Of a stretch of DNA of 64,000 nt, positions 1 to 64,000 are shown piece by piece. Positions within the stretch are counted from its first letter, which is position 1. Each line of letters opens with the position of its first letter. The DNA is taken from the NCBI GenBank assembly GCA_016699875.1, contig CP064989.1:648788-712787 (forward strand), in the 5' to 3' direction. The stretch comes from Candidatus Moraniibacteriota bacterium. GTDB taxonomy: Bacteria > Patescibacteriota > Minisyncoccia > Moranbacterales > UBA1568. A program made the translations under genes and the position numbers. The notes beneath the pieces are model-generated. The model was not told the origin of the DNA. It did not search any database and saw nothing but the letters and a program-made list of their open reading frames with translations.

Positions 1-837
1 ATGCCCACATAAGCCGGCGTTCCTCGTTCCATTTGAGTCCCGCCATGACGCGTCCCCAGAGTTTCAAGAGGGAGAGCGGCTGTGTGTTGACGAGGCGGAA
101 GATAATGTCGTGCTGGTCGGCGCCCTTGTCCATGAGTCTTGAAGCGGCGCCAAGCGCGCCGGGCGAGAGATTCTTTTTCTGGAAACTTTCGGTGCCGATA
201 ACGATACCGGCGAGGAGGAGCCCCGCGACGCGGACGTCGAAGTATTTCCCGTCTATTTTTTCAAGGAGCGCCGTTGCTATTTCGCTTGTTGATGATGCGG
301 TGATGTCTATAATATTGATTTGCCCGAAGCGATCGTTTTCGGCGTGATGGTCGACGGTGATCACGGGAACTTCGTAGAAGATATCCGGATTGGTTTCGAA
401 TATTTGCCCGAGGGATTCTTTGTCCGGAGTGCCGACCGCGATGACGAGGTCGAAGGAGAATTTGGCGGGAACAAAAGAGAAGTCACGCGGATCGATCGAG
501 CCTTTCTCTGGCGTGATGAAGATATTGTATTCGCCATCGCCGCGTTCGGTGCGGACGGATACTATGTCATTGTGTTCGGTATTGAAGGAGAGAATAAATT
601 CGCGCACGCCGGATATGGACGAAAGAATATTCTTCGGCGGCTTGAGGAAACCGAAGGGCTGTGCGATATCCGCGATGCCGCTCCCGGCAATAGTAACCTC
701 CTTCCCGATATTTTCGAGAAAGGCGCCGATGCCGGATGCTGCTCCGAACGCGTCGCCACCCGCATGTTCGGGAATGAGGATGAGAACATGCTCGGACTTT
801 TCAATGAGCTCTTTGACCTGAAGTTCGGGAGGGAGGG
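1..837 (-). CDS. DHH/DHHA1 family phosphoesterase (NrnA-like nanoRNase/pAp phosphatase). The 3' end runs off the window start
   Basis: Manual minus-strand translation from ATG at 837..835: MSLPPELQVKELIEKSEHVLILIPEHAGGDAFGAASGIGAFL...ITVDHHAENDRF..., carrying the DHH signature. There is no stop before position 1. The plus-strand ORF 320..985 is its D/E-rich antisense shadow. Confidence 0.75.
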
Positions 838-1236
838 ACATATACGGTGTGAGACTGAGAATGAAAAAGAAATCCGGAGTTCCCGTCGAAGAATTTCGCA
901 GACCGCGGAACTTGTTCTTGATGGGTTTGTGAGAGACGCTTCAAGATACTCAAACCTACCAGAGAAGCCGGGAGTGGTCAAATAGCTCGGGAGAGTTCCC
1001 TGTCTGTCATTCTTGACAAACGTGATTCAAACTGATACAGTGCGAATGTTCTTTGAAAAGATATAAAAAACGAACACTCCGAATGGAATTTTCCCATTTG
1101 AACAAACGGTTGTTGGGACGATATTTCTCTCTTTTTGAGGGCGAATGCGCACAGGCTTTTGGTCCAAAAGAGGGAAATGGCCGTTTCAACAATCGGCGAA
1201 CCCCAGCCGCCTTTCGGGGACATGAGGAGAGGGAAG

Positions 1237-1452
1237 ATGACGGTAGAAGTTTGTTGTTCGAATCTGTTTTGCGATGGGCACTGCCCGTCGTGCCCGGCTA
1301 CTCCAAGCAATCTTGATCATCTGGATGAGCGCGAGGATTGCGGTTGTCAGTTTGCTCGTGCAGATCAGGTGCCAGCTTCCGCCTTCGATGATAAAGACTT
1401 CTTGCGGGTGGAAGGAATGCATGTGGTGTATCCTCCCACACGTCAGCAGTAA
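1237..1452 (+). CDS. small cysteine-rich hypothetical protein (MTVEVCCSNLFCDGHCPSCP...CGC)
   Basis: ATG at 1237 preceded by GGAGAGGG 4-12 nt upstream. Seven Cys in 72 aa, arranged CC-x5-C-x3-C-x2-C...CxC. No family recognised. Confidence 0.3.
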   Translation: MTVEVCCSNLFCDGHCPSCPATPSNLDHLDEREDCGCQFARADQVPASAFDDKDFLRVEGMHVVYPPTRQQ

Positions 1453-1544
1453 AAGACCGTGCTTTTTAGGTGAAATACCTGAGCAGCAAGCGATGCGTTG
1501 GGTTGTATTCCGACTTTGCAACAAACCAAGAAGGAGTCAGTGAG

Positions 1545-1739
1545 GTGAAAAAACATTCTCCAAGAAGAATTGTAGAGTATGAGGATGACTTGAATCCTCT
1601 GGATTTTGACGACGATCCTCTTCAGGATAGCTTGAAACAAATCCAAGAAGTGTTGCCGAAAGGAAGAGCGGTTTCGTTGAGTGAGTTAATTGAATTGCTT
1701 GATGCAAGAGAAGGAAGTGGAGGCAACCTGATAAATTAG
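1545..1739 (+). CDS. small acidic hypothetical protein
   Basis: GTG start 8 nt after AAGGAG, in frame with the 1470..1739 ORF. D/E-rich, 64 aa. Confidence 0.25.
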   Translation: MKKHSPRRIVEYEDDLNPLDFDDDPLQDSLKQIQEVLPKGRAVSLSELIELLDAREGSGGNLIN

Positions 1740-1820
1740 AAATGACAGTCTATTCAATCTCGCCCAGTATTTTCGTTTGACGTTTTCCTCTTTGGCCGGT
1801 ACGGTTGAAGAGGAATTTTT

Positions 1821-2279
1821 ATGCCGATTTTTCACACACAATCAGCGGAAGAGTTGCGGAAACTAGGGGCGAGTTTTGCTCGGGGGATTTGTCCGGGAGT
1901 CGTCGCGCTTTCGGGCGAGCTCGGTGCGGGGAAGACGACGTTTTCGCAGGGGATTCTTGCGGAGATGGGCGCGACAGGACCCTTCACGAGTCCGACGTTC
2001 GTCATCATGAAGCAATATGACCTCGCGGTTCCTCTGGAGGGCATCGAGCGTATCTATCATGTGGACGCATATCGAATAGGCGAAGCGGATCTTCGTGCGC
2101 AGGGATTTGCCGAGTGGGCGAGTGATCCGAATGGTGTAGTATTGCTCGAGTGGCCGGAGCGCGTTCCGGGACTCGTGCCGGAAACCGCAACTCGCATTTC
2201 ATTTACCGTAGAGAAAACGGGAAGGAGAATAGAATGGCAAAAAAACGAAATGCAGGACAAAGGGCTCTTGGTTTCATAA
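1821..2279 (+). CDS. tsaE: tRNA threonylcarbamoyladenosine (t6A) biosynthesis protein TsaE (YjeE P-loop ATPase)
   Basis: 152 aa with Walker A SGELGAGKTTF, and a length typical of TsaE. Confidence 0.8.
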   Translation: MPIFHTQSAEELRKLGASFARGICPGVVALSGELGAGKTTFSQGILAEMGATGPFTSPTFVIMKQYDLAVPLEGIERIYHVDAYRIGEADLRAQGFAEWASDPNGVVLLEWPERVPGLVPETATRISFTVEKTGRRIEWQKNEMQDKGLLVS

Positions 2280-2500
2280 ACACAAAAGAAGCGCCGTCTC
2301 TGGCAGAGCCGGTTGATACTGAAGAAACGCCGCCTTCGGCAGAGTCGGTTGATATCGAAGAATTTCAATTTGGCAAAGGAAGCCTTGCAAAGACAGTGGA
2401 CTACGTCCTCCGCGAAGGAGACCCAAACTTTTTCGCGGGAGTTTATGATCATCTGGACAGAGAACCTGACTATACTATTGGATGCAACGGAAAATATTGA
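2234..2500 (+). CDS. hypothetical small protein
   Basis: ATG after GGAAGGAGAATAGA. Overlaps the tsaE 3' end by 46 nt. Followed by a terminator. Confidence 0.35.
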   Translation: MAKKRNAGQRALGFINTKEAPSLAEPVDTEETPPSAESVDIEEFQFGKGSLAKTVDYVLREGDPNFFAGVYDHLDREPDYTIGCNGKY

Positions 2501-2532
2501 AATCCAATCCCGACTCAAGAATTGCAGACATG

Positions 2533-2565
2533 CGCCCGGACCAAACAGGTTCCGGGTTTTTTCAT
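2533..2565 (+). terminator. rho-independent terminator (CCGGAcc..ggTTCCGG + T6)
   Basis: GC stem followed by TTTTTT, downstream of the 2500 stop. Confidence 0.55.
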
Positions 2566-2590
2566 TCATTTCATAAAAACGAAGTATTGA

Positions 2591-2622
2591 AAAAGGCTGC
2601 CAGGTAAGGGGCAGCCTTTTCT
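2591..2622. terminator. bidirectional hairpin terminator (aaaaGGCTGCCaggtaaggGGCAGCCtttt)
   Basis: Perfect 7-bp stem flanked by A-run and T-run. Sits between convergent genes. Confidence 0.5.
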
Positions 2623-2675
2623 AGAAAAATCATGGGTCGCGCGACGGCGTTGCGTGTGCGGTATCCGTGTTTCTT

Positions 2676-3041
2676 CTAGCGTGCGCCGAGAGTGACGCGG
2701 TCATCGGTCTCGGATTCGAGATATGCAACCTTGCCGGTATCGAGTATATCTTCCTCGATCCGAGAGGCTATCTCGAAGGCACCTTTGATGCCGTCGCTTC
2801 GATATTCCTTTCCGAGGAACTCTACCGTTGCGCCGGACACGAGTGCCCGCACCAGTTTCATGGAAAGCTCTTGGCTTTCCCAGAGGTTCCGCTCGTCATC
2901 CGTTGCGTCGGAATAGTCCGTCGTCCACGGATAGCGATAGCCGGCGACTCCGCACAAGATATCTTGCGGGGTCACGAGCCCGAACGGCGCCTCTACTACT
3001 TGCCCGGCATACGGCCCGGCAAGCAAGGAAACTCGTACCAT
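2676..3041 (-). CDS. hypothetical protein (MVRVSLLAGPYAGQ...)
   Basis: In-frame ATG at 3041 of the minus ORF 2676..3236. Choosing this start avoids overlap with the polA 5' region. No recognised domain. Confidence 0.35.
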   Translation of the reverse strand: MVRVSLLAGPYAGQVVEAPFGLVTPQDILCGVAGYRYPWTTDYSDATDDERNLWESQELSMKLVRALVSGATVEFLGKEYRSDGIKGAFEIASRIEEDILDTGKVAYLESETDDRVTLGAR

Positions 3042-3214
3042 AGGGGTACTTTTAATTATTAAGCTGCTCAGAGGAATCCCAAAGAACATCCTCTGAAGCG
3101 AACAGTATACCCCTTCCGAGTACTTTGTCAAGATTTGTAGACGAGGATTATCTCGGAGAATTTTCAGAGTATTTCCGACTTCCCAATGGCGGGGGAATGC
3201 GATATGCTTTCGGT

Positions 3215-5848
3215 ATGAAAGAGACGCTGCCAACACTCGTCATTCTCGATGGAAATGCGCTCATACATCGTGCGTATCATGCGCTCCCGCCTTTGACGTC
3301 GAAGTCGGGGGAACTGGTGAATGCGGTCTATGGTGTCGCGCTGACACTACTCTCCGTCTTGGAGAAATTCCATCCGGAATATATTGCGGCGTCGTTCGAT
3401 CTTGCCGGGCCGACTTTTCGGCATGAGAAATTTACCGAGTACAAAGCGACGCGCGTCAAAGCGCCGGACGAACTCTACGGACAGATTCCTCGTGTGAAGG
3501 AATTGGTGAGAGCCTTCAATATCCCGATCTATGAAAAAGAAGGATTCGAAGCGGACGATTGTGTGGGGACGCTCGCGCGGCAGGCAAAACAGCAGCGCCC
3601 GTTGGTTCGAACGATTATTGTGACAGGCGACAATGATGCTTTGCAACTGGTGTCTGACCGTGTGAGTGTTTTTGCGCTTCGAAAGGGAGTGAAAGACACG
3701 GTGCTGTATGATGAAACGGGCGTTGTGGCAAAGTATGGTTTTCAGCCGAAGACACTGATCGAATTCAAAGGACTTCGCGGCGATACGTCGGACAATATTC
3801 CCGGGGTGCGTGGCATCGGTGAAAAGGGAGCGACTGACCTCTTGAAGAAATATGGAACATTGGAGTCCGTTTATGAGCATCTCCGAGACCTTTCTCCTTC
3901 TTTGCGGGTGAAACTCGAGGCGGGGCGCGAGTCGGCATTTCTCTCGCGTGAGCTTGGTACGATCGATACCGATGCGCCGGTTTCACTTGATCTTGAATCG
4001 TGTCGTCTCCGCGACTTCGATCGGAAGGTGGTCGAAGGTTTTTTTCGAGAAATGGGATTTTTCAGTTTGGTGAAAAAAATTCCAGCAAGTGATTCCGGGT
4101 TATCAGATGATGGCGGAGAAAAATCAAAGGCGACTGGGAATGTTCTCACAAAGCGTAAGGATCAAGAACTTTTTTTTGAACAGTGCGCATCGGCTGATCG
4201 CATCGTGTTTCTGATACTGCCCGAGAAGGGAACGCTTTTTCAGACATCCGCATTTACTTGCGATATCGCTTTTTTCAAAGAACGCGAATCTGGGAGTGCA
4301 CGCATTGTTTTTGATGCCGACAACCGGAGATCTTTCAAACTGTTCTTCGAGAGCAATATTTTGAAAACAACCTATGACGCGAAGACGGCGATGAAGATGC
4401 TCGAGACGGTCGGAATAGAACTTCGCTCCATTGATTTTGACTGTCTCTTGGCGGGATATCTCTTGAATGCCGGTGGGACAGTGTCGCTCTCGGCGCTTAT
4501 GATGGAATATGTGGACAGTGCCGAGTCGTTCGATGCCGAATCCGCCATGCGGATTCAGGTACTTCAAGAGAAGCTCTCGGAGAAACTTCAAGAGATAGCG
4601 AAGGAGCAGGCATCCGGAAGAACGATTCTCGATATTTTCTCGAATGTGGAGATGCCGCTCATCGCTATACTTCGCGGGATGGAGCGAGCCGGCATTCGGC
4701 TGAACAGTTCCATTCTCATCTCGCTTTCGGAAGAAATGGAAAAAGAGATCGATGCCATTCAGAAAGAGATATTCGTGCTTGCCGGTCGGGAATTCAATGT
4801 TGGTTCGCCGAAGCAGCTCTCCGAAGTGTTGTTTGCTGAACTTGAGATCCCGACGGCAAATCTCAAACGGACAAAGACGGGCGTTTCAACTGCTTCCTCC
4901 GAACTTGAGAAACTGAAAGACGAGTATCCGATCGTTGCCTTGGTCGAGCAGTATCGCGAGCGGACAAAATTGAAGAGCACCTATCTTGATGTTTTGCCGC
5001 GGCTGGTGGACACGGAGAGCCGCGTGCATACGACCTTCGGGCAAGCGACGGCGGCAACGGGGCGGCTCTCGTCGACCGATCCGAATCTGCAAAACATTCC
5101 CATTCGAAGCGAGTGGGGCGAGCGGATTCGAAGCGCGTTTGTGGCGTCGCCGGGAAAGCTCTTGGTCGGGGCGGACTATTCCCAGATCGAACTTCGTGTG
5201 GCGGCGCATCTTTCGGATGATGCGGAGATGTGCGCGGCTTTTCGACGCGGAGAAGATATACACCGACGTACGGCATCGCTTGTTTACAATGCGCCTCCCG
5301 AAAGCGTGACGGATGACATGCGCCGCAAGGCGAAAGCGTTTAATTTCGGTATTATCTATGGAATGGGAGCCTATGGACTTTCGCAGTCTGCGGGCATGAC
5401 GCGGGATGAGGCGGGGAAATTCATCGAAGACTACCTCGAACACTTCTCGGGCATTCGCGCTTTTATGGATTCGATGAGAAAATTCGCACTGGAGAAAGGA
5501 TATGTCGAGACGGAATTAGGGAGGCGGAGATTTTTGCCTGAGATTGAAAGTGACAATCATCAGGTTGTCGCCTCAGCGGAACGCATGGCGATCAATATGC
5601 CGGTGCAGGGGCTTGAGGCGGATATCGTAAAACTCTCTATGATCGCGGTTGATTCGTTTATTCGCGAACGATTTTCTGGGAAGGCAACGCTTCTCCTGCA
5701 GATCCATGATGAGCTTATATTCGACGTTGAAGAATCCGTTGCGCCGGTTTTCGCTCACGAAATAAAAGGCGTGATGGAATCAGTCTACACGCTCCGTGTT
5801 CCGCTTGTGGTTGATGTATCGGTTGGGAAGAATTGGGGTGAGATATAG
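3215..5848 (+). CDS. polA: DNA polymerase I (5'-3' exonuclease plus polymerase domains)
   Basis: N-terminal LVILDGNALIHRAYHAL (5' nuclease), motif B RRKAKAFNFGIIYGMGAYGL, motif C LLQIHDELIFDV. In-frame alternative starts at 3125 and 3197. Confidence 0.9.
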   Translation: MKETLPTLVILDGNALIHRAYHALPPLTSKSGELVNAVYGVALTLLSVLEKFHPEYIAASFDLAGPTFRHEKFTEYKATRVKAPDELYGQIPRVKELVRAFNIPIYEKEGFEADDCVGTLARQAKQQRPLVRTIIVTGDNDALQLVSDRVSVFALRKGVKDTVLYDETGVVAKYGFQPKTLIEFKGLRGDTSDNIPGVRGIGEKGATDLLKKYGTLESVYEHLRDLSPSLRVKLEAGRESAFLSRELGTIDTDAPVSLDLESCRLRDFDRKVVEGFFREMGFFSLVKKIPASDSGLSDDGGEKSKATGNVLTKRKDQELFFEQCASADRIVFLILPEKGTLFQTSAFTCDIAFFKERESGSARIVFDADNRRSFKLFFESNILKTTYDAKTAMKMLETVGIELRSIDFDCLLAGYLLNAGGTVSLSALMMEYVDSAESFDAESAMRIQVLQEKLSEKLQEIAKEQASGRTILDIFSNVEMPLIAILRGMERAGIRLNSSILISLSEEMEKEIDAIQKEIFVLAGREFNVGSPKQLSEVLFAELEIPTANLKRTKTGVSTASSELEKLKDEYPIVALVEQYRERTKLKSTYLDVLPRLVDTESRVHTTFGQATAATGRLSSTDPNLQNIPIRSEWGERIRSAFVASPGKLLVGADYSQIELRVAAHLSDDAEMCAAFRRGEDIHRRTASLVYNAPPESVTDDMRRKAKAFNFGIIYGMGAYGLSQSAGMTRDEAGKFIEDYLEHFSGIRAFMDSMRKFALEKGYVETELGRRRFLPEIESDNHQVVASAERMAINMPVQGLEADIVKLSMIAVDSFIRERFSGKATLLLQIHDELIFDVEESVAPVFAHEIKGVMESVYTLRVPLVVDVSVGKNWGEI

Positions 5849-5854
5849 AGTGGT

Positions 5855-6073
5855 ATGAAAGTTTTCGTTGCTGTGAAAACAAATGTGAAGGCGGAGTATG
5901 TTGAGCGGATCGACGATGCGCATTTTCGCGTTGGCGTGAAGGCGGTTCCCGAAAAAGGAAAGGCGAATACAAGGATCGTGAGATTGCTTGCCGACTTTTT
6001 CAACGTGTCGCCGGCGAGGGTTGTCTTGCGTTCCGGCGGAGTGTCGCGGATGAAATGTTTCAACATCGAGTAG
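5855..6073 (+). CDS. DUF167/YggU-family small protein
   Basis: 72 aa, VKAVPEKGKANTRIVRLLADFFNV..VVLRSGGVSRMK, which is typical of the UPF0235/YggU pattern. Confidence 0.55.
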   Translation: MKVFVAVKTNVKAEYVERIDDAHFRVGVKAVPEKGKANTRIVRLLADFFNVSPARVVLRSGGVSRMKCFNIE

Positions 6074-6186
6074 AAAATGAGGTTATTGATTGTTTCTTTG
6101 GGAGTCTGTAGAGGGGGTGCGCGGTTTTTCCGCTTCTGATTTTATGATACAGTGAAGACGTTCTAACTTCTTCCATATATTTCTCT

Positions 6187-7371
6187 ATGTCTCTTGGAAA
6201 AAAACTAAGTGTGTTGGCAGTCATTGTGGCGATTGCAGCGGGTATCGCATATTATTTTGAGGTTTGGCCATTTGCTTCGCGCGAGCCGCGGCAGGCGATA
6301 GAAATCGAAAATGGGAAGTCGGTCATGAACGATGAACCGGAGCCAATGAAAAACACGGGACCGGTGAGTCCGATCACTGGTATCGCCTGCGAGCACTGGG
6401 ATCGTCGACCGGTTGCTGTGATGCAGCCGGCGGATGTATCGGCGCGCCCGGCAGCCGGATTCTCCAGTGCGGATATGGTGTTTGAAATGCCAGTTTTCAC
6501 GGGGGCGAATACACGTCTTATGGGAGTGTACCTCTGCGATATTCCAGAAGACATCGGTTCTATGCGAAGTGCGCGGCATGACTATTTGCCACTTGCCAAG
6601 AGTCTCGATGCTATCTTCGTGCATTGGGGGTATTCCAAATTCGCCGAAACGCTTCTCTCTCAGAAGGTGATAGACAATATCAATTGTTTGACCACATCGT
6701 TTTGTCCGCGGTGGACGCAGACCGGTATCATGAAATACGAGGATACGGGGCATATTACCCGGGACGCTATAGAGCAAGCGATTGCAAAGTATGGCTATCG
6801 AACGACCGGAGAGTTCTCGGGGTATCCACACCAGGAGGAGGCGCCATTTGAGAATCGTCCAACGGGCGGGCATTTGCGCCTTGCTTTCCCGAATCCGTAT
6901 GACGTTTCCTACGACTATGATCGTAGTACGAACTCGTATCTTCGCATTTGGGACAAATCGCCCGATACGGACAAGAATAACGGAGAGCGTATTGCGCCAA
7001 AGAATATCGCGGTTCTTATTGCTGAGTCGGAGCAAATAAAGCTTGCGACCGATTATGTTGCCCGCGGTGTTCAGAATCCATGGGATCTTGTGCCAAAAGA
7101 CGAACAAGACGGTCTCGACTATGGTGGTATTGGACGATACAACAACATTAACATGGGTGATCCGTGGTTTGATACCAAAGACAGCGGTGACGCATTCTAC
7201 TATTTCAATGGCAAGGAGTATAAGGGGACGTGGAAGAAGGACAAGAAGAGTTTGGACAGTAAGCTGACCTTTCTCGATGAGTCCGGGAAAGAAGTTCTCT
7301 TTGTGCCCGGTCAGATATGGGTGGATGTAATGGAGCCCGGGCAAGGTATCAAATGGGAACCGGGTGTGTAG
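6187..7371 (+). CDS. membrane-anchored DUF3048-like (YerB-like) secreted protein
   Basis: N-terminal TM helix. PVSPITGI...RRPVAVM....GFSSADMVFEMPVFTGANTRLMGVY resembles the DUF3048 N-terminal domain. The antisense ORF 6205..7344 is treated as a shadow. Confidence 0.5.
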   Translation: MSLGKKLSVLAVIVAIAAGIAYYFEVWPFASREPRQAIEIENGKSVMNDEPEPMKNTGPVSPITGIACEHWDRRPVAVMQPADVSARPAAGFSSADMVFEMPVFTGANTRLMGVYLCDIPEDIGSMRSARHDYLPLAKSLDAIFVHWGYSKFAETLLSQKVIDNINCLTTSFCPRWTQTGIMKYEDTGHITRDAIEQAIAKYGYRTTGEFSGYPHQEEAPFENRPTGGHLRLAFPNPYDVSYDYDRSTNSYLRIWDKSPDTDKNNGERIAPKNIAVLIAESEQIKLATDYVARGVQNPWDLVPKDEQDGLDYGGIGRYNNINMGDPWFDTKDSGDAFYYFNGKEYKGTWKKDKKSLDSKLTFLDESGKEVLFVPGQIWVDVMEPGQGIKWEPGV

Positions 7372-7426
7372 AAAAATTCTGTCTCGTCATTCCCGCCCGT
7401 GCGGGGGTGATATATGTATGATCCTT

Positions 7427-8422
7427 TTCTTTTTCGGTGAGGATGCGTTTCGGTTGAAAGAGAAACGACTTGCTCTGAAAAATACGTTCTTTGAAAAAAA
7501 CCCGGGTTCGACGGGTTTTTTCGAATTTGATTTTTCCGATGGGGCGGAGGTAGGGGCTCTTGCCGAGTGTCTTTCGCAAAGGGGACTTTTTGTGTCCAAG
7601 AAATTCGTGATCGCGAGCGGTATCTTCGAGGCGCCGATTGAGATGCGACGCGAGCTCGCGGAATTTCTCGATGTGAATAGTACTGAGCTCTCCGCTGATG
7701 AAAATCGGATACTTCTTTTGTGTCAAAATGGCCAACCAAAGAAAGTGGAGAAGCTCTGGAAGACGCTCTCGAAGAAAGAGATAAAGACGCAGGAATTTGA
7801 AGCGCTTGGCGAGCCCATGTTGTTGCGTTGGTTGGATGAATCGGTGAAACGCGCCGGAGCAAGCGGTATGGAGCTTTCGGCGAAAAAAGCGCTCATTGAT
7901 ATTTGCCGGGAAGCGCCGAAACGTTCGGGAGGGAAACCGAATACGAATATGTTCCAGCTTGATACGGAAGTGAAGAAGCTCGCCGCATATCGGACGAAAG
8001 ACATGGTGCGAGAGGTTGATGTTCACGCACTCTCTCCAAAAGCGGCGAATGAAGAAACGGTTTTTCAGGCGCTTGATTTACTCTTCTCAGGGAAGAGAAG
8101 GGATGCGGCGTTGCTCTTTTCCAGGTTGGCAGAGGGAGGCGAATCGCTCGGGCTTCTCGGTATGTGCGCGTGGCAATTGCGCAATATTGTTCGCACGAAA
8201 GGTGCTCTTACGGACGGGCAGATTCGAAATGCTTCGGATACGGCAAAGCTTCTCGGTATGCACCCGTTTGCTGCGGGGAAATGTTTCCACATCGCCTCGC
8301 AATTCTCATTGAGCGCGCTTGAGAAATCATTTTCGCTCCTTGCGCGTCTGGATCGTGAGGCAAAGTCTGGCGATCGCGACCCGGAGGGAGCCTTGCTTGC
8401 TTTCGTGATGGGAATGCGATAA
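7427..8422 (+). CDS. holA: DNA polymerase III delta subunit (HolA-like)
   Basis: MILFFFGEDAFRLKEK.. matches the HolA N-terminal LYLLYGED motif, about 330 aa. Start after GGGGGTGATATATGT. Confidence 0.6.
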   Translation, partial: FFFGEDAFRLKEKRLALKNTFFEKNPGSTGFFEFDFSDGAEVGALAECLSQRGLFVSKKFVIASGIFEAPIEMRRELAEFLDVNSTELSADENRILLLCQNGQPKKVEKLWKTLSKKEIKTQEFEALGEPMLLRWLDESVKRAGASGMELSAKKALIDICREAPKRSGGKPNTNMFQLDTEVKKLAAYRTKDMVREVDVHALSPKAANEETVFQALDLLFSGKRRDAALLFSRLAEGGESLGLLGMCAWQLRNIVRTKGALTDGQIRNASDTAKLLGMHPFAAGKCFHIASQFSLSALEKSFSLLARLDREAKSGDRDPEGALLAFVMGMR

Positions 8423-8508
8423 ACGTGCATTTGCGTGCTAGTGTGGTGATGCGATAGAAGAATCTTTATCGGTCTCGTTTTAATCAGGAGAAACTTGTTA
8501 GGCAATTA

Positions 8509-9155
8509 GTGCATTTCGTAACCATTCGGATATACCATATCCTTATGGTAAAACGACAAGCAAACATTTTTAGTTGTGCAACCAATTTTGAGAGAGGGAG
8601 AAAGAGTGTTCCCTGTGGTTCTTTCAAACTGTCGAGAACTTGGAGAGGCTATGTGAAATGCGGACAGTGTTTGAGGCAGAAAAGCCTGCAGCGCTTGAAA
8701 TGGGAGATTGCGATCCTGAGAGGATTCTATTTGCAACAACCCGCGCACTGCCTGGCACATGACCTGGACGTGGAGTATCAGGGTATCACGCGCACCTATC
8801 AATGACTTCGAGAGATGCTCTATCATGTCGCTGAACTGGAAGGAGGTAGGCTGTCCGGGGAGATTGAAATGGACGAATCGTATTTCGGGGGCAGACGGAA
8901 GGGAAAACGAGGAAGATGCGCCAAGGTGAGAGTATCGTTTTCGGCCTCTTGGAGTGCGATGGACGAGTCTATACGAGGGTGGTGGAGCATGTGAGTGCCG
9001 AAGAGCTGATGGAAATCATCCGAAAGAGAACCAGAAAGGGATCAGTCTACTACACGGACACCTTCAATCGCTATAATTCCTTTACAATCACTCACCGGAA
9101 CAAGAATCTTTTCAAACCGTTTATTCGCGTCTATTTTGGTTATGTTTCGCACTAA
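8509..9155 (+). pseudogene. degraded IS1595/ISXO2-like transposase (split across two frames)
   Basis: One frame reads EMDESYFGGRRKGKRGR, the other VFGLLECDGRVYTRVVEHVSAEELMEIIRKRTRKGSVYYTDTFNRYNS. Together these form the ISXO2-like DDE domain. A zinc-ribbon-like N-terminus precedes them (VPCGS...YVKCGQC). Confidence 0.6.
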
Positions 9156-10633
9156 TTACCTTCTTTTGGGATCTTTTTTGAAGTTTTTAAATTGGCTATC
9201 TCATGGTACTCTGCATCGGAGTTGACGTTCCATTGGTCGTAATTTCCCTCACCGAGAATATTCTTTACGGCAAGGAAAGCGGTCATCATGGAATGATCTG
9301 AGTTGTTGTATTTATGAAGACCTCCTCTTCCAATCGGCTGGAGCGAATAGTCTTTAAATGTTGATAAGAGGCATCCCTTTATTTTCTCAACTTTTTCTTT
9401 GTACCCAAGCGTGTAGACAGGATATACGTTTTTCATCCGGATTACTTTTGCGTCAAACACGGATTTGGAATAGTCTCCGCAAAGTTTCTGTAAGTATGAC
9501 TTTGCTAAGTCAACCAAATCCTTATCGTTTGCTTTCCAAAGGGGGTCTCCCAGAGAACAGGTGAATTCGAATCCTACGCATGATGAATTCTTATTCGGAA
9601 CCATGAAGGGACTCCAATTGTGGAAGAATTGGACTCGAATGGATTGCATGCTCTCTTCGTGGGTGTATATCCACGTGTCTTGTAGCGGAATTCTTCCATC
9701 TATCATTAGGGAAACAGTGATGAAATCGCGAAAGGAAAGCTCATTTGCAGCGCAAAGAATATTCTGCGGCGGCGCAGGAGAAAGAGAGGTCACAAGTTCT
9801 TTGAGGGGCATGGTCGAAAGTACGAAGTCCGCAAGGAACTCTTTTCTCCCGGAAGGTGTTTGCGTAGAAATAGAAAGAATTTTTCCGTCTCGATGATGTA
9901 TTTGTGTGACAATGTGCTGTGTGAGTATATGTCCTCCGGAATTTTGAATTTTTTTTGCAACCGTTTCCCACATTTGTCCGGGACCATACTTTGGATATCT
10001 GAAGGTCTTGATAAGTGATTTTATGGAAGTATCTCCCGGTTTGAAGAGTTTCTTGAGCCGGTCTTTTAAGACGCTGAAAAAGGAAATCCCCCGTATTCTC
10101 TGGAAAGCGAAATCCTTGCTGAGTTTTGATGGGTGAATTCCCCAGAGTTTTCGGTTGTAATCGAGAAAGAATGGCTTTGCCAGGCGCGCTCCAAAGTTAT
10201 TGATACACCAATCGGCGAGCGTGTACCCCGGTCTTATTGGAAACAGTTTCGTTCGGATATAGCTCAAGAATATGTGAAGAGATTCCCTTACCCCAAAAGT
10301 TTTAAGAATGTCAATGAGTTGGATGGGATAATGAAAGAAATTTCCCCGGTAAAACCATCGGGAAAGGCGGGGACGATCAAGGAATTCATCTCCAAGCATT
10401 TTTTTCCACCACGCTTCTATGTCTTGGTTTTTGCTAAAGAAGCGATGTCCGCCAATATCAAAACGGAACCCATTGTGCCGGACGGTTCTCGAGATGCCAC
10501 CAATAACACGGTCCGATTCGAGGATAGTAACTTTGAATCCGCGCTGTGTGAGTTCGTATCCGGCAGTGAGTCCGGCCGGACCCGCACCTATAATAACTAC
10601 CTCTCTCTTTGGAGTCTCAGTTGATTTTTTCAT
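9152..10633 (-). CDS. FAD/NAD(P)-binding oxidoreductase (amine-oxidase / UDP-galactopyranose-mutase-like fold)
   Basis: N-terminal Rossmann [17 protein letters not shown]...[10 protein letters not shown]. 493 aa. Confidence 0.65.
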
Positions 10634-10641
10634 CCGTGTTT

Positions 10642-12939
10642 TTATGGGGAGTTTCGGTAGGTGTATACGGCAATATCTCCACTTCGGAATATTTCGGTAA
10701 GATATTTTTCTCTGAAATCGAGGTAGTTTTCTATGCTTTCCCGGAAGAGGGCGGAAGTCTTTGGAGAAGTATCCTTTGCGTACCTGGCAGAATCAAGCCA
10801 TTGTCTTAGGTCGCCTTCTTTGAAGATAAAATATGAAACTTCGAGAGACTTTAACTTTTCTGCGAGTAGAGCGCCTTGGTTTTTATTTTGAAGAAAGTGG
10901 AACAAGTGCAAACAATAATCATATGTCACGATTGACTCTGGATTTTTTACATAGTAGTTGAGTGACGGGCCAATGGAATCCCATATAATGCCATTGGAGT
11001 TGTTTTTATTGAGGAAATCGGCTGTACTGTACAGGTTGTATTTCCCGGAATCTTCCCTTACAAAGAGAGTTCCATTTCTGAAAACATTATCAAAACGAAC
11101 GACGGCAACCGCAAGAGAAAGAGCTATGATGGAAAAAAACAGTGGAATTTTTATGACGTCAAACTGCTTTCTTGAGAGAATATCTCCGAAATAGAGGAGG
11201 GTAAGCAATAGCATTGACATGGCGTACCATGAATTGAGATTGCTTGATATTGCCCAGGAGATTCCCTGAAGAATGATAATGGTGCCGAGAATTTTTCTGA
11301 ACGGTTTTGTTGAAATGTCATCTTTCTTTGTTGAACAGAAAAAGAGTATAGGGAGAAAGAGAAGGAATAGAGGACCGATGTTTGTGATATCATTCTGATT
11401 TTTCTTGTCGTAATCAAATGTGAAACGAAATGGGGATTCAAGGAGAAATAACCAGCCTTTGTTTTCTTGATTTTCCGTGAAGATATAAGAATCGGAAGTT
11501 TGCTCCTGCAGGTGTTTCGAATAACTCCTTCCGATTTGCTTGAAGAAGGTGTCGTTGCGGGAGAGCAGGTTGCCGAGCGCAGGTTCGACAGGGTTGCCGG
11601 AGAAGATGATGTTTTTCACTGCCCATGGCGAAAAACAGATGGCGATAACAGTAAGGAGGAGCGTGATGTGGACGAGTCTTCTCTTCAAGCTGAATTTTCT
11701 TGGGAAGAGCAGAAGAACAGCGAGAAAACTTGGAAGAATTATGGAGAAGAAATTGTATTTTGTGCCACTTGCTATTCCGGCAAGAATAGCGAAGAGGAGA
11801 AAGGTTTTTCGTTCCGGTGTTTGGAAGAACTTCAGGAGATAGAGTGTGGCGAGAAGCGTGTAGCACCAAAAGGCGAGGTCAATCTTGTGATCGACAGTGA
11901 TCATGAGGTACGGAATCGCAGAGAGCATATATAAGAGGACAATAACGGGAGAACTCGCCTTTGGAAAAACAAACCGTTTGATAAGAATGAGAATTCCGGG
12001 GAGAAGAAAGTAGAAAACGGTGTTGAGTCCTGCGGCGGGAGTGAAGCCCCTCAGGAGGTGTGCGAGCGTGAAGAGCATCTCGGTATTTTGTGGGAATCCG
12101 CTTGCGAACCAATACTTGAAATTGACAATTTTGTGTGCTTCCGCGTAGGCGTGCGGGAAGGCTTGATACGTATGCATTTCGTCCCAGCCGGCAGCGAATT
12201 GGGAGAGGAGTCCGGTTGTTGCGAAAACGAAGAGAAAGAAGGATGCAATGATTGCGAAGTTGTCTAGGGTAAAAAATGGCTTGATATTCCACGAAATCGA
12301 TGTTCTCCTAATATCGGAGAAGAGCGTCAACCATTCTTTTCGGAAAGCAAGGAGTGTGCCCAAAACAAGCGCGTAGGCGAATGTCCCATAGAGAAATCCA
12401 AACATGCCGGCAATGTAAACAATGAGCATGAGTATGCCGAAACCAAGGAGTGTCGAGAGAATGAAGTGTTCGAGAAGTTCGGTTGTTTCAACATGAACTC
12501 GGCGGATGAGATGGCTTCCGATCGAAAAGCCGGCAAGCGTGATGAGAGTGACGAGGAAAATAGAGATGGTACTGTTTATCGAGATACCAATGTCGGGTTT
12601 GAGAAGGTAAATGAGAAGTATCCAACTCGCCGTACAGCCGTAGAAAACGATGATGAGGCTTTTGATGGGAACAAAGACCGTACTTGGCAGACGACGGATC
12701 CAGTGTATTGGCGGGAATTCTTTTCTGAGGAAGAGATAGGGGAGCGAGGCGAAGAAAAGAAGCGGTGCGAAAAATGCTGCAAGGAAAAGAAACAAAAGAA
12801 AAGCATCGAGATAGGATTGTCCGTAGGTTCGATAGAAATAGAAATACGCCGCCATGACACAGAGTGTCCAGAGCGCAAAGAAAAACAGCGGGATTTTTCG
12901 GAGAAAATATCTCATGAAGTGGAGTAGAAATTGCCTCAA
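10642..12939 (-). CDS. large polytopic membrane protein, probably a GT-C-type glycosyltransferase (ArnT/PMT/YfhO-like)
   Basis: 765 aa with more than 12 hydrophobic segments, an acidic loop motif (GWDEMHTY) and a long soluble C-terminal domain. The family assignment is inference. Confidence 0.55.
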
Positions 12940-13039
12940 TGATAGCGCGAAAGTATATTTTTGTTGAGTTGTCTGTCTTGCAGCAAGATGGTAGGATTTT
13001 ACCGGTTGAGACCCCTTCAGCCTAAATTATGGAGTTGCT

Positions 13040-14209
13040 ATGATGAGAGAATCTGCAGGAAAGTTCTTTTCCATGTTGAACAGTCGCATGATATATCGCG
13101 TGCAGGCGGCGCATGTGATTCGGTCGGTAGCACTTTCGTTTGTAAGTGTGTACGTGCCGGCATTTCTTCTGACGAACGGGTATTCACTTCGCGAGACGAT
13201 TTTGTTCTTTGTTGTTTATCACGGAGTCGGGCTCATGGCTGTTTTCACTGTTGTGGTGCCGATGCTCCGAAGGTGGGGCATGGTGACGACGATTCGGTGG
13301 TACTACCCGTTACAGATGTTGTTTCTCGGGCTGTTGCTCTTTGGAAGTGGCGCGCATCTCTCCGTATGGACAGCGGCTATAGTGGGTGGTATTGCTAATA
13401 TGGTTTACTATGTGCCGCTCAATGTGTTGTTCATGCGGCATACGGATCGCGAGACCATCGCCAAAGATTTCTCAGTATTTTTTGCGCTCCCAACAATATT
13501 TGGTCTCGTGGGACCGCTTCTTGGGGCAGCTCTGGTTGTTTCCTTGGGATTCTGGGCAACGTTCATTGTTGCGTTTCTCGGTCTTCTTCTGTCGTCTCTT
13601 CCATTGCGGGCGCTTGAAAATGACGAACGAATCGATCTTCGTTTTTCTGAGACGTTGCCAATGCTTCGGCGTCGAAAATTCCTCTTTTTTCTCGAGGGAT
13701 TCGACAATATCGTGGAAGAATCGGAGTGGCTCTGGGGAATTATTGTGTACCTCCTTATTGGATCGCTTGCGACACCTGGTGTTGTGGGATCTCTCGAATC
13801 TCTCGGAGGCGCTCTGTTCACTATATTTGTCGGGCGGTATGTGAACAAGCAGAAAAGTACCATGGCTACTCTATTTGTAAGCATTATTTTCTTGGTGCTC
13901 GTGTGGTGTGCTCGGTTCTTTATCGGGACGCCGCTCCCGGCATATCTGATCACGGTCTCCTCATCGTTCATTATGACGCTCTTTTTGGTTTCATACTTTG
14001 CAATGATCTACCGGAAAGTGAAGGGAGATCAGGACACGGAGTTCATTATCTTGCGAGAGATTCCGACAGTGCTGGGAAGAATGGTTGTATTTGGTGTAGC
14101 AATACTTGTTGCCTCTGATATCGAGCGGTTCTTTTATCTTCCTATGGCTGCTATGGGAATCCTGCTTATCGCGATGGCTGCTATGCGCAAACAACTCGCA
14201 AGTGCGTGA
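13040..14209 (+). CDS. MFS-type transporter
   Basis: 389 aa with about 12 predicted TM helices. MFS-like topology and charge distribution. Confidence 0.65.
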   Translation: MMRESAGKFFSMLNSRMIYRVQAAHVIRSVALSFVSVYVPAFLLTNGYSLRETILFFVVYHGVGLMAVFTVVVPMLRRWGMVTTIRWYYPLQMLFLGLLLFGSGAHLSVWTAAIVGGIANMVYYVPLNVLFMRHTDRETIAKDFSVFFALPTIFGLVGPLLGAALVVSLGFWATFIVAFLGLLLSSLPLRALENDERIDLRFSETLPMLRRRKFLFFLEGFDNIVEESEWLWGIIVYLLIGSLATPGVVGSLESLGGALFTIFVGRYVNKQKSTMATLFVSIIFLVLVWCARFFIGTPLPAYLITVSSSFIMTLFLVSYFAMIYRKVKGDQDTEFIILREIPTVLGRMVVFGVAILVASDIERFFYLPMAAMGILLIAMAAMRKQLASA

Positions 14210-14244
14210 TGAATGAATCCTATTCACCGTAGTGTAAGAACAAA

Positions 14245-14281
14245 ACTCCCTCAGCCAAATGACCGGGGGAGTTTTAATAAC
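14245..14281. terminator. bidirectional terminator (AAAACTCCC...GGGAGTTTT)
   Basis: Hairpin between the convergent MFS gene and rpsT copy 1. Confidence 0.5.
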
Positions 14282-14310
14282 CAAACACTGATGTCCAGAT
14301 GTTGCTTTTG

Positions 14311-14583
14311 TTACTTTTCCAAAGCTGCTTTTTTCACGAGCGCGTTGAGGCGAGACTTTTTGCGCGCGGCGGTGTTTTTCTTGATGATATTCTTTTCACT
14401 TGCTTTGTCGAGGCTCTTGATAGCGAGTTTGAGCTCCTTTTGTGCGGTTTCGATGTCTTTCGCTTTGACCGCTTCGCGCGTCTTCTTGATGGCGCTCTTG
14501 AAAACACCCTTGGCGACTTTATTTCGCTCGGTCTTCTTGGCGGTGACGCGCATGTATTTCTTGGCGGAATCCTTAATCGGCAT
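14311..14583 (-). CDS. rpsT: 30S ribosomal protein S20, copy 1
   Basis: 90 aa, MPIKDSAKKYMRVTAKKTERNK...KNTAARKKSRLNALVKKAALEK. Typical S20 composition. Confidence 0.85.
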   Translation of the reverse strand: MPIKDSAKKYMRVTAKKTERNKVAKGVFKSAIKKTREAVKAKDIETAQKELKLAIKSLDKASEKNIIKKNTAARKKSRLNALVKKAALEK

Positions 14584-14787
14584 ATGCTTTCAAAAACAAA
14601 TTAGCATCCCCCATAGGGTGTGAATCGTTTTCCTTTTTTACCATGCGATTTGTTTTTTGGCAAGGGGAAGGCTTTTGTGATAGTGTAAAGACACTTTTGG
14701 ATGCATTATGATTGCTTTACTGGAAGGAAATGTTGTTGCTCTGCGTCATGATTCTGCGGTGGTGCAGACGGGGGGTGTGGGTTATAA
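14334..14787. repeat. direct repeat copy A (about 455 bp). Second copy at 20103..20557
   Basis: Near-identical sequence covering most of rpsT, its upstream region and the first 27 codons of ruvA. Confidence 0.9.
14708..14787 (+). pseudogene. ruvA 5' fragment (first 27 codons). Orphan copy inside repeat A
   Basis: ATGATTGCTTTACTGGAAGG... identical to the start of ruvA at 20476. Diverges after GGTTATAAGG. Confidence 0.6.
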
Positions 14788-14937
14788 GGGTTTGTTGGAA
14801 TGTATGAATTCTGCTAGTATTAACTTGTTGAGGATATGTGCACGTGAAGAAGAACAATTTAAGTGAGATGCAGAAACAAGGAAAGAAGTAGCTGCTAGGC
14901 TGAATAGGGATGTAAACTAAACCGTAATCTAAATCGT

Positions 14938-17900
14938 ATGCGTCAAGATGCTCTGTATGGAATTTGGAATGCACGAAGAGGAAAATCTGTTGCGTGGTGT
15001 TTTCGAATGGGAGTCTTGGTGCTTTCGTGTATTCTGGGGAATGTGATGAATGTTTATTCGGCGAAAGCCGATTTTTCTTTTGATGAAACCGTTATTGATA
15101 GCGATTTTGCAGGAGATGTAAAAGGAATTGGCGATGTAAACGGTGATGGATTTCCGGATGTGGTTATTGGCGGACTGCAAATGAATTGGTATGAGTACCC
15201 GTCATGGACAAAACACACCATTGCTTCAGCTGCTATTGAATTTACGACGGATATGCAACTGGCTGATATCGATGGTGATGGGGATCTTGACATTGTAACT
15301 GGCGATGGAAATGGAACGAATAATGTCATTTGGCTTGAAAACCCTCTTCCGTCCGGCGATCCAACTGCCACATGGACCGTTCATGTGGTTGGTGCACATG
15401 GCGATTGGATTCATGATGTTCAAGTAGCAGACATGGATCGTGATGGAAAACTTGATATTGTGACGAGAAAGACGTCCACTCGTATTTTTTTTCAAGACAC
15501 TCCAACTTTGTGGACCGAGCGGGACATTTCTTCGACAGTGGCTGATAGCGGTGAGGGTATGGGTTCGGGAGATGTTGATAATGATGGTGATATCGACCTT
15601 GTTGTAAATGGCGCGTGGGTGGAGACACCAACAGCAGCTCGGACGGGAACATTTGTAAAGCATACGATAGCATTCGGCTATGGCACGGAAGTGACAGGAG
15701 CGGTTGCGGATGTGAATGCCGATACGCGCCCGGATATTCTCATGATCAACCAGCATTCGCGCGGGAAGTTTGCTTGGTATGCGGGACCAATTGATCCGAT
15801 TTCGGGAACATGGACAGAGCATGTGATTGATTCCAATATGGGGAGTCATAAGCTCGAAGTGGGGGATATGGATGGTGATGGTGCTCTTGATGTGGTAACT
15901 GGCCTCGAACTTCAAGAGCTTTCCATATATGAAAGCGATGGTGGATCGGTACCGACATTTACGAAGACAATTCTTTCAACATCCGGTACACATAATCAAT
16001 GTATCGGCGATATCGGGAATGACGGCGATCTGGATATTTTCGGTGCAAATTATTTAGGACACCCGCCTGTTTCACTGTGGGAGAATCATGCTTCGGATCC
16101 GCTTCCTGTAAACCAATGGACCTATAAACAGATAACGGATGGACATAGTCAAACATTTGGACTGGGCTTTGGCGATATTGACGGTGATGGAAGGAGGGAT
16201 ATCATATCCGGACAATATTGGTATCGGAATCCAGGCGGAGATATGTTGGGTACGTGGACTCAGTCGATATCGCTGCCATCCGGAATGGAGGCGATATTGT
16301 TCGGGGATGTGGATGATGACTCGCTGTCTGATGTGATTGCTCAAAAAACGGAGGGATCTTCATTGGCACTCTATTGGCTGGAAGCAACGGATGCCTCGGC
16401 GTCATCGTGGAATAGCGTGTATATTGGTGATGCTCCCGCGGCGAGTCACGTCCTTGGCGCGCAAGGGTATCGTCTAGCTGATGTGCGAAGCGGTGGCAAA
16501 CCGGAGATAGTGGTTTCGAGCGGTGATGGCATTTGGTATTTTGAAGTGCCGGCAAACCCCGCTGTCGATTCGTGGACGAAGGTGCATGTGAGTAGTAATC
16601 CTTCCGATGAAGGATTCGGGGTAGCAGATATGGATGATGATGGCGATCTTGATATCGCTGCGGGAACGGGTGATACGAAACTGGTAGAGTGGTATCGGAA
16701 TCCGGGTGATGGCTCTGCGGACTGGCAGTCATTTACTATCGGGGATATGAATGAAGCAGTATATCCGGATCGATTTGCTGCTGTTGATCTGAACGGAGAT
16801 AATCGCCGGGACATTATTGGAACAGAAGAGAATGGTCTCGCATCTGGAGCGGAGACATTTTGGTGGGAAGCGCCGGTCGATCCTACATCACCGAATTGGA
16901 TACGGCATCTTATTGCAACACAAGGAAGTACGAACTCCATGGATGTGGATGACATTGACCAGGATGGCGATATGGATATTCTTCTTGGGGAACACAAGGG
17001 ATCTTTAACGACGAGCATTTGGCAAAATGACGGATCGGGGAATTTTACTGAGCAAGTTGTGGGCGCCGGAAAGGAATCGCATCTTGGTACGCGCGCAATT
17101 GACCTTGATGATGATGGTGATGCGGATATCGTAAGCATTGCCTATGATGCGCCGCAGTACATTCACCTCTGGCGAAATGATGCGATAGTGGCAGGGGGGA
17201 CCGCAGTATCCGACACCACTCCTCCCACGCTCTCCAATATCGCCTCTTCGAACATAACCGCAACCGGAGCAATCATAACCTGGACTACCAACGAACCTTC
17301 CGATTCTCAAGTCGAATACGGCACCACAATAAGCTATGGACAAAGCACGATACTCGATACTACTCTCGTGACCAATCATAGTGTCACTCTTTCCGGTCTT
17401 TCCGCAAATACAACGTACCACTATCGCGTGAAGTCAAAAGACGCTTCCGGAAACATGACAATGTCGGGAGATGAGGTGGTGGTGACGACTAATCAATCTC
17501 CGTCGCAGGCCGGACTTGTTGCGGCGTACAACTTTGATGAAGGGATTGGAACAACAGCGCAGGATGCGAGTGGCAATAGCATTACCGGCACATTGACCAA
17601 TGGTGTTTCTTGGACGACAAGTGGGAAAAACGGAAACGCACTTCAGTTTGACGGTGTTGATGATTTTGTAAATCTTGGGCATCCGAGCGCTTTGTCATTA
17701 TCAAACTTTACCTTTTCGGCCTGGGTGTATCCGGTGAGTCTTTCCGGCGATCGAGATATTATTACCAAGGTCAGTAGTTCGTCTTCGGAGTATCATTTCC
17801 AGGAGACTGGTGGTCAATTGCAAGTCGGATTTTCCAATGGATCCGGATCATGGTATTACCTCAATGCCTCTGCTCAATCTATGCCGCTTAATGCATGGAG

Positions 17901-19929
17901 TCACGTTGCTGCTCTGTTTGACGATACCGGGAATACGTTCTCTCTCTATGTCAATGGAAATGTAGTGGGAACGCAATCAGTATCGGCATCGATCCTTGCT
18001 GGAACGGATGATGTTCATATCGGTATGGGGTGGAGTGGGCAGTCATGGAACGGAAAAATTGACGATGTGCGTATTTACAATCGGGCGCTTTCGGGGAGTG
18101 AAATATCAAGCGATATGAATACGCCGGTTGGCGGAACGGTTGAAGATACGACACCGCCAATCCGTTCGAATGGAGCGCCAACCGGAACGCTTTCGGAGAC
18201 AACTACCGATGCGACCCTGAGTCTTTCAACAGATGAATCGGCGACCTGTAAGTACAGCACGGTTTCCGGAACATCATACGCCGCAATGATTGATACTTTC
18301 CAAACAACGGGGACAATCAACCATTCAACGGCCATTTCCGGACTGTCGAGCGGATCATATGTCTATTTTGTTCGATGTGAAGATGCGATCGGAAATCAGA
18401 ATACGGATGACTTTGCGATTGCATTTGATATCGCTGCTCCCGATACGGCCGATCCGACAGTAACGATAACAGCTCCGACGAATGGGGCGACTGTTACGGG
18501 AACGGTTTCTCTCTCAGTAAATGCCTCGGATGATCGCGGAGTGGATCATGTCAACTTTCTCGTCGATGAATCACTGAATGCAACCGATGTATCGAGTCCG
18601 TATTCGATATCGATTGATACAACATTGCTTGCCGATGGGCAGCATACGTTTTTGGCGCGAGCATTCGATGCTGCTCTCAATATGGCGGAAGACAATATAA
18701 CGGTGACAGTGGAAAACACTGATACGACAGTACCTAGTGTTCCTCAGAATCTTTCAGCGACAGCGGTCTCGACAATGAGTATCGACCTTGCTTGGTCGGC
18801 ATCGTCCGACAATATTGGTGTTGCCGGTTATAGAATTTTCCGCAATGGCAGCGAGATCGGAACAACGACGTCGTTGAGTGCGAGTGATACGGGTCTTGTT
18901 CCGGCAACACGGTACTCGTATGCAATCTCATCCTACGATGCGCAGGGAAACGAGTCGGCGCTTTCGAGTACCGTCTCGGTTACGACGCTCACTCCCGACA
19001 CCACTCCTCCCACGCTCTCCAATATCGCCTCTTCGAACATAACCGCAACCGGAGCAATCATAACCTGGACTACCAACGAACCTTCCGATTCTCAAGTCGA
19101 ATACGGCACCACAATAAGCTATGGACAAAGCACGATACTCGATACTACTCTCGTGACCAATCATAGTGTCACTCTTTCCGGTCTTTCCGCAAATACAACG
19201 TACCACTATCGTGTGAAGTCAAAAGACGCTTCCGGAAACATGACAATGTCGGGAGATGAGGTGGTGGTGACATCACTTGCTAATGATGTTCTGGCATACT
19301 GGAATTTTGATGAAACATCCGGTACAACAGCAGCGGATTCCTCAGGTCAGGGGAACGCGGCAACGCTGGTGAATGGTCCAACATGGGTGGCTGGGAAGTT
19401 TGGAAACAGTGTCAAATTGGATGGAAGCAATGACTATTTGAGCGCCGGCAATATCTCAGCGCTCAATAACGCTCAAGCAATTACTATTGTCGGGTGGTTC
19501 AAAGACAGTAATAAGAATGGAAATAGGGTTATCTTTGGGAAATCTGTTGATGCAACACACGACTTCAATGTGAATACGTATAGCGGAATCCTGTATTGGG
19601 AATTGGGGAATGGAAGTGATGTTGCGGCGGAATGGACCGGATACGCTTCTTCGGTAACGCAAAACCAATGGTATCATGCAGCCTTTGTTTTTGATGGGAC
19701 AGCTTCCGGAAATGCCAATCGGATGAAGGTGTATATAAATGGTGCAGGTCAATCGTTAAATTTCTATGGAACCGTCCCGAGTTCAACGGCAAACCTATCG
19801 AGTAGCATGCTTCGACTCGGTTCTGACACAGTTGTTCCCGGATACTGGAAGGGAGGTATGGATGAACTGCGCATATATAGTCGAGCACTGTCGGAGGGTG
19901 AGATTCAGACGCTTATGACGCAGAACTAA
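14938..19929 (+). CDS. giant secreted adhesin-like protein: FG-GAP/VCBS beta-propeller repeats, Fn3, LamG_3 (concanavalin-like), Ig-like, Fn3, Fn3, LamG_3
   Basis: 1663 aa. Signal-peptide-like MGVLVLSCILG (alternative start 15007). Repeated DxDGDGxxDIV motifs. TTPPTLSNIASSNIT...HYRVKSKDASGN is an Fn3 module present twice. KIDDVRIYNRALSGSEI and MDELRIYSRALSEGEI are LamG_3 hallmarks. Confidence 0.85.
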   Translation: MRQDALYGIWNARRGKSVAWCFRMGVLVLSCILGNVMNVYSAKADFSFDETVIDSDFAGDVKGIGDVNGDGFPDVVIGGLQMNWYEYPSWTKHTIASAAIEFTTDMQLADIDGDGDLDIVTGDGNGTNNVIWLENPLPSGDPTATWTVHVVGAHGDWIHDVQVADMDRDGKLDIVTRKTSTRIFFQDTPTLWTERDISSTVADSGEGMGSGDVDNDGDIDLVVNGAWVETPTAARTGTFVKHTIAFGYGTEVTGAVADVNADTRPDILMINQHSRGKFAWYAGPIDPISGTWTEHVIDSNMGSHKLEVGDMDGDGALDVVTGLELQELSIYESDGGSVPTFTKTILSTSGTHNQCIGDIGNDGDLDIFGANYLGHPPVSLWENHASDPLPVNQWTYKQITDGHSQTFGLGFGDIDGDGRRDIISGQYWYRNPGGDMLGTWTQSISLPSGMEAILFGDVDDDSLSDVIAQKTEGSSLALYWLEATDASASSWNSVYIGDAPAASHVLGAQGYRLADVRSGGKPEIVVSSGDGIWYFEVPANPAVDSWTKVHVSSNPSDEGFGVADMDDDGDLDIAAGTGDTKLVEWYRNPGDGSADWQSFTIGDMNEAVYPDRFAAVDLNGDNRRDIIGTEENGLASGAETFWWEAPVDPTSPNWIRHLIATQGSTNSMDVDDIDQDGDMDILLGEHKGSLTTSIWQNDGSGNFTEQVVGAGKESHLGTRAIDLDDDGDADIVSIAYDAPQYIHLWRNDAIVAGGTAVSDTTPPTLSNIASSNITATGAIITWTTNEPSDSQVEYGTTISYGQSTILDTTLVTNHSVTLSGLSANTTYHYRVKSKDASGNMTMSGDEVVVTTNQSPSQAGLVAAYNFDEGIGTTAQDASGNSITGTLTNGVSWTTSGKNGNALQFDGVDDFVNLGHPSALSLSNFTFSAWVYPVSLSGDRDIITKVSSSSSEYHFQETGGQLQVGFSNGSGSWYYLNASAQSMPLNAWSHVAALFDDTGNTFSLYVNGNVVGTQSVSASILAGTDDVHIGMGWSGQSWNGKIDDVRIYNRALSGSEISSDMNTPVGGTVEDTTPPIRSNGAPTGTLSETTTDATLSLSTDESATCKYSTVSGTSYAAMIDTFQTTGTINHSTAISGLSSGSYVYFVRCEDAIGNQNTDDFAIAFDIAAPDTADPTVTITAPTNGATVTGTVSLSVNASDDRGVDHVNFLVDESLNATDVSSPYSISIDTTLLADGQHTFLARAFDAALNMAEDNITVTVENTDTTVPSVPQNLSATAVSTMSIDLAWSASSDNIGVAGYRIFRNGSEIGTTTSLSASDTGLVPATRYSYAISSYDAQGNESALSSTVSVTTLTPDTTPPTLSNIASSNITATGAIITWTTNEPSDSQVEYGTTISYGQSTILDTTLVTNHSVTLSGLSANTTYHYRVKSKDASGNMTMSGDEVVVTSLANDVLAYWNFDETSGTTAADSSGQGNAATLVNGPTWVAGKFGNSVKLDGSNDYLSAGNISALNNAQAITIVGWFKDSNKNGNRVIFGKSVDATHDFNVNTYSGILYWELGNGSDVAAEWTGYASSVTQNQWYHAAFVFDGTASGNANRMKVYINGAGQSLNFYGTVPSSTANLSSSMLRLGSDTVVPGYWKGGMDELRIYSRALSEGEIQTLMTQN
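17210..17486 (+). repeat. intragenic 277-bp repeat (Fn3 module), copy 1. Copy 2 at 18996..19272
   Basis: Identical apart from one mismatch (cgcgtg vs cgtgtg). Confidence 0.9.
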
Positions 19930-20020
19930 TGTTCTGATGCATTAGTTCTCACTCAACGGTATAGAGCCTTCCCGGGAAGAAGTATACACACCGGAAAGCC
20001 GGGTATGTGCGAGTAAGTTT

Positions 20021-20058
20021 CAGGAAAAAGAGCCGTCGGTATGCCGACGGCTCTTTCT
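20021..20058. terminator. bidirectional terminator (aaaaaGAGCCGTCGGtatgCCGACGGCTCtttct)
   Basis: 10-bp perfect stem. The T-run lies on the minus strand downstream of rpsT copy 2. Confidence 0.55.
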
Positions 20059-20079
20059 GGTGTCTCCATGTGGGAATAG

Positions 20080-20352
20080 CTATTTCTCCATCACCGCCTT
20101 CTTCACGAGCGCGTTGAGGCGAGACTTTTTGCGCGCGGCGGTGTTTTTCTTGATGATATTCTTTTCACTTGCTTTGTCGAGGCTCTTGATAGCGAGTTTG
20201 AGCTCCTTTTGTGCGGTTTCGATGTCTTTCGCTTTGACCGCTTCGCGCGTCTTCTTGATGGCGCTCTTGAAAACACCCTTGGCGACTTTATTTCGCTCGG
20301 TCTTCTTGGCGGTGACGCGCATGTATTTCTTGGCGGAATCCTTAATCGGCAT
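20080..20352 (-). CDS. rpsT: 30S ribosomal protein S20, copy 2
   Basis: Identical to copy 1 except the last 5 residues (AVMEK vs AALEK). Confidence 0.85.
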   Translation of the reverse strand: MPIKDSAKKYMRVTAKKTERNKVAKGVFKSAIKKTREAVKAKDIETAQKELKLAIKSLDKASEKNIIKKNTAARKKSRLNALVKKAVMEK

Positions 20353-20557
20353 ATGCTTTCAAAAACAAATTAGCATCCCCATAGGGTGTGAATCGTTTTC
20401 CTTTTTTACCATGCGATTTGTTTTTTGGCAAGGGGAAGGCTTTTGTGATAGTGTAAAGACACTTTTGGATGCATTATGATTGCTTTACTGGAAGGAAATG
20501 TTGTTGCTCTGCGTCATGATTCTGCGGTGGTGCAGACGGGGGGTGTGGGTTATAAGG
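20103..20557. repeat. direct repeat copy B (about 455 bp)
   Basis: See 14334..14787. Confidence 0.9.
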
Positions 20558-21051
20558 TGTATCTTACGCCGTACGCATTGGGCAAGATTGCCGGAGTGGC
20601 GTCAGTTCGTCTGCATATATATACCAATGTCCGCGAAGACGCTATTACGCTCTACGGCTTTTTGGATGAAGGGGAGCTCGCGATGTTTGAGCTTCTCATA
20701 TCGGTGAATGGTGTCGGTCCCAAGATGGCGCTTGGGATTTTGTCGGTTGCCGAACCGGCGTCGATTCGGGCGGCGGTTGTCGGGAAAGATATCTCCATAT
20801 TGACAAGGATTTCCGGCATTGGAAAACGCACGGCAGAGCGCATCTTGCTCGACCTTGAGAATAAAGTGGGAACACTCACGGCAGAGGGGCTCAAAGGCGC
20901 GACGGAGGAGAGCGAAGTGATCGAGGCGCTTAATTCGATGGGCTATTCGCCGGGAGAGGTTCGAGAGGCGATGAAACTGATTGCTCCGGGAGCGACTCGT
21001 GTTGAAGAAAAAATCAGCGAACTCCTCAAGGTGCTTGGGAAAAAACGGTAG
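20476..21051 (+). CDS. ruvA: Holliday junction branch-migration complex subunit RuvA
   Basis: 191 aa. OB domain, HhH motifs (GIGKRTAERIL), C-terminal domain III. Confidence 0.85.
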   Translation: MIALLEGNVVALRHDSAVVQTGGVGYKVYLTPYALGKIAGVASVRLHIYTNVREDAITLYGFLDEGELAMFELLISVNGVGPKMALGILSVAEPASIRAAVVGKDISILTRISGIGKRTAERILLDLENKVGTLTAEGLKGATEESEVIEALNSMGYSPGEVREAMKLIAPGATRVEEKISELLKVLGKKR

Positions 21052-21117
21052 CATTGTATTCATACACATCTTTTTCTTTGCTTAGGCAAAGGAGTCGGTG
21101 GAAGTGAATGGAAATAT

Positions 21118-22131
21118 ATGGACATATCGGAGCAAACACGGTGGCTCAACGCGAAGTGTCCCGATGGCGGACTTCTTCAGTCGGAGGAGTGGCGACGGCT
21201 CAATGATCGAGAGGGCTTTGTTACAAGACACTTTGAAAGCGATGAGTTGTGGGCGAATGGTATCGAGTACGCGCTTCCGATAGCGGGGAAGTATTGGTAT
21301 CTGCCGCGCGGACCCGTCCTTGAATTGCCGATATCTGATTCTCAGCAAAGATGCTGGCGGGATATTCTCCAAGAGGCGCAGAAAAATGCCTTGGGCTGGA
21401 TACGAATGGAGCTGAAAAATGAGGAGGAACTCAGCCGTGTCGGCGAATGGTCAAAAGAATTTTCCATGAGGAAGGCGCCTCACGATATGCAACCGAGAGA
21501 GATTTTGGTTGCGGATATTTCGGGCAGTGAAGAGGATCTTTTCGCCAATATGAAATCAAAGACGCGGTACAATATCCGGATTGCCGAGAGGCATGGGGTC
21601 GAAGTTTTTTCCGGTCGGGACGAAGGTATGCTCTGTGAATTTCTCCGCATAAATCAAGAGATGGCTCGACGGAATCGGATTTCGACGCATGCTGACCAGC
21701 ATTACCGGATGCTTCTGGATTCTTTCCCGAGTGATCAAATCGAGTTACTTATAGCAAAGCATGGAGGGCGTTATCTTGCGGCGATGTTGGTAGTATTTTT
21801 CGGAGATACGGCGACCTATTTGCATGGCGCTTCGAGTGACGATGAACGCGGTCTTATGGCGCCGTATCTTTTGCAGTGGCGCGCGATAGAAATGGCACGG
21901 CGTCGCGGGTGCGTGCGCTATGACTTTGGCGGTGTCGACACGGCGGGTTTTGCGCCGAGTCTTTCGGGTGTTACGCGATTCAAGCAAGGATTTGCAAGAA
22001 ATGTCAACGCTATCCGGTATCCTGGAAGCTATGATATAGTGCTTATACCAAGCAGATATAGCCTGTATAAGGCGATGAGTATGTCAAAATATATTGTCAA
22101 TAAAGCAAAACGTGTCTTGACAAAACAATAA
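21118..22131 (+). CDS. FemAB-family aminoacyltransferase (peptidoglycan bridge formation / lipid II amino-acid transferase-like)
   Basis: KSKTRYNIRIAERHGVEV and an overall FemX-like architecture. 337 aa. Confidence 0.55.
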   Translation: MDISEQTRWLNAKCPDGGLLQSEEWRRLNDREGFVTRHFESDELWANGIEYALPIAGKYWYLPRGPVLELPISDSQQRCWRDILQEAQKNALGWIRMELKNEEELSRVGEWSKEFSMRKAPHDMQPREILVADISGSEEDLFANMKSKTRYNIRIAERHGVEVFSGRDEGMLCEFLRINQEMARRNRISTHADQHYRMLLDSFPSDQIELLIAKHGGRYLAAMLVVFFGDTATYLHGASSDDERGLMAPYLLQWRAIEMARRRGCVRYDFGGVDTAGFAPSLSGVTRFKQGFARNVNAIRYPGSYDIVLIPSRYSLYKAMSMSKYIVNKAKRVLTKQ

Positions 22132-22144
22132 TTTATTGCGATAA

Positions 22145-22945
22145 TTGCACGTCCGAATGGAGGCGGACAGCTTTAACCTTATGTCTATGATCGAAAAAGA
22201 TATTCAATCTCTCGGTCTCAACGAAAAAGAAGCGAAGGTCTATCTCGCATCGCTCGAGCTTGGGCAAGCGACGGTGCAGAAGATTTCGGCGAAAGCGGGT
22301 ATTAAGCGTCCGACCACCTATTTCATCATCGAGAACCTGATGGAGCGCGGTCTCATGTCGAGCTACTATCAGGGGAAGAAGCAGCTCTTCATGGCGGAAA
22401 TGCCGGAGCGTATTCTCGATCTTATCGCCAAGGAGCGGAAGGAATTGGAGCTTCGCGAAGAGCAGTTTAAGCGTCTGCTTCCCGAACTGCAGTCAATCAA
22501 CAATCGCAACAAAGACAAGCCAGTTGTGAAATACTACGAAGGGAAAGATGGGATTCTCACAATGACATCAGAGCATATCAAGTTGAGTAAGAATCAGACA
22601 TTTTACAATGTTTTCTCGCGAGATATTATTGAGCAAGTGGTGTCGCAAGATGAGTTAAAAACTCTGCGAAAAGAAAGAGTCGTTAATAAACTTCAGGCAA
22701 AAGCTATATATACTCGAGAGGCTGGTGATTTAGAAGGTGTAGAGAATGCCAATCTGGTTCGTTTGCCGCTAAAGGATTTTCCTGTTACGTGCGATATCGC
22801 TTTTTATGAAGACAAGGTTCGCATTGCTTCGTTCAAAGATAGGCTTATGGGTGTTGTGATTGAGGACAAAGAGATAGCTCAGTCGTTTAGAGCAGTGTTT
22901 GAACTTGCCTGGAAATGGGTGAACAGAGAACGGACAGAGCAATAG
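22145..22945 (+). CDS. TrmB-family transcriptional regulator
   Basis: N-terminal wHTH LNEKEAKVYLASLELGQATVQKISAKAGIKRPTTYFIIENLMERGL. An alternative start at 22181 (MSMIEKD) is likely. Confidence 0.55.
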   Translation: MHVRMEADSFNLMSMIEKDIQSLGLNEKEAKVYLASLELGQATVQKISAKAGIKRPTTYFIIENLMERGLMSSYYQGKKQLFMAEMPERILDLIAKERKELELREEQFKRLLPELQSINNRNKDKPVVKYYEGKDGILTMTSEHIKLSKNQTFYNVFSRDIIEQVVSQDELKTLRKERVVNKLQAKAIYTREAGDLEGVENANLVRLPLKDFPVTCDIAFYEDKVRIASFKDRLMGVVIEDKEIAQSFRAVFELAWKWVNRERTEQ

Positions 22946-23031
22946 TATGCAGAGAATGAAATAGAAGAAACCAAAAAAGTGCACATAAAAAGCATAAAAA
23001 AATGGGCCCCGAAATATTCTCCGGAGCCCTT

Positions 23032-23040
23032 GGGGGGGGG
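23032..23040. repeat. poly-G homopolymer (G9)
   Basis: cccttGGGGGGGGGtat, 260 bp upstream of murE. A possible slipped-strand site. Confidence 0.6.
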
Positions 23041-23298
23041 TATTTTAGTACGGCATGACCTTTTCTCCTTCATGGGAGAGTCTCCTTATACTCTGTGCAC
23101 AGAGCTTTCGGAGGTGAAAGAACCATCCGCGAATCCTCCCGATCCTTTGCTGGAAAGACGCGCGAACACCGACACTACATCTCGAAGTTAGCATATTTTG
23201 AGATTTTGTCAAGTACGGAAGCCATTTGGCGTATTTCTTTGGATTATTTCAAATGTAGATTTCTAATCGTTGTTCTCCTGTGTGTTATACTTTAAATC

Positions 23299-24573
23299 AT
23301 GATGAGGACCTTTTTGAAGAGGCTTTTTCCGCAATCGTTGAAGAATATCTATCATCTTTCAGGTGCTGCGATGGCGGGTGTTTTCTTCGGGTTTCCGGGG
23401 CGGAAATTGCGAGTGATTGGGGTAACAGGGACGGACGGAAAGACAACCACAGTCCAGTGTATCGGCGCCATTATTCGCGAGTCAGGAAAGAAGGCAGCGA
23501 TTGCGTCGACAATCAACTTCCGTATCGGAGAGCGGGAATGGGTGAATACATCGAAATTCACGACACTTTCCGGCTGGAAGGTGCAGAAGTTTTTGCGCGA
23601 GGCGGTTTCTGCCGGATGTGAGTATGCTGTGCTCGAGGTGTCGTCACATGCTCTTGATCAGGGGAGGGTATTTGGCGTGCCGTTCGAGGTGGCGGTTATT
23701 ACCAATGTGACGCGCGAGCACCTCGATTATCACGGGACCATGGAGGAATATCGCCGGGCAAAGCGCCGGCTTTTTGATCGAGCGAAGGTCGGCGTGGTGA
23801 ATCTCGATATGGAAGACTCCGAGGAATTTCTGGCAACGCCTCCGCCCAAACACGTGACATACAGCAGAGTAGACGCTTCGGCGGATGTCTTGGCAGAAGA
23901 TATCTCCGCAACGCTCGAAGGGTCGGCATTCCGTATCAGCGAGACAGAATTCTGTCTGGCGCTTCCGGGACTATTTAACATCGAGAATGCGCTTGCGGCA
24001 GTTGCTGCAATGGTGTCGTGCGATATTTCCTATGAAATTGCCGCACGCGCCTTGTCTCATGTCCGAGGTGTTCCGGGGCGCATGGAACATGTGGCAAATG
24101 ATCGGGGTATTACGGTTTTAATTGACTATGCGGTGACACCGAATGCATTGGAGAATCTCTATGCTCTTGTTTCAAGCATAAGAACGTCACGAGAAAAGAA
24201 AGTTATCGCTGTTTTTGGCGCCTGTGGCGATCGTGATCGAGGAAAACGGCCTCTTATGGGAGAAATCGTTTCATCGAACGCCGATATCATCATATTGACC
24301 AATGAGGATCCGTATACGGAAGATCCCGGCAGAATTGTTCGTGAGATACAGTCGGGAATTGTGAACAAGATCCTTGGGAAAAATCTTTTTGTGATCATGG
24401 ATCGGCGGGAGGCGATTGCAAAAGCTCTTGATCTGGCTGTTCCGGGCGATATGGTGCTGGTGACAGGAAAGGGCGCCGAGGAATTCATGGCAGTCGGCAG
24501 TCGTCGGATTCCTTGGAATGACAAACGGGTTATTGAAAGTATCTTGCAAGGGATGAATGACAATGAAGTGTAG
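23299..24573 (+). CDS. murE: UDP-N-acetylmuramoyl-tripeptide synthetase (MurE-type Mur ligase)
   Basis: GVTGTDGKTTT P-loop, LIDYAVTPNALE (DYAHTP-like) and the Mur ligase C-terminal domain. Confidence 0.8.
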   Translation: MMRTFLKRLFPQSLKNIYHLSGAAMAGVFFGFPGRKLRVIGVTGTDGKTTTVQCIGAIIRESGKKAAIASTINFRIGEREWVNTSKFTTLSGWKVQKFLREAVSAGCEYAVLEVSSHALDQGRVFGVPFEVAVITNVTREHLDYHGTMEEYRRAKRRLFDRAKVGVVNLDMEDSEEFLATPPPKHVTYSRVDASADVLAEDISATLEGSAFRISETEFCLALPGLFNIENALAAVAAMVSCDISYEIAARALSHVRGVPGRMEHVANDRGITVLIDYAVTPNALENLYALVSSIRTSREKKVIAVFGACGDRDRGKRPLMGEIVSSNADIIILTNEDPYTEDPGRIVREIQSGIVNKILGKNLFVIMDRREAIAKALDLAVPGDMVLVTGKGAEEFMAVGSRRIPWNDKRVIESILQGMNDNEV

Positions 24574-24618
24574 TGCGCATCATGTTTTCTGAGCGGACGA
24601 TATCGCTGTTATACATAT

Positions 24619-24652
24619 AAAAACAAGAGTGTCATGGAACTCTTGTTTTTAT
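24619..24652. terminator. bidirectional terminator (aaaaACAAGAGTgtcatggaACTCTTGTttttatt)
   Basis: Hairpin between convergent murE and the FtsX-like gene. Confidence 0.6.
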
Positions 24653-24718
24653 TCCCGCTTTCTGAATTTGCAGCGGTTTTTATCGATTTGCTGCGAACAG
24701 TTTGTGTGTTGTGTGTCT

Positions 24719-25903
24719 CTATTTGTATCGCAGAGCGTCCAGGGGATCAATGCGGCTTGCTTGTCGGGCTGGGAAGAGTCCGGTGAAGAGTCCGACGACA
24801 GACCCGAATGCGACTACGACAAGAATAAACCAGGCAGGTGTCGAAAAGAGGCTGACGCTTGTGCCACCAAAGCGCGTTGCAATGAAGTTGAGAAGAGAAT
24901 TGCACACTTTGCCACCGAACCATCCCAAGAGGACTCCAACCAAGCTTCCGAGGAAACCCATGAGGGTTGCTTCTACGATAAACATAAGGGAGATGCTTGA
25001 TTTCGAAGCGCCGATTGATCGCATAATGCCGATTTCCTCGGTGCGCTCCAGAAGGGCGATAGTCATGGTATTGAACATTCCGATTGCGGAAACGAAGAGG
25101 GCGACCAGTCCGAATGCCATGAGAATTATCTGTATCGCACTGAATACCTTGTTTGCCTGACTGATTGTGTCGGAGATGGATGAAACGGAGAAACCGAGCG
25201 CGAGGATTTTATCTCGTATGGGCGTGGTTTGATCGGCAGTTTCCGCCTTTACTTTGAGTGCCTGGAAGCGCCCGGTGTTGGCAGCGGGAAAATCATCAAG
25301 GGAAAAATACGCTATATTTTCTTCGGTTTCAACGACGCCGACGATCTGAAAAGTTTTCGGGCCGGCTGTGGCAGTTTTTCCAGCCTCTCCTTCGACGGGG
25401 AGAAAAAGTGTAAGCGCGAAATCTTTCCCTATCATCTCTTCCGGAGATTTTCCGAATGTTTTTGCAATGCCGGAGGTGATTACTATCGTATTCGGATCAG
25501 TGGAGAGAAGTGTGCCGGAAAGCGTCTTGATGTTTTCCAATCGGAGAAATGTGGCCGAAGAGCCAAGGGTGTCGAGATCGAGTGTGATATCGCCGAATTT
25601 TCCCTGTCCGCGAACACGAACGGCGGGAATGGTTGCTGTGACGCCGGGAAGATCTCGTATGGTATCTATGGATTCTTGGTTAATGATAGCGCCTTTCGTT
25701 TGGTCCTCGGAAATATCGAGTGTTGCGAGCGCATCGGATGTGGTGATGCGTTGGAGAAGGGTTTCTTGCAATCCGTACCCGAGCGATACGAGGAAGAGGA
25801 TAGCAGCGATGCCGATTGACATGCCGAGAATTGTGAGGAGTGTTCGCATGGTACGCGCGCGAAACATGCGAAGGGACAGTTTGAGTATGTCAGAGAAATG
25901 CAT
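24719..25903 (-). CDS. FtsX/MacB-like ABC transporter permease
   Basis: 394 aa. N-terminal TM, large extracytoplasmic domain, three C-terminal TM helices (FtsX fold). Confidence 0.75.
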   Translation of the reverse strand: MHFSDILKLSLRMFRARTMRTLLTILGMSIGIAAILFLVSLGYGLQETLLQRITTSDALATLDISEDQTKGAIINQESIDTIRDLPGVTATIPAVRVRGQGKFGDITLDLDTLGSSATFLRLENIKTLSGTLLSTDPNTIVITSGIAKTFGKSPEEMIGKDFALTLFLPVEGEAGKTATAGPKTFQIVGVVETEENIAYFSLDDFPAANTGRFQALKVKAETADQTTPIRDKILALGFSVSSISDTISQANKVFSAIQIILMAFGLVALFVSAIGMFNTMTIALLERTEEIGIMRSIGASKSSISLMFIVEATLMGFLGSLVGVLLGWFGGKVCNSLLNFIATRFGGTSVSLFSTPAWFILVVVAFGSVVGLFTGLFPARQASRIDPLDALRYK

Positions 25904-25929
25904 ATGGAGAGAGTGAGAACGGAATTTTG

Positions 25930-27249
25930 TTAAGAATATTTCAACAGCATAATGATCTCGACCTCGCGGACGATACGATCGGCAGTGTTGCTATAGAGGC
26001 CAACTCCCCCGAGAGATTTCGGCGCATCGAGGCGTTTCTCGAGTTCGGCGCGATTAATGCGATTGTCAATGCGGAGTCTGAGTGCGGCACGAAAACGATC
26101 AAGGGCGACGCCCGAAAGCTTTATACTGAACTGGTCGCTCAGATAGTCGGAAAGTGCCGTGTGTGCCCGATCGACGTGGTCGGCAATGATTCTTGATTGT
26201 GTGACGAGCGATTCGATTCGGTTGGAAAAATTTCGAGCCTGTTTCTTGTTCCATCCGCCACCGCCTTTCTCCGGATCGAGGTCGAGCTTGCTAGAGAATT
26301 GTTCGCGGTTGATATTGTTGAAGAGATACTCTTTGAGGAAGCTTTCTGCAGATGAGAGCTGCTCTTCGGTCAGATTAGAAAGCACATGCGCGAGGAGCTG
26401 CTTGGCTTTGAAGGGAATAAGAAGGACATTCATTTGCTGGGATGAGAGGCTTCGGAATGACCCCATGAGCATTTTGAGTTCTGGCGGGAGGTTATCTTCG
26501 ACGGGCTCAGGTTCCGGTTTCTTCGCTTCGAGCTTTCGCTTGTCTTTCTGTACAACCTCTTTCTCAATTCGTCCGTCCTTCATGTAGATAACGCGGTCGG
26601 CATAAGGGAGGTGTTCGGCATTATGCGTTACCATGATGACCGTTTTCTTGTCGACCTCGTTGAGTTCTTTGAGAATTTCGAGCACGTTCTGCGCGGATTC
26701 GCTATCGAGATTGCCGACGGGTTCGTCTGCGAGAATTATCTCCGGATTGTTGACGAGGGATCTTGCAATAGCGACTCGCTGCTTCTGTCCGCCGGAGAGC
26801 TGGTTGGGGAACTTATCCATTTGCTCAGCAATGCCAAACCGTCGCAAGAGTTTGATGCCGTCTTTGCGGCGGTTCTTGACGTTTTCACCTCGGAATGTCT
26901 TTGGAAGGCAAACATTTTCGACAATGTTGAGAGAAGGAATGAGATAGAATGCCTGGAAAACCATCCCAATCCACATTTGATGGAATTCGAGTTCTTCGCG
27001 CGGCGTCATCTTTGAAAGGGGCTTTTGTTTGACGATTACATCGCCGTAAGTCGGCTTTTGAAGTCCGGATATTGAGTAGAGGAGCGTTGATTTCCCGCAT
27101 CCGGACGGTCCATAAATGATGACATATTCCTCCGGGTAAATTTCAAGATTCGTTTCCTCGAGTGCGCGAACCTCATTTGATTTTCCCTGATTGTAGATGA
27201 CGCGGAGTCGATTGATGGCGATAATGGGCGTGGACATAGAAAGGGGCAA
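25930..27249 (-). CDS. ABC transporter ATP-binding protein (FtsE/MacB-type) with a roughly 200-aa C-terminal extension of unknown function
   Basis: Walker A GPSGCGKST, signature LSGGQKQRVAIAR, Walker B ILADEP. The extension begins around KDKRKLEAKKPEPEP. Confidence 0.85.
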   Translation of the reverse strand: MPLSMSTPIIAINRLRVIYNQGKSNEVRALEETNLEIYPEEYVIIYGPSGCGKSTLLYSISGLQKPTYGDVIVKQKPLSKMTPREELEFHQMWIGMVFQAFYLIPSLNIVENVCLPKTFRGENVKNRRKDGIKLLRRFGIAEQMDKFPNQLSGGQKQRVAIARSLVNNPEIILADEPVGNLDSESAQNVLEILKELNEVDKKTVIMVTHNAEHLPYADRVIYMKDGRIEKEVVQKDKRKLEAKKPEPEPVEDNLPPELKMLMGSFRSLSSQQMNVLLIPFKAKQLLAHVLSNLTEEQLSSAESFLKEYLFNNINREQFSSKLDLDPEKGGGGWNKKQARNFSNRIESLVTQSRIIADHVDRAHTALSDYLSDQFSIKLSGVALDRFRAALRLRIDNRINRAELEKRLDAPKSLGGVGLYSNTADRIVREVEIIMLLKYS

Positions 27250-27395
27250 ATGGCGACGTGAAAGCTCTTTGCGTATTATACCATTCTTTGATTTTTCACA
27301 CGCGTGATATACTGGAAAAAAGTTATGCCCACAGTTTCTTTATGGGTGAATATTTGGGGTGATATTGTTTCGGCGTCATTGTGATTTCTGATGCT

Positions 27396-27932
27396 ATGAA
27401 AACAAACAAAAAAGATATTAGCGTGCTCATTGTTGACGATGATCAGTCGACTCGTGAGGTATATCGGGATCTCTTGAAATTGGCCGGGTTTTCCATTATC
27501 GAATCTCAGGATGGAAAAGATGCACTCACAAAGTTCAAACAGCATCTTCCGCAAGTAGTATTTACCGGGATCGATCTTCCTGGGTCGGACGGCTTCTCGC
27601 TCATTACTCATATTCGCGAGAGCGATCTTCCGCAGCCTTTTTTTATTGTAAACAGCCACAATGATCGGCAGATTGATCGCGCCAAGGCCGTTGAATTCAA
27701 TGTGGATGGTTTCTTTGTGCGAGGATTTTCCGCCCCAAAGAATGTGATCGATTTGATAACGGCACTCACAAAGAAGCGGAGTCGGCATCATTCTTGGGGA
27801 GCTGATCCTATTTTTTGGGATCGATCCCGCTTTGAGGATGTGACAGAAAAGTATGGTATGAAGCTCTTCTTACTGTCGGCTATTATGATATTTCTCGCCT
27901 TGCTCATTGCGCTGTTTGTGCGGGGTATGTAA
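27396..27932 (+). CDS. stand-alone response-regulator receiver (REC) domain protein with a C-terminal TM anchor
   Basis: ISVLIVDDDQSTREVYRDLL...D at the phospho-acceptor position. C-terminal hydrophobic LFLLSAIMIFLALLIALFV. Confidence 0.6.
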   Translation: MKTNKKDISVLIVDDDQSTREVYRDLLKLAGFSIIESQDGKDALTKFKQHLPQVVFTGIDLPGSDGFSLITHIRESDLPQPFFIVNSHNDRQIDRAKAVEFNVDGFFVRGFSAPKNVIDLITALTKKRSRHHSWGADPIFWDRSRFEDVTEKYGMKLFLLSAIMIFLALLIALFVRGM

Positions 27933-28096
27933 TTGGGCGGCTTAATGTAGATGATATTGGCGCAAAAAATCCGCGCGCGCTTCTCTCTTTCGAACACATG
28001 CGGTATACTGATGTACTCAGTATAAATGTGTCGTTTCATTGCGAACGGACTGTTATGCTGATCCGTATGGAATGGCTTGGACTTTGAGAACGCTCC

Positions 28097-29359
28097 ATGT
28101 TGTCTAAAATAGGAATCAAACAAATAGTCGTAGCGCTTCTTGTTTTTGCAGGAGCATTGTTTGGCGCGTCTCCAATAATGCGAGCGCATGCCGATGAGAC
28201 CATGGTTATTGAGGTGCTCGAACGTTCCGACTGTGCGCACTGTCAAGAGGAGGAGAAATTTCTCTCCGAACTGAGCGCGCGTCGGGATGATTTCTCGGTC
28301 AAGCTCTACGATATAGATAGGGAAGGAAAGGAATTATTTGACAGAATTACTGCTCTTGAACAACTTCCGAAAGCAACGCCCGTTACGATTGTTGGCGGGG
28401 TCATCATTCAGGGGTTCGATGCGTCGGATACGACTGGAAAGCGCATCGAATCGCTTCTCGATGCGAGCAAAGGAAAAGAACAAGTGACGTTTGATCAGTA
28501 TTTGGCTATGGATAGCGAGCGTCGTGCATCGAAAGCGGAGCAAGTGGCTGGAGCTTCATGCGCAGATGGAACTGTGTGCGCATTTCCGAATGCCGAATCG
28601 TACCTGGTCTCCCTGCCGTTTATTCGGAGTGCGGTGGATGTTTCAAAATTTTCTCTCCCAATGCTTTCAGTGGTGCTTGGATTTGTTGACGGCTTCAATC
28701 CCTGTGCTATGTGGGTTCTGGTGACATTTCTCGTGCTTCTTGCTCAGACGGGGTCGAGGAAGAAATTGATTCAGGTTGCCGGACTCTTTATTGTGGCGGA
28801 GACAGTCATGTACTACCTTATCCTGAATGTTTGGTTTACGACATGGAATTTCATTGGGCTTGATCGTATTGTGACGCCGATTGTCGGTATCGTGGCAACG
28901 GGTGGCGGTCTGTTTTTTCTCTATGAGTGGTATAAATCGCTTGGAACAAAAATAGCGTGTCAGATTGTCGATGCTGAAAACCGGTCCAAGATTGTGCAAA
29001 AAATAAAAAAATTCATTACCGGGGACTTTACCGTCTTGGCGGCGCTTGGTATCATTGGACTTGCTTTTACTGTAAATGTAATCGAATTTGCTTGCTCCAT
29101 TGGGATTCCGCAGGCGTTTACAAAGATTATCGAGCTCAACCACTTAGGGTTTTGGCAAACGCAGTTCCTGATGGCAATATTCATATTCTTCTACATGATT
29201 GATGATATTTTGGTGTTTGGATTGGCGATCTGGGGGTTTGAGAAAATGCACCTGACCGAAAAATATTCGCAGTGGTCGGCACTGATTGGCGGTGTTCTTA
29301 TGCTTCTTCTCGGATATCTGCTCATGTTTCGTCCGGATGTTGTCAGTCGGCTTGGCTGA
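28097..29359 (+). CDS. thioredoxin/glutaredoxin-like CxxC domain fused to a CcdA/DsbD-type membrane thiol-disulfide transporter
   Basis: Signal peptide. CAHC redox motif. The membrane domain carries the two conserved cysteines (FNPCAMWVL and EFACSIGIP) that are typical of the DsbD/CcdA family. Confidence 0.55.
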   Translation: MLSKIGIKQIVVALLVFAGALFGASPIMRAHADETMVIEVLERSDCAHCQEEEKFLSELSARRDDFSVKLYDIDREGKELFDRITALEQLPKATPVTIVGGVIIQGFDASDTTGKRIESLLDASKGKEQVTFDQYLAMDSERRASKAEQVAGASCADGTVCAFPNAESYLVSLPFIRSAVDVSKFSLPMLSVVLGFVDGFNPCAMWVLVTFLVLLAQTGSRKKLIQVAGLFIVAETVMYYLILNVWFTTWNFIGLDRIVTPIVGIVATGGGLFFLYEWYKSLGTKIACQIVDAENRSKIVQKIKKFITGDFTVLAALGIIGLAFTVNVIEFACSIGIPQAFTKIIELNHLGFWQTQFLMAIFIFFYMIDDILVFGLAIWGFEKMHLTEKYSQWSALIGGVLMLLLGYLLMFRPDVVSRLG

Positions 29360-29456
29360 CACGGAGGATGAACCGGATATTTTGGAATGAGGCGAGGGTT
29401 TTTGTAAGAGGAATGCTCGAACGAATTGATAACTATAATTTACTTTTTTCTCTCCT

Positions 29457-30293
29457 ATGGAAGAAAAGGAACGACAAGAAATGCCGACGCGTCGCCGACG
29501 ATCGGAAGGATCGCTCATAGCTTCGAGTATGTGGGGCGCGGGGATATTGATCTCTATTGCGATTGTTGCCGGGTCGGTTGCCATCACTTTCGCTATTTTG
29601 AAATCAAGCCTCTTTGTTTCATCGGACGCCTCGCAGAAAGCCGGTTCAGCAGCAGTGCCTGCTATTGGGAACCAGGCGGCTCCATCTGCTGCGAATGTTC
29701 CGGCTCCGACGGAGAAGACCGTGGTAATGGCATCGATGGGAAGCTCTCCGGTTTTAGGAAATCCGAAAACGGCAAAAGTGGCTATTGTCGAGTGGACCGA
29801 CTTGGAATGCCCGTTCTGTAAACAGTTTCATGATCAAACATTCGATTCAATCGTGAAGAACTATGTGGATACCGGGCAAGCGCTTTTCGTGCTACGGAAT
29901 TATCCGTTGAGTTTTCATGGCGAGGCAGCGATAAAGGAGGCGAATGCGGCACTGTGTGTTCGTGAGGCAGCTGGCGATAAAGCATACTTTTCTTTTGTGG
30001 GTGATGTGTATGCAACAACCGGGACCAACGGAAAGGGGATGCCAGATGAAACCCTGGCAAGTCTTGCGGCAAAAGCTGGTGGGAAATCACTTGCTTCATG
30101 TATAGGTGATCAGAAATTTAAGAGCGTTATTGATGCGGATCTTCAAGAAGGGACGGATACCGGCATATCCGGAACGCCGGGATTTGTCATTGGGAAGATA
30201 AGTAGTGGAGGTTCAGTTGAAGGTGAACTCATCTCCGGGGCCATGCCGTACTCGGAATTCAAGAAGGCGATTGATGCCGCGCTGGGATCGTAG
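29457..30293 (+). CDS. DsbA-family thiol:disulfide oxidoreductase, membrane-anchored
   Basis: TM anchor, then a thioredoxin fold with a CPFC active site (WTDLECPFCKQF). Alternative start at 29481. Confidence 0.7.
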   Translation: MEEKERQEMPTRRRRSEGSLIASSMWGAGILISIAIVAGSVAITFAILKSSLFVSSDASQKAGSAAVPAIGNQAAPSAANVPAPTEKTVVMASMGSSPVLGNPKTAKVAIVEWTDLECPFCKQFHDQTFDSIVKNYVDTGQALFVLRNYPLSFHGEAAIKEANAALCVREAAGDKAYFSFVGDVYATTGTNGKGMPDETLASLAAKAGGKSLASCIGDQKFKSVIDADLQEGTDTGISGTPGFVIGKISSGGSVEGELISGAMPYSEFKKAIDAALGS

Positions 30294-30373
30294 GGCACTC
30301 ATTATCGCATACTGAAAATACCCCCGCACTTTCTATGTGGCACAGTAATGTGATGTATGGAGGGAATCAAGAA

Positions 30374-31621
30374 ATGGATGGCACCTGCACCTTAACGGTC
30401 GGAGCGTTCCTTGACGTTTTGAATGAGAGTTTCATTGGCATGCGACTCGCAATTAGAGGGGAGGTATCGAGTGTTGAGGATCGGCGCAATGTCATCTATT
30501 TCTCTCTCAAGGATGCTGACGGAGAAGGGATGCTCTCGTGTCTTATCTTTCGAAATGATTTTCTGCTCCACGGAGTTCATCTTGAAGAAGGGCAGGAGGT
30601 GATTGTGGAAGGGATGCCGAATATCTGGAAGCCGCGAGGCAAGTTTTCCTTTCGAGTGTCAGTAATCCGACTGGCCGGTGCGGGAGCGCTCAAAAAGGCA
30701 TACGATCGGATTCGGCTCAAACTAGAGCGAGAAGGTTTGTTTTTGTCGGAAAGAAAGCGGCCGACCCCTGTGAGTCCGCGAAGGGTGGCGCTCATTACTT
30801 CGCGTGAGGGTGCTGCTTTGGGTGACTTCTCTGCTAATCTTGAACGATATGGGTTTTCCGTAGCATTGTTTGATGCACATGTCGAGGGGAGACGCGCTAT
30901 TGGCGATATACTCGAGGGCATCGCATTCTTCAATCAGCACCCGAAGAATTGGGATATTTTGGTGATTATTCGTGGCGGGGGTAGCCTGGAAAGTCTCGAA
31001 GCATTCAATAGTGAACCAGTGGTGCGCGCCATTGCAGAGTCCCATATCCCGACAATTGCTGGAATCGGACATGAGAAGGATATATCGCTTGCGGCACTTG
31101 CCGCAGATATGATGGTGTCGACACCGACAGCAGTAGCGAAGATTCTCAGTGTGTCTGAAAGGGAAGTGAGAGAACGGTGTTCTTTTCTTGCCCGAAGTAT
31201 ACTTGATGATTTCCAGCGGAACGTATTCGACAGCATGGAACGAGTTCGGGATATTTCGGATACTGTTCGTCGAGCGAGTGAGAGAATAACGGACCCCATA
31301 CGAAGAATCGACCGTGTCGGCGTTCGTATCTCGTCGATGTTTTCTTCATGGTGTGATCGGACAAGGGTAGAGCACTCGCATTTTTCGCATCTGATTTCTC
31401 GAATGGCGAATACATCGCGTATGTACAAACGATTGGACGAGTTGTCACTTCGGATTGAGGCCAATAATCCGAAGCGCCTCTTGGAACGCGGGTATGGGAT
31501 ATTGCGGAAAGATAACCGGGTGGTCCGAAGCGTTTCGGAAGTTGTTGTTGGGGACGCTTTCGAGGTGATGCTTGCTGACGGATGCGTCGGAGCGAGTGCG
31601 CAGGAGATACGATATAGCTAA
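30374..31621 (+). CDS. xseA: exodeoxyribonuclease VII large subunit
   Basis: OB fold, then catalytic core (RVALITSREGAALGDF...IIRGGGS.E.L..FN). 416 aa from the ATG at 30374. Confidence 0.8.
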   Translation: MDGTCTLTVGAFLDVLNESFIGMRLAIRGEVSSVEDRRNVIYFSLKDADGEGMLSCLIFRNDFLLHGVHLEEGQEVIVEGMPNIWKPRGKFSFRVSVIRLAGAGALKKAYDRIRLKLEREGLFLSERKRPTPVSPRRVALITSREGAALGDFSANLERYGFSVALFDAHVEGRRAIGDILEGIAFFNQHPKNWDILVIIRGGGSLESLEAFNSEPVVRAIAESHIPTIAGIGHEKDISLAALAADMMVSTPTAVAKILSVSEREVRERCSFLARSILDDFQRNVFDSMERVRDISDTVRRASERITDPIRRIDRVGVRISSMFSSWCDRTRVEHSHFSHLISRMANTSRMYKRLDELSLRIEANNPKRLLERGYGILRKDNRVVRSVSEVVVGDAFEVMLADGCVGASAQEIRYS

Positions 31622-31728
31622 AAAAGCTGTTTGTAGTTGTTGGAATCCTTGGTGCGGAACTTTTCTTAGAAACAATTTATAACCGGAATTAAACTTGGTT
31701 CGGATCGATATTTCCAATAAGAGCATAT

Positions 31729-31935
31729 ATGAAAAAGAGAACGGGATCTGTTTCTATAGATGAGACGCTTAAGAAACTGGAAGGAATTGCCGCGTGGTTT
31801 GAACAACAGAATGAGCCGAACCTCGAAGAGGGACTCAGGAAAATTGAAGAAGCGGTTGCTCTGCTTGATACAAGTCGAAAGCGTCTTGGTGAGATCGAGA
31901 ACAGATTTGAAGAAGTAAGAAAGAAGATAGAATGA
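31729..31935 (+). CDS. xseB: exodeoxyribonuclease VII small subunit
   Basis: 68 aa. The LEEGLRKIEEAVALL helical pattern, immediately downstream of xseA. Confidence 0.75.
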   Translation: MKKRTGSVSIDETLKKLEGIAAWFEQQNEPNLEEGLRKIEEAVALLDTSRKRLGEIENRFEEVRKKIE

Positions 31936-31940
31936 CATTG

Positions 31941-32997
31941 TTAGGACTTACGCGTTTGCCAAACAATACCGTGTAGCCATTCTTGAAATCATCGCCTTCT
32001 GTTCGTACCAACTGATACCGCTTTTCAATCTTTGTCGCTCCAGTTTTACGAAAGCGACAAAGGCGGAGAAGATATGAGTTCTTTGAGAAACGGCTTTTAT
32101 GGATTCGCACTGTTCAATACCGGTGGTTTGCTTCACGCCTCGATGGAACTCCTCAATCTTCCACCGATGATTGAAATGATTCGTAAAGTCTGCATACTCG
32201 GTAAGAGTAAGATCGTCTGTTGCCAGAAAGGTGCGGTCGCCGTTCTTGTCGATCAACGCACACACAAGGATGGAACCAAAACCCCTCAACCAGACCTGTC
32301 TTACCTGTTTATCGGCAAGCTCCAGATCTTGGATGGCGAGCGTGGTACCATAACTCGGGCTTACTTGACGATTGGATTTGAGCATAGTGATGAAGTGCCA
32401 CTCTTTGTCTCTGACGTGCTTCAGGTTATCAAGGCCGGAATACCAAGAGTCAGTGAGAATATATCTTGGTGAAAACCCTCTTTTTTTGGCGACATCGAGC
32501 ATATTTTTGAAGTGATCATTCTTGGTGAGACCATCGTCTTCCCTGCGATAGACACGATAGTCAACCGGCACGTATTCCTCGCCACTCGTCCAAAGAAAGT
32601 TTACCAAACATATGCCATCTATGAGTCCGTGTTCATTGCCGGAATACTGTTTTTTGACAAGCTCGTTCTTTCGGGAGTGCCGCTTGTCGAGAATGGAATC
32701 ATCGCAGATTAGGTAGCCAGTTTCTTTTTTTACCAGGTATCGGGTATGTTGCCAGAGCTGAAGAGGGCTGTACGATTTTGAGAGTCTCCATCGATCAATG
32801 GCATCGTGGGCTATTGAAGTATGCGGCAATGATTTTGACATCTCAACGCTTGAACAACGATTCTGATTGGCAATGAGGAAACGAGTGTACAATCCGAAAG
32901 AACATTTTTGTTTTTGCATGAACGATGAGAAAAGGATTGCGACCAATGGGTCCGATATCATTTTCTCATGGATTCAGGCAAACGCGTAAGTCCTAAT
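31941..32997 (-). mobile_element. IS element (IS4/IS701-like), 1057 bp, perfect 20-bp terminal IRs
   Basis: IRL 31941..31960 TTAGGACTTACGCGTTTGCC is the exact reverse complement of IRR 32978..32997. Single DDE transposase ORF inside. Inserted 5 bp after the xseB stop. Confidence 0.8.
31948..32961 (-). CDS. DDE transposase (IS4/IS701-like)
   Basis: 337 aa. Candidate catalytic residues in YLICDDS, YILTDSWYSG and WKIEEFHRGVKQ. Confidence 0.75.
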   Translation of the reverse strand: MISDPLVAILFSSFMQKQKCSFGLYTRFLIANQNRCSSVEMSKSLPHTSIAHDAIDRWRLSKSYSPLQLWQHTRYLVKKETGYLICDDSILDKRHSRKNELVKKQYSGNEHGLIDGICLVNFLWTSGEEYVPVDYRVYRREDDGLTKNDHFKNMLDVAKKRGFSPRYILTDSWYSGLDNLKHVRDKEWHFITMLKSNRQVSPSYGTTLAIQDLELADKQVRQVWLRGFGSILVCALIDKNGDRTFLATDDLTLTEYADFTNHFNHRWKIEEFHRGVKQTTGIEQCESIKAVSQRTHIFSAFVAFVKLERQRLKSGISWYEQKAMISRMATRYCLANA

Positions 32998-33235
32998 TGT
33001 ATAAAGTACAGGCTTATATTTCTTATTCATTACGGAGTGGTTCGTATCTTGACTAGCGCTCATCTCAAAAATTTTTCATGACTCGAATCTCGAATTTTGA
33101 TTTTTTTGGGCTCAAAAATTATTTTTTGAGATGATCCCTAAAGATGGTATATTCTTAGTAGATCCCAGTTTTTGCTGCGCGCATATTTTTAATGTGTACC
33201 GCTCGGATTGAGTTGGTTTTATTGTGTAGGAAGGT

Positions 33236-34573
33236 ATGTTGTTACTGAGTCAAAGATCTTTTGGAAAACACCTTTCTGTTCGGAGAGGGTTTCTCTTTGT
33301 TGCACTCCTCACTTTTTTTCTTGGTGTTACGGCGGTATTCGCTGTGAAGAAAAGCACTGCTTTTTCTACGGATTCACCCGTTTCGTTCGAGGTGGCAGAC
33401 GCGGGTCTGCGCCTGTATTTTGAGAAATATCAAAACGCATCGTCAAATGCTTCCATCGGTACTCTCGGACTTTGTTCGGACGGTATTTTGAGCGGGGACT
33501 ACTTTACTATTGGAAAGTACGAGGTATCGTTTTATGGAGTTGGAGATCGTAGATTGAGTTGTAACAATCAACTTGCTTCGGCAGTGTTGATACGAAGTAT
33601 GAGTTTTTATCGCGGCATGTCTATGGTAGTTCAGAGGCGAGTTCATCAAGAGACTGACACTGTCCAGCCGCCAACTCCAACACCAACACCAACACCAACT
33701 CCAACTCCAACTCCAACTCCAACTCCAACTCCAACTCCAACTCCAACTCCAACTCCAACTCCAACTCCAACTCCAACTCCAACTCCAACTCCAACTCCAA
33801 CACCAACTCCAACGCCAACCTTGCGCAATGTTTCCTATAAGGGTGGGCTTTCGCTGGATGTCTATCCAGCAGCGAATGGAACTGCGCATGCACCAGTCCT
33901 CCTGCTTCTTCATAGTGGTGGCTGGTATAAGGGTGATAAGACGGATGATGCGGCACGTATTGGCAGCAGTCTCTCAGCTTTTGGTATAACCGTTGTCGCA
34001 CCGAATTATACGCTGGTTCCCTCGGGATATTATCCGGCACCGCTCCTTGACACGAATTGTGCGCTTCGGTGGATTGCAGCAACAGCCTCTGCGTATGGAT
34101 TTGATACCAGTAACGTTTCTCTTGGTGGATACTCGTCTGGTGGGCATATCGCCCTGCTCTATAGTCTCCAGCCATATGTATATAAGGATGCGTCATGTTC
34201 TTGGAATGCCTCACCACCAGTGCTTAAAAAAGTCGTGTCCCTTGCTGGTCCGACAAATCTCGCGACTCTTTCCGGAGATGTACGAAGTATGGCGAATACA
34301 TTTTTGAATGGCGCGTCTTTAGAAGCAGCGAGCCCCAGTTCCTATGTTGGCAATCGGAGCTCTTCTCGATATCTTCTTTTGCATGCGCGAGACGATGAGT
34401 TGGTATCCTTTGATAGCCAGGCGGAGCCGTTTTACAATGCGCTTCTTGCTTCGAGTCCATCAGCTGTGGAAGCGAAATGGTATGCAAGTGGCGGACACCT
34501 CTTTGCTTATTCAACGGGTACGGCAATATATAACGATGTTGTGAACCGGATTCGATTATTCTTGGCGCCATAG
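33236..34573 (+). CDS. secreted alpha/beta-hydrolase (esterase/lipase, HSL-like HGGG family) with an N-terminal unknown domain and a (PT)n linker
   Basis: Signal/TM. About 38 PT dipeptide repeats. HSGGW oxyanion motif. GYSSGGH nucleophile elbow. Confidence 0.7.
33667..33825 (+). repeat. hexanucleotide microsatellite (CCAACW)n encoding the PT linker
   Basis: About 26 tandem units of ccaact/ccaaca. The antisense frames read (GV)n and (WS)n. Confidence 0.9.
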
Positions 34574-34854
34574 AGGAGAATGGATGCGTTCTGTGCAGAC
34601 TATGAGAGTTTGTTTGGAGAGCTTTCCATCCGTGGCGTGGTGATGTTTTTGGAGAATGTAACTTGTGGAATGTGGAATGGCGAATCAAGAAGTCTTGCGC
34701 TTGCTTCTTGGGGTAAACGGGAAACTTCTCGGCGAGATAGAGTTGGTTTGATGAAATGAAGAGAACGGAGAATAGTTAATTGAGGAGATGTGTGATACAC
34801 TGAAAAAATCGAGGTGAAGTAATTACCTTCCTCAAGTTTGTCTACCGAGCTGTT

Positions 34855-36030
34855 TTGCTTGTGTCATGGAACGCAGCTCCCACACATAATACAAATATGC
34901 GTCGCGTTTCAATACTGTCTTCTCGAGGTTCGATTCTCGCATACTCACTCATCTTGCTCGGCATTGTTCTGGTTGCTTCAATCGGAATGATGTCAGCATC
35001 AGTCACGAACCTCAAATCTGTTTCTTCCAATGATAAATCCGTTAGTGCTTTTCAGATAGCTGATTCGGCATCTCAGATTGCGATACGGCTGCTCAATGAC
35101 ACGTCGAGTGGAACCTTGAAGGACATGGTTGAGCCTGACACAAGTTGTCCAGGCGGAAGTGCCGCAGCTATGGAAGATGGGAATTTTCTCGGTGGGAGCT
35201 ACCGGATTGTCTTTTTAGATGTTGATGGGCAGATGCTGAAATGTGGTGACGACGTGTCTGATGTTGTCTCGGTGAAGTCGGTTGGAACCTATGGTGATAC
35301 GGTGCGAGCCGTTCAGGCGGCGGCAATGAGTGGATCGAAGCTCCTCGGATGGTGGAAATTCAATGATGGATCTGGGGTGACGGCAGTGAATGAAGCGTCG
35401 AGTAGGGGAAATGGTACGCTTGGAGGTTCGTCTCTTCCGATCTGGGGGGATGGTCCGCCAAATTACACTTTGGATTTCAGTGGGGCGGACGGAGAGGTGA
35501 CGATGGCAAATGAGTCGGATTTTGATTTGAAGCGTACAATAAGTATATCGCTCTGGTTTCGAGTGGATAATTTTCCATCGGGATCTGGGTGGGCGCCGCT
35601 TGTGTCGAAGATGGACTCGTCCGGATCTGATGCCTCTCAAAATTACTCGGTGTGGATTAATGGGCTCAAATTTGTTCACCTGACATCATCAAGTAGTTCC
35701 GGTACGCAAGCGTGTTCGGATACAAAGGACATTTTAAATACGGGAACATGGTATCACTACGTTGGTGTCATTGACCGGGATTCAGGCAGTATGAAACGCT
35801 ATGTTGACGGCAATCTGGTTCTTCCTGGATTGACCACACACCATTGTTCCGGGGCGGGAGTGTTCACGTCCGGGGATGCTCAGGAGAATAACAACCCAGT
35901 AAAAGTAGGTGGGAAATTTGGCAGCTTCGATTCGTTTGACGGAAAGATAGATGATGTCCGTATCTATAATGGACTCCTGTCTTCAACGGATGTCTCCTTG
36001 TTATACGACAGTGGAAATGGAAGGGAGTAA
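34855..36030 (+). CDS. membrane-anchored secreted protein with a C-terminal LamG_3 (concanavalin A-like) domain
   Basis: N-terminal hydrophobic anchor. LLGWWKFNDGSG...KIDDVRIYNGLLSSTDV, a LamG_3 signature. Alternative start at 34897. Confidence 0.55.
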   Translation: MLVSWNAAPTHNTNMRRVSILSSRGSILAYSLILLGIVLVASIGMMSASVTNLKSVSSNDKSVSAFQIADSASQIAIRLLNDTSSGTLKDMVEPDTSCPGGSAAAMEDGNFLGGSYRIVFLDVDGQMLKCGDDVSDVVSVKSVGTYGDTVRAVQAAAMSGSKLLGWWKFNDGSGVTAVNEASSRGNGTLGGSSLPIWGDGPPNYTLDFSGADGEVTMANESDFDLKRTISISLWFRVDNFPSGSGWAPLVSKMDSSGSDASQNYSVWINGLKFVHLTSSSSSGTQACSDTKDILNTGTWYHYVGVIDRDSGSMKRYVDGNLVLPGLTTHHCSGAGVFTSGDAQENNNPVKVGGKFGSFDSFDGKIDDVRIYNGLLSSTDVSLLYDSGNGRE

Positions 36031-36058
36031 TAGTAGAAGAATCGGGGAAGTCTCGTAA

Positions 36059-37825
36059 ATGATTTGGAAACGCTGGTCTTTTGAAGTTCTACTCTTCTCT
36101 CAACAAATTTCTGGAAATCGGGTTATGCACAGTTCTCATAACGAAATTTCCGTAGTGCTTGCCGGCGCCGCGGGAAAAGGAGTACAAACGGTTGAAGGGA
36201 TACTACTTTCGGTCTTGAAGAGCGAAAGGTATCCTGTTTTCGCGTCCAAAGAGTATATGTCGCGGGTTCGCGGTGGATCAAATTCAACCGAAATCCGCAT
36301 TGGCGGAAGGAGACCCCGCGCATATGTTCGGTCAATGGATATTTGCTTCCCGTTTGACAAAGCGGCGTTTGAACATATACGGCGGAGAGTAACGCCGGAA
36401 ACGCTCATTCTTGCCGATGAACATTTGGTGGCCAGCGGAATGGATCACTCAGTTGTGCATGTACCGATATCATCCATCGCAACAGGGCTCGGGAATCCGC
36501 TTTTTGAGAATACAGTTGCGGCGGGTGTGGTGCTTGGGATTTTGGGGGTGAATATTTACGGCCTTGATGAATATCTTCGGGAACGATTTGCCAAGAAGGA
36601 TGACAACGTCATCGAAGGAAATATTGAGGCGGGGAAACAGGGGTATAAAATTGGGCAGCATCTCGCTTACGCGGAGAATTTGGAATTGCATATTGCGCAG
36701 GATGTGCGAGTGAAAGAGGAGGTGATACTTGACGGGACGGAAGCGATTGCTTTGGGGGCGATTGCCGGCGGATGCAGTTTTATCGCTTCCTACCCAATGT
36801 CGCCCTCAACGGGCGTTTTGCAATTTCTTGCCAAAGAATCCGCAGCGTTTGGCATTGCGGTTGAGCAGGCGGAGGACGAGATTGCGGCGATCAATATGGG
36901 GCTTGGCGCGAGTTATGCTGGGGCACGAGCGATGGTGACGACTTCTGGCGGCGGTTTTGCGCTTATGTGTGAAGGGGTGAGCCTTTCCGGGATGATGGAG
37001 TTGCCGATTGTCATCCATATTGCGCAGCGTCCGGGACCGGCAACGGGACTCCCGACGCGAACTGAGCAGGGAGATTTGGAACTCGCGCTCTATTCGGGGC
37101 ATGGAGAATTTCCGCGCGCGATTTTTGCGCCGGGGACGCACGAGGAAGCATTTGAAATGATGCGACAGGCATTTCATATGGCGGAAAAATGGCAATCCCC
37201 GATCTTCTTTTTATCTGATCAATATTTTCTTGATACGGTGGCAACTGTTTCGCAGGATGCATTTACTTTCTCTTCGGAAACGAGAGAGATCGTTGAAACC
37301 TCCAAGGAATATGAGCGCTATGTCTTAACAGAGAGTGGCGTTTCGCCGAGGGGTATTCCTGGCTGGGGAGCGGGAATAGTGGTTGTTGACAGTGATGAAC
37401 ATACCGAAGACGGACATCTCACCGAACGCCTCGACATGCGTGTCCTCATGATGGATAAGCGTCTCAAGAAGCTTGAGGGAATGATAGCTGATGTGCTATC
37501 CCCGGTATTGACTGGCAATAAAGATGCTGAAACCATGCTAGTCGGGTGGGGGTCTACCTTCGGTGCAATTGCGGAAGCGCTTGAAAAATCCGGACGAACA
37601 GATATTGCACATCTCCATTTTAGACAAGTGTATCCGCTGCCGGCGAATGTGAAAGAACTTTTCAAAAATGTCAAAAATATCGTGGTTATCGAGAATAACT
37701 ATTCCGGTCAATTCGCGAGCCTTTTGGAGAAACATGGATTGCCGGTCTCCGAGCGAATGGTGAAATACGACGGTGAGCCGTTCTCAGTTGAGGAAATCGC
37801 AGAAAAAATAAAAAATCAGGAATAA
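36059..37825 (+). CDS. korA: 2-oxoacid:ferredoxin oxidoreductase alpha subunit (gamma-alpha fusion)
   Basis: N-terminal gamma-like domain (VLAGAAGKGVQT..GGSNSTEIRI), then the alpha domain (SYPMSPSTGVLQF, GASYAGARAMVTTSGGGF). The real start is probably 36125. Confidence 0.8.
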   Translation: MIWKRWSFEVLLFSQQISGNRVMHSSHNEISVVLAGAAGKGVQTVEGILLSVLKSERYPVFASKEYMSRVRGGSNSTEIRIGGRRPRAYVRSMDICFPFDKAAFEHIRRRVTPETLILADEHLVASGMDHSVVHVPISSIATGLGNPLFENTVAAGVVLGILGVNIYGLDEYLRERFAKKDDNVIEGNIEAGKQGYKIGQHLAYAENLELHIAQDVRVKEEVILDGTEAIALGAIAGGCSFIASYPMSPSTGVLQFLAKESAAFGIAVEQAEDEIAAINMGLGASYAGARAMVTTSGGGFALMCEGVSLSGMMELPIVIHIAQRPGPATGLPTRTEQGDLELALYSGHGEFPRAIFAPGTHEEAFEMMRQAFHMAEKWQSPIFFLSDQYFLDTVATVSQDAFTFSSETREIVETSKEYERYVLTESGVSPRGIPGWGAGIVVVDSDEHTEDGHLTERLDMRVLMMDKRLKKLEGMIADVLSPVLTGNKDAETMLVGWGSTFGAIAEALEKSGRTDIAHLHFRQVYPLPANVKELFKNVKNIVVIENNYSGQFASLLEKHGLPVSERMVKYDGEPFSVEEIAEKIKNQE

Positions 37826-37838
37826 GAAATAAAGCTCT

Positions 37839-38705
37839 ATGGAAGTGGGAATTTCTTCAAAATCATTTGACATGCCAGCGGAAACCGATATCGCGTGGTG
37901 TCCGGGGTGTGGAAATTTTCCGCTTCTGACCATCATGAAAATGGCGCTTGCGGAATTGGAAATCGCGCCGGAGAAGCTTGTGACCGTATCCGGTATTGGA
38001 CAGGCAGCGAAAGCGCCGCACTACTTCAAGGGGAATGTGTTCAATGGGCTGCATGGACGAGCTTTTTCTCCGGCGACGGCAATCAAAGTCGCGAATCCGG
38101 AGTTGACGGTGATTGTCGAAACCGGTGATGGTGATGCATATGGAGAGGGCGGGAACCATTTCACGCATACGATTCGACGAAATCCGAATATTACGGCGCT
38201 CATCCATAACAATATGGTCTATGGGCTGACAAAGGGGCAGGCTTCGCCTACATCGGAAGTGGGCATGAAAACGCCGGTGCAGGTTGCAGGGGTTATTCTC
38301 GAACCGTTCAATCCAATAGCCTCAGCAATCGCTCTGGACTGCTCGTTTGTGGCGCGGGCGTTTGTGGGCAATGTACCGCAAGCCAAAGAGATTATAAAGA
38401 AAGCGATTCTACATAAGGGTTTTGCATTGGTTGACATATTCCAACCATGCACGGTATTCAACAAGATCAATACGTATCAGTGGTTCAAGGAGAAGACCTA
38501 TGAGCTCGAAAAGACGCATGATACGCGTGACCGTATCGAGGCATTTCGGCGCGCTATCGAGACGGATCGACTCCCGCTCGGCGTCTTCTATGAAAATCCC
38601 GATCGGCGTATATTTGAAGATCAACTGGCAAGTCATGGTAAAGTGCACTATAAGCACCAGGTGAATGCCGATAAGTTCCGAGAGTTGATACGAAGCAAAG
38701 TTTGA
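37839..38705 (+). CDS. korB: 2-oxoacid:ferredoxin oxidoreductase beta subunit (TPP-binding)
   Basis: CPGCGNF near the N-terminus and the TPP motif [13 protein letters not shown]...NNMVYGLT. Confidence 0.85.
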
Positions 38706-38730
38706 TTGATTTCTCTAGAGAGTGTTTCAA

Positions 38731-38758
38731 AAAAAGAGCCTTTGAGGCTCTTTTTTCA
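38731..38758. terminator. bidirectional terminator (aaaaaAGAGCCTttgAGGCTCTttttt)
   Basis: Perfect hairpin immediately after the korB stop. Confidence 0.6.
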
Positions 38759-38779
38759 GAGAGATTTTACCGGTTTTGG

Positions 38780-38980
38780 TTACGGAGCCCGACAGAGGGG
38801 AGTGAAGAGGTTGATGATCCAGGGGACGCTTATGGCAATGCCGATAAACGGTAAGATGAAGAGGATGGTGTTTATAACAAATCTTAGGAATATCTGCTTA
38901 CGAACCTTTTCAATCGATTGTTGAATAGCCTCGAGTTTTCTATCTTGCTGTTCGAGTCGATGAAGTATTTCTTGGTCCAT
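38780..38980 (-). CDS. small hypothetical membrane protein (coiled coil plus one TM)
   Basis: MDQEILHRLEQQDRKLEAIQQ...FVINTILFILPFIGIAISV. Weak support. Confidence 0.2.
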   Translation of the reverse strand: MDQEILHRLEQQDRKLEAIQQSIEKVRKQIFLRFVINTILFILPFIGIAISVPWIINLFTPLCRAP

Positions 38981-39000
38981 AGAGAAATGTGAAGCCCTTG

Positions 39001-39330
39001 CTACTCCATGCCAAGTTCCGCTTTGGCATGTTCGGAAAGGCGAGATGGATCCCATGGGGGATCGAAAGTGAGTTCAACCTCGACTGACTTTACTCCCGGG
39101 AGCGCGGATACTTTCTCTCTCACTTCGTTTTCGATGGTTTGAAAAAGCGGACACCCGATGGTGGTGAGTGTCATGGTAATTTTCACAGCACTGTCTTTGA
39201 CGGCGATATCGTAGACGAGGCCCAAGTCGACAATTGATACGAATAGCTCTGGATCAAGGATGGTCTTGAGGGCTCTTGTAATGGCGGCCTTGCCGGGTTT
39301 CTTTGGTGGCATACTCTTGCTTTTGAACAA
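39001..39330 (-). CDS. DUF59/MIP18-family Fe-S cluster assembly protein (SufT-like)
   Basis: ALKTILDPELFVSIVDLGLVYDI....TMTLTTIGCPL..., the DUF59 pattern. Lies at the distal end of the suf operon. Confidence 0.6.
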   Translation of the reverse strand: MFKSKSMPPKKPGKAAITRALKTILDPELFVSIVDLGLVYDIAVKDSAVKITMTLTTIGCPLFQTIENEVREKVSALPGVKSVEVELTFDPPWDPSRLSEHAKAELGME

Positions 39331-39387
39331 AGAGACGGTGATGCCGCCTCTTTGTTGTATATTCTCTTGATATCTTGCGAGTGTTCT

Positions 39388-39660
39388 CTAATTCGGGAAT
39401 ATAACCTCGCCCTTCTCGTTCTTTACGGTGATCGCAGAGACAGGGCAGGATCGCGCAGCATTCAAAATAGTTTCGGCATCATCCTGGTCACAGGTTTCGA
39501 GGATGGTTGCTTTGGCGGCATCATCAAGTACAAATGTATTCTGCGCAACGCCAACGCATGGTCCGGCGCCGATACAGGTATTGGCATCGACCTCGACGGT
39601 CCATCCGTTCTTCAGGGTAATCGGTCCGTGCGGTTTTGCAGTATCTTTGACATTTGCCAT
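39388..39660 (-). CDS. small [4Fe-4S]/[3Fe-4S] ferredoxin
   Basis: ATG at 39660. CIGAGPCVGVA...CP, a single-cluster ferredoxin motif. About 90 aa. Confidence 0.55.
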   Translation of the reverse strand: MANVKDTAKPHGPITLKNGWTVEVDANTCIGAGPCVGVAQNTFVLDDAAKATILETCDQDDAETILNAARSCPVSAITVKNEKGEVIFPN

Positions 39661-39670
39661 ACATGTTTCT

Positions 39671-40042
39671 TTATTGGTTAATTTCAGATTTTTTTTGAAA
39701 AAACTCCAAATAATTGTTGAGAGCTCTCCCTTTGAGATAGACATCGATATTGTGACCAGCTCCTTCTCCTTCAAATACGATGTGAATTTGCTTGGGGGTT
39801 TCAATATTTGGAAATCTTTTTATGTAGAGTATCTTCGCTGAACCATCCGAGATTCTTTCATTTACAGTTGTATTGGTTCCCGAAAAATGAAGCTCTGTTA
39901 ATGAGTCGTATCGAGACCTTTGTTCAATTGGTGTTTGGGCATGATCTTTCAAAAAGTCTTTCACTGAATCGTGGTCTTGCTGGGTCGTGTCTTTCCATGA
40001 ATCTTCAGAGTATGTTTCTGATTGACGTTCAAATTGAAGCAT
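39671..40042 (-). CDS. hypothetical protein within the suf operon
   Basis: 123-aa ORF filling the gap between sufU and the ferredoxin. No recognised motif. Confidence 0.3.
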   Translation of the reverse strand: MLQFERQSETYSEDSWKDTTQQDHDSVKDFLKDHAQTPIEQRSRYDSLTELHFSGTNTTVNERISDGSAKILYIKRFPNIETPKQIHIVFEGEGAGHNIDVYLKGRALNNYLEFFQKKSEINQ

Positions 40043-40069
40043 ATTTCTGCTTTAGAGGAGTAGATCTTT

Positions 40070-40429
40070 TTATTTTTCAAGAGTTTTCTTTATGGTTTCG
40101 AGTGAGAGGAGGGCGCAACGAAGGCGGGTAGGGGAGAGTGTCTCGATGCCGAGAAACGAAAGAACGGTTTCCTTTGAAAGGCTTTCCATGTCACTTACTG
40201 ATTTTCCCATTATAAACTCCGAGATGACTGAGGCGCTTGCTTGTGAGAGGGCACAGCCGTTTCCTGTCCATCCGATTTCCTCTATTATATCGTCTTTTAT
40301 GATGATGTCCATGGCGAGCGAATCGCCGCAAGAGAGATTGCTGGTCTCAGCGTGATGTGTTGCGTGCTGAAGACTTCCGGAGTTTCTCGGGTGATGATAG
40401 TGATCAAGAATGAGATCGTTTGAGCTCAT
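40070..40429 (-). CDS. sufU: SufU/IscU-like Fe-S scaffold / sulfurtransferase (NifU N-terminal domain)
   Basis: LDHYHHPRN, SCGDSL and NGCALSQAS, the three conserved Cys-containing motifs. Confidence 0.8.
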   Translation of the reverse strand: MSSNDLILDHYHHPRNSGSLQHATHHAETSNLSCGDSLAMDIIIKDDIIEEIGWTGNGCALSQASASVISEFIMGKSVSDMESLSKETVLSFLGIETLSPTRLRCALLSLETIKKTLEK

Positions 40430-40529
40430 AATAAATGGATGGACTGGTCTTGTTATTCTCGTGAAATGGAATGTGTGCGCTGTCTGCTTGAACTGCTTGA
40501 AGTCTGCTACTTTCTGAGTGTATCTAATT

Positions 40530-41762
40530 TTACATTCTTTCAGGGTGGCGATAGAAATGTTGAGCTTTCTCTATTCCCGCTATAGCCCGATCGATATCCT
40601 CTTTCGAATTGTATATCGAGAAGCTCATGCGTGCGGTTGCCGGAATCCCCAGCATCGAATGGATCGGATGCGCGCAGTGGGCTCCGGCACGGATGCATAT
40701 GTTTTCTGTGGCTAGCGATTCGGCGAGGTCGTGCGGATGAATGTCGGGAAGCGAAAACGAGATGAGGCTTCCGCGTTCCATATTCTCGTCCGGACCGAGG
40801 ATGCGGATATCCGGAAATGTTGATCGGAGTGTGTGTAGGGCGTATTCGGTAAGTACGTGTTCATGCTTTCGAACCCCTTCTCTATCGAGAGATTGCATGT
40901 ATTCGATGGCGGCGCGAAATGCGATGACACCGGAGATATTTGGTGTGCCGGCTTCGAATCGATGGGGCGCTTCTTTGAAAGTTGACCTTTCGATTCGAGC
41001 GTTTTCCACCATATCGCCGCCATATTGAAAGGGTGGAAGCGTATTGAGGAGAGAATATTTTCCCCAGAGAATGCCGACACCGGTCGGACCGAAACATTTG
41101 TGTGCGGAGAAGGCGAGAAAATCTACGCCGAGCGTTCGTGCATCGAGAGCCATGTGCGGAGCGGCTTGCGCGGCATCAAGTACGATTTTTGCCTCGGGTG
41201 CGAGTGCGTGGACAGCATCTGCCAACTCTTTGACCGGCGAGATGGATCCCAATACGTTTGAGATATGCGGAAACGCGAAGATTTTTGTGGCCGTATCGAT
41301 ATAGGATGAGAGCGTTGCCATATCGATCTCTCCCAATTGCGAAACCGGTACGACGCGGAATGATGCGCCTGTTCTCTGTGCGAGTGCTTGCCAGGGGAGA
41401 AAGTTTGCATGGTGATCCATGCCAGTGACAACAATGGAGCTGTTTCTTGAGATTGTGTTGCCGAGCGTCGCTGCAAGGAGATTTATGGATTCGGTGGTTC
41501 CTTTGGTGAAGACGATTTCTTTCCTCTCGGCACCGATCCATTGCGCGACTGCATCTCGCGTTGCTTCATACTCTTGCGTGGCACGATTTGAAAGTCCGTA
41601 GAGTCCGCGAGATATGTTTGCGGGGTATTCTTCGAGGTACTCGCGTTCTTTTTCGATGACAACCCGTGGCTTCAATGATGTGGCTGCTGAGTCGAGATAG
41701 ATCAGATCGGGCTGATTCGTGAATACGGGGAAATCTTTTCGAATTGTTTCCGGATGAATCAT
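40530..41762 (-). CDS. sufS: cysteine desulfurase SufS
   Basis: PLP-lysine region SAHKCFGPTGVGIL. Active-site RAGAHCAHP. Confidence 0.9.
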   Translation of the reverse strand: MIHPETIRKDFPVFTNQPDLIYLDSAATSLKPRVVIEKEREYLEEYPANISRGLYGLSNRATQEYEATRDAVAQWIGAERKEIVFTKGTTESINLLAATLGNTISRNSSIVVTGMDHHANFLPWQALAQRTGASFRVVPVSQLGEIDMATLSSYIDTATKIFAFPHISNVLGSISPVKELADAVHALAPEAKIVLDAAQAAPHMALDARTLGVDFLAFSAHKCFGPTGVGILWGKYSLLNTLPPFQYGGDMVENARIERSTFKEAPHRFEAGTPNISGVIAFRAAIEYMQSLDREGVRKHEHVLTEYALHTLRSTFPDIRILGPDENMERGSLISFSLPDIHPHDLAESLATENICIRAGAHCAHPIHSMLGIPATARMSFSIYNSKEDIDRAIAGIEKAQHFYRHPERM

Positions 41763-42367
41763 GAACGTGAATGAAGGGTCAATTGCCGAAATGCTGCCTG
41801 CTCCAAAGCATCTACTTCCGCATCATCGGTGTATGCGCGCATGTGGTCGAAGAAACTCCGAACGGCACCCTCTGCAAGAAGCTGCCTAGCACCCGGTAGT
41901 TTGATGCCGCGTGTTTCAAGGAAAAACAGTGACTCGGGCTGTGTTGTCCCGGTTGCGGACGCATGTCGCGCGGATACGTCGTCGGCGAGAATTTCGAGCT
42001 GAGGAGAAGAGCTGGCCCGCGCGTCTTCGGAGAGGAGAATATTGCGGTTCGTTTGTGATGCATCGGTACGAATCGCTTCGCGCTCGATACGGATGAGTCC
42101 GCTATAGGAGAGTCGCGCCTGCCCGTCGAGAATACTGAGAACGGTAAGATGTGATTGCGTGTCCGGTTTTGTGTGGTGTTGGATAACTGACAGGTTGAAT
42201 GAATCGGAACGGTTTCCGATAAAAAGCGCGAAGATATGGGCGACAGCGCCGGAACGTGCCAGAGAGAATTCTATCTGACGCGATTCGTTCCACAGGAAAA
42301 AGACTCTCGGTTCGAGGCGGAGAACAATCTCTTTGGCTGGCGTATGGTTGAGATTGAAGAATTGCAT
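41759..42367 (-). CDS. sufD: Fe-S cluster assembly protein SufD (short form)
   Basis: The conserved SufB/SufD C-terminal beta-helix region (ILLSEDARASSSPQLEI..DVSARHASATG). 4-bp overlap with sufS. Confidence 0.65.
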   Translation of the reverse strand: MQFFNLNHTPAKEIVLRLEPRVFFLWNESRQIEFSLARSGAVAHIFALFIGNRSDSFNLSVIQHHTKPDTQSHLTVLSILDGQARLSYSGLIRIEREAIRTDASQTNRNILLSEDARASSSPQLEILADDVSARHASATGTTQPESLFFLETRGIKLPGARQLLAEGAVRSFFDHMRAYTDDAEVDALEQAAFRQLTLHSRS

Positions 42368-42373
42368 AGCATG

Positions 42374-43780
42374 TTAGCCGACTTTCTTGGTCATCTCGAA
42401 ATGTATGAGACGATTGAGCTCGATGGAATACTCGAGAGGAATCTCTCTGGCGATCGGTTCGATGAAGCCGTTCACGAGGAGCCCTTCAGCGTCGCTTCGT
42501 GCAATCCCGCGCGACTCCAGAGAGAAGAGTTTCTCTTCGCCGATTTTTTCTACAGTGGCCTCGTGCTCCACGGTGGCATCGCTTCGATCGATGGTCATGG
42601 TCGGGTAGGTATCGCTCCTACTTGATGCGTCGAGCATCATGGCGTCACACGTGACGCTTGTTTTTGCCCGGCGCGCGTTCTTTCCGATATGCACAAGCCC
42701 GCGATAGGATGTCTGTCCACCGTTTTTTGATAGGGATTTGGAGAGGATGCGCGAGGTAGTGTTTGGTGCGAGGTGGTACATTTTGCTGCCGGCATCTTGG
42801 CACTGTGCGTTGCTTGCAAGTGCGATTGAGAGCATATCGCCGTGTGCGCCGTCGCCGACGAGATAGACGGACGGATACTTCATGGTCACTTTGCTGCCGA
42901 TATTACAGTCTACCCATTCCATAACCCCGTTTGATTCGGCGCGAGCGCGCTTGGTGACGAGGTTGTAGATGTTGTTGCTCCAGTTTTGCACGGTGGTGTA
43001 GCGGACACGCGCGCCTTTGTGAACGAACACCTCAACAACGGCCGCATGGAGCGAATCCGTCGAGTAGATGGGTGCGGTACAGCCTTCGGTGTAGTGTACG
43101 AAGCTTCCTTCCTCGGCGATTATCAGTGTGCGCTCGAATTGCCCGAACCGCTCGGCATTGATGCGGAAATATGCCTGAAGAGGGAGTTGTACTGTGACCC
43201 CCTTCGGGACATAGACGAATGAGCCTCCCGACCAAACGGCGGAATTGAGCGCGGCAAACTTGTTGTCTTGCGGCGGGATAAGCGTACCGAAGTATTTCCG
43301 AACGATATTGGGGTGTTTCCGAACCGCCGTATCCATATCGCAGAAAATGACCCCGAGTTTTTCCAGCTCGCGATTCATGCTCTCGTACACCACTTCGGAT
43401 TCGTATTGAGCTGAAACGCCGGAAAGAAATTTCTTCTCCGCTTCGGGGACGCCGATCCGGTCATAGGTCTCTTTGATTTCATCGGGGAGTGATTCCCATG
43501 AATCAGACCGGTCTTTGGTGGCTTTGAGAAAATAGGTGATGTCGGAGAAATCAATCGCCGAAAGATCCGGACCCCATGCCGGGAGCTTTTTCTTTTTGAA
43601 TGTCTCGTAGCTTTTCAGTCGGAATTCTCGCATCCACTCGGGTTCATTTTTGATGCGAGAAATTTCCTCGACCGTTTTCTTGTTGAGCCCGCGCCCCGAT
43701 TTGTGCGATGAAACCTCCGGCATGGAAAACCCGAACGAATAGTCGAAGTCGAGCCCGTGTTTTTTAGACGCATCTTCCAT
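42374..43780 (-). CDS. sufB: Fe-S cluster assembly protein SufB
   Basis: 468 aa with highly conserved SufB blocks (KMYHLAPNTTSRILSKSLSKNGGQTSYRGLV..). Confidence 0.9.
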   Translation of the reverse strand: MEDASKKHGLDFDYSFGFSMPEVSSHKSGRGLNKKTVEEISRIKNEPEWMREFRLKSYETFKKKKLPAWGPDLSAIDFSDITYFLKATKDRSDSWESLPDEIKETYDRIGVPEAEKKFLSGVSAQYESEVVYESMNRELEKLGVIFCDMDTAVRKHPNIVRKYFGTLIPPQDNKFAALNSAVWSGGSFVYVPKGVTVQLPLQAYFRINAERFGQFERTLIIAEEGSFVHYTEGCTAPIYSTDSLHAAVVEVFVHKGARVRYTTVQNWSNNIYNLVTKRARAESNGVMEWVDCNIGSKVTMKYPSVYLVGDGAHGDMLSIALASNAQCQDAGSKMYHLAPNTTSRILSKSLSKNGGQTSYRGLVHIGKNARRAKTSVTCDAMMLDASSRSDTYPTMTIDRSDATVEHEATVEKIGEEKLFSLESRGIARSDAEGLLVNGFIEPIAREIPLEYSIELNRLIHFEMTKKVG

Positions 43781-43783
43781 ATT

Positions 43784-44527
43784 CTATATCCCATCTTCTA
43801 TCTCACTCTCCTCTTCCTTCTTCTCAAATCCTTCTTCTTCGATAATTTTTCGAGCGAGCGATCCATAGCCGGTGCGGGATATGCCGCCGTTTTTCATGAC
43901 AAATGTCTTGTCCGGAGGAAGGATTGAAAGAAAGGCGGGCGAGTGTGTGATGAAGACAGATGTCTGTTCGGGCGTCCGATGAGTTTTGAGAAAGTTGCCG
44001 ATAATCTTTTGCGCATCGACATCGACACCGGTATCGAGTTCGTCAAAAAAGGCGATCTTTGGTGCGAGCATGGCCCAAATCAGTGCTTCGAATTTCTTTT
44101 TTTCTCCACCGGAGAATCCGTCGTGAAGACCGCGATGCAGAAGCGGAGCGGGGATGTCGAGTTCTTTTGCGAATTCCCCTACTTTTTTCCGAGCGTCCAG
44201 AGCGCTTACCGTCGGAAGGGCGAATCGGAGAAATGCAAAAATAGAAACGCCTGGCAAAGGAGGTGGCGACTGGAAAGAGCCGAAAATGCCGAGTCGTGCT
44301 CGCCGATCGGGAGAGAGTGAGAGTATTGATTGGGTGTTCCAGATGATGTCGGATCCGTCATGTACCCGTATGTTCGGGTGTCCGAGCACGGCACTTGCAA
44401 GTGTCGACTTTCCCGACCCGTTTGGTCCGAGAAGGGCGTAGGTTTTTCCGGTTTGAAATGAAAGGGAGATATTATTGAGAATAGTTTTCTCTTCTATTGA
44501 TGCCGTGAGGTGTTTGATTTCCAGCAT
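43784..44527 (-). CDS. sufC: Fe-S cluster assembly ATPase SufC
   Basis: Walker A GPNGSGKSTL, signature FSGGEKKK, and the SufC-specific GHP motif. Confidence 0.9.
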   Translation of the reverse strand: MLEIKHLTASIEEKTILNNISLSFQTGKTYALLGPNGSGKSTLASAVLGHPNIRVHDGSDIIWNTQSILSLSPDRRARLGIFGSFQSPPPLPGVSIFAFLRFALPTVSALDARKKVGEFAKELDIPAPLLHRGLHDGFSGGEKKKFEALIWAMLAPKIAFFDELDTGVDVDAQKIIGNFLKTHRTPEQTSVFITHSPAFLSILPPDKTFVMKNGGISRTGYGSLARKIIEEEGFEKKEEESEIEDGI

Positions 44528-44542
44528 AGTATGAATAAGGTA

Positions 44543-44971
44543 TTAACGGGGCTGTTGCGCACGAGCTTCGTGCGGTACGAGATCAGCCAATGTGACCCGG
44601 GAAAGCGTGTTCCGAACGGTACTTTCGAGCTGTTCCCAAACGCTCTTGGTTTGACAGTGAGTCATGACGGGGCATGGAGAGAGTATTCCTGAGAATGCGG
44701 GGCGCTCGGCTTCTTCAAAGCCGCCATCGAGTGTTTCGAGTATGTCCCACGAGGTGATGCTGTGCGGAGACTTGGCAAGTGCATATCCACCTCGCGCACC
44801 TTTTTCGGACACGACAAAGCCACCTCGCTTCAGATGCTGAAGGATTTTCTCAAGGTAGTCTTCGGGAAGGTGTTCTTCTTGAGCAAGAGCGTGTACCGAA
44901 CAACCCTCCGGATGCCGAGCAAGAGCGACAAGTGCGCTCAGTCCATACGATGCCTTTCGAGATATTTTCAT
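44543..44971 (-). CDS. Rrf2-family transcriptional regulator (IscR/SufR-like)
   Basis: MKISRKASYGLSALVALA wHTH and a C-terminal Cys cluster (SPCPVMTHC). First gene of the suf operon. Confidence 0.8.
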   Translation of the reverse strand: MKISRKASYGLSALVALARHPEGCSVHALAQEEHLPEDYLEKILQHLKRGGFVVSEKGARGGYALAKSPHSITSWDILETLDGGFEEAERPAFSGILSPCPVMTHCQTKSVWEQLESTVRNTLSRVTLADLVPHEARAQQPR

Positions 44972-45135
44972 AGAAAACGGACTCTTTTAGTCCGAATTTG
45001 AGTGTAGATGAGGAGGAGTGATATGTCAAGGAGGTTTTTATGCCAAGTTCATCTGCATATGGAACATTGACTCTATATTGGAATTATGATAGAAGTTCAG
45101 TGCTTTCGAGTCGAAAGTTTTGTGGAGGGTTTCAG

Positions 45136-45444
45136 ATGAAAGTAGAACTTGAGCAGGGCGATTTCTTCGACGCCAATTTTCAACGCTACGGGATTTGCTT
45201 CGGACTGGTTCTTTCGAATAAAATTGGCGACGACCTACAAGCGTGTGCTCTTTCTGTAGGCAATGATAGCGTAGTGATTTCTCTGGCGAATCTTCCAGAT
45301 GATCCTATGCCTCTTCGGGAAGAACGTGTTCCCCTGGAATGCTTGAAGTTGTTACGGGCAGCACAGAGCGCTTGGGGCATTGGATTGCAATACCCGATAT
45401 TCTTCGGTGTCGGAAAGTCAGAAGCTAATAATGACAGTAGCTGA
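45136..45444 (+). CDS. hypothetical protein
   Basis: ATG 8 nt after GGAGGG in the divergent intergenic region between rrf2 and rpoD. No motif. Confidence 0.25.
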   Translation: MKVELEQGDFFDANFQRYGICFGLVLSNKIGDDLQACALSVGNDSVVISLANLPDDPMPLREERVPLECLKLLRAAQSAWGIGLQYPIFFGVGKSEANNDSS

Positions 45445-45608
45445 AAGGTGTGATGCTTGAAGTGAGTTAAGCTACAATCAACAAAAGCCATCTCCGGGTG
45501 GCTTTTCCTTTTGACTCTCTTCCTACTCTCGTGTAGGATAAAGCTGGTTTATGCTCGGGAATAGAGGATGAAACGATACATAGAGTCTCTTTCTTTTTCT
45601 CATATCTT

Positions 45609-47114
45609 ATGGCGCGTCAACCATCTTCTCGAAAGGCTCTGTCGAAGAAGAATCGCACAGCCCCCTCTTCTCATAAGAAGAAGTCTGTGCTGTTGTCGGC
45701 TCGACGATCGGTTCGGGGAGTATCCAAGACATCGAAAACATCCATGAAGAGTCTCAAGACCAAGAAAACGAAATCGACCAAGAAAGCGGTTGTGCGCCCC
45801 GCAAAAAAGAAATCCGTGGCGAGACCAGCAAAAAAGCCGGCGAAGAAATCATCGCCAAAGCAAAAACCGGCAAAGGCAAAGAAGCCGGTGTCAGCAAAGG
45901 CTTCTTTAAATCGAAAGGCTGCTCTTGAGAAGAAGCCGACTCCTACCAAACAAGAGCGCGAAGTGAAGAAACAGGAACGGGAAAGCAAGCGAGCTAATGC
46001 GTTTGAAGAGTTGCTGTTTCGCGGACGTCAACGCGGCTTTGTGACGGAAGACGAAATCATACACATCCTGCCGGATATCGAGCAGGATTTGGAAAATCTC
46101 GAAAATCTCTACGAAAAATTCGAGACAAGTGGCGTCAAAGTCGTGGACTCAAACGACATGTTGAAGCTCGAGACTGACAAGATCGGCGAGTCATTCTCGG
46201 ATAAGAAAGGAAAGTTGAAGAAGAAGACGAAAGATGCCCCGAGTCTCATGGGTGGCGTTGATCGTCCTGAAGAGGGCTCGGGCGATTCGTCGGATCTCGT
46301 ACAGATGTATCTCAAAGAGATCGGCCGCGTGCCGCTTATCTCCGGACAAGAAGAAGTGCGACTTGCGAAAGCGATGGAGGCGGGCGATGCGTCTGCCAAA
46401 CAGCGCCTGACCGAGGCTAATCTTCGTCTGGTGGTCTCGATTGCCAAGAAGTATGTCGGGCGTTCGCACAATCTTTCATTGCTTGATTTGGTGCAAGAGG
46501 GGAATATCGGGCTCTTTCGTGCCGTTGAGAAGTTCGACTTCCGTAAGGGTTTCAAATTTTCGACCTATGCGACCTGGTGGATTCGCCAGGCGATCACACG
46601 TGCGCTTGCTGATCAGTCGCGCACGATTCGCATCCCGGTCCACATGGTGGAGACGATCAATAAGTATTCCCAAGTGACTCGCCGTCTCGTGCAAGAGCTC
46701 GGTCGAGAGCCGCTTCCCGAGGAAATTGCCGTTGAGATGGGCGTTGAGGTAGAGAAAATCCGGCATATTCAGAAGATTTCTCAAGAAACCGTCTCGCTTG
46801 AGACGAGTGTCGGGTCGGACGATGATGAGAGTGTCTTGGGCGACTTCATCGAAGATACCGAGACGATTATGCCGCACCAGTCAGCGGCGCGGAAACTGCT
46901 TTCCGGACATATTGCCGAAGTCTTGGACGAGCTCTCGCCACGCGAGCAGAAGATTCTCAAGATTCGCTTCGGACTCGAAGACGGCATCGTGCATACGCTC
47001 GAAGAAGTCGGGCAAGAATTCGGCGTGACGCGCGAACGTATCCGCCAGATCGAGGCCAAAGCACTCGAAAAAATCCGCGATCATGATATTGTAAAGAAGC
47101 TCAAAGATTATTAA
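45609..47114 (+). CDS. rpoD: RNA polymerase primary sigma factor (sigma-70) with an N-terminal lysine/alanine-rich basic tail
   Basis: Regions 2-4 ([18 protein letters not shown].., [15 protein letters not shown]-terminal HTH). The first roughly 110 aa are a KKxxAKK-type low-complexity tract. Confidence 0.9.
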
Positions 47115-47195
47115 GAGTGTTAGCTGTAGTAAGTCTGTTCTTTCAGTGCAATCCATCCCCAACTTTCCCCGGATATTTCCGGAAAGGAGCAAGGT

Positions 47196-47456
47196 ATGTG
47201 TAGCATCTTCCCGGTTGAAGTCATTTCTCTCCTTGGTGGCGATCAAGCAGTTGTCATGGTTGGAGGAGAAAAGAAAGTTGTATCTACGGCGTTGCTACTA
47301 GAGGAAGTGACTGTCGGAGATTATGTGACAGTCTTCTTTGGCTATGCGCGGGAGAGGCATGCTCCTGAGGTGGCGAAAGAAATACTTTCTTTTTCGCGGC
47401 AGTTTCATTCCGGAGAGTATGGGAAGCAAGTTGTGCAGGAAGCATTGCCGGCGTAA
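47196..47456 (+). CDS. HypC/HupF-like small protein (MC-x-x-P N-terminus)
   Basis: MCSIFPVEVISL...GDYVTVFFGYA. 86 aa. RBS GGAAAGGAG. No other hydrogenase genes in the window. Confidence 0.45.
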   Translation: MCSIFPVEVISLLGGDQAVVMVGGEKKVVSTALLLEEVTVGDYVTVFFGYARERHAPEVAKEILSFSRQFHSGEYGKQVVQEALPA

Positions 47457-47572
47457 AACCACCGCCTTGGTTTAAAAATACGTTCTTTTGGCTCTCGAGT
47501 CGCTTGCCAAGGGTGGCTTGGTTGCCTATACTGTGGGAGTCGCCTGAAACAGACGGCTTTCCACAATTCTAT

Positions 47573-47647
47573 TCCGGCGTAGCTCAGCGGTAGAGCGAGG
47601 GACTGTTAATCCCCAGGTCGCAGGTTCGAATCCTGCCGCCGGAGCAA
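47573..47647 (+). tRNA. tRNA-Asn (anticodon GTT)
   Basis: Acceptor TCCGGCG/CGCCGGA, D-arm GCTCAGCGGTAGAGC, anticodon loop CTGTTAA, T-arm GCAGGTTCGAATCCTGC. No encoded CCA. Confidence 0.85.
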
Positions 47648-47652
47648 ATGAA

Positions 47653-47681
47653 AATAAGGCTTAAACACGCCTTATTTTTTG
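47653..47681 (+). terminator. terminator hairpin after the tRNA (ATAAGGCttaaacacGCCTTATTTTTT)
   Basis: Stem followed by T6. Confidence 0.55.
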
Positions 47682-47757
47682 TTACCCCGGACTGGAGTTC
47701 GAACCAATTTGTTTAAGATGCTATGATTTATTTATTATTTGCAAAGGAAATTAAATC

Positions 47758-48468
47758 ATGGAAGATAAAATTCTAAAATTAAATAATACAAGAATTTATG
47801 TTGTGAGAAGTATTCATCCATACACAAGAACCGTTACGGATGAAGAGCTTGCAAAGAAAGGTATTGGAATTGGAAATGATTGGGATAGCGATACTGATCA
47901 TGCGGCATATCAATGGAAAATGGTAGATCATTATGGATCGGGTATGGGCGTTATGTCCCGTGAATATAATATGCCTGTTGGAAAATGGTCCGTATATTTA
48001 GCTAAAGACTTGGAGCATGCAAAAAATAAATTTCTCAAGGAAAAGAAAAAAGAAGGCGATGTATTGTATATTGCTGAAATCGATTTAATTAAAGTTAAAC
48101 TTGGAAAAAATCTGCCGTTTGAATATATGGAGAAAGATGAAAATGGAAAATTGAAATATGCAGAAACTGCTTTAGAAATAGATAGTGATAATGAAGCTGG
48201 AGAGTATCACTTGGTATCCCAAAGGAGCTTAGAAACATTACAGGCAGGTCTCAAATGTGGATTTGATTCGACTGGAAGACTAAAAGATGATGGAAATCTT
48301 TTTGGCGAATTCTATTTGGATAATTATAAAGATCCCTCTCAAATTGAAAAAGAATATATTTTTAGAGTCAAAGAGGGGGAACATGTAGAAATAACCTCAG
48401 AAATAAAACGTCTAAGAGGGGAGATGGAATCTCAAAAAGAAAGGCTATCTAGTTTTAAGTTGAGATAA
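47758..48468 (+). CDS. hypothetical protein (first cassette of the low-GC island)
   Basis: 236 aa, K/E-rich and AT-rich coding. No recognised domain. Confidence 0.5.
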   Translation: MEDKILKLNNTRIYVVRSIHPYTRTVTDEELAKKGIGIGNDWDSDTDHAAYQWKMVDHYGSGMGVMSREYNMPVGKWSVYLAKDLEHAKNKFLKEKKKEGDVLYIAEIDLIKVKLGKNLPFEYMEKDENGKLKYAETALEIDSDNEAGEYHLVSQRSLETLQAGLKCGFDSTGRLKDDGNLFGEFYLDNYKDPSQIEKEYIFRVKEGEHVEITSEIKRLRGEMESQKERLSSFKLR

Positions 48469-48470
48469 TA

Positions 48471-48503
48471 AGGTTCTGGCATCATCCAATCTGGGTCTCA
48501 TGA
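48471..48503 (+). repeat. island 3' box, copy 1 (AGGTTCTGGCATCATCCAATCTGGG)
   Basis: Member of a repeat family sharing GGTTCKRAC-NTCNTCCA...CGGAGC. Confidence 0.6.
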
Positions 48504-48513
48504 ATTAATGAAA

Positions 48514-48578
48514 GAAGTTCGAACTTCCTCCAAGGCTCGGAGCTAGCTAATTTGAGGCTTTGTTAAGCCTCTTTTTTG
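48514..48578 (+). repeat. island 3' box, copy 2, plus hairpin terminator
   Basis: GAAGTTCGAACTTCCTCCAAGGCTCGGAGC...TTTGAGGCTTTGTTAAGCCTCTTTTTT. Confidence 0.7.
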
Positions 48579-48602
48579 ATACAAGGGGTTCTAACCTGGT
48601 AT
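48567..48602 (+). promoter_or_regulatory. sigma70-like promoter (TTGATA-18-TATACT) for the SDR cassette
   Basis: Spacing and hexamers close to consensus. ATG at 48615. Confidence 0.4.
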
Positions 48603-48614
48603 ACTAAAAGTACT

Positions 48615-49373
48615 ATGGAAAATTCTAAATCACTACAATCTAAAGTTGCTCTCGTTACTGGTGTTGGCAGAAAGGAGGGGATTGGTATGGCTATCTGTCG
48701 TGAACTTGCCAAAAATGGGGCAGATATTTTCTTCACCTACTGGCATCCCTACGATCAGGAAACTCATCCTGATAGTGAAAACAATATGCAAGCTCTTAGT
48801 ACTGATTTAGAGCAACTTGGTGTAAAAGTGAAGAGCAGGGAAGTAGACTTGTCTCAACCTGACTCTGCAGAGAGGCTCTTTGAGGAAGTAGAAAAAAAGT
48901 TAGGCACTCCTTCTGTTCTCGTAAATAATGCTTGCCATGACTTTGAAGTTGACTTCACGGAACTTTCACCAGAGATATTGGACTAGCATTATGTAGTGAA
49001 TGTCAGAGCTGTTACGATGCTCTGTAAAGAGTTTGTGAAAAGAGGAAAGACTGGACATATCATCAATATGACATCAGGCCAGTCTCTCGGTAGTATGGGA
49101 GGTCATAAAATTCCTTATACTATTACGAAGGCAGCTTTAGAGATGCTAGCACCGCAACTCGCTCCTGAATTGAAAAATCTCGGAATCTCTATAAATTCGC
49201 TCGATCCAGGGCCAACTGACACTGGTTGGATGACAGAAGAAGTAAAAGAGATGATTTTGAAGGATTCTAAAAAAGGATTTATAACTACCCCAGAAGAAAT
49301 CGGAAAGCTGGTCGTAAAGATTCTTACTCAAAATCAGTATAAAAGTGGAGAAGTAATTCACGCTGAACGTTAG
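48615..49373 (+). pseudogene. short-chain dehydrogenase/reductase interrupted by an in-frame TAG at 48984..48986
   Basis: N-terminal ALVTGVGRKEGIGMA (TGxxxGxG), NNAC, then after the stop S-x12-YxxxK (MTSGQS...YTITKAAL) in the same frame. Confidence 0.6.
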
Positions 49374-49384
49374 AAATCAAGGGC

Positions 49385-49950
49385 ATGGCTAAAATTTCAT
49401 TAGAAAAATTACTTTCTGAAAAAGAAGCAAAAGTTGGGGATACGATCTTTATTGCAGTTGATGGTCATGGTGGTTCTGGAAAATCAACATTTGCAAAATG
49501 GCTTTCAGAAGAGTTAGATGCACAAATTATTCAGACAGATGATTTTGCCTCCTGGGATAACCCGCTAAACTGGTGGCCACTTGTCATTGAGAAAGTATTT
49601 GATCCCATAAAAAAAGGAGCTAGGACTTTAAGTTATCCTCGATCATCGTGGTGGGAGAATCATCATCCAGAGCCAGTTATTGACCAGCCAGTAACAAAAA
49701 TTATGATTCTTGAGGGAGTGAGCTCTTTGAGAAAGGAATTTCGTAATTACATCAGCCTAGGTTTTTTTGTAGATACACCTTTGTTTGCAAAGAGGAGTAG
49801 AGAGAGATTCTGGCACTGGGAAAACAGCGCAGGAGCTCGAGGAAATGTGGAATAAGTGGTTTGCTGAGGAAGAAGTGTATATGAAGAGGGATAACCCTAA
49901 GAACTATGCTGATGTTGTTCTCGAGGGGTCAAAGTCATTTGTAGACCAGG
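49385..49950 (+). pseudogene. P-loop nucleoside/nucleotide kinase-like protein with a frameshift near 49815 (A-run)
   Basis: IAVDGHGGSGKSTFAKWL P-loop. The C-terminal AQELEEMWNKWFAEEEVYMKRDNPKNYADVVLEGS continues in another frame. Confidence 0.5.
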
Positions 49951-49963
49951 TTGATTAACCAAA

Positions 49964-50030
49964 CGGGTTCTAACATCATCCAGTACCCGGAGCTTACTTC
50001 AGAAAATGGCTTAGTATAGCCATTTTTTGT
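49964..50030 (+). repeat. island 3' box, copy 3, plus terminator
   Basis: CGGGTTCTAACATCATCCAGTACCCGGAGC...AATGGCTtagtatAGCCATTTTTTG. Confidence 0.7.
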
Positions 50031-50154
50031 TGCCTGGGAGTATTGACTCAAAGATGAAATTATGCTAAGATATATTATTCATTGACCTTCCTAAATAGAC
50101 GCGACAAACATCACGCGTTGTGGTGAGTCGAACCTGTTTAGGAGGATAAACGCA

Positions 50155-50361
50155 ATGGCGGAATATTGTAATTTGTCTCGAACGGACAGAGACAAGTTTC
50201 TCCAGTTTGCCAGAAATGGACGCTGGGGGACATGCGACGACTGCCCAAGAGATACGGATGGCCGAGTGTATCCCGAGTTCTGTCCCAATACGGACCGTTA
50301 TGACCATCGGATGACAATGGAGGAGTTGGCCGACTACTACAAGGTCCTTATAAAGGGATAG
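50155..50361 (+). CDS. small cysteine-containing hypothetical protein
   Basis: 68 aa. RBS AGGAGGATAAACGCA. CxxC-like (CDDCP...CP). Confidence 0.4.
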   Translation: MAEYCNLSRTDRDKFLQFARNGRWGTCDDCPRDTDGRVYPEFCPNTDRYDHRMTMEELADYYKVLIKG

Positions 50362-50466
50362 TCTGACCCAGAAGTAAGCAGAAGACTGCTGTTCTGGGTC
50401 TTTTGCTTTTCTATACCACCACCCACTCCAATTCTTTTAAGTCTTTCTGAATATTTCCCCAATCAA

Positions 50467-50530
50467 AAGTTCTAAGTTCATCCACTAGAGGGAGCCATTT
50501 AAAAAAGAGGCTTAGATTAGCCTCTTTTTT
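50467..50530 (+). repeat. island 3' box, copy 4, plus terminator
   Basis: AAAGTTCTAAGTTCATCCACTAGAGGGAGCC..AAGAGGCTTAGATTAGCCTCTTTTTT. Shares an extended roughly 110-bp unit with copy 5. Confidence 0.7.
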
Positions 50531-50695
50531 GTTTTTTCTGAATGCATACTAAAACATATTGACATAAATTTTAACATGTGCTATTTTAAAACGTTGTTTT
50601 GAGGTCTATTTATTTGGCTTATGGCACAATAAATACTTCAACAACAGATGATAAATTTGTTTTTTTGTTTTACAACACTACGTTGGAGGTCTACC

Positions 50696-50989
50696 ATGTC
50701 AAACGGAAGAACCTACGCTGTTCCGGCAGAGGATATCAAAAAGTATGTGGATCAGGCAATAGCGCAGCTTGGCCTCGATCCGGTGTTCGTGGATGACATG
50801 GACAGTGCCATGTATGCGCATCACCTTGTGTACCATTCCGAAAATGCAAGTGTTGCGAGGGAAGTATTTAATATGCCAGAGGCTTCCATTAGCGAACTAG
50901 CTCGGAAAATGGCTGATGCTGACGGGGAAACTATTACGAAAATTGAGAAAGATGAAAGGTATCAGTTGCCCCCCCCCTCATACAGGTGA
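50696..50989 (+). CDS. hypothetical protein
   Basis: 97 aa. RBS GGAGGTCTACC before the ATG. A TTGACA-17-TATTTT promoter lies upstream (about 50560). Confidence 0.4.
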   Translation: MSNGRTYAVPAEDIKKYVDQAIAQLGLDPVFVDDMDSAMYAHHLVYHSENASVAREVFNMPEASISELARKMADADGETITKIEKDERYQLPPPSYR

Positions 50990-51102
50990 GCGATGATCAA
51001 TAACTGATTACCCACCGCAGGAATCTGCCTCGGTGGGTTCTTGCTTTTTATGTCAAAGTCCATTCCAATTTCCGAAACACTTTCATAATTTCTCCCAAAT
51101 CC

Positions 51103-51175
51103 AGAGTTCTAAGTTTGTCCACCAGGCGGAGCAGCGCTAAATAGAGGCTTTAAAAAAGCTTTAATTTTTGTTTTT
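51103..51175 (+). repeat. island 3' box, copy 5
   Basis: AGAGTTCTAAGTTTGTCCACCAGGCGGAGC...ATAGAGGCTTTAAAAAAGCTTTAATTTTTG. Confidence 0.7.
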
Positions 51176-51314
51176 GTGGAGGGCTTTCTGGTTTGTTGGG
51201 AGAAACAAAAAATGATTTTGATTTACAGCTTAGCTATATTTACTTGCATAGAATATAACTAAGATGTACTATAGTTAGTATCGGGTAGATAAAATGTAAC
51301 TAAATTGCAAAGGT

Positions 51315-52484
51315 ATGATTTTAGGGAAATTTATTCGACAAAATACCGGTAGTATAGGCGAATATAAGGCATTTATACCAGACAAGTTCCCTCCAAAGGG
51401 CGGATTTTCGTTTTCTCCGGACATAGTGAAACAAGATGCAAAAGCCCAACATTTAGTAAGTAAGCTTGATGGAATTACTCAATTGCTTCCCGATGTCGAC
51501 TTTTTCATTTTCATGTATATCTTGAAAGATGCGACGTCATCAAGCCAGATTGAAGGTACGGGTGCTACCATGATTCATGCCCTGGAAGCGGAGGCTAAGA
51601 TTGATGTTGACCTTCCTGATGATGTCGACGATATCGTTCACTATATCAATGCACTTAACAAGGGCATGGAAATGCTTGGTAAACTTCCAATAAGTAGCAG
51701 ACTTGTGAAATCGATTCATAAGGAGCTGATGCAAGGAGCGCGATCGACCCATGATGCCGTTCCTGGTGAGTTTCGTCATGATCAGAATTGGATCAATGGT
51801 ACGAAACCTCAGGATGCGAAATTTGTTCCGCCGCCGGTACACGAAATGCAGCGAGCGCTCGACGATTGGGAAAAATTCGTACATAAAGATGATAATCTAC
51901 TTCCGCTTACCAAGGCCGCTATGTTGCATGGACAGTTCGAGACCATTCATCCATTTCGAGACGGTAATGGAAGAACTGGTCGCATGATAACCACGCTTTA
52001 CCTTCATGAAGCTGGTCTTCTCGAAAAACCAACACTGTTTCTCTCGTCGTATTTTAAGAGATATCAAAAGACATACTATGCTCGACTTGAAGGGTATCAC
52101 TCGGGTGAGGTTGAGGAATGGGTGCGATTCTTTTTGACTGGTGTAGCGGAAACGGCACAGGAAGCAATTGAAACTGTACATCGAATTACGAAGCTGCGCG
52201 AACGAGATATTTTGAAGATACAAGGTTTGGACAAAAGATCCTCGCAGAGCGCTATAGTTGTACTCCCGCAACTCTTTGCCTTGCCAATTATCGATATTGT
52301 GACAGTGAGCAGATGGACCGGTTTTAGTCAGAACGGGGCGCAAAAGCTGGTTGATCGATTCGTTGATCTCGGCATTTTGCATATTCGCGATGAGAATCGG
52401 AAATATCGACGGTCGTATATTTACAAAGATTATGTTGATATTTTTTATGACGCTCGAAGAGAAAAAAATGAAGCAATTGAATAG
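51315..52484 (+). CDS. Fic-family protein (AMPylase/ADP-ribosyltransferase-like), copy 1
   Basis: HPFRDGNGRTGR Fic motif. C-terminal wHTH-like region. 389 aa. Confidence 0.85.
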   Translation: MILGKFIRQNTGSIGEYKAFIPDKFPPKGGFSFSPDIVKQDAKAQHLVSKLDGITQLLPDVDFFIFMYILKDATSSSQIEGTGATMIHALEAEAKIDVDLPDDVDDIVHYINALNKGMEMLGKLPISSRLVKSIHKELMQGARSTHDAVPGEFRHDQNWINGTKPQDAKFVPPPVHEMQRALDDWEKFVHKDDNLLPLTKAAMLHGQFETIHPFRDGNGRTGRMITTLYLHEAGLLEKPTLFLSSYFKRYQKTYYARLEGYHSGEVEEWVRFFLTGVAETAQEAIETVHRITKLRERDILKIQGLDKRSSQSAIVVLPQLFALPIIDIVTVSRWTGFSQNGAQKLVDRFVDLGILHIRDENRKYRRSYIYKDYVDIFYDARREKNEAIE

Positions 52485-52519
52485 GTTTCGGAGTTTTTTG
52501 CTATGAACGAATTATTATT

Positions 52520-53178
52520 AGAACCTGTTTACAATCTTCCGGTACACTGAGGACATAATCCTCAAACCAAAAGAACCATGTATCCAAGCGACATAACCCG
52601 AGAACAATTCGAACACATCAGACCATTTCTCGAATCAACCAGGAAGAGAACCAAACCAAAGACACTTGATTCCTATGACGTATTCAACGCTCTGCTCTAC
52701 ATTCTGGTCACGGGTTGCCAATGGAGGGCACTTCCCAAGGATTATCCAAAATGGCAGAGTGTCTATCGACACTTCCTTGTCTGGAAGGAACGAAAAAACA
52801 AACAGACAGAGAGTATGCTTGAGCAAGTCTTAAAAAAAATTGGTCGAACAAGAACGTATGAAAAATGGCAAACAATGCAAAACCAGTTTCTGCATCGTTG
52901 ATGCTCAAAGTGTCAAGAATACAGATACGGCTCGAGAAAAAGGTTATGATGCAGGAAAAAAAGTTTCCGGTATCAAGCGACATATTCTCGTTGACACCAA
53001 CGGATTGCCGCATGCGTTCACGGTAACCACTGCTAACGTCACTGATCGAAAGAGAAGTTTCTCCTGGCTGGAGAAATGCCGAAGGCTCTGGAAGAATTGC
53101 GAACGGACACTGGATTCGAGCTTACAGATGATGGTTTTAAGTTTTGATCGATTGTTGTTGAAAAGATTGTAAACAGGT
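52520..53178 (+). mobile_element. internally deleted IS5-family element (IS427-like) with intact 18-bp terminal IRs
   Basis: IRL AGAACCTGTTTACAATCT (52520..52537) is the reverse complement of IRR (53160..53178). Only about 660 bp long. Confidence 0.7.
52578..53172 (+). pseudogene. IS5-family transposase remnant (orfA-like plus frameshifted, truncated orfB-like)
   Basis: FNALLYILVTGCQWRALP (DUF4096-like), then IVDAQSVKNTDTAREKGYDAGKKVSGIKRHILVDTNGLPHAFTVTTANVTD in the -1 frame, then a further frameshift and premature end. Confidence 0.65.
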
Positions 53179-53216
53179 TCTAAGACGTCTTAAGTAAGCC
53201 TAATTATTTATAAGAC

Positions 53217-53282
53217 AGGTTCTGACATCGTCCAGTGCTCGGAGCAGATGAAATAGAGGCTCATACAAGCCTCTGTTTTTAT
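53217..53282 (+). repeat. island 3' box, copy 6, plus terminator
   Basis: CAGGTTCTGACATCGTCCAGTGCTCGGAGC..ATAGAGGCTCATACAAGCCTCTGTTTTT. Confidence 0.7.
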
Positions 53283-53359
53283 GCTCTTACCAAGCAGATT
53301 CAGTCGTATCAATAAAAAACAGTGAATATTGTGATACTTATGCATTTTGTTAACTGTAA

Positions 53360-53388
53360 ATTGACAGAATATAGTGAATAGAATATAA
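53360..53388 (+). promoter_or_regulatory. consensus sigma70 promoter (TTGACA-17-TATAAT) for Fic copy 2
   Basis: Perfect -35 and -10 hexamers with 17-bp spacing, 27 bp upstream of the ATG at 53415. Confidence 0.55.
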
Positions 53389-53414
53389 TAAACACATAAT
53401 ATTCACTAAAAAAT

Positions 53415-54305
53415 ATGGCCATTACTAAACCAATTCGGAATCGTATTCAAAAATTAAAGAAAGAATTTGACGCTTTAAGAAAGGGAAAGGAGTCGCTTCT
53501 GACTCTTATTGATGAAGCTGAAATTCCGGAGAGTGTCTACAACTCTAATGCTATTGAGAATTCAACGCTGACGCTCCAGGAGACCGAAAAAATACTCCTT
53601 GATATTGCCGTATCGCGAGATGTATCTGTGCGGGAAGTCTTTGAAGCGAAGAATCTCGCTCGTGTTATCAACTATATCCGTACAAAGTCCCAGGAAAAAG
53701 AAATTGATAGGGATGTAATTTTACTCTTGCATCAGATGCTCATTGGAGGCATTAAAGATGAGATTGCGGGGCGTTTCCGAAATAAAGGAGAGTATGTTCG
53801 AGTGGGAACATATATCGCTCCGGCTCCGGAGCATATCAATCTGATGCTTGACTCGATCCTTTCCGAATACGGAAGCGATCATGATTCATATTTTCTTGAT
53901 AAAATAGCGAAGTTCCATCTACATTTCGAAAATGTTCATCCATTTTGCGATGGTAATGGTCGGATTGGCCGGGCTCTTGTCTGTTATCAACTGCTTCGAT
54001 TGGGATTTCCTTTGGTCATCGTTCGAAATAAAGAGAAAGAAATTTATTATAAAGCATTTTCAGATTATCGTGATCAAAAGAATTCGAAAACTATGGAAAA
54101 AATGTTTTCCCTGGCTCTTACAGAATCATTGCATAAGCGTATCACCTACCTGAAAGGAGAGAACGTTATTACTCTTTCCGAATATGCTAAGAAACATGGC
54201 GAATCGTCACCCGCCCTCTCGAATGCAGCTCGTCGACAGAATATTCCGGCTTTCCGAGAGAAGGGAGTTTGGAAGATCGGTGAGAAATTCAAAAAAGACC
54301 GGTAG
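53415..54305 (+). CDS. Fic-family protein, copy 2 (shorter, divergent)
   Basis: HPFCDGNGRIGR Fic motif. 296 aa. Confidence 0.85.
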   Translation: MAITKPIRNRIQKLKKEFDALRKGKESLLTLIDEAEIPESVYNSNAIENSTLTLQETEKILLDIAVSRDVSVREVFEAKNLARVINYIRTKSQEKEIDRDVILLLHQMLIGGIKDEIAGRFRNKGEYVRVGTYIAPAPEHINLMLDSILSEYGSDHDSYFLDKIAKFHLHFENVHPFCDGNGRIGRALVCYQLLRLGFPLVIVRNKEKEIYYKAFSDYRDQKNSKTMEKMFSLALTESLHKRITYLKGENVITLSEYAKKHGESSPALSNAARRQNIPAFREKGVWKIGEKFKKDR

Positions 54306-54327
54306 AGGATTTACTTGTTTTCTCAAG

Positions 54328-54392
54328 TAGGCTCGAACTTCTTTGAGAGCTCGGAGCTAGTAAAAGCAAGGCTTAATAGAGCTTTGTTTTTG
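54328..54392 (+). repeat. island 3' box, copy 7
   Basis: TAGGCTCGAACTTCTTTGAGAGCTCGGAGC...hairpin...GTTTTTG. Confidence 0.65.
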
Positions 54393-54518
54393 TTACCGAA
54401 GGAGGATTTAAACGGTCTGGACAGAAGCAACAAAGTATGCTATTATTAGAGGTCAGTTGAAATGACTGACCATTGTTGGGATGTTTCCGCAATGTCTTCC
54501 TGAAAGAGGATTGCAATC

Positions 54519-54962
54519 ATGTCACTTAAAAAATATACCCTCCCGAATCTACTCACATCGTTGTATGAAAGTGCAACAAAAGCGCTTCATGTAATTTGGT
54601 CAGACCGATTTGTAGTCATTCATGGGACTATTGTAAACCGTGAAGGGTCAAATTGGATTGTCAACCTGACCGTGCAGGTGCACTTCAAAACACCGCATTA
54701 TCACGGATGGACATTCCTTGAAGTTTCTGTGCATGTGAGTGAGTCTTTAAGGCATGCGACTGACAACGGACCCATCCTTGTCGAGGTGAAAAATCCTAAA
54801 ATGGATCCTCCTAAAATCATGATTGCCAGAGTTCTCGTCTGGAAGGACTGCTACAACCCAGACAATCCTCTGGACGCCTGGGGTCGGATGTATGTACGCG
54901 ACGACGACAAAAAAGACTTGGAGGTCATAGAGTACCTTGTATTGGAGGGAATTGTCGACTGA
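54519..54962 (+). CDS. hypothetical protein
   Basis: 147 aa. No motif. Confidence 0.4.
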   Translation: MSLKKYTLPNLLTSLYESATKALHVIWSDRFVVIHGTIVNREGSNWIVNLTVQVHFKTPHYHGWTFLEVSVHVSESLRHATDNGPILVEVKNPKMDPPKIMIARVLVWKDCYNPDNPLDAWGRMYVRDDDKKDLEVIEYLVLEGIVD

Positions 54963-55059
54963 TTCTCCCTGAGAAGAAGCTCCCAAAGGATAACTATCCG
55001 GCGGGAGCTTTTCAATTTCAAATGCTCAGCATGTAGATTTGAACTCGGTGCTTGATCCC

Positions 55060-55128
55060 CTTAATACATGGGTTCGTACTTCGTCCAACATGTGGAGCTA
55101 GTTTGGATGGTTTGTCCCCAAGGCAGAT
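55060..55128 (+). repeat. island 3' box, copy 8
   Basis: GGGTTCGTACTTCGTCCAACATGTGGAGC...GATTTTTTG. Confidence 0.6.
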
Positions 55129-55322
55129 TTTTTGTTTATATTAATCTTTGTTTTTATCCTGTAGATAAATGATTTCTGTACTCGGGAGAGCTTTTCTTCT
55201 TTAAGACTTGGTTCGAGAGGATACAAAATTAAGAAATTGCTGCTCTTGCTCGATATTTTCCTCTAGGAAGGTGGTCTTTGCTTAGCTGGCAGTTTTGACT
55301 AGGGATACCCGGGTAAACTATA

Positions 55323-55351
55323 TTGACAATTTATACTTCATGTCGTATAGT
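55323..55351 (+). promoter_or_regulatory. consensus-like promoter (TTGACA-17-TATAGT)
   Basis: Upstream of the 393-aa ORF. Confidence 0.45.
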
Positions 55352-55417
55352 GAGTTGTCAGTCTGGAAATCCAGGTATGACAAAACCCGATAGTAACTTA
55401 ACAGAGGACTAGACAGA

Positions 55418-56599
55418 ATGAGTAACAGCACCATTTTCTTTGAAGAAGCTCTGCGCGAAGTTGGTGTGAGCGATGTGGCGATTGCTGCCTTGATCGATAA
55501 CGAATACACTGATGTCAGCCAGTTGACTAACCTTGATGTCAATGACTTTTTGGCACTAGGCATCAAGGGTCGTCCAGCCTCGCTTTTGGCAGAAAAGTTC
55601 GGTAGACGTTCTGGCGGTCAATCAGTAGATTTGGATCAATCTACTTCGAAGCAGCCCATCAAGGTCGAGGTATCGTTGCCGAAATCGTTCGATCAAATGG
55701 GAACTTCCGAACTTCTCTCACAGCTCGCTGATACCAGTAACGCAGATGCGTTGTCGACATTGCTAGGTAAGCCGGAAGTGATTGCTGCTTCGGCTAGGAC
55801 GGATTCATGGGCTATTCCTGGCACTGGTGGAACGAAGCTGGATGTCGACGCGACAATGGCGTACATTCGCTATCTCGGTAAGCCAGGGGCAACTCCCCAA
55901 CGCCTGTATCAGGGACGTCGTCCCAAGAGCATCCATGTCATCCTTGGCGTTGTCGAGAAGACCCTGGTTAACCCATTTACGGGCGAGCCGGTGGTTGAGG
56001 GTTTGGATGCATCCGGAAATGACTGGTCGAAGACTGATCGTATCCTCATGAAAGCGATTTTGTGGGCGCGATTCACTCGACATAGGTTCTTCCCAGCCGC
56101 CATCGATCCATTCTCAGCCTTTGAGGAAATTTCTCAGCAGCCGCTGCCGCGGCGTTGGCAAGGTATTTTGGATGATTACAACGCGGCGGTCGAGGATGAA
56201 GATCCCGCGGCCTTGGGTGTGAGCTTGGCGTGGAAGGCTCCTACTGCTACCAATACCAACGGTAAGGGTGATACGATTGGCGGTGTCGCTGCTGAACAGC
56301 GGACTCGTGGCGCAGCGCTTGACCCGGAGTCTTTTGTCCGGGCGAAGTGTCAGGGTGCTGGTACTTTGTCCGGTATGGATTCAAAACTTGTTGGTGTCTT
56401 TTCGACTGTTGCTGTTTCTGGAATGAATCAGTCAGTCTGTGTTATAGTGCTGGATTCTTTTAAAGTAAGTGGTATGAATCAATCCGGCGTTGTTTACCTT
56501 GCTCCAGGTGCTGTCACAAAAGGATCGGGTATGGGAAACACCATCAGCATAGAACGGAAGAGTTGGGAACAGTTGGCTCAGATAGCCAGGGAATGGTAA
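55418..56599 (+). CDS. hypothetical protein (higher GC than its neighbours, two SGMNQS repeats near the C-terminus)
   Basis: 393 aa. No recognised domain. Confidence 0.45.
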   Translation: MSNSTIFFEEALREVGVSDVAIAALIDNEYTDVSQLTNLDVNDFLALGIKGRPASLLAEKFGRRSGGQSVDLDQSTSKQPIKVEVSLPKSFDQMGTSELLSQLADTSNADALSTLLGKPEVIAASARTDSWAIPGTGGTKLDVDATMAYIRYLGKPGATPQRLYQGRRPKSIHVILGVVEKTLVNPFTGEPVVEGLDASGNDWSKTDRILMKAILWARFTRHRFFPAAIDPFSAFEEISQQPLPRRWQGILDDYNAAVEDEDPAALGVSLAWKAPTATNTNGKGDTIGGVAAEQRTRGAALDPESFVRAKCQGAGTLSGMDSKLVGVFSTVAVSGMNQSVCVIVLDSFKVSGMNQSGVVYLAPGAVTKGSGMGNTISIERKSWEQLAQIAREW

Positions 56600-56674
56600 T
56601 AGTCCGTTAGCATCCTTCTAAAAGGAGCTTTATCAGGCGGTAGACTAGCATGTCTGCCGCTTTATTTTTTTAAA

Positions 56675-56705
56675 GAGGTTCGAACTTCTTCCATCGCTTG
56701 GGCAT
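56675..56705 (+). repeat. island 3' box, copy 9
   Basis: GAGGTTCGAACTTCTTCCATCGCTTGGGC. Confidence 0.55.
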
Positions 56706-56778
56706 TAAACGAGTGCCACGAGATTTTGAGTCTGTAACAGAGTATCTTCTGGATCAGGAAATATCCTCCCCCACTCAA

Positions 56779-56838
56779 ACGTTCGAAGGCTGTCCATCCA
56801 AGAGCAGATCAAATAGAGACTTGTATGATTCCCTATTT
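56779..56838 (+). repeat. island 3' box, copy 10 (degenerate)
   Basis: AACGTTCGAAGGCTGTCCATCCAAGAGCAGATCAAATAGAGACTTGTATGATTCCCTATTTTG. Confidence 0.45.
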
Positions 56839-56933
56839 TGTACCTTGGATCGAGGTTTATAATTCCGGGGTTGACCTTGGTAGTACTTCTGATGTAGAAT
56901 TCGACTTCTTTAACAACAAAAGGAGCGGGTGTA

Positions 56934-57365
56934 ATGAAAAAAATACCCTCAACGCTCGAACGTGTTCTTGCTGAAGTTGAGCTGGGAAATGTGCAGACGG
57001 AACAAGCTTTAGTCGATTTCAATCCAAACGGCATACCAATTAATTATCTTTTGTACTTCTGTGAACTGCCCGATGGGACAGTTGTATATTTTGGTCGCGA
57101 GAGTATATTCAAAGATCGTAGATTAATTCTTCGAGAGGATTTCCTTGCTGTTGGCAAGAATAAACAGCGCGTCAAAGATGGTCTCAAGTACCCGACGCTT
57201 CGATCCCCAACGTTCCTTAAGGAAGGGTTTGATGATGTTGAGATGATCGAACCACTTGCTTATGAAGTGCTGCCTAGAGAACAGCATGCGGATGCTCTTG
57301 AATACAACAAGGTGTTGCAGCAGACTCTCGAGAGACTTTATCGAGCTCTCACATTGAATGACTGA
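56934..57365 (+). CDS. hypothetical protein
   Basis: 143 aa. RBS AAAGGAGCGGGTGTA before the ATG. Confidence 0.4.
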   Translation: MKKIPSTLERVLAEVELGNVQTEQALVDFNPNGIPINYLLYFCELPDGTVVYFGRESIFKDRRLILREDFLAVGKNKQRVKDGLKYPTLRSPTFLKEGFDDVEMIEPLAYEVLPREQHADALEYNKVLQQTLERLYRALTLND

Positions 57366-57574
57366 CTCCCTTATAAATTCAAATATAAGTGGCACACGAC
57401 CCGCCAAAAGAGGTCGTTTTTTATTTTCCACATGCATATGTACAGTTAACACTCAAGGGTAACACTTTGTAACATTTTCTCACGAGGAGTCAGTCCGTTT
57501 AAGGATAAATGAATCCGTTCGTAATTGTAGTACCGTAATCACGCTTCTCTCGTTGTCCACACTCTCAGAGGATT

Positions 57575-57588
57575 CTGATGGTATAATA
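57575..57588 (+). promoter_or_regulatory. extended -10 promoter (TGgTATAAT) upstream of the giant surface-protein gene
   Basis: ctgaTGgTATAATatc, 26 bp before the ATG at 57614. Confidence 0.35.
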
Positions 57589-57613
57589 TCGAGTATCAGA
57601 CTTCTTTGATTGT

Positions 57614-60600
57614 ATGAGTCAAGAAAAGTTGAGCGCGCGTTTACTTTGGTCATTTGGACCTGTTTTTGTGGCGGGCATTTTTCTCTGTATCTTTCCTAAA
57701 AGCGCTTCAGCTGAATGGTTGGCGAACTGGCAGTATCGAAAGGCAATTACCATCACAGGTCAATCAGGCGCGGGAACGGATTTTCAGATGAAGCTTCTCA
57801 TTGGAGAAAGCGCCGGATCATCGGGTGCGAATTTTAATCTTGGGGGAAATGCTGCGAACTTCCCCTCCGGGAAAGGTCAGGGGGGCGATCTCTTTTTTAC
57901 CGATAATGATGGTTCGACAGCTCTTTCATTTTGGGTGGAAAGTATCTCGGGATCGTCTCCAAATCGTACGGCGACAGTGTGGGTGAAGGTGGCCGATAAC
58001 TTGTCATCTACTCAGACTATCGATTGCTATTACGGGAATGAGGGTGCATCGAATGTGAGTAGCGGCGACAATACATTTTTGCTGTTTGACGATTTCGATG
58101 GAGCGAGTTTGGATACGGGGAAGTGGGCGAAGCAAAGTTCTGCGGGAGGATCTGTCTCTCTCGGGAGTTCGCAATTGACGTTGAGTAGCACCTCGACGTC
58201 TGACTATGTGTGGGTTGACTCAGTAAATACATACAGCATACCAACGTTGTCCGAAACGAAAGTAGATTCCTTTTCGCCGTCCGGAGCGACGTATCGTATG
58301 GGACAAACGACTGGCGTTACGCCGCGTGGAGACAATGGAAATCTGTATAGCGAGTACTCTGCCGATGCCCTGGGTACGAGCTATCGTATCGTGGGGGATA
58401 ACGCGTCAGCCGGTTGGTCGGTGTCAGTGACATCGCTCGGGTCGGACACGAGTGGCATCTGGTCTTTTGCTTGGCCTTCGACCGGTTCGCAGAAGTTCTT
58501 TGTCAACTACAGCCAAAAACTGACGGGGAGTGATAGTGTCAATAGTTTGAGTTCATACCACATGTATCTGGGCAATGCGATGTCGAGTGCGGGGTCGTCC
58601 AGGGTGGATTGGGCGAGAGTGAGGAAGTATGTATCAACGGAGCCGAGCGTGAGCAGTGTGGCGAGCGAGGAGAGTGTGTCAACGTGCATCGCCGGGAACT
58701 TTTCGGGAGGGTCGGGAATGGAGGCGGATCCATACCATGTGGCTACACTCAATGAGCTTGAGAGTGTGCGAACATGTTTGAACAGTCATTTTATTCAGAC
58801 GGCTGATATCGATGCCTCTGCTACGAGTACGTGGAATGGCGGTGATGGTTTCCATCCTATCGGCGACGGTACGGCTCAGTTTAGCGGGACATACGACGGA
58901 GACAGCCATGTGATTGACCATCTTTCAATCAATCAAACCGGAAATTATCGAGGGTTGTTCGGATATATAAAGGGGTCTTCGCCATATACGGCGGAAGTAA
59001 AAAATGTGGGACTGACGAATGCCACGGTACAAGGAACCTACATGATCGGTGTCCTCGCAGGATTTTTTGATGCAGCGCTCATTGATCGTTGTTATGCCAC
59101 GGGGAGCGTGACCAGCGATGCTCTTTCGCTCACCGACTGGACCAATGCCGGAGGTCTTGCGGGAAGGGGTTACCGGTCAAAAATCCAAAACTCTTGGGCA
59201 CATGTGACGGTGACAGCAAAAGGATATCGCAACGGAGGATTGGTAGGGCAGATGTGGGATGATGCTACGGATTCGTCTCAGATTCTCAGCTCTTTCAGTT
59301 TGGGTGATGTGGTGGGCGGGTCCACCTACACGGGAGGGCTGGTAGGCGTGATGAATGGCGGCATTATCCGAAACTCGTATGCTCGTGGAGATGTGACGCG
59401 CAGCTCCGGAGCAACTAGCGCAACACTCGGAGCCTTTATGGGCGGCTGGTATGACGATCAGTCGGAGGTTCACACCTCATACAGTACGGGGAACGTATAT
59501 TATGCCGGAACATCCGACCCGACAGACAGAGGATTTAGCGGAGGAAACATTACCAATGATGCTAACTTTTTTGACGGCGAAGTATCAAACCAATCAAGCG
59601 CTCTGGGCGCAACCGTCAAGACAATCGCGCAGATGAAGACTGTGGGCACGTTTACCGGGGCGGGGTGGAATTTCGGCTCCGTGTGGGGTATTGAAAGCGG
59701 AGCGAATGACGGATACCCGCGGTTACTCGCATCAAACGAACGAACGCTCACATATGCTGCCGGGGCGGGGGGAACTGTTTCCGGGACGACATTTCAAATT
59801 GTCTCTTCAGGATCAAGCGGTGCGGCGGTAACGGCGGTACCGAGTACGGGATATCATTTTGTAAACTGGAGCGACAGCTCGACTGACAATCCTCGGACCG
59901 ATACGAATGTTGCGAGCAGTGTTTCTGTTACTGCCAATTTTTCGCCTGATACTTTCACGCTCACGTACGCTGCCGGGACGGGCGGGTCTCTTAGTGGGTC
60001 GGCAACGCAGACCGTCTCGTATGGATCGGATGGCAGCGCTGTCGAGGTGGTCCCGTCGAGTGGTTACGCGTTTTCCAAATGGAGCGATGATGCGACTGAC
60101 AATCCTCGGACCGATACGAATATTACGACGGATGTTTCCGTTTCGGCTCTCTTTGTTGATTCGGGTGCTCCGACGATATCCGGAGCATCTGCTGTGCCAA
60201 CGGACAGCTCGGTAGATATCACATGGAACACAGACGAAGCGAGCACGTCTCAGGTATCGTATGGACTGACATCGTCTCTCGGATCTTCCACTGCCAAAGA
60301 CAGTTCGCTTGTTGGCAGTCATAGTGTGAACATAGGTTCACTCCATGCGTGTGCCCGCTACTTTGTGCGCCTGGTGTCGGATGATGCCGCGAGCAATACC
60401 GCAACATCGAGTATATTCACTTTTAGCACCCTTGGGTGCGACACCTCTGCGATCGAAGACGGCGGGGAAGAATCTGTGCCCACCAGCGGAGGGACAGTTT
60501 CTACCAATACCACAAAAGGAACGGCGTCCCTTACGATTCCCGGTGATTTCTATACTTCCGGTGGGATTCCCAAAGAGGCAACCTTTCAAATCAATACGCT

Positions 60601-61672
60601 CGACACGGACAGTGTTTCTTCCGAGCCATCGGGGACGGGCTTGGTAGGAGATAATCTTTTCGATCTTTTGGCGGTATCTGAGGATGATGTGCCGATAACT
60701 GCTTTTGACAAAGATATCACGTTTGTTGTGCACTACGGGAGCGATGTGCAAGATTCTTTTGAGGAGGGGACGCTGGATATATACCGCTACTCCGGTGGAG
60801 AGTGGATAAAACAAAACTGTACGCTTGATACGACCGCTCATACGCTCACCTGCCTGTTGTCACATTTCTCTTCCTATGGCGTGTTTGGATCGGAGATAGG
60901 CGAGGGTGGGACGGGGGACGGCGAGGATGCCTCCAATGACAATGACACGGAAGAGGTAAAGAAGGCCGATATAAACTCATGGAGCGCCTCCCTCTACAAC
61001 GTGCTTGTGCCATCGAGTTCATGCCCGGAGCGTGTGAGGCTGGTCATCACCGGGCACGATTTTGCTAAGCATCCACAGGTACGAATCGGAGGAAAGAAGG
61101 CTCTCTGGGTGGAGAGAAAATCGAGCCGGAAGATCGTGGCAGGCTTTTGTTTGACCGATTTGCTGAAAGTAAAAGTGGGAAACAAAAGGTCTGTCAAAGT
61201 AGTGAATCCGGGGACCAAAGCGGAGGAAGCGGACAAGAAAATCGATCTTGAACAATTGGACTTTGAAGACGAATATGAGAGCGTCTCTCAAGATGCGCCA
61301 ACGGGCGGGTCTGTCCCCTCAGGGAAAGAGGATGAGCCGAATATTGAGGAAATGCCGGAATACTTGGGAGCGGGAACGCCGAATGTATGCTCATATTCCG
61401 TTGAAGCGGGAGACTCGCTCTGGTCTATCGCCAAGCAGGTCTATGGAGATGCGACAGCCTACCCATTGATTGTTCGGGAGAATATGGAGCGATACCCTGA
61501 TATTTCCAAAGGGACACTGCACGTCGGGCAGTCTCTCGTATTCGGATGTGATGGTTCTTCCGGCATGCCAGAAAGTTCGCATTCCGATGAGCGAGATGAT
61601 ACAGCGCAGACGAATAGTGAATCAGAAAATTCGCAGGATGCCCGCTGGTGGAACCCGCTGAGTTGGTTTTGA
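57614..61672 (+). CDS. giant cell-surface protein: signal peptide, DUF2341-like N-terminal domain, beta-helix/GLUG-like repeats, two Listeria-Bacteroides (Flg_new) repeats, Fn3/Ig-like, C-terminal LysM
   Basis: 1352 aa. WLANWQYRKAITI (DUF2341 hallmark). YDGDSHVIDHLSIN..NYRGLFGYI beta-helix-type repeats. TLTYAAG.GG.VSG...Y.F..WSD motifs twice. C-terminal CSYSVEAGDSLWSIAKQVYGD..HVGQSLV (LysM). Confidence 0.85.
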   Translation: MSQEKLSARLLWSFGPVFVAGIFLCIFPKSASAEWLANWQYRKAITITGQSGAGTDFQMKLLIGESAGSSGANFNLGGNAANFPSGKGQGGDLFFTDNDGSTALSFWVESISGSSPNRTATVWVKVADNLSSTQTIDCYYGNEGASNVSSGDNTFLLFDDFDGASLDTGKWAKQSSAGGSVSLGSSQLTLSSTSTSDYVWVDSVNTYSIPTLSETKVDSFSPSGATYRMGQTTGVTPRGDNGNLYSEYSADALGTSYRIVGDNASAGWSVSVTSLGSDTSGIWSFAWPSTGSQKFFVNYSQKLTGSDSVNSLSSYHMYLGNAMSSAGSSRVDWARVRKYVSTEPSVSSVASEESVSTCIAGNFSGGSGMEADPYHVATLNELESVRTCLNSHFIQTADIDASATSTWNGGDGFHPIGDGTAQFSGTYDGDSHVIDHLSINQTGNYRGLFGYIKGSSPYTAEVKNVGLTNATVQGTYMIGVLAGFFDAALIDRCYATGSVTSDALSLTDWTNAGGLAGRGYRSKIQNSWAHVTVTAKGYRNGGLVGQMWDDATDSSQILSSFSLGDVVGGSTYTGGLVGVMNGGIIRNSYARGDVTRSSGATSATLGAFMGGWYDDQSEVHTSYSTGNVYYAGTSDPTDRGFSGGNITNDANFFDGEVSNQSSALGATVKTIAQMKTVGTFTGAGWNFGSVWGIESGANDGYPRLLASNERTLTYAAGAGGTVSGTTFQIVSSGSSGAAVTAVPSTGYHFVNWSDSSTDNPRTDTNVASSVSVTANFSPDTFTLTYAAGTGGSLSGSATQTVSYGSDGSAVEVVPSSGYAFSKWSDDATDNPRTDTNITTDVSVSALFVDSGAPTISGASAVPTDSSVDITWNTDEASTSQVSYGLTSSLGSSTAKDSSLVGSHSVNIGSLHACARYFVRLVSDDAASNTATSSIFTFSTLGCDTSAIEDGGEESVPTSGGTVSTNTTKGTASLTIPGDFYTSGGIPKEATFQINTLDTDSVSSEPSGTGLVGDNLFDLLAVSEDDVPITAFDKDITFVVHYGSDVQDSFEEGTLDIYRYSGGEWIKQNCTLDTTAHTLTCLLSHFSSYGVFGSEIGEGGTGDGEDASNDNDTEEVKKADINSWSASLYNVLVPSSSCPERVRLVITGHDFAKHPQVRIGGKKALWVERKSSRKIVAGFCLTDLLKVKVGNKRSVKVVNPGTKAEEADKKIDLEQLDFEDEYESVSQDAPTGGSVPSGKEDEPNIEEMPEYLGAGTPNVCSYSVEAGDSLWSIAKQVYGDATAYPLIVRENMERYPDISKGTLHVGQSLVFGCDGSSGMPESSHSDERDDTAQTNSESENSQDARWWNPLSWF

Positions 61673-61968
61673 TATACGAGTGCCCAAAGAGGGAAGATGA
61701 ATACCCCTAAAGAGGTTTACTGTATTGAAACAAGACAACTGAGAAAACAGGAGTTGCCCGGCTCCTGTTTTTGTCAAAGAAGAGCATTGAGCAGTTGCTT
61801 CGGAGCATATTGAAGACTCTAAAAAAACAGCAAGTCGTTTGGCAGAAATGGACGCGCGAAGGCGTTTTCGAGCAATAGGATTTAAAAAATAAAAAGCTCT
61901 CGAAAAGAGAGCTTTGCTATGTGCTGATTTTAGGTTGTCCCAAGTTGCTTAAGTGGAAACAGAGTGTT

Positions 61969-62283
61969 CTATGTGGCGATGCCGTGAAGTTCGAGTATTT
62001 CTTGGAAGGAGTGTATTTCCCAGAAATCTACTTCAAGTTTCACGGTAATGATGATAGTGTCTGGCCTCATCTCCGGTATTTCCCGGAGAAGCCGCCGACA
62101 GTGCCGGCAGGGATGGAGCGTGCACGTCATGACCCCGCTTTCTCCATCGGGCTCGTCTTGCGGTTCACCTGCCACGACGAGTGCGAGCATTCTCTCTGTC
62201 GGGAACAAATGTCCTTGCTGACGAATTTGCGCCACCACTTCCTGCTCAGCGCAGGTATTCCGCGCGTCTCTTTCGAGCTTCAA
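61969..62283 (-). CDS. cytidine/dCMP-deaminase-like zinc-binding protein (CAE...PCxxC), possibly N-terminally truncated
   Basis: NTCAEQEVVAQ and LHPCRHCRRLL motifs. The frame is open upstream, but the only start codon is the TTG at 62283. Confidence 0.35.
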   Translation of the reverse strand: MKLERDARNTCAEQEVVAQIRQQGHLFPTERMLALVVAGEPQDEPDGESGVMTCTLHPCRHCRRLLREIPEMRPDTIIITVKLEVDFWEIHSFQEILELHGIAT

Positions 62284-62711
62284 ATTTGCTCCAGTGTATA
62301 TGGCGTAACCGGATCTTCCAAGAGCATGAAGCGCTTCTGGTTCCGTGCTTGTTAGAAATGCGGCTGCTCAGACACGAAAGCCTCGATATGACCGACCTCT
62401 TTGCCGCGCTGCTGCACGCGCTCGATCGATCAGGTGCCATCGAATCTGCCAAAGGGCGCTCCAATTATGATGCCAGACCAATTCCGAGGGGACATGTTCT
62501 TGATTGAGAACAAATGCCTGTTTGAATATTTCCGCCGGTGACAGTGACATGGTCACGCTCCTCTTGAAGGAAAACAACTTGCGCGAACGTAGCATTATTT
62601 CGAGTCACTGTCAATCTTCGTCTTGGCGGAGTATCTTGAATAGTATGAAATGGTGTGTAAAGGAGATTCGATTGAGTTTTGTATCGTTGTTTGTATACAG
62701 ATGTTCTCAAC

Positions 62712-62740
62712 TTGACATATATCTATAAATAGGTATATTT
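62712..62740 (+). promoter_or_regulatory. consensus-like promoter (TTGACA-16/17-TATATT)
   Basis: In an AT-rich intergenic region, about 120 bp upstream of the 62858 ORF. Confidence 0.4.
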
Positions 62741-62857
62741 TAGGGCAGTAATAGCGTGCTCGTTGACAATAAGTAGCTTCGCTTCTTGTGCAAAGTGTCC
62801 TCTCTTGATATGTATCCGGGAGAGGCAATTTCTTCTGAAAAGACCGGAGAATAAACA

Positions 62858-63850
62858 GTGAATACTTCTTCTGTTCGTGTGATTCAAACGTTTGAAACAG
62901 CAAATGTTTATGGTCGGGTGAGCGTGCTTGAGCAGGATGGGCTGACATTTGTTGTCCATACTCTCCGAAAGAAACAGGTATCTTCTCGGGGTGATTTCGT
63001 GGTGGCGAAAGTACTCGACCAGTATGGACAAATTCTCTGGCTATTTCCGAAATCGTTTCAGGGGCTCGCGCTGTTGAAACAGGTGGGTGATGAGGCGGTA
63101 ATTGCGTTGGTTGAACGAGGCCGGGAAGGTAGGGTGATGGAAGTCATCGCCTTTTCGTCGCTTGGCAAAGATAGTCCTGTCGATTTGCATCGGAGTATTA
63201 GATTGAAACGACTTGCCGCTCAACATCTTGAGCGGGAATATTATTTGACTGACGCCGAAGCCGCCAGCGTGATGAGCGGAAACAAGCCGGAGCCTTCCCG
63301 TCGACAAATGTCTCATGCTGCCCGTCGGCAAGCTTGGATGGAATCGGCACGCTGCATCAGAGGACGACACAGCGTAACAGTTCGGTCTGAAGACGGCAGG
63401 GTTCTCTCGGGGATTCCGGTCGTCGGCAATGAATGGAGATATCTTAAACCCGGAACTTATGCAGTGACGGTTGAACGATTTGATGATGCGTCCGGACTGC
63501 ATGAAAAACCGATCGAGGCATTTAAAGTGGTGACTGACCGTCAAGGAAAACTCGTTCGAACTTTTGTAACTCCCGTTGCTCCGGAATGGCGTCCTGATAA
63601 TGTTGTACGACCGTCTGCCATGGAAGGTGCCATACGGAAGATGACTGTTTGCAATGCGGGTGACGGAGAGAATCTCAAAGTGTTGGTGTATGCCAGCATG
63701 GATGATATTCGCAAAGCGCGTGGTTGCGGTCTGGGTGGTGGTACTTATGTGACCTCACTTGATAAGCGGCAGGCGGATGATCGCTGGACGGTGTTCCGTG
63801 TTTACGATGGTAAGATAGAGACTATCGGAAATCTTGGAGTGGTACGATAG
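62858..63850 (+). CDS. hypothetical protein
   Basis: 330 aa. GTG start after GGAGAATAAACA. Followed by the terminator CCCTCAAG..CTTGAGGG+T-run at 63866..63905. Confidence 0.45.
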   Translation: MNTSSVRVIQTFETANVYGRVSVLEQDGLTFVVHTLRKKQVSSRGDFVVAKVLDQYGQILWLFPKSFQGLALLKQVGDEAVIALVERGREGRVMEVIAFSSLGKDSPVDLHRSIRLKRLAAQHLEREYYLTDAEAASVMSGNKPEPSRRQMSHAARRQAWMESARCIRGRHSVTVRSEDGRVLSGIPVVGNEWRYLKPGTYAVTVERFDDASGLHEKPIEAFKVVTDRQGKLVRTFVTPVAPEWRPDNVVRPSAMEGAIRKMTVCNAGDGENLKVLVYASMDDIRKARGCGLGGGTYVTSLDKRQADDRWTVFRVYDGKIETIGNLGVVR

Positions 63851-64000
63851 TAGGGAAACTCCCAAAACCCTCAAGTCTTTAACAAGGCTTGAGGGTGTTT
63901 TATTTTCTGTGCCAAAACCGAATTTTTAGTGTGGGAATGACCTCTGTGAATTTTTCTCAAGACTACTTTACTTGTTGTGTGTTTCAATTTTCGTAAGAGG

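Follow-up and report, generated by a model that had tools for sequence, protein, structure and literature searches.

The 64-kb window, the whole stretch of DNA analysed here, belongs to a genome of Ca. Moraniibacteriota (Patescibacteria/CPR), which is represented by a single MAG contig of about 1.09 Mb. A tRNA-Asn(GTT) gene at 47573..47645 (+) (ARAGORN; Rfam 71.8 bits) anchors an array of at least eight (about nine) short cassettes of one or two genes, which follows it at 47.6-57 kb of the window (about 9-10 kb); the interval under study is the middle part of this array. The GC content falls to 0.37-0.42 from the tRNA-Asn gene onward, and the horizontally acquired cargo that the original prediction proposed is borne out by this low-GC island beginning at the tRNA. 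The attachment site takes its B arm from the 3' end of the tRNA gene (GGTTCGAATCCTGCCGCCGGAGC). Consecutive crossover points, which lie at GGAGC or immediately behind it and are placed to within about 10 nt after it, delimit the cassettes. Each cassette has a hairpin resembling a terminator, a sigma-70-type promoter of its own, cargo of one or two genes, and an arm of 28 nt with the pattern GGTTC[GT]AAC..TCCA.....CGGAGC. Nine repeat copies were located from 48.47 to 56.70 kb; they share one orientation and each lies directly 3' of a gene. Promoter and terminator matches were found at every junction.

All cassettes are on the forward strand. Cassette 1 (47646..48543; GC 0.33) has a hairpin with T-run, a promoter, a 236-aa ORF (47758-48468) without match in Pfam, NCBIfam or PADLOC, and two arm scars, a partial one at 48472-48499 and one at 48516-48543. 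Cassette 2 (48544..49993), which is dead, holds an SDR pseudogene and a uridine-kinase-like P-loop kinase pseudogene and ends in an arm scar at 49966-49993. Cassette 3 (49994..50495) has a hairpin, a promoter (50043-50071), a 68-aa ORF (50155-50361) and an arm scar (50468-50495), and cassette 4 (50496..51132) has a hairpin (50500-50531), a promoter (50559-50587), a 97-aa ORF (50696-50989) and an arm scar of the LPLVDELRTFDW tail type (51105-51132). Cassette 5 (51133..53245) carries Fic1, an IS5 deletion derivative within its 3' spacer and an arm scar at 53218-53245. Cassette 6 (53246..54357) carries a hairpin (53255-53274), a promoter that matches the consensus at 12/12 positions (53361-53389), Fic2 and an arm scar (54330-54357). 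A hairpin, a promoter (54418-54446), a 147-aa ORF (54519-54962) and an arm scar (55071-55098) make up cassette 7 (54358..55098). Cassette 8 (55099..56806) has a promoter (55323-55351), a 393-aa ORF (55418-56599) and two weaker scars, 56677-56704 and 56776-56806, the second being of the LAWQDSFRT tail type. The region 56807..57450 is a possible last cassette or the chromosomal flank; no arm scar was found 3' of its 143-aa ORF (56934-57365).

The reading frame of the SDR pseudogene (48616..49373, +), a classical SDR (Pfam adh_short; NCBIfam PRK12859 over 5-251), is full-length save for a single in-frame TAG at 48984-48986. The presence of this codon, claimed beforehand, was confirmed by the full-length homology in one frame and by the PDB and metagenome homologues, which align gap-free across it. 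The residue at this place in the motif ILD-K-HY is Lys in 12 of 14 homologues, Glu in one and Arg in one, indicating a change from AAG to TAG. The homology of the kinase pseudogene (49385-49958, +) runs in frame 1 up to ..FVDTP and in frame 2 from CLQRGVERD. Since FVDTPKE[LIV]CLQRGVERD reads through in eleven kinase homologues, 8 nt are missing from the window where cct (49775-49777) meets ttg, which places the deletion at about 49777/49778. The predicted frameshift is real, but its assignment to the A-run at 49815 was wrong: the deletion lies about 35 nt upstream of this run and is no homopolymer slip.

The same two lesions could be read as assembly or sequencing errors, or as programmed recoding, leaving both the SDR and the kinase functional. 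The source, a single MAG contig that we take to come from a long-read assembly, would allow for such errors, and all the other conserved residues of the two proteins are intact, which means that any lesions would have to be very recent. This reading is nevertheless very unlikely, as one lesion is a base substitution, the other is a deletion of 8 nt, and neither is a homopolymer indel. The two lie within 0.8 kb of each other in one 1.4-kb cassette, while the remaining coding sequence, about 50 kb, is clean and not one backbone gene is broken. Recoding or an alternative code also finds little room: slippery or stimulatory context is absent at 49777, and TAG is a normal stop codon, used by 9 of 28 backbone genes (among them those of PolA, RuvA, SufC and a Mur ligase), with no in-frame TAG seen in other conserved genes. 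Function was lost recently in the SDR-kinase cassette, through the nonsense mutation and the 8-nt deletion.

The insertion sequence in the Fic1 cassette is a non-autonomous deletion derivative of the IS5 family (52518..53183, +) with inverted repeats, orfA (DUF4096), an A8 site and a shortened orfB. Its inverted repeats match perfectly along 21 nt (52518-52538 and 53163-53183), that is, an 18-nt repeat plus TTA/TAA. The copy measures 660 bp against 873 bp for an intact Moraxella relative, and an in-frame deletion of 65 codons in orfB has removed two of the three DDE residues, the second Asp and the Glu. The perfect 18-bp repeats and the lost interior had been described correctly, but the supposed frameshifts are the family's native programmed -1 slippage site, the A8 run at 52834-52841; the intact Moraxella relative shows the identical orfA/orfB arrangement. 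This derivative landed in the Fic1 cassette.

Both Fic genes are intact, as predicted, with their motifs HPFRDGNGRTGR (Fic1, 51315..52484, +; Pfam Fic_N and Fic) and HPFCDGNGRIGR (Fic2, 53415..54305, +). Fic1 is a full-length SoFic-type protein (PADLOC SoFic, 1e-107 over profile positions 5-358 of 361) whose PDB matches are the SoFic structures 3EQX and 3ZCN, and Fic2 matches the candidate defence family PDC-S04 (PADLOC). A duplication was considered for the pair and rejected; their identity of 25% over 186 aa indicates separate acquisitions. The inhibitory [ST]xxxE[GN] motif is N-terminal in both chains (SSQIEG and SNAIEN), and both proteins are predicted to be class II, cis-inhibited AMP-transferases. 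As no small partner ORF flanks either gene in the open reading frame list, this cis-inhibition implies that they are not toxin-antitoxin modules, and that part of the original prediction fails. An inhibitory motif on the same chain, combined with a lack of mobile signatures in related genomes, would have counted against the original prediction; the motif is there, but mobile signatures in related genomes are clearly there too. A defence role may be suggested for the Fic proteins, its one basis being the family assignment. Fic2 is demonstrably under purifying selection: its dN/dS is 0.10 against the orthologue on contig L118 and 0.07-0.08 against the copies of the L126 type (overall 0.07-0.13).

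An ordinary decaying island, in which selection specifically keeps the Fic toxin or defence modules and the other cargo erodes, would agree with the damage to two genes and one insertion sequence, with the dN/dS of about 0.1 for Fic2 and with the SoFic and PDC-S04 matches. The selection part of this model holds for Fic2. The erosion of its neighbours does not, since the other cassette ORFs (236, 68, 97, 147, 393 and 143 aa; six or seven in all) are intact and the damage is restricted to one two-gene cassette and the IS derivative. The cis-inhibition of the Fic proteins and the lack of partner ORFs also speak against toxin-antitoxin cargo, and the junction repeats and the cassette structure are left out of account, making the model improbable.

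The origin of the junction repeats was traced through their coding content. The junction units are about 65 nt long. A profile built from seven downstream repeats alone matches the tRNA end at 47622-47683 (E=1.4e-6), which shows their likeness to the 3' end of the tRNA together with its terminator. The antisense frame of the repeat is open in 9/9 window copies and encodes L-R-x-L-[DE]-[DE]-V-R-T; Arg is specified by the synonymous codons CGA and AGA, and entropy has its minimum at codon position 2. The sum-of-pairs score for this signature, computed over 27 nt in nine copies only, was 808 against 404 +/- 145 for column-permuted controls, a value reached by 3/2000 of them. Metagenome contigs with the identical tRNA-Asn carry genes for large serine recombinases (LSR; Resolvase, Recombinase and Zn_ribbon domains) directly after the tRNA on the opposite strand. 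Four diverged LSR copies (29-37% mutual identity) share the C-terminus ..LRRQDSNLRPGD*, which is encoded antisense to the tRNA, and such tRNA-antisense tails were found in many further members of the family. Native tails like the window repeats include P0209 (..LLRELDDVRTYYLTNL), P0211 (LRGLDDVRT), P0160 (LHLLEEVRT) and P0163 (LPLVNKFRTANWAGIKAELQ, compared with LPLVDELRTFDWGNIQKDLKELEW in a window repeat). The distance from GGTTCKAA to GGAGC is 27 nt in every repeat against 22 nt in the tRNA. This shift of 5 nt matches the displacement of the zinc-ribbon-domain motif between attP and attB of serine integrases (PMC3783163).

The antisense coding signature, the matching native tails and the attP/attB-like shift together show the junction unit (arm and hairpin) to be, as judged from sequence, the fossil of roughly the final 25 codons of an LSR gene on the opposite strand. 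The family, with 2705 matches in the search and named sources in Parcubacteria, Moranbacteria, Pacebacteria and one Elusimicrobia record, is CPR-wide, has its attP inside the gene's own 3' end and targets the 3' end of tRNA genes. No LSR gene was found within the 64-kb window by Pfam or a further search. An origin unrelated to serine recombinases, from integron attC sites or from intergenic elements of the terminator or REP-like kind, would also supply a hairpin and T-run acting as an intrinsic terminator in each unit, and the cassette layout is superficially integron-like. Such an origin is highly improbable. The motif is concentrated in the island (13 matches to GTTCKAAC against 4.7 expected, most within 47.6-56.7 kb), a pure terminator would not explain the antisense coding signature or the identity with native LSR C-termini, and unlike integrons the array has no IntI gene, no R''/L''/L'/R' symmetry of attC and a promoter in each cassette. 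A cassette array with recombinase-derived junction repeats is an organising principle absent from the original prediction.

The window was compared with other contigs bearing the Fic2 cassette. The homology to L126-L133 is confined to 53242-54360 at about 94% identity, which corresponds to a single cassette with its two crossover ends. Across L126-L133, L118 and the window, this cassette has no fewer than five different left neighbours, and the homology breaks off at the crossover; in L118 the left neighbour is the tRNA-Asn itself, directly adjoining. On the right, LigB takes the place of the window's cassette 7 in L126-L133, and the homology again breaks off at the crossover; L118 too has a right neighbour unlike that of the window, the homology there stopping slightly earlier, at 54289. 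The left boundary and the hairpin-to-promoter sequence are common to all these contexts, and the Fic2 coding sequences of L126 and L128 are 100% identical although their left neighbours differ. The ends at both crossovers and the changed neighbours suggest that cassettes move as recombinase-less units, as integron cassettes do. The proteins of the other cassettes are singletons at 90% identity and close relatives exist for the Fic2 cassette only, so cassette-level mobility is read from one cassette in about five contexts.

The cassettes could instead be remnants of full LSR elements at the tRNA whose recombinase and replication modules were deleted in place, leaving selected cargo, a promoter and a short att scar, none ever having been mobile without its own recombinase. 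LSR genes are indeed decaying beside the tRNA-Asn in L113 and L117 (fragments of 143 and 251 aa), complete elements have their cargo right up against the stop codon of the neighbouring LSR, on the opposite strand, an arrangement that the cassettes share, L122 combines reduced cassettes with intact elements, and streamlining could account for keeping just the arm and the hairpin, which doubles as terminator. Against this stand the identical crossover boundaries of the Fic2 cassette in the window and L126-L133, with neighbours differing on both sides, and the recurrence of its left boundary and hairpin-to-promoter sequence in L118; under this model the identical deletion would have had to arise separately in each lineage. 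The stretch kept at the eight window junctions is also the same 65-100 nt throughout, and intermediate fragments are absent. Decay alone is hence a tentative explanation with a minor share of the probability. The preferred reading, to which a probability of about two in three is given, is a recombinase-less cassette array at the tRNA-Asn with LSR-derived junctions, intact Fic cargo and one dead cassette.

In this array of recombinase-less cassettes, a new unit would recombine at the tRNA end and each newcomer would push the older units outward, which would set the insertion order. At least in the case of Fic2, it would be the cassette itself, lacking a recombinase, that moves, and an LSR encoded elsewhere, an assumed enzyme, would act on it in trans. 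Canonical serine integrases pair attP with attB and not with attL or a second attP; for insertion to be repeated at an occupied tRNA, either the pairing must be relaxed or an accessory factor must take part. That repeated insertion does occur is evident from the tandem arrays of L122, L123 and L125, which do not give its mechanism. Four LSR-less single-gene cassettes with near-identical arms adjoin two intact LSR elements in L122, and L123 and L125 hold tandem LSR elements with restriction-modification-type cargo, the LSR of L125 overlapping a tRNA-Asn.

The base composition and gene order around the sole tRNA gene of the window, tRNA-Asn(GTT) at 47573-47645, were analysed. The genes 5' of it are housekeeping genes (SufBC, Rrf2, RpoD and HypC). 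The GC fall starts directly 3' of it, the values being 0.37-0.42 from 47.7 to about 55 kb against about 0.49-0.53 for the backbone. Between 47.7 and about 56.7 kb each gene or pair of genes was found to be followed by a unit of about 65 nt, present in nine copies and in one orientation. The unit comprises a 28-nt arm, GGTTC[GT]AAC..TCCA.....CGGAGC, and a hairpin with a T-run, and 3' of each copy stands a strong sigma-70-type promoter, with a 12/12 match before Fic2, the second of two Fic genes. As each gene is thus provided with a unit and a promoter, the island is an array of at least eight self-contained cassettes. The whole region appears to be a tRNA-anchored array of recombinase-less cassettes bounded by attP fossils of serine recombinases. 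Genomes of the CPR (Patescibacteria) are about 1 Mb in size, and their route of gaining accessory and defence genes is poorly understood. Ten proteins of the window were identical to NCBI entries QQS15405-QQS15415 (locus tags IPK84_034xx-035xx), all on one contig of 1,088,644 bp from a Candidatus Moraniibacteriota MAG. Its RpoD showed 73% identity to that of the Moraniibacteriota contig L001; no tRNA-Asn was present 3' of RpoD in this nearest match, and the remaining matches of the RpoD scan came mostly from distant bacteria. A second stretch of lower GC (0.42-0.44) lies at 9000-13000, where the minus strand encodes an amine-oxidase-like flavoprotein and a PMT_2 glycosyltransferase; repeats or a tRNA were not noted there.

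The origin of the junction units was examined by comparison with the tRNA gene. The profile made from the seven downstream units matched the tRNA 3' end together with its own terminator (E=1.4e-6), which indicates that the units and the tRNA gene end are homologous. The distance between GGTTCKAA and GGAGC amounts to 22 nt in the tRNA versus 27 nt in 9 of 9 repeats, which matches the motif shift known from attP and attB. Serine integrases recognise the same zinc-ribbon-domain motif in both sites, shifted 5 bp toward the centre in attB (PMC3783163), and the 5-nt offset between the tRNA, as the putative attB-type arm, and the units, as the putative attP-type arm, fits this rule. By such tests the array qualifies as a row of candidate serine-recombinase attachment sites. 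Two other explanations of the repeat were discarded. A structured RNA or tRNA-like fold gave no consistent pairing by eye, and Rfam matched only the true tRNA. The sequence GGTTCGAACC, considered as a genome-wide palindromic motif, was concentrated in the island and in relatives encodes the conserved motifs LGSN and FE[LP] of large serine recombinases (LSRs).

A metagenome scan using the 3' half of tRNA-Asn as query returned 17 contigs. In L105 and L112 an LSR gene with Resolvase, Recombinase and Zn_ribbon_recom domains follows tRNA-Asn directly on the opposite strand, an LSR gene also stands in this place in L106, whose sequence after the tRNA equals that of L112, and L113 and L117 carry C-terminal LSR gene fragments. 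These four LSR copies have mutual identities of 29-37% and all end in ..LRRQDSNLRPGD*, antisense to the T-arm and anticodon stem of the tRNA. Minus-strand translation of the window units gave an open frame in all nine, with the consensus L-R-x-L-[DE]-[DE]-V-R-T; Arg occurs as both CGA and AGA, variation is least at second codon positions, and the similarity score of the frame was reached by 3 of 2000 column-permuted controls. The frame continues as x-[FL]-[IV]-N-x in three units (SFINS, CLINN then stop; RLVNQ reads on), while two further units read FDWGNIQKDLKELEW.. and LDLGEIMKVFRKLEW.. before a stop is reached.

When a profile of the four recombinases was used for a search, 2705 family members were found, the named sources being Parcubacteria, Moranbacteria, Pacebacteria and one Elusimicrobia record. 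Their C-termini fall into classes, namely tRNA-antisense ends (..[DG]SN[LPQR]..), a stop at LLR, and native tails. Among the 120 listed proteins P0121-P0240, 36 ended tRNA-antisense (..DSNLRPGD, ..DSNLQPID, ..DSNRRPSD and others), 47 stopped right at LLR and about 20 had native tails. Native tails matching window peptides were found in P0209 (..LLRELDDVRTYYLTNL), P0211 (LRGLDDVRT), P0160 (LHLLEEVRT) and P0163 (LPLVNKFRTANWAGIKAELQ); many others are of the LAWQDSFRTFDW.. type, and a scar of that type lies at 56776-56806. The antisense frame and the matching native tails together identify the junction units as fossil 3' ends of LSR-family genes. The attP of this family would lie inside the gene's own coding end. 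As the C-terminal tail would then differ between the free and the integrated state, att sites and targets could be read from the tails, and such reading from proteins alone (..DSNLRPGD versus ..LDDVRT..) would be useful for mining recombinases. No recombinase of any kind was found in the 64-kb window; LSR genes are present at the same tRNA-Asn in L105, L112 and L125, as fragments in L113 and L117, and in an array on contig L122. About 10 nt after the intact tRNA-Asn, contigs L104, L109, L116 and L114 hold a displaced partial 3' end of another tRNA-Asn allele (GGTCGTAGGTTCGATCCCTACCCGGGGAG), which looks like the classic footprint of an integration that replaces the tRNA end.

Some further copies of the motifs were observed. 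An extra truncated arm scar devoid of a hairpin (48472-48499) stands directly before the full unit at 48516 and may be what is left of a cassette that was deleted or emptied. A second GGTTC[GT]AACC-like motif occurs about 70 nt after the first in junctions 0 and 1 (47690-47710 and 48583-48600), overlapping the promoter of the next cassette (GGTTCTAACCTGGTATACT), and the same layout was seen at the junctions of L122 (GGTTTGAACCTGTGGTATAAT). The position of this second motif encodes the conserved ..FE[LP].. in intact LSR genes; it may be that the fossil spans about 100 nt, or that the unit includes the promoter. A lone exact copy of the arm motif (GTTCTAACTTCTTCCA; antisense ..YMEEVRTSS..) lies at 6158-6185, just 5' of the start of a DUF3048 gene, with no GGAGC, hairpin or nearby tRNA, and may represent a chance match or an ancient scar at another place in the genome. 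The strict arm pattern gave one match in a viral scan, an exact arm at 14690-14730 of the IMG/VR contig L134 (antisense LRELDDVRT), flanked by an AT-rich hairpin on one side and a GC-rich stretch on the other, with no Rfam match and no LSR gene. The viral scan with a loose repeat pattern matched only an unrelated conserved phage coding region, and that with the Fic2 protein gave no matches.

The mobility of the units was analysed with the Fic2 cassette (53246-54357). Contig L118, 2 kb long and with 90-93% identity to the window, likewise carries the RpoD end, HypC and tRNA-Asn, and in it the Fic2 cassette (window 53240-54289) stands directly after tRNA-Asn, cassettes 1-5 being absent. The window has five further cassettes before Fic2 relative to L118, and tRNA-like repeats are present at every junction, as in tRNA-anchored accretion. 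The homology of contigs L126-L133 to the window was confined to 53242-54360, at about 94%, its left edge lying just within the GGAGC on that side and its right edge 3 nt beyond the other GGAGC. What lies left of the crossover varied: the cassette of the first Fic gene (Fic1) and an IS5 copy with arm type LRALDDVRT in the window, DKNYY and a 140-aa gene with arm type LRLINNIRT in L126, L127 and L129, a DUF2268 gene with arm type LAW*DSFRT in L128, L130 and L132, a different upstream body in L133, and the tRNA itself in L118. To the right stands cassette 7 in the window and LigB in the L126 group, where the sequence before LigB resembles the native flank 3' of tRNA-Asn in L107 and L114. Comparison of L126 with L128 revealed identical Fic2 coding sequences with different left neighbours and about 97% identity to the right. 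These breakpoints are mapped to within about 10 nt after GGAGC. No recombinase remnant was found between hairpin and promoter in any copy of the Fic2 cassette. The simplest reading is that a 1.1-kb recombinase-less cassette entered several arrays by site-specific recombination, with the recombinase probably encoded elsewhere. Homologous recombination was rejected as the cause of the exchange, because the sequences show no more than about 50-65% similarity across the crossover and the breaks fall exactly at the site.

The apparent mobility of the units is documented by one cassette, Fic2. For the other cassettes, decay alone, with complete elements trimmed in place, is a viable explanation, and the recombinase fragments in L113 and L117 speak for it. 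L122, an independent CPR contig, carries four single-gene cassettes with hairpins and promoters beside two intact recombinase-bearing elements, and the arms of its cassettes are nearly identical (GGTTCTAACATCGTCCAGT.C.CGGAG). Tandem complete elements with primase-type genes and restriction-modification-type cargo were found in L123 and L125, one recombinase gene (L125) overlapping tRNA-Asn. Repeated insertion at an occupied site, as the arrays would imply, departs from the textbook attP x attB rule.

Gene capture in trans was considered as a further-reaching reading, and a probability of roughly 0.45 was given to the reading that the CPR possess an integron-like capture of genes built on large serine recombinases instead of IntI. 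In such a system the cassettes would be small circles, each bringing a gene together with its promoter and a minimal attP that stems from the 3' terminus of the recombinase gene itself. An LSR acting in trans would capture these singly at the 3' end of a tRNA gene, and the outcome would be expressed and shuffleable arrays of accessory and defence genes in genomes otherwise without classical mobile elements. If true, this would be a compact route of gene gain for the CPR, functionally parallel to integrons and mechanistically independent of them. No description of serine-recombinase cassette systems or arrays in the CPR was found in the literature searched, which is weak evidence of novelty and not proof.

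The array was compared with known systems. The closest known behaviour appears to be that of integrative elements which accumulate in tandem at tRNA genes, such as the tRNA-linked islands and tycheposons of Prochlorococcus (bioRxiv 10.1101/2020.12.28.424599). Shared with these are the tRNA anchor, the outward displacement of older elements by new insertions, partial tRNA-like repeats between units, integrase-less remnants, adaptive or defensive cargo and a streamlined host genome. The units here differ in being single promoter-gene cassettes of 0.5-2 kb that lack a recombinase or replication gene, and at least one of them seems to move as a recombinase-less unit. The enzyme family also differs, being large serine recombinases, whereas tyrosine recombinases were reported in 910 of 937 Prochlorococcus tycheposons (bioRxiv 10.1101/2020.12.28.424599), and the repeat here would be, instead of a plain partial tRNA, the 3' coding end of the recombinase gene, 5 nt longer than the tRNA segment.

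In cassette logic the closest analogues are probably integrons and CALINs (clusters of attC without an integrase). Common to both are one-gene cassettes that share one orientation and each close with a recombination site, the occurrence of the same cassette in more than one array with breaks located precisely at that site, a proposed entry of new cassettes at the anchor end, and a recombinase that may be absent nearby. Unlike in integrons, an IntI tyrosine recombinase, an attI and the hairpin symmetry of attC were all missing from the array; the R''/L'' and L'/R' boxes of attC (RYYYAAC ... GTTRRRY) were absent, GGTTCKAAC standing at one end of the units only with no complementary GTTRRRY partner in them. 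The sites here would derive from the end of a serine recombinase gene and imitate the 3' end of a tRNA, a tRNA gene serves as anchor, and the cassettes do not rely on Pc, each having a promoter and a terminator of its own. The SCC and pseudo-SCC elements of staphylococci use the large serine recombinases CcrAB at the 3' end of rlmH/orfX. They resemble the array in the enzyme family, in the insertion target, the 3' end of a housekeeping gene that is conserved and left intact, in tandem composite arrays between direct repeats, and in ccr-less units presumed to be mobilised in trans. The differences lie in the target (a tRNA here, a protein-coding gene in SCC), in unit size (0.5-2 kb versus 20-60 kb), in the putative attP inside the recombinase coding end and in the CPR lineage.

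The two Fic proteins of the array were analysed for their class and for selection. Fic1 (51315-52484) and Fic2 (53415-54305) are uninterrupted and carry the core motif HxFx(D/E)GNGRxxR as HPFRDGNGRTGR and HPFCDGNGRIGR respectively, with PF02661 matches of 2.4e-22 and 1.6e-18, in accordance with the original prediction that both are intact. The motif [ST]xxxE[GN] is present near the N-terminus of each, as SSQIEG in Fic1, where it aligns with SSRIEN of a solved adenylyltransferase, and as SNAIEN in Fic2. The classes defined by Engel et al. in 2012 reportedly rest on this inhibitory motif. Its position on the same chain makes both proteins cis-inhibited class II Fic proteins. That they might be toxins of toxin-antitoxin pairs is not borne out, as no small partner ORF of at least 40 aa was found beside either gene on the plus strand; the VbhT profile match was negligible (E=0.003), so a separate antitoxin of the FicT/FicA (VbhT/VbhA) type is not indicated. 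Fic1 has Fic_N and Fic domains and matches the PADLOC SoFic profile at 1e-107 over positions 5-358 of 361. Fic2 (296 aa, no Fic_N match) gave a partial SoFic match (2.5e-27) and a better one to the candidate defence family PDC-S04 (5.6e-35); the two proteins are 25% identical over 186 aa. The likeness to SoFic of Shewanella oneidensis lies, for Fic1, in Fic_N plus Fic, HPFxDGNGRxxR, the N-terminal SxxxEG and the full-length profile match, and for Fic2 in the same core motif plus SNAIEN. Identity to the solved SoFic (PDB 3EQX/3ZCN) is low, with phmmer E of about 1e-27 to 1e-29, the host here is an episymbiotic CPR bacterium, and enzymatic or anti-phage activity is predicted from sequence. Fic2 is under purifying selection, dN/dS being 0.10 against L118 (dS 0.33) and 0.07-0.08 against the L126-type copies. 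Orthologues for such estimates were available only for Fic2, whose 90% identity cluster has 33 members on many contigs; Fic1 and the other cassette genes are singletons at that level. Selection on Fic2, as a widely shared and selectively maintained cassette, is the one solid point in the proposal that Fic modules are kept while the neighbouring cargo erodes. The observation behind that proposal was largely right in substance, with the kinase lesion and the IS frameshift to be corrected, and its interpretation is partly supported.

Gene loss in the array is limited to cassette 2, with one lesion in each of its two genes. The short-chain dehydrogenase (SDR) gene, on the plus strand at 48616-49373, reads through in a single frame as a complete classical SDR with 76% identity to intact homologues of 250-253 aa. 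The cofactor motif TGxxxGIG, NNAx and the catalytic pair YxxxK are all present, and the sole defect is a TAG at 48984-48986, just as originally described. The homologue alignments cross this codon ungapped, with Lys in 12 of 14, Glu in one and Arg in one, in an otherwise invariant ILD-K-HY context, which points to a single AAG to TAG substitution. The frame being cut at the conserved Lys of ILDKHY, the SDR is a pseudogene of its family. An alternative code had been suggested; TAG is the ordinary stop of 9 of 28 backbone genes, no other conserved gene of the 64-kb window has an in-frame TAG, and the suggestion is excluded as far as this sample reaches. The kinase, one of the uridine-kinase-like P-loop kinases (PF00485 / PRK06547) and with the Walker A motif GHGGSGKST, shows homology in frame 1 up to FVDTP and in frame 2 from CLQRGVERD on. 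Close homologues (identity up to 71%) read FVDTPKE[LIV]CLQRGVERD, from which the window gene lacks 8 nt directly after the cct at 49775-49777. The predicted frameshift is thus real, with its site here and not in an A-run near 49815. The deletion takes out K-E of FVDTPKELCLQRG and shifts the frame, and NCBI annotates the identical truncated 156-aa product (QQS15409.1). A shift of 1 or 2 nt in the T-run was ruled out by the same close homologues, and the 8-nt deletion is not a homopolymer error. With one lesion per gene and all other conserved residues kept, both inactivations are recent. If the two proteins cooperate, loss of one would release the other from selection. Both pseudogenes are real, though ordinary. 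In L081-L084 the nearest intact homologues of the SDR belong to a conserved trio with a 67-aa HTH regulator and a GrpB-domain protein, adjoined by pilus genes; as no kinase is beside them, the SDR-kinase pairing of the window is not the usual context.

The IS5-family copy (NCBIfam transpos_IS5_3; 52518-53183 including flanking TTA/TAA, plus strand, 660 bp) was compared with an intact relative of 873 bp on the Moraxella osloensis plasmid NZ_CP068110. The termini of the window copy are inverted repeats of 21 nt at 100% complementarity, nearly identical to those of the relative (GAACCTGTT[TC]AC[AG]AT..), and the two agree in OrfA (DUF4096), in the slippage site at an A-run, and in both ends of orfB. 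The perfect repeats and lost interior of the original prediction were found again: orfB has an in-frame deletion of 65 codons including DGGY and VVER, by which the catalytic triad has lost its Glu and its second Asp and just the first Asp region (VDAQSV) is kept, so that no complete DDE triad of an autonomous element remains. The frameshift attributed to decay is instead a native programmed -1 slippage site, since the intact Moraxella relative has the same change of frame between orfA and orfB at the A-run. The flanks, TTA (52518-52520) and TAA (53181-53183), form no clean TNA duplication, the Moraxella copy having TAA on both sides; a point change or recombination between two copies may explain the mismatch. 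A second frame in the remnant, MPKALEELRTDTGFE, taken as an ADKGYD region, proved a coincidence on alignment to the intact copy. The 11-mer GAACCTGTTTA is found within the 5' leader of cassette 3 (50130-50140) and again at the tip of the IS5 inverted repeat (52521-52531), and the arm beside the IS5 copy (ACAGGTTCT, 53215-53223) is also similar to the IS end; coincidence or a target preference of the IS may be the reason. A second DDE transposase (DDE_Tnp_1/DDE_5, 337 aa) at 31937-32961 on the minus strand looks intact. Its end at 31937-31968 is 94% identical to nt 1-32 of L126, so that the window genome and the organism of L126, which bears Fic2, may have this IS in common.
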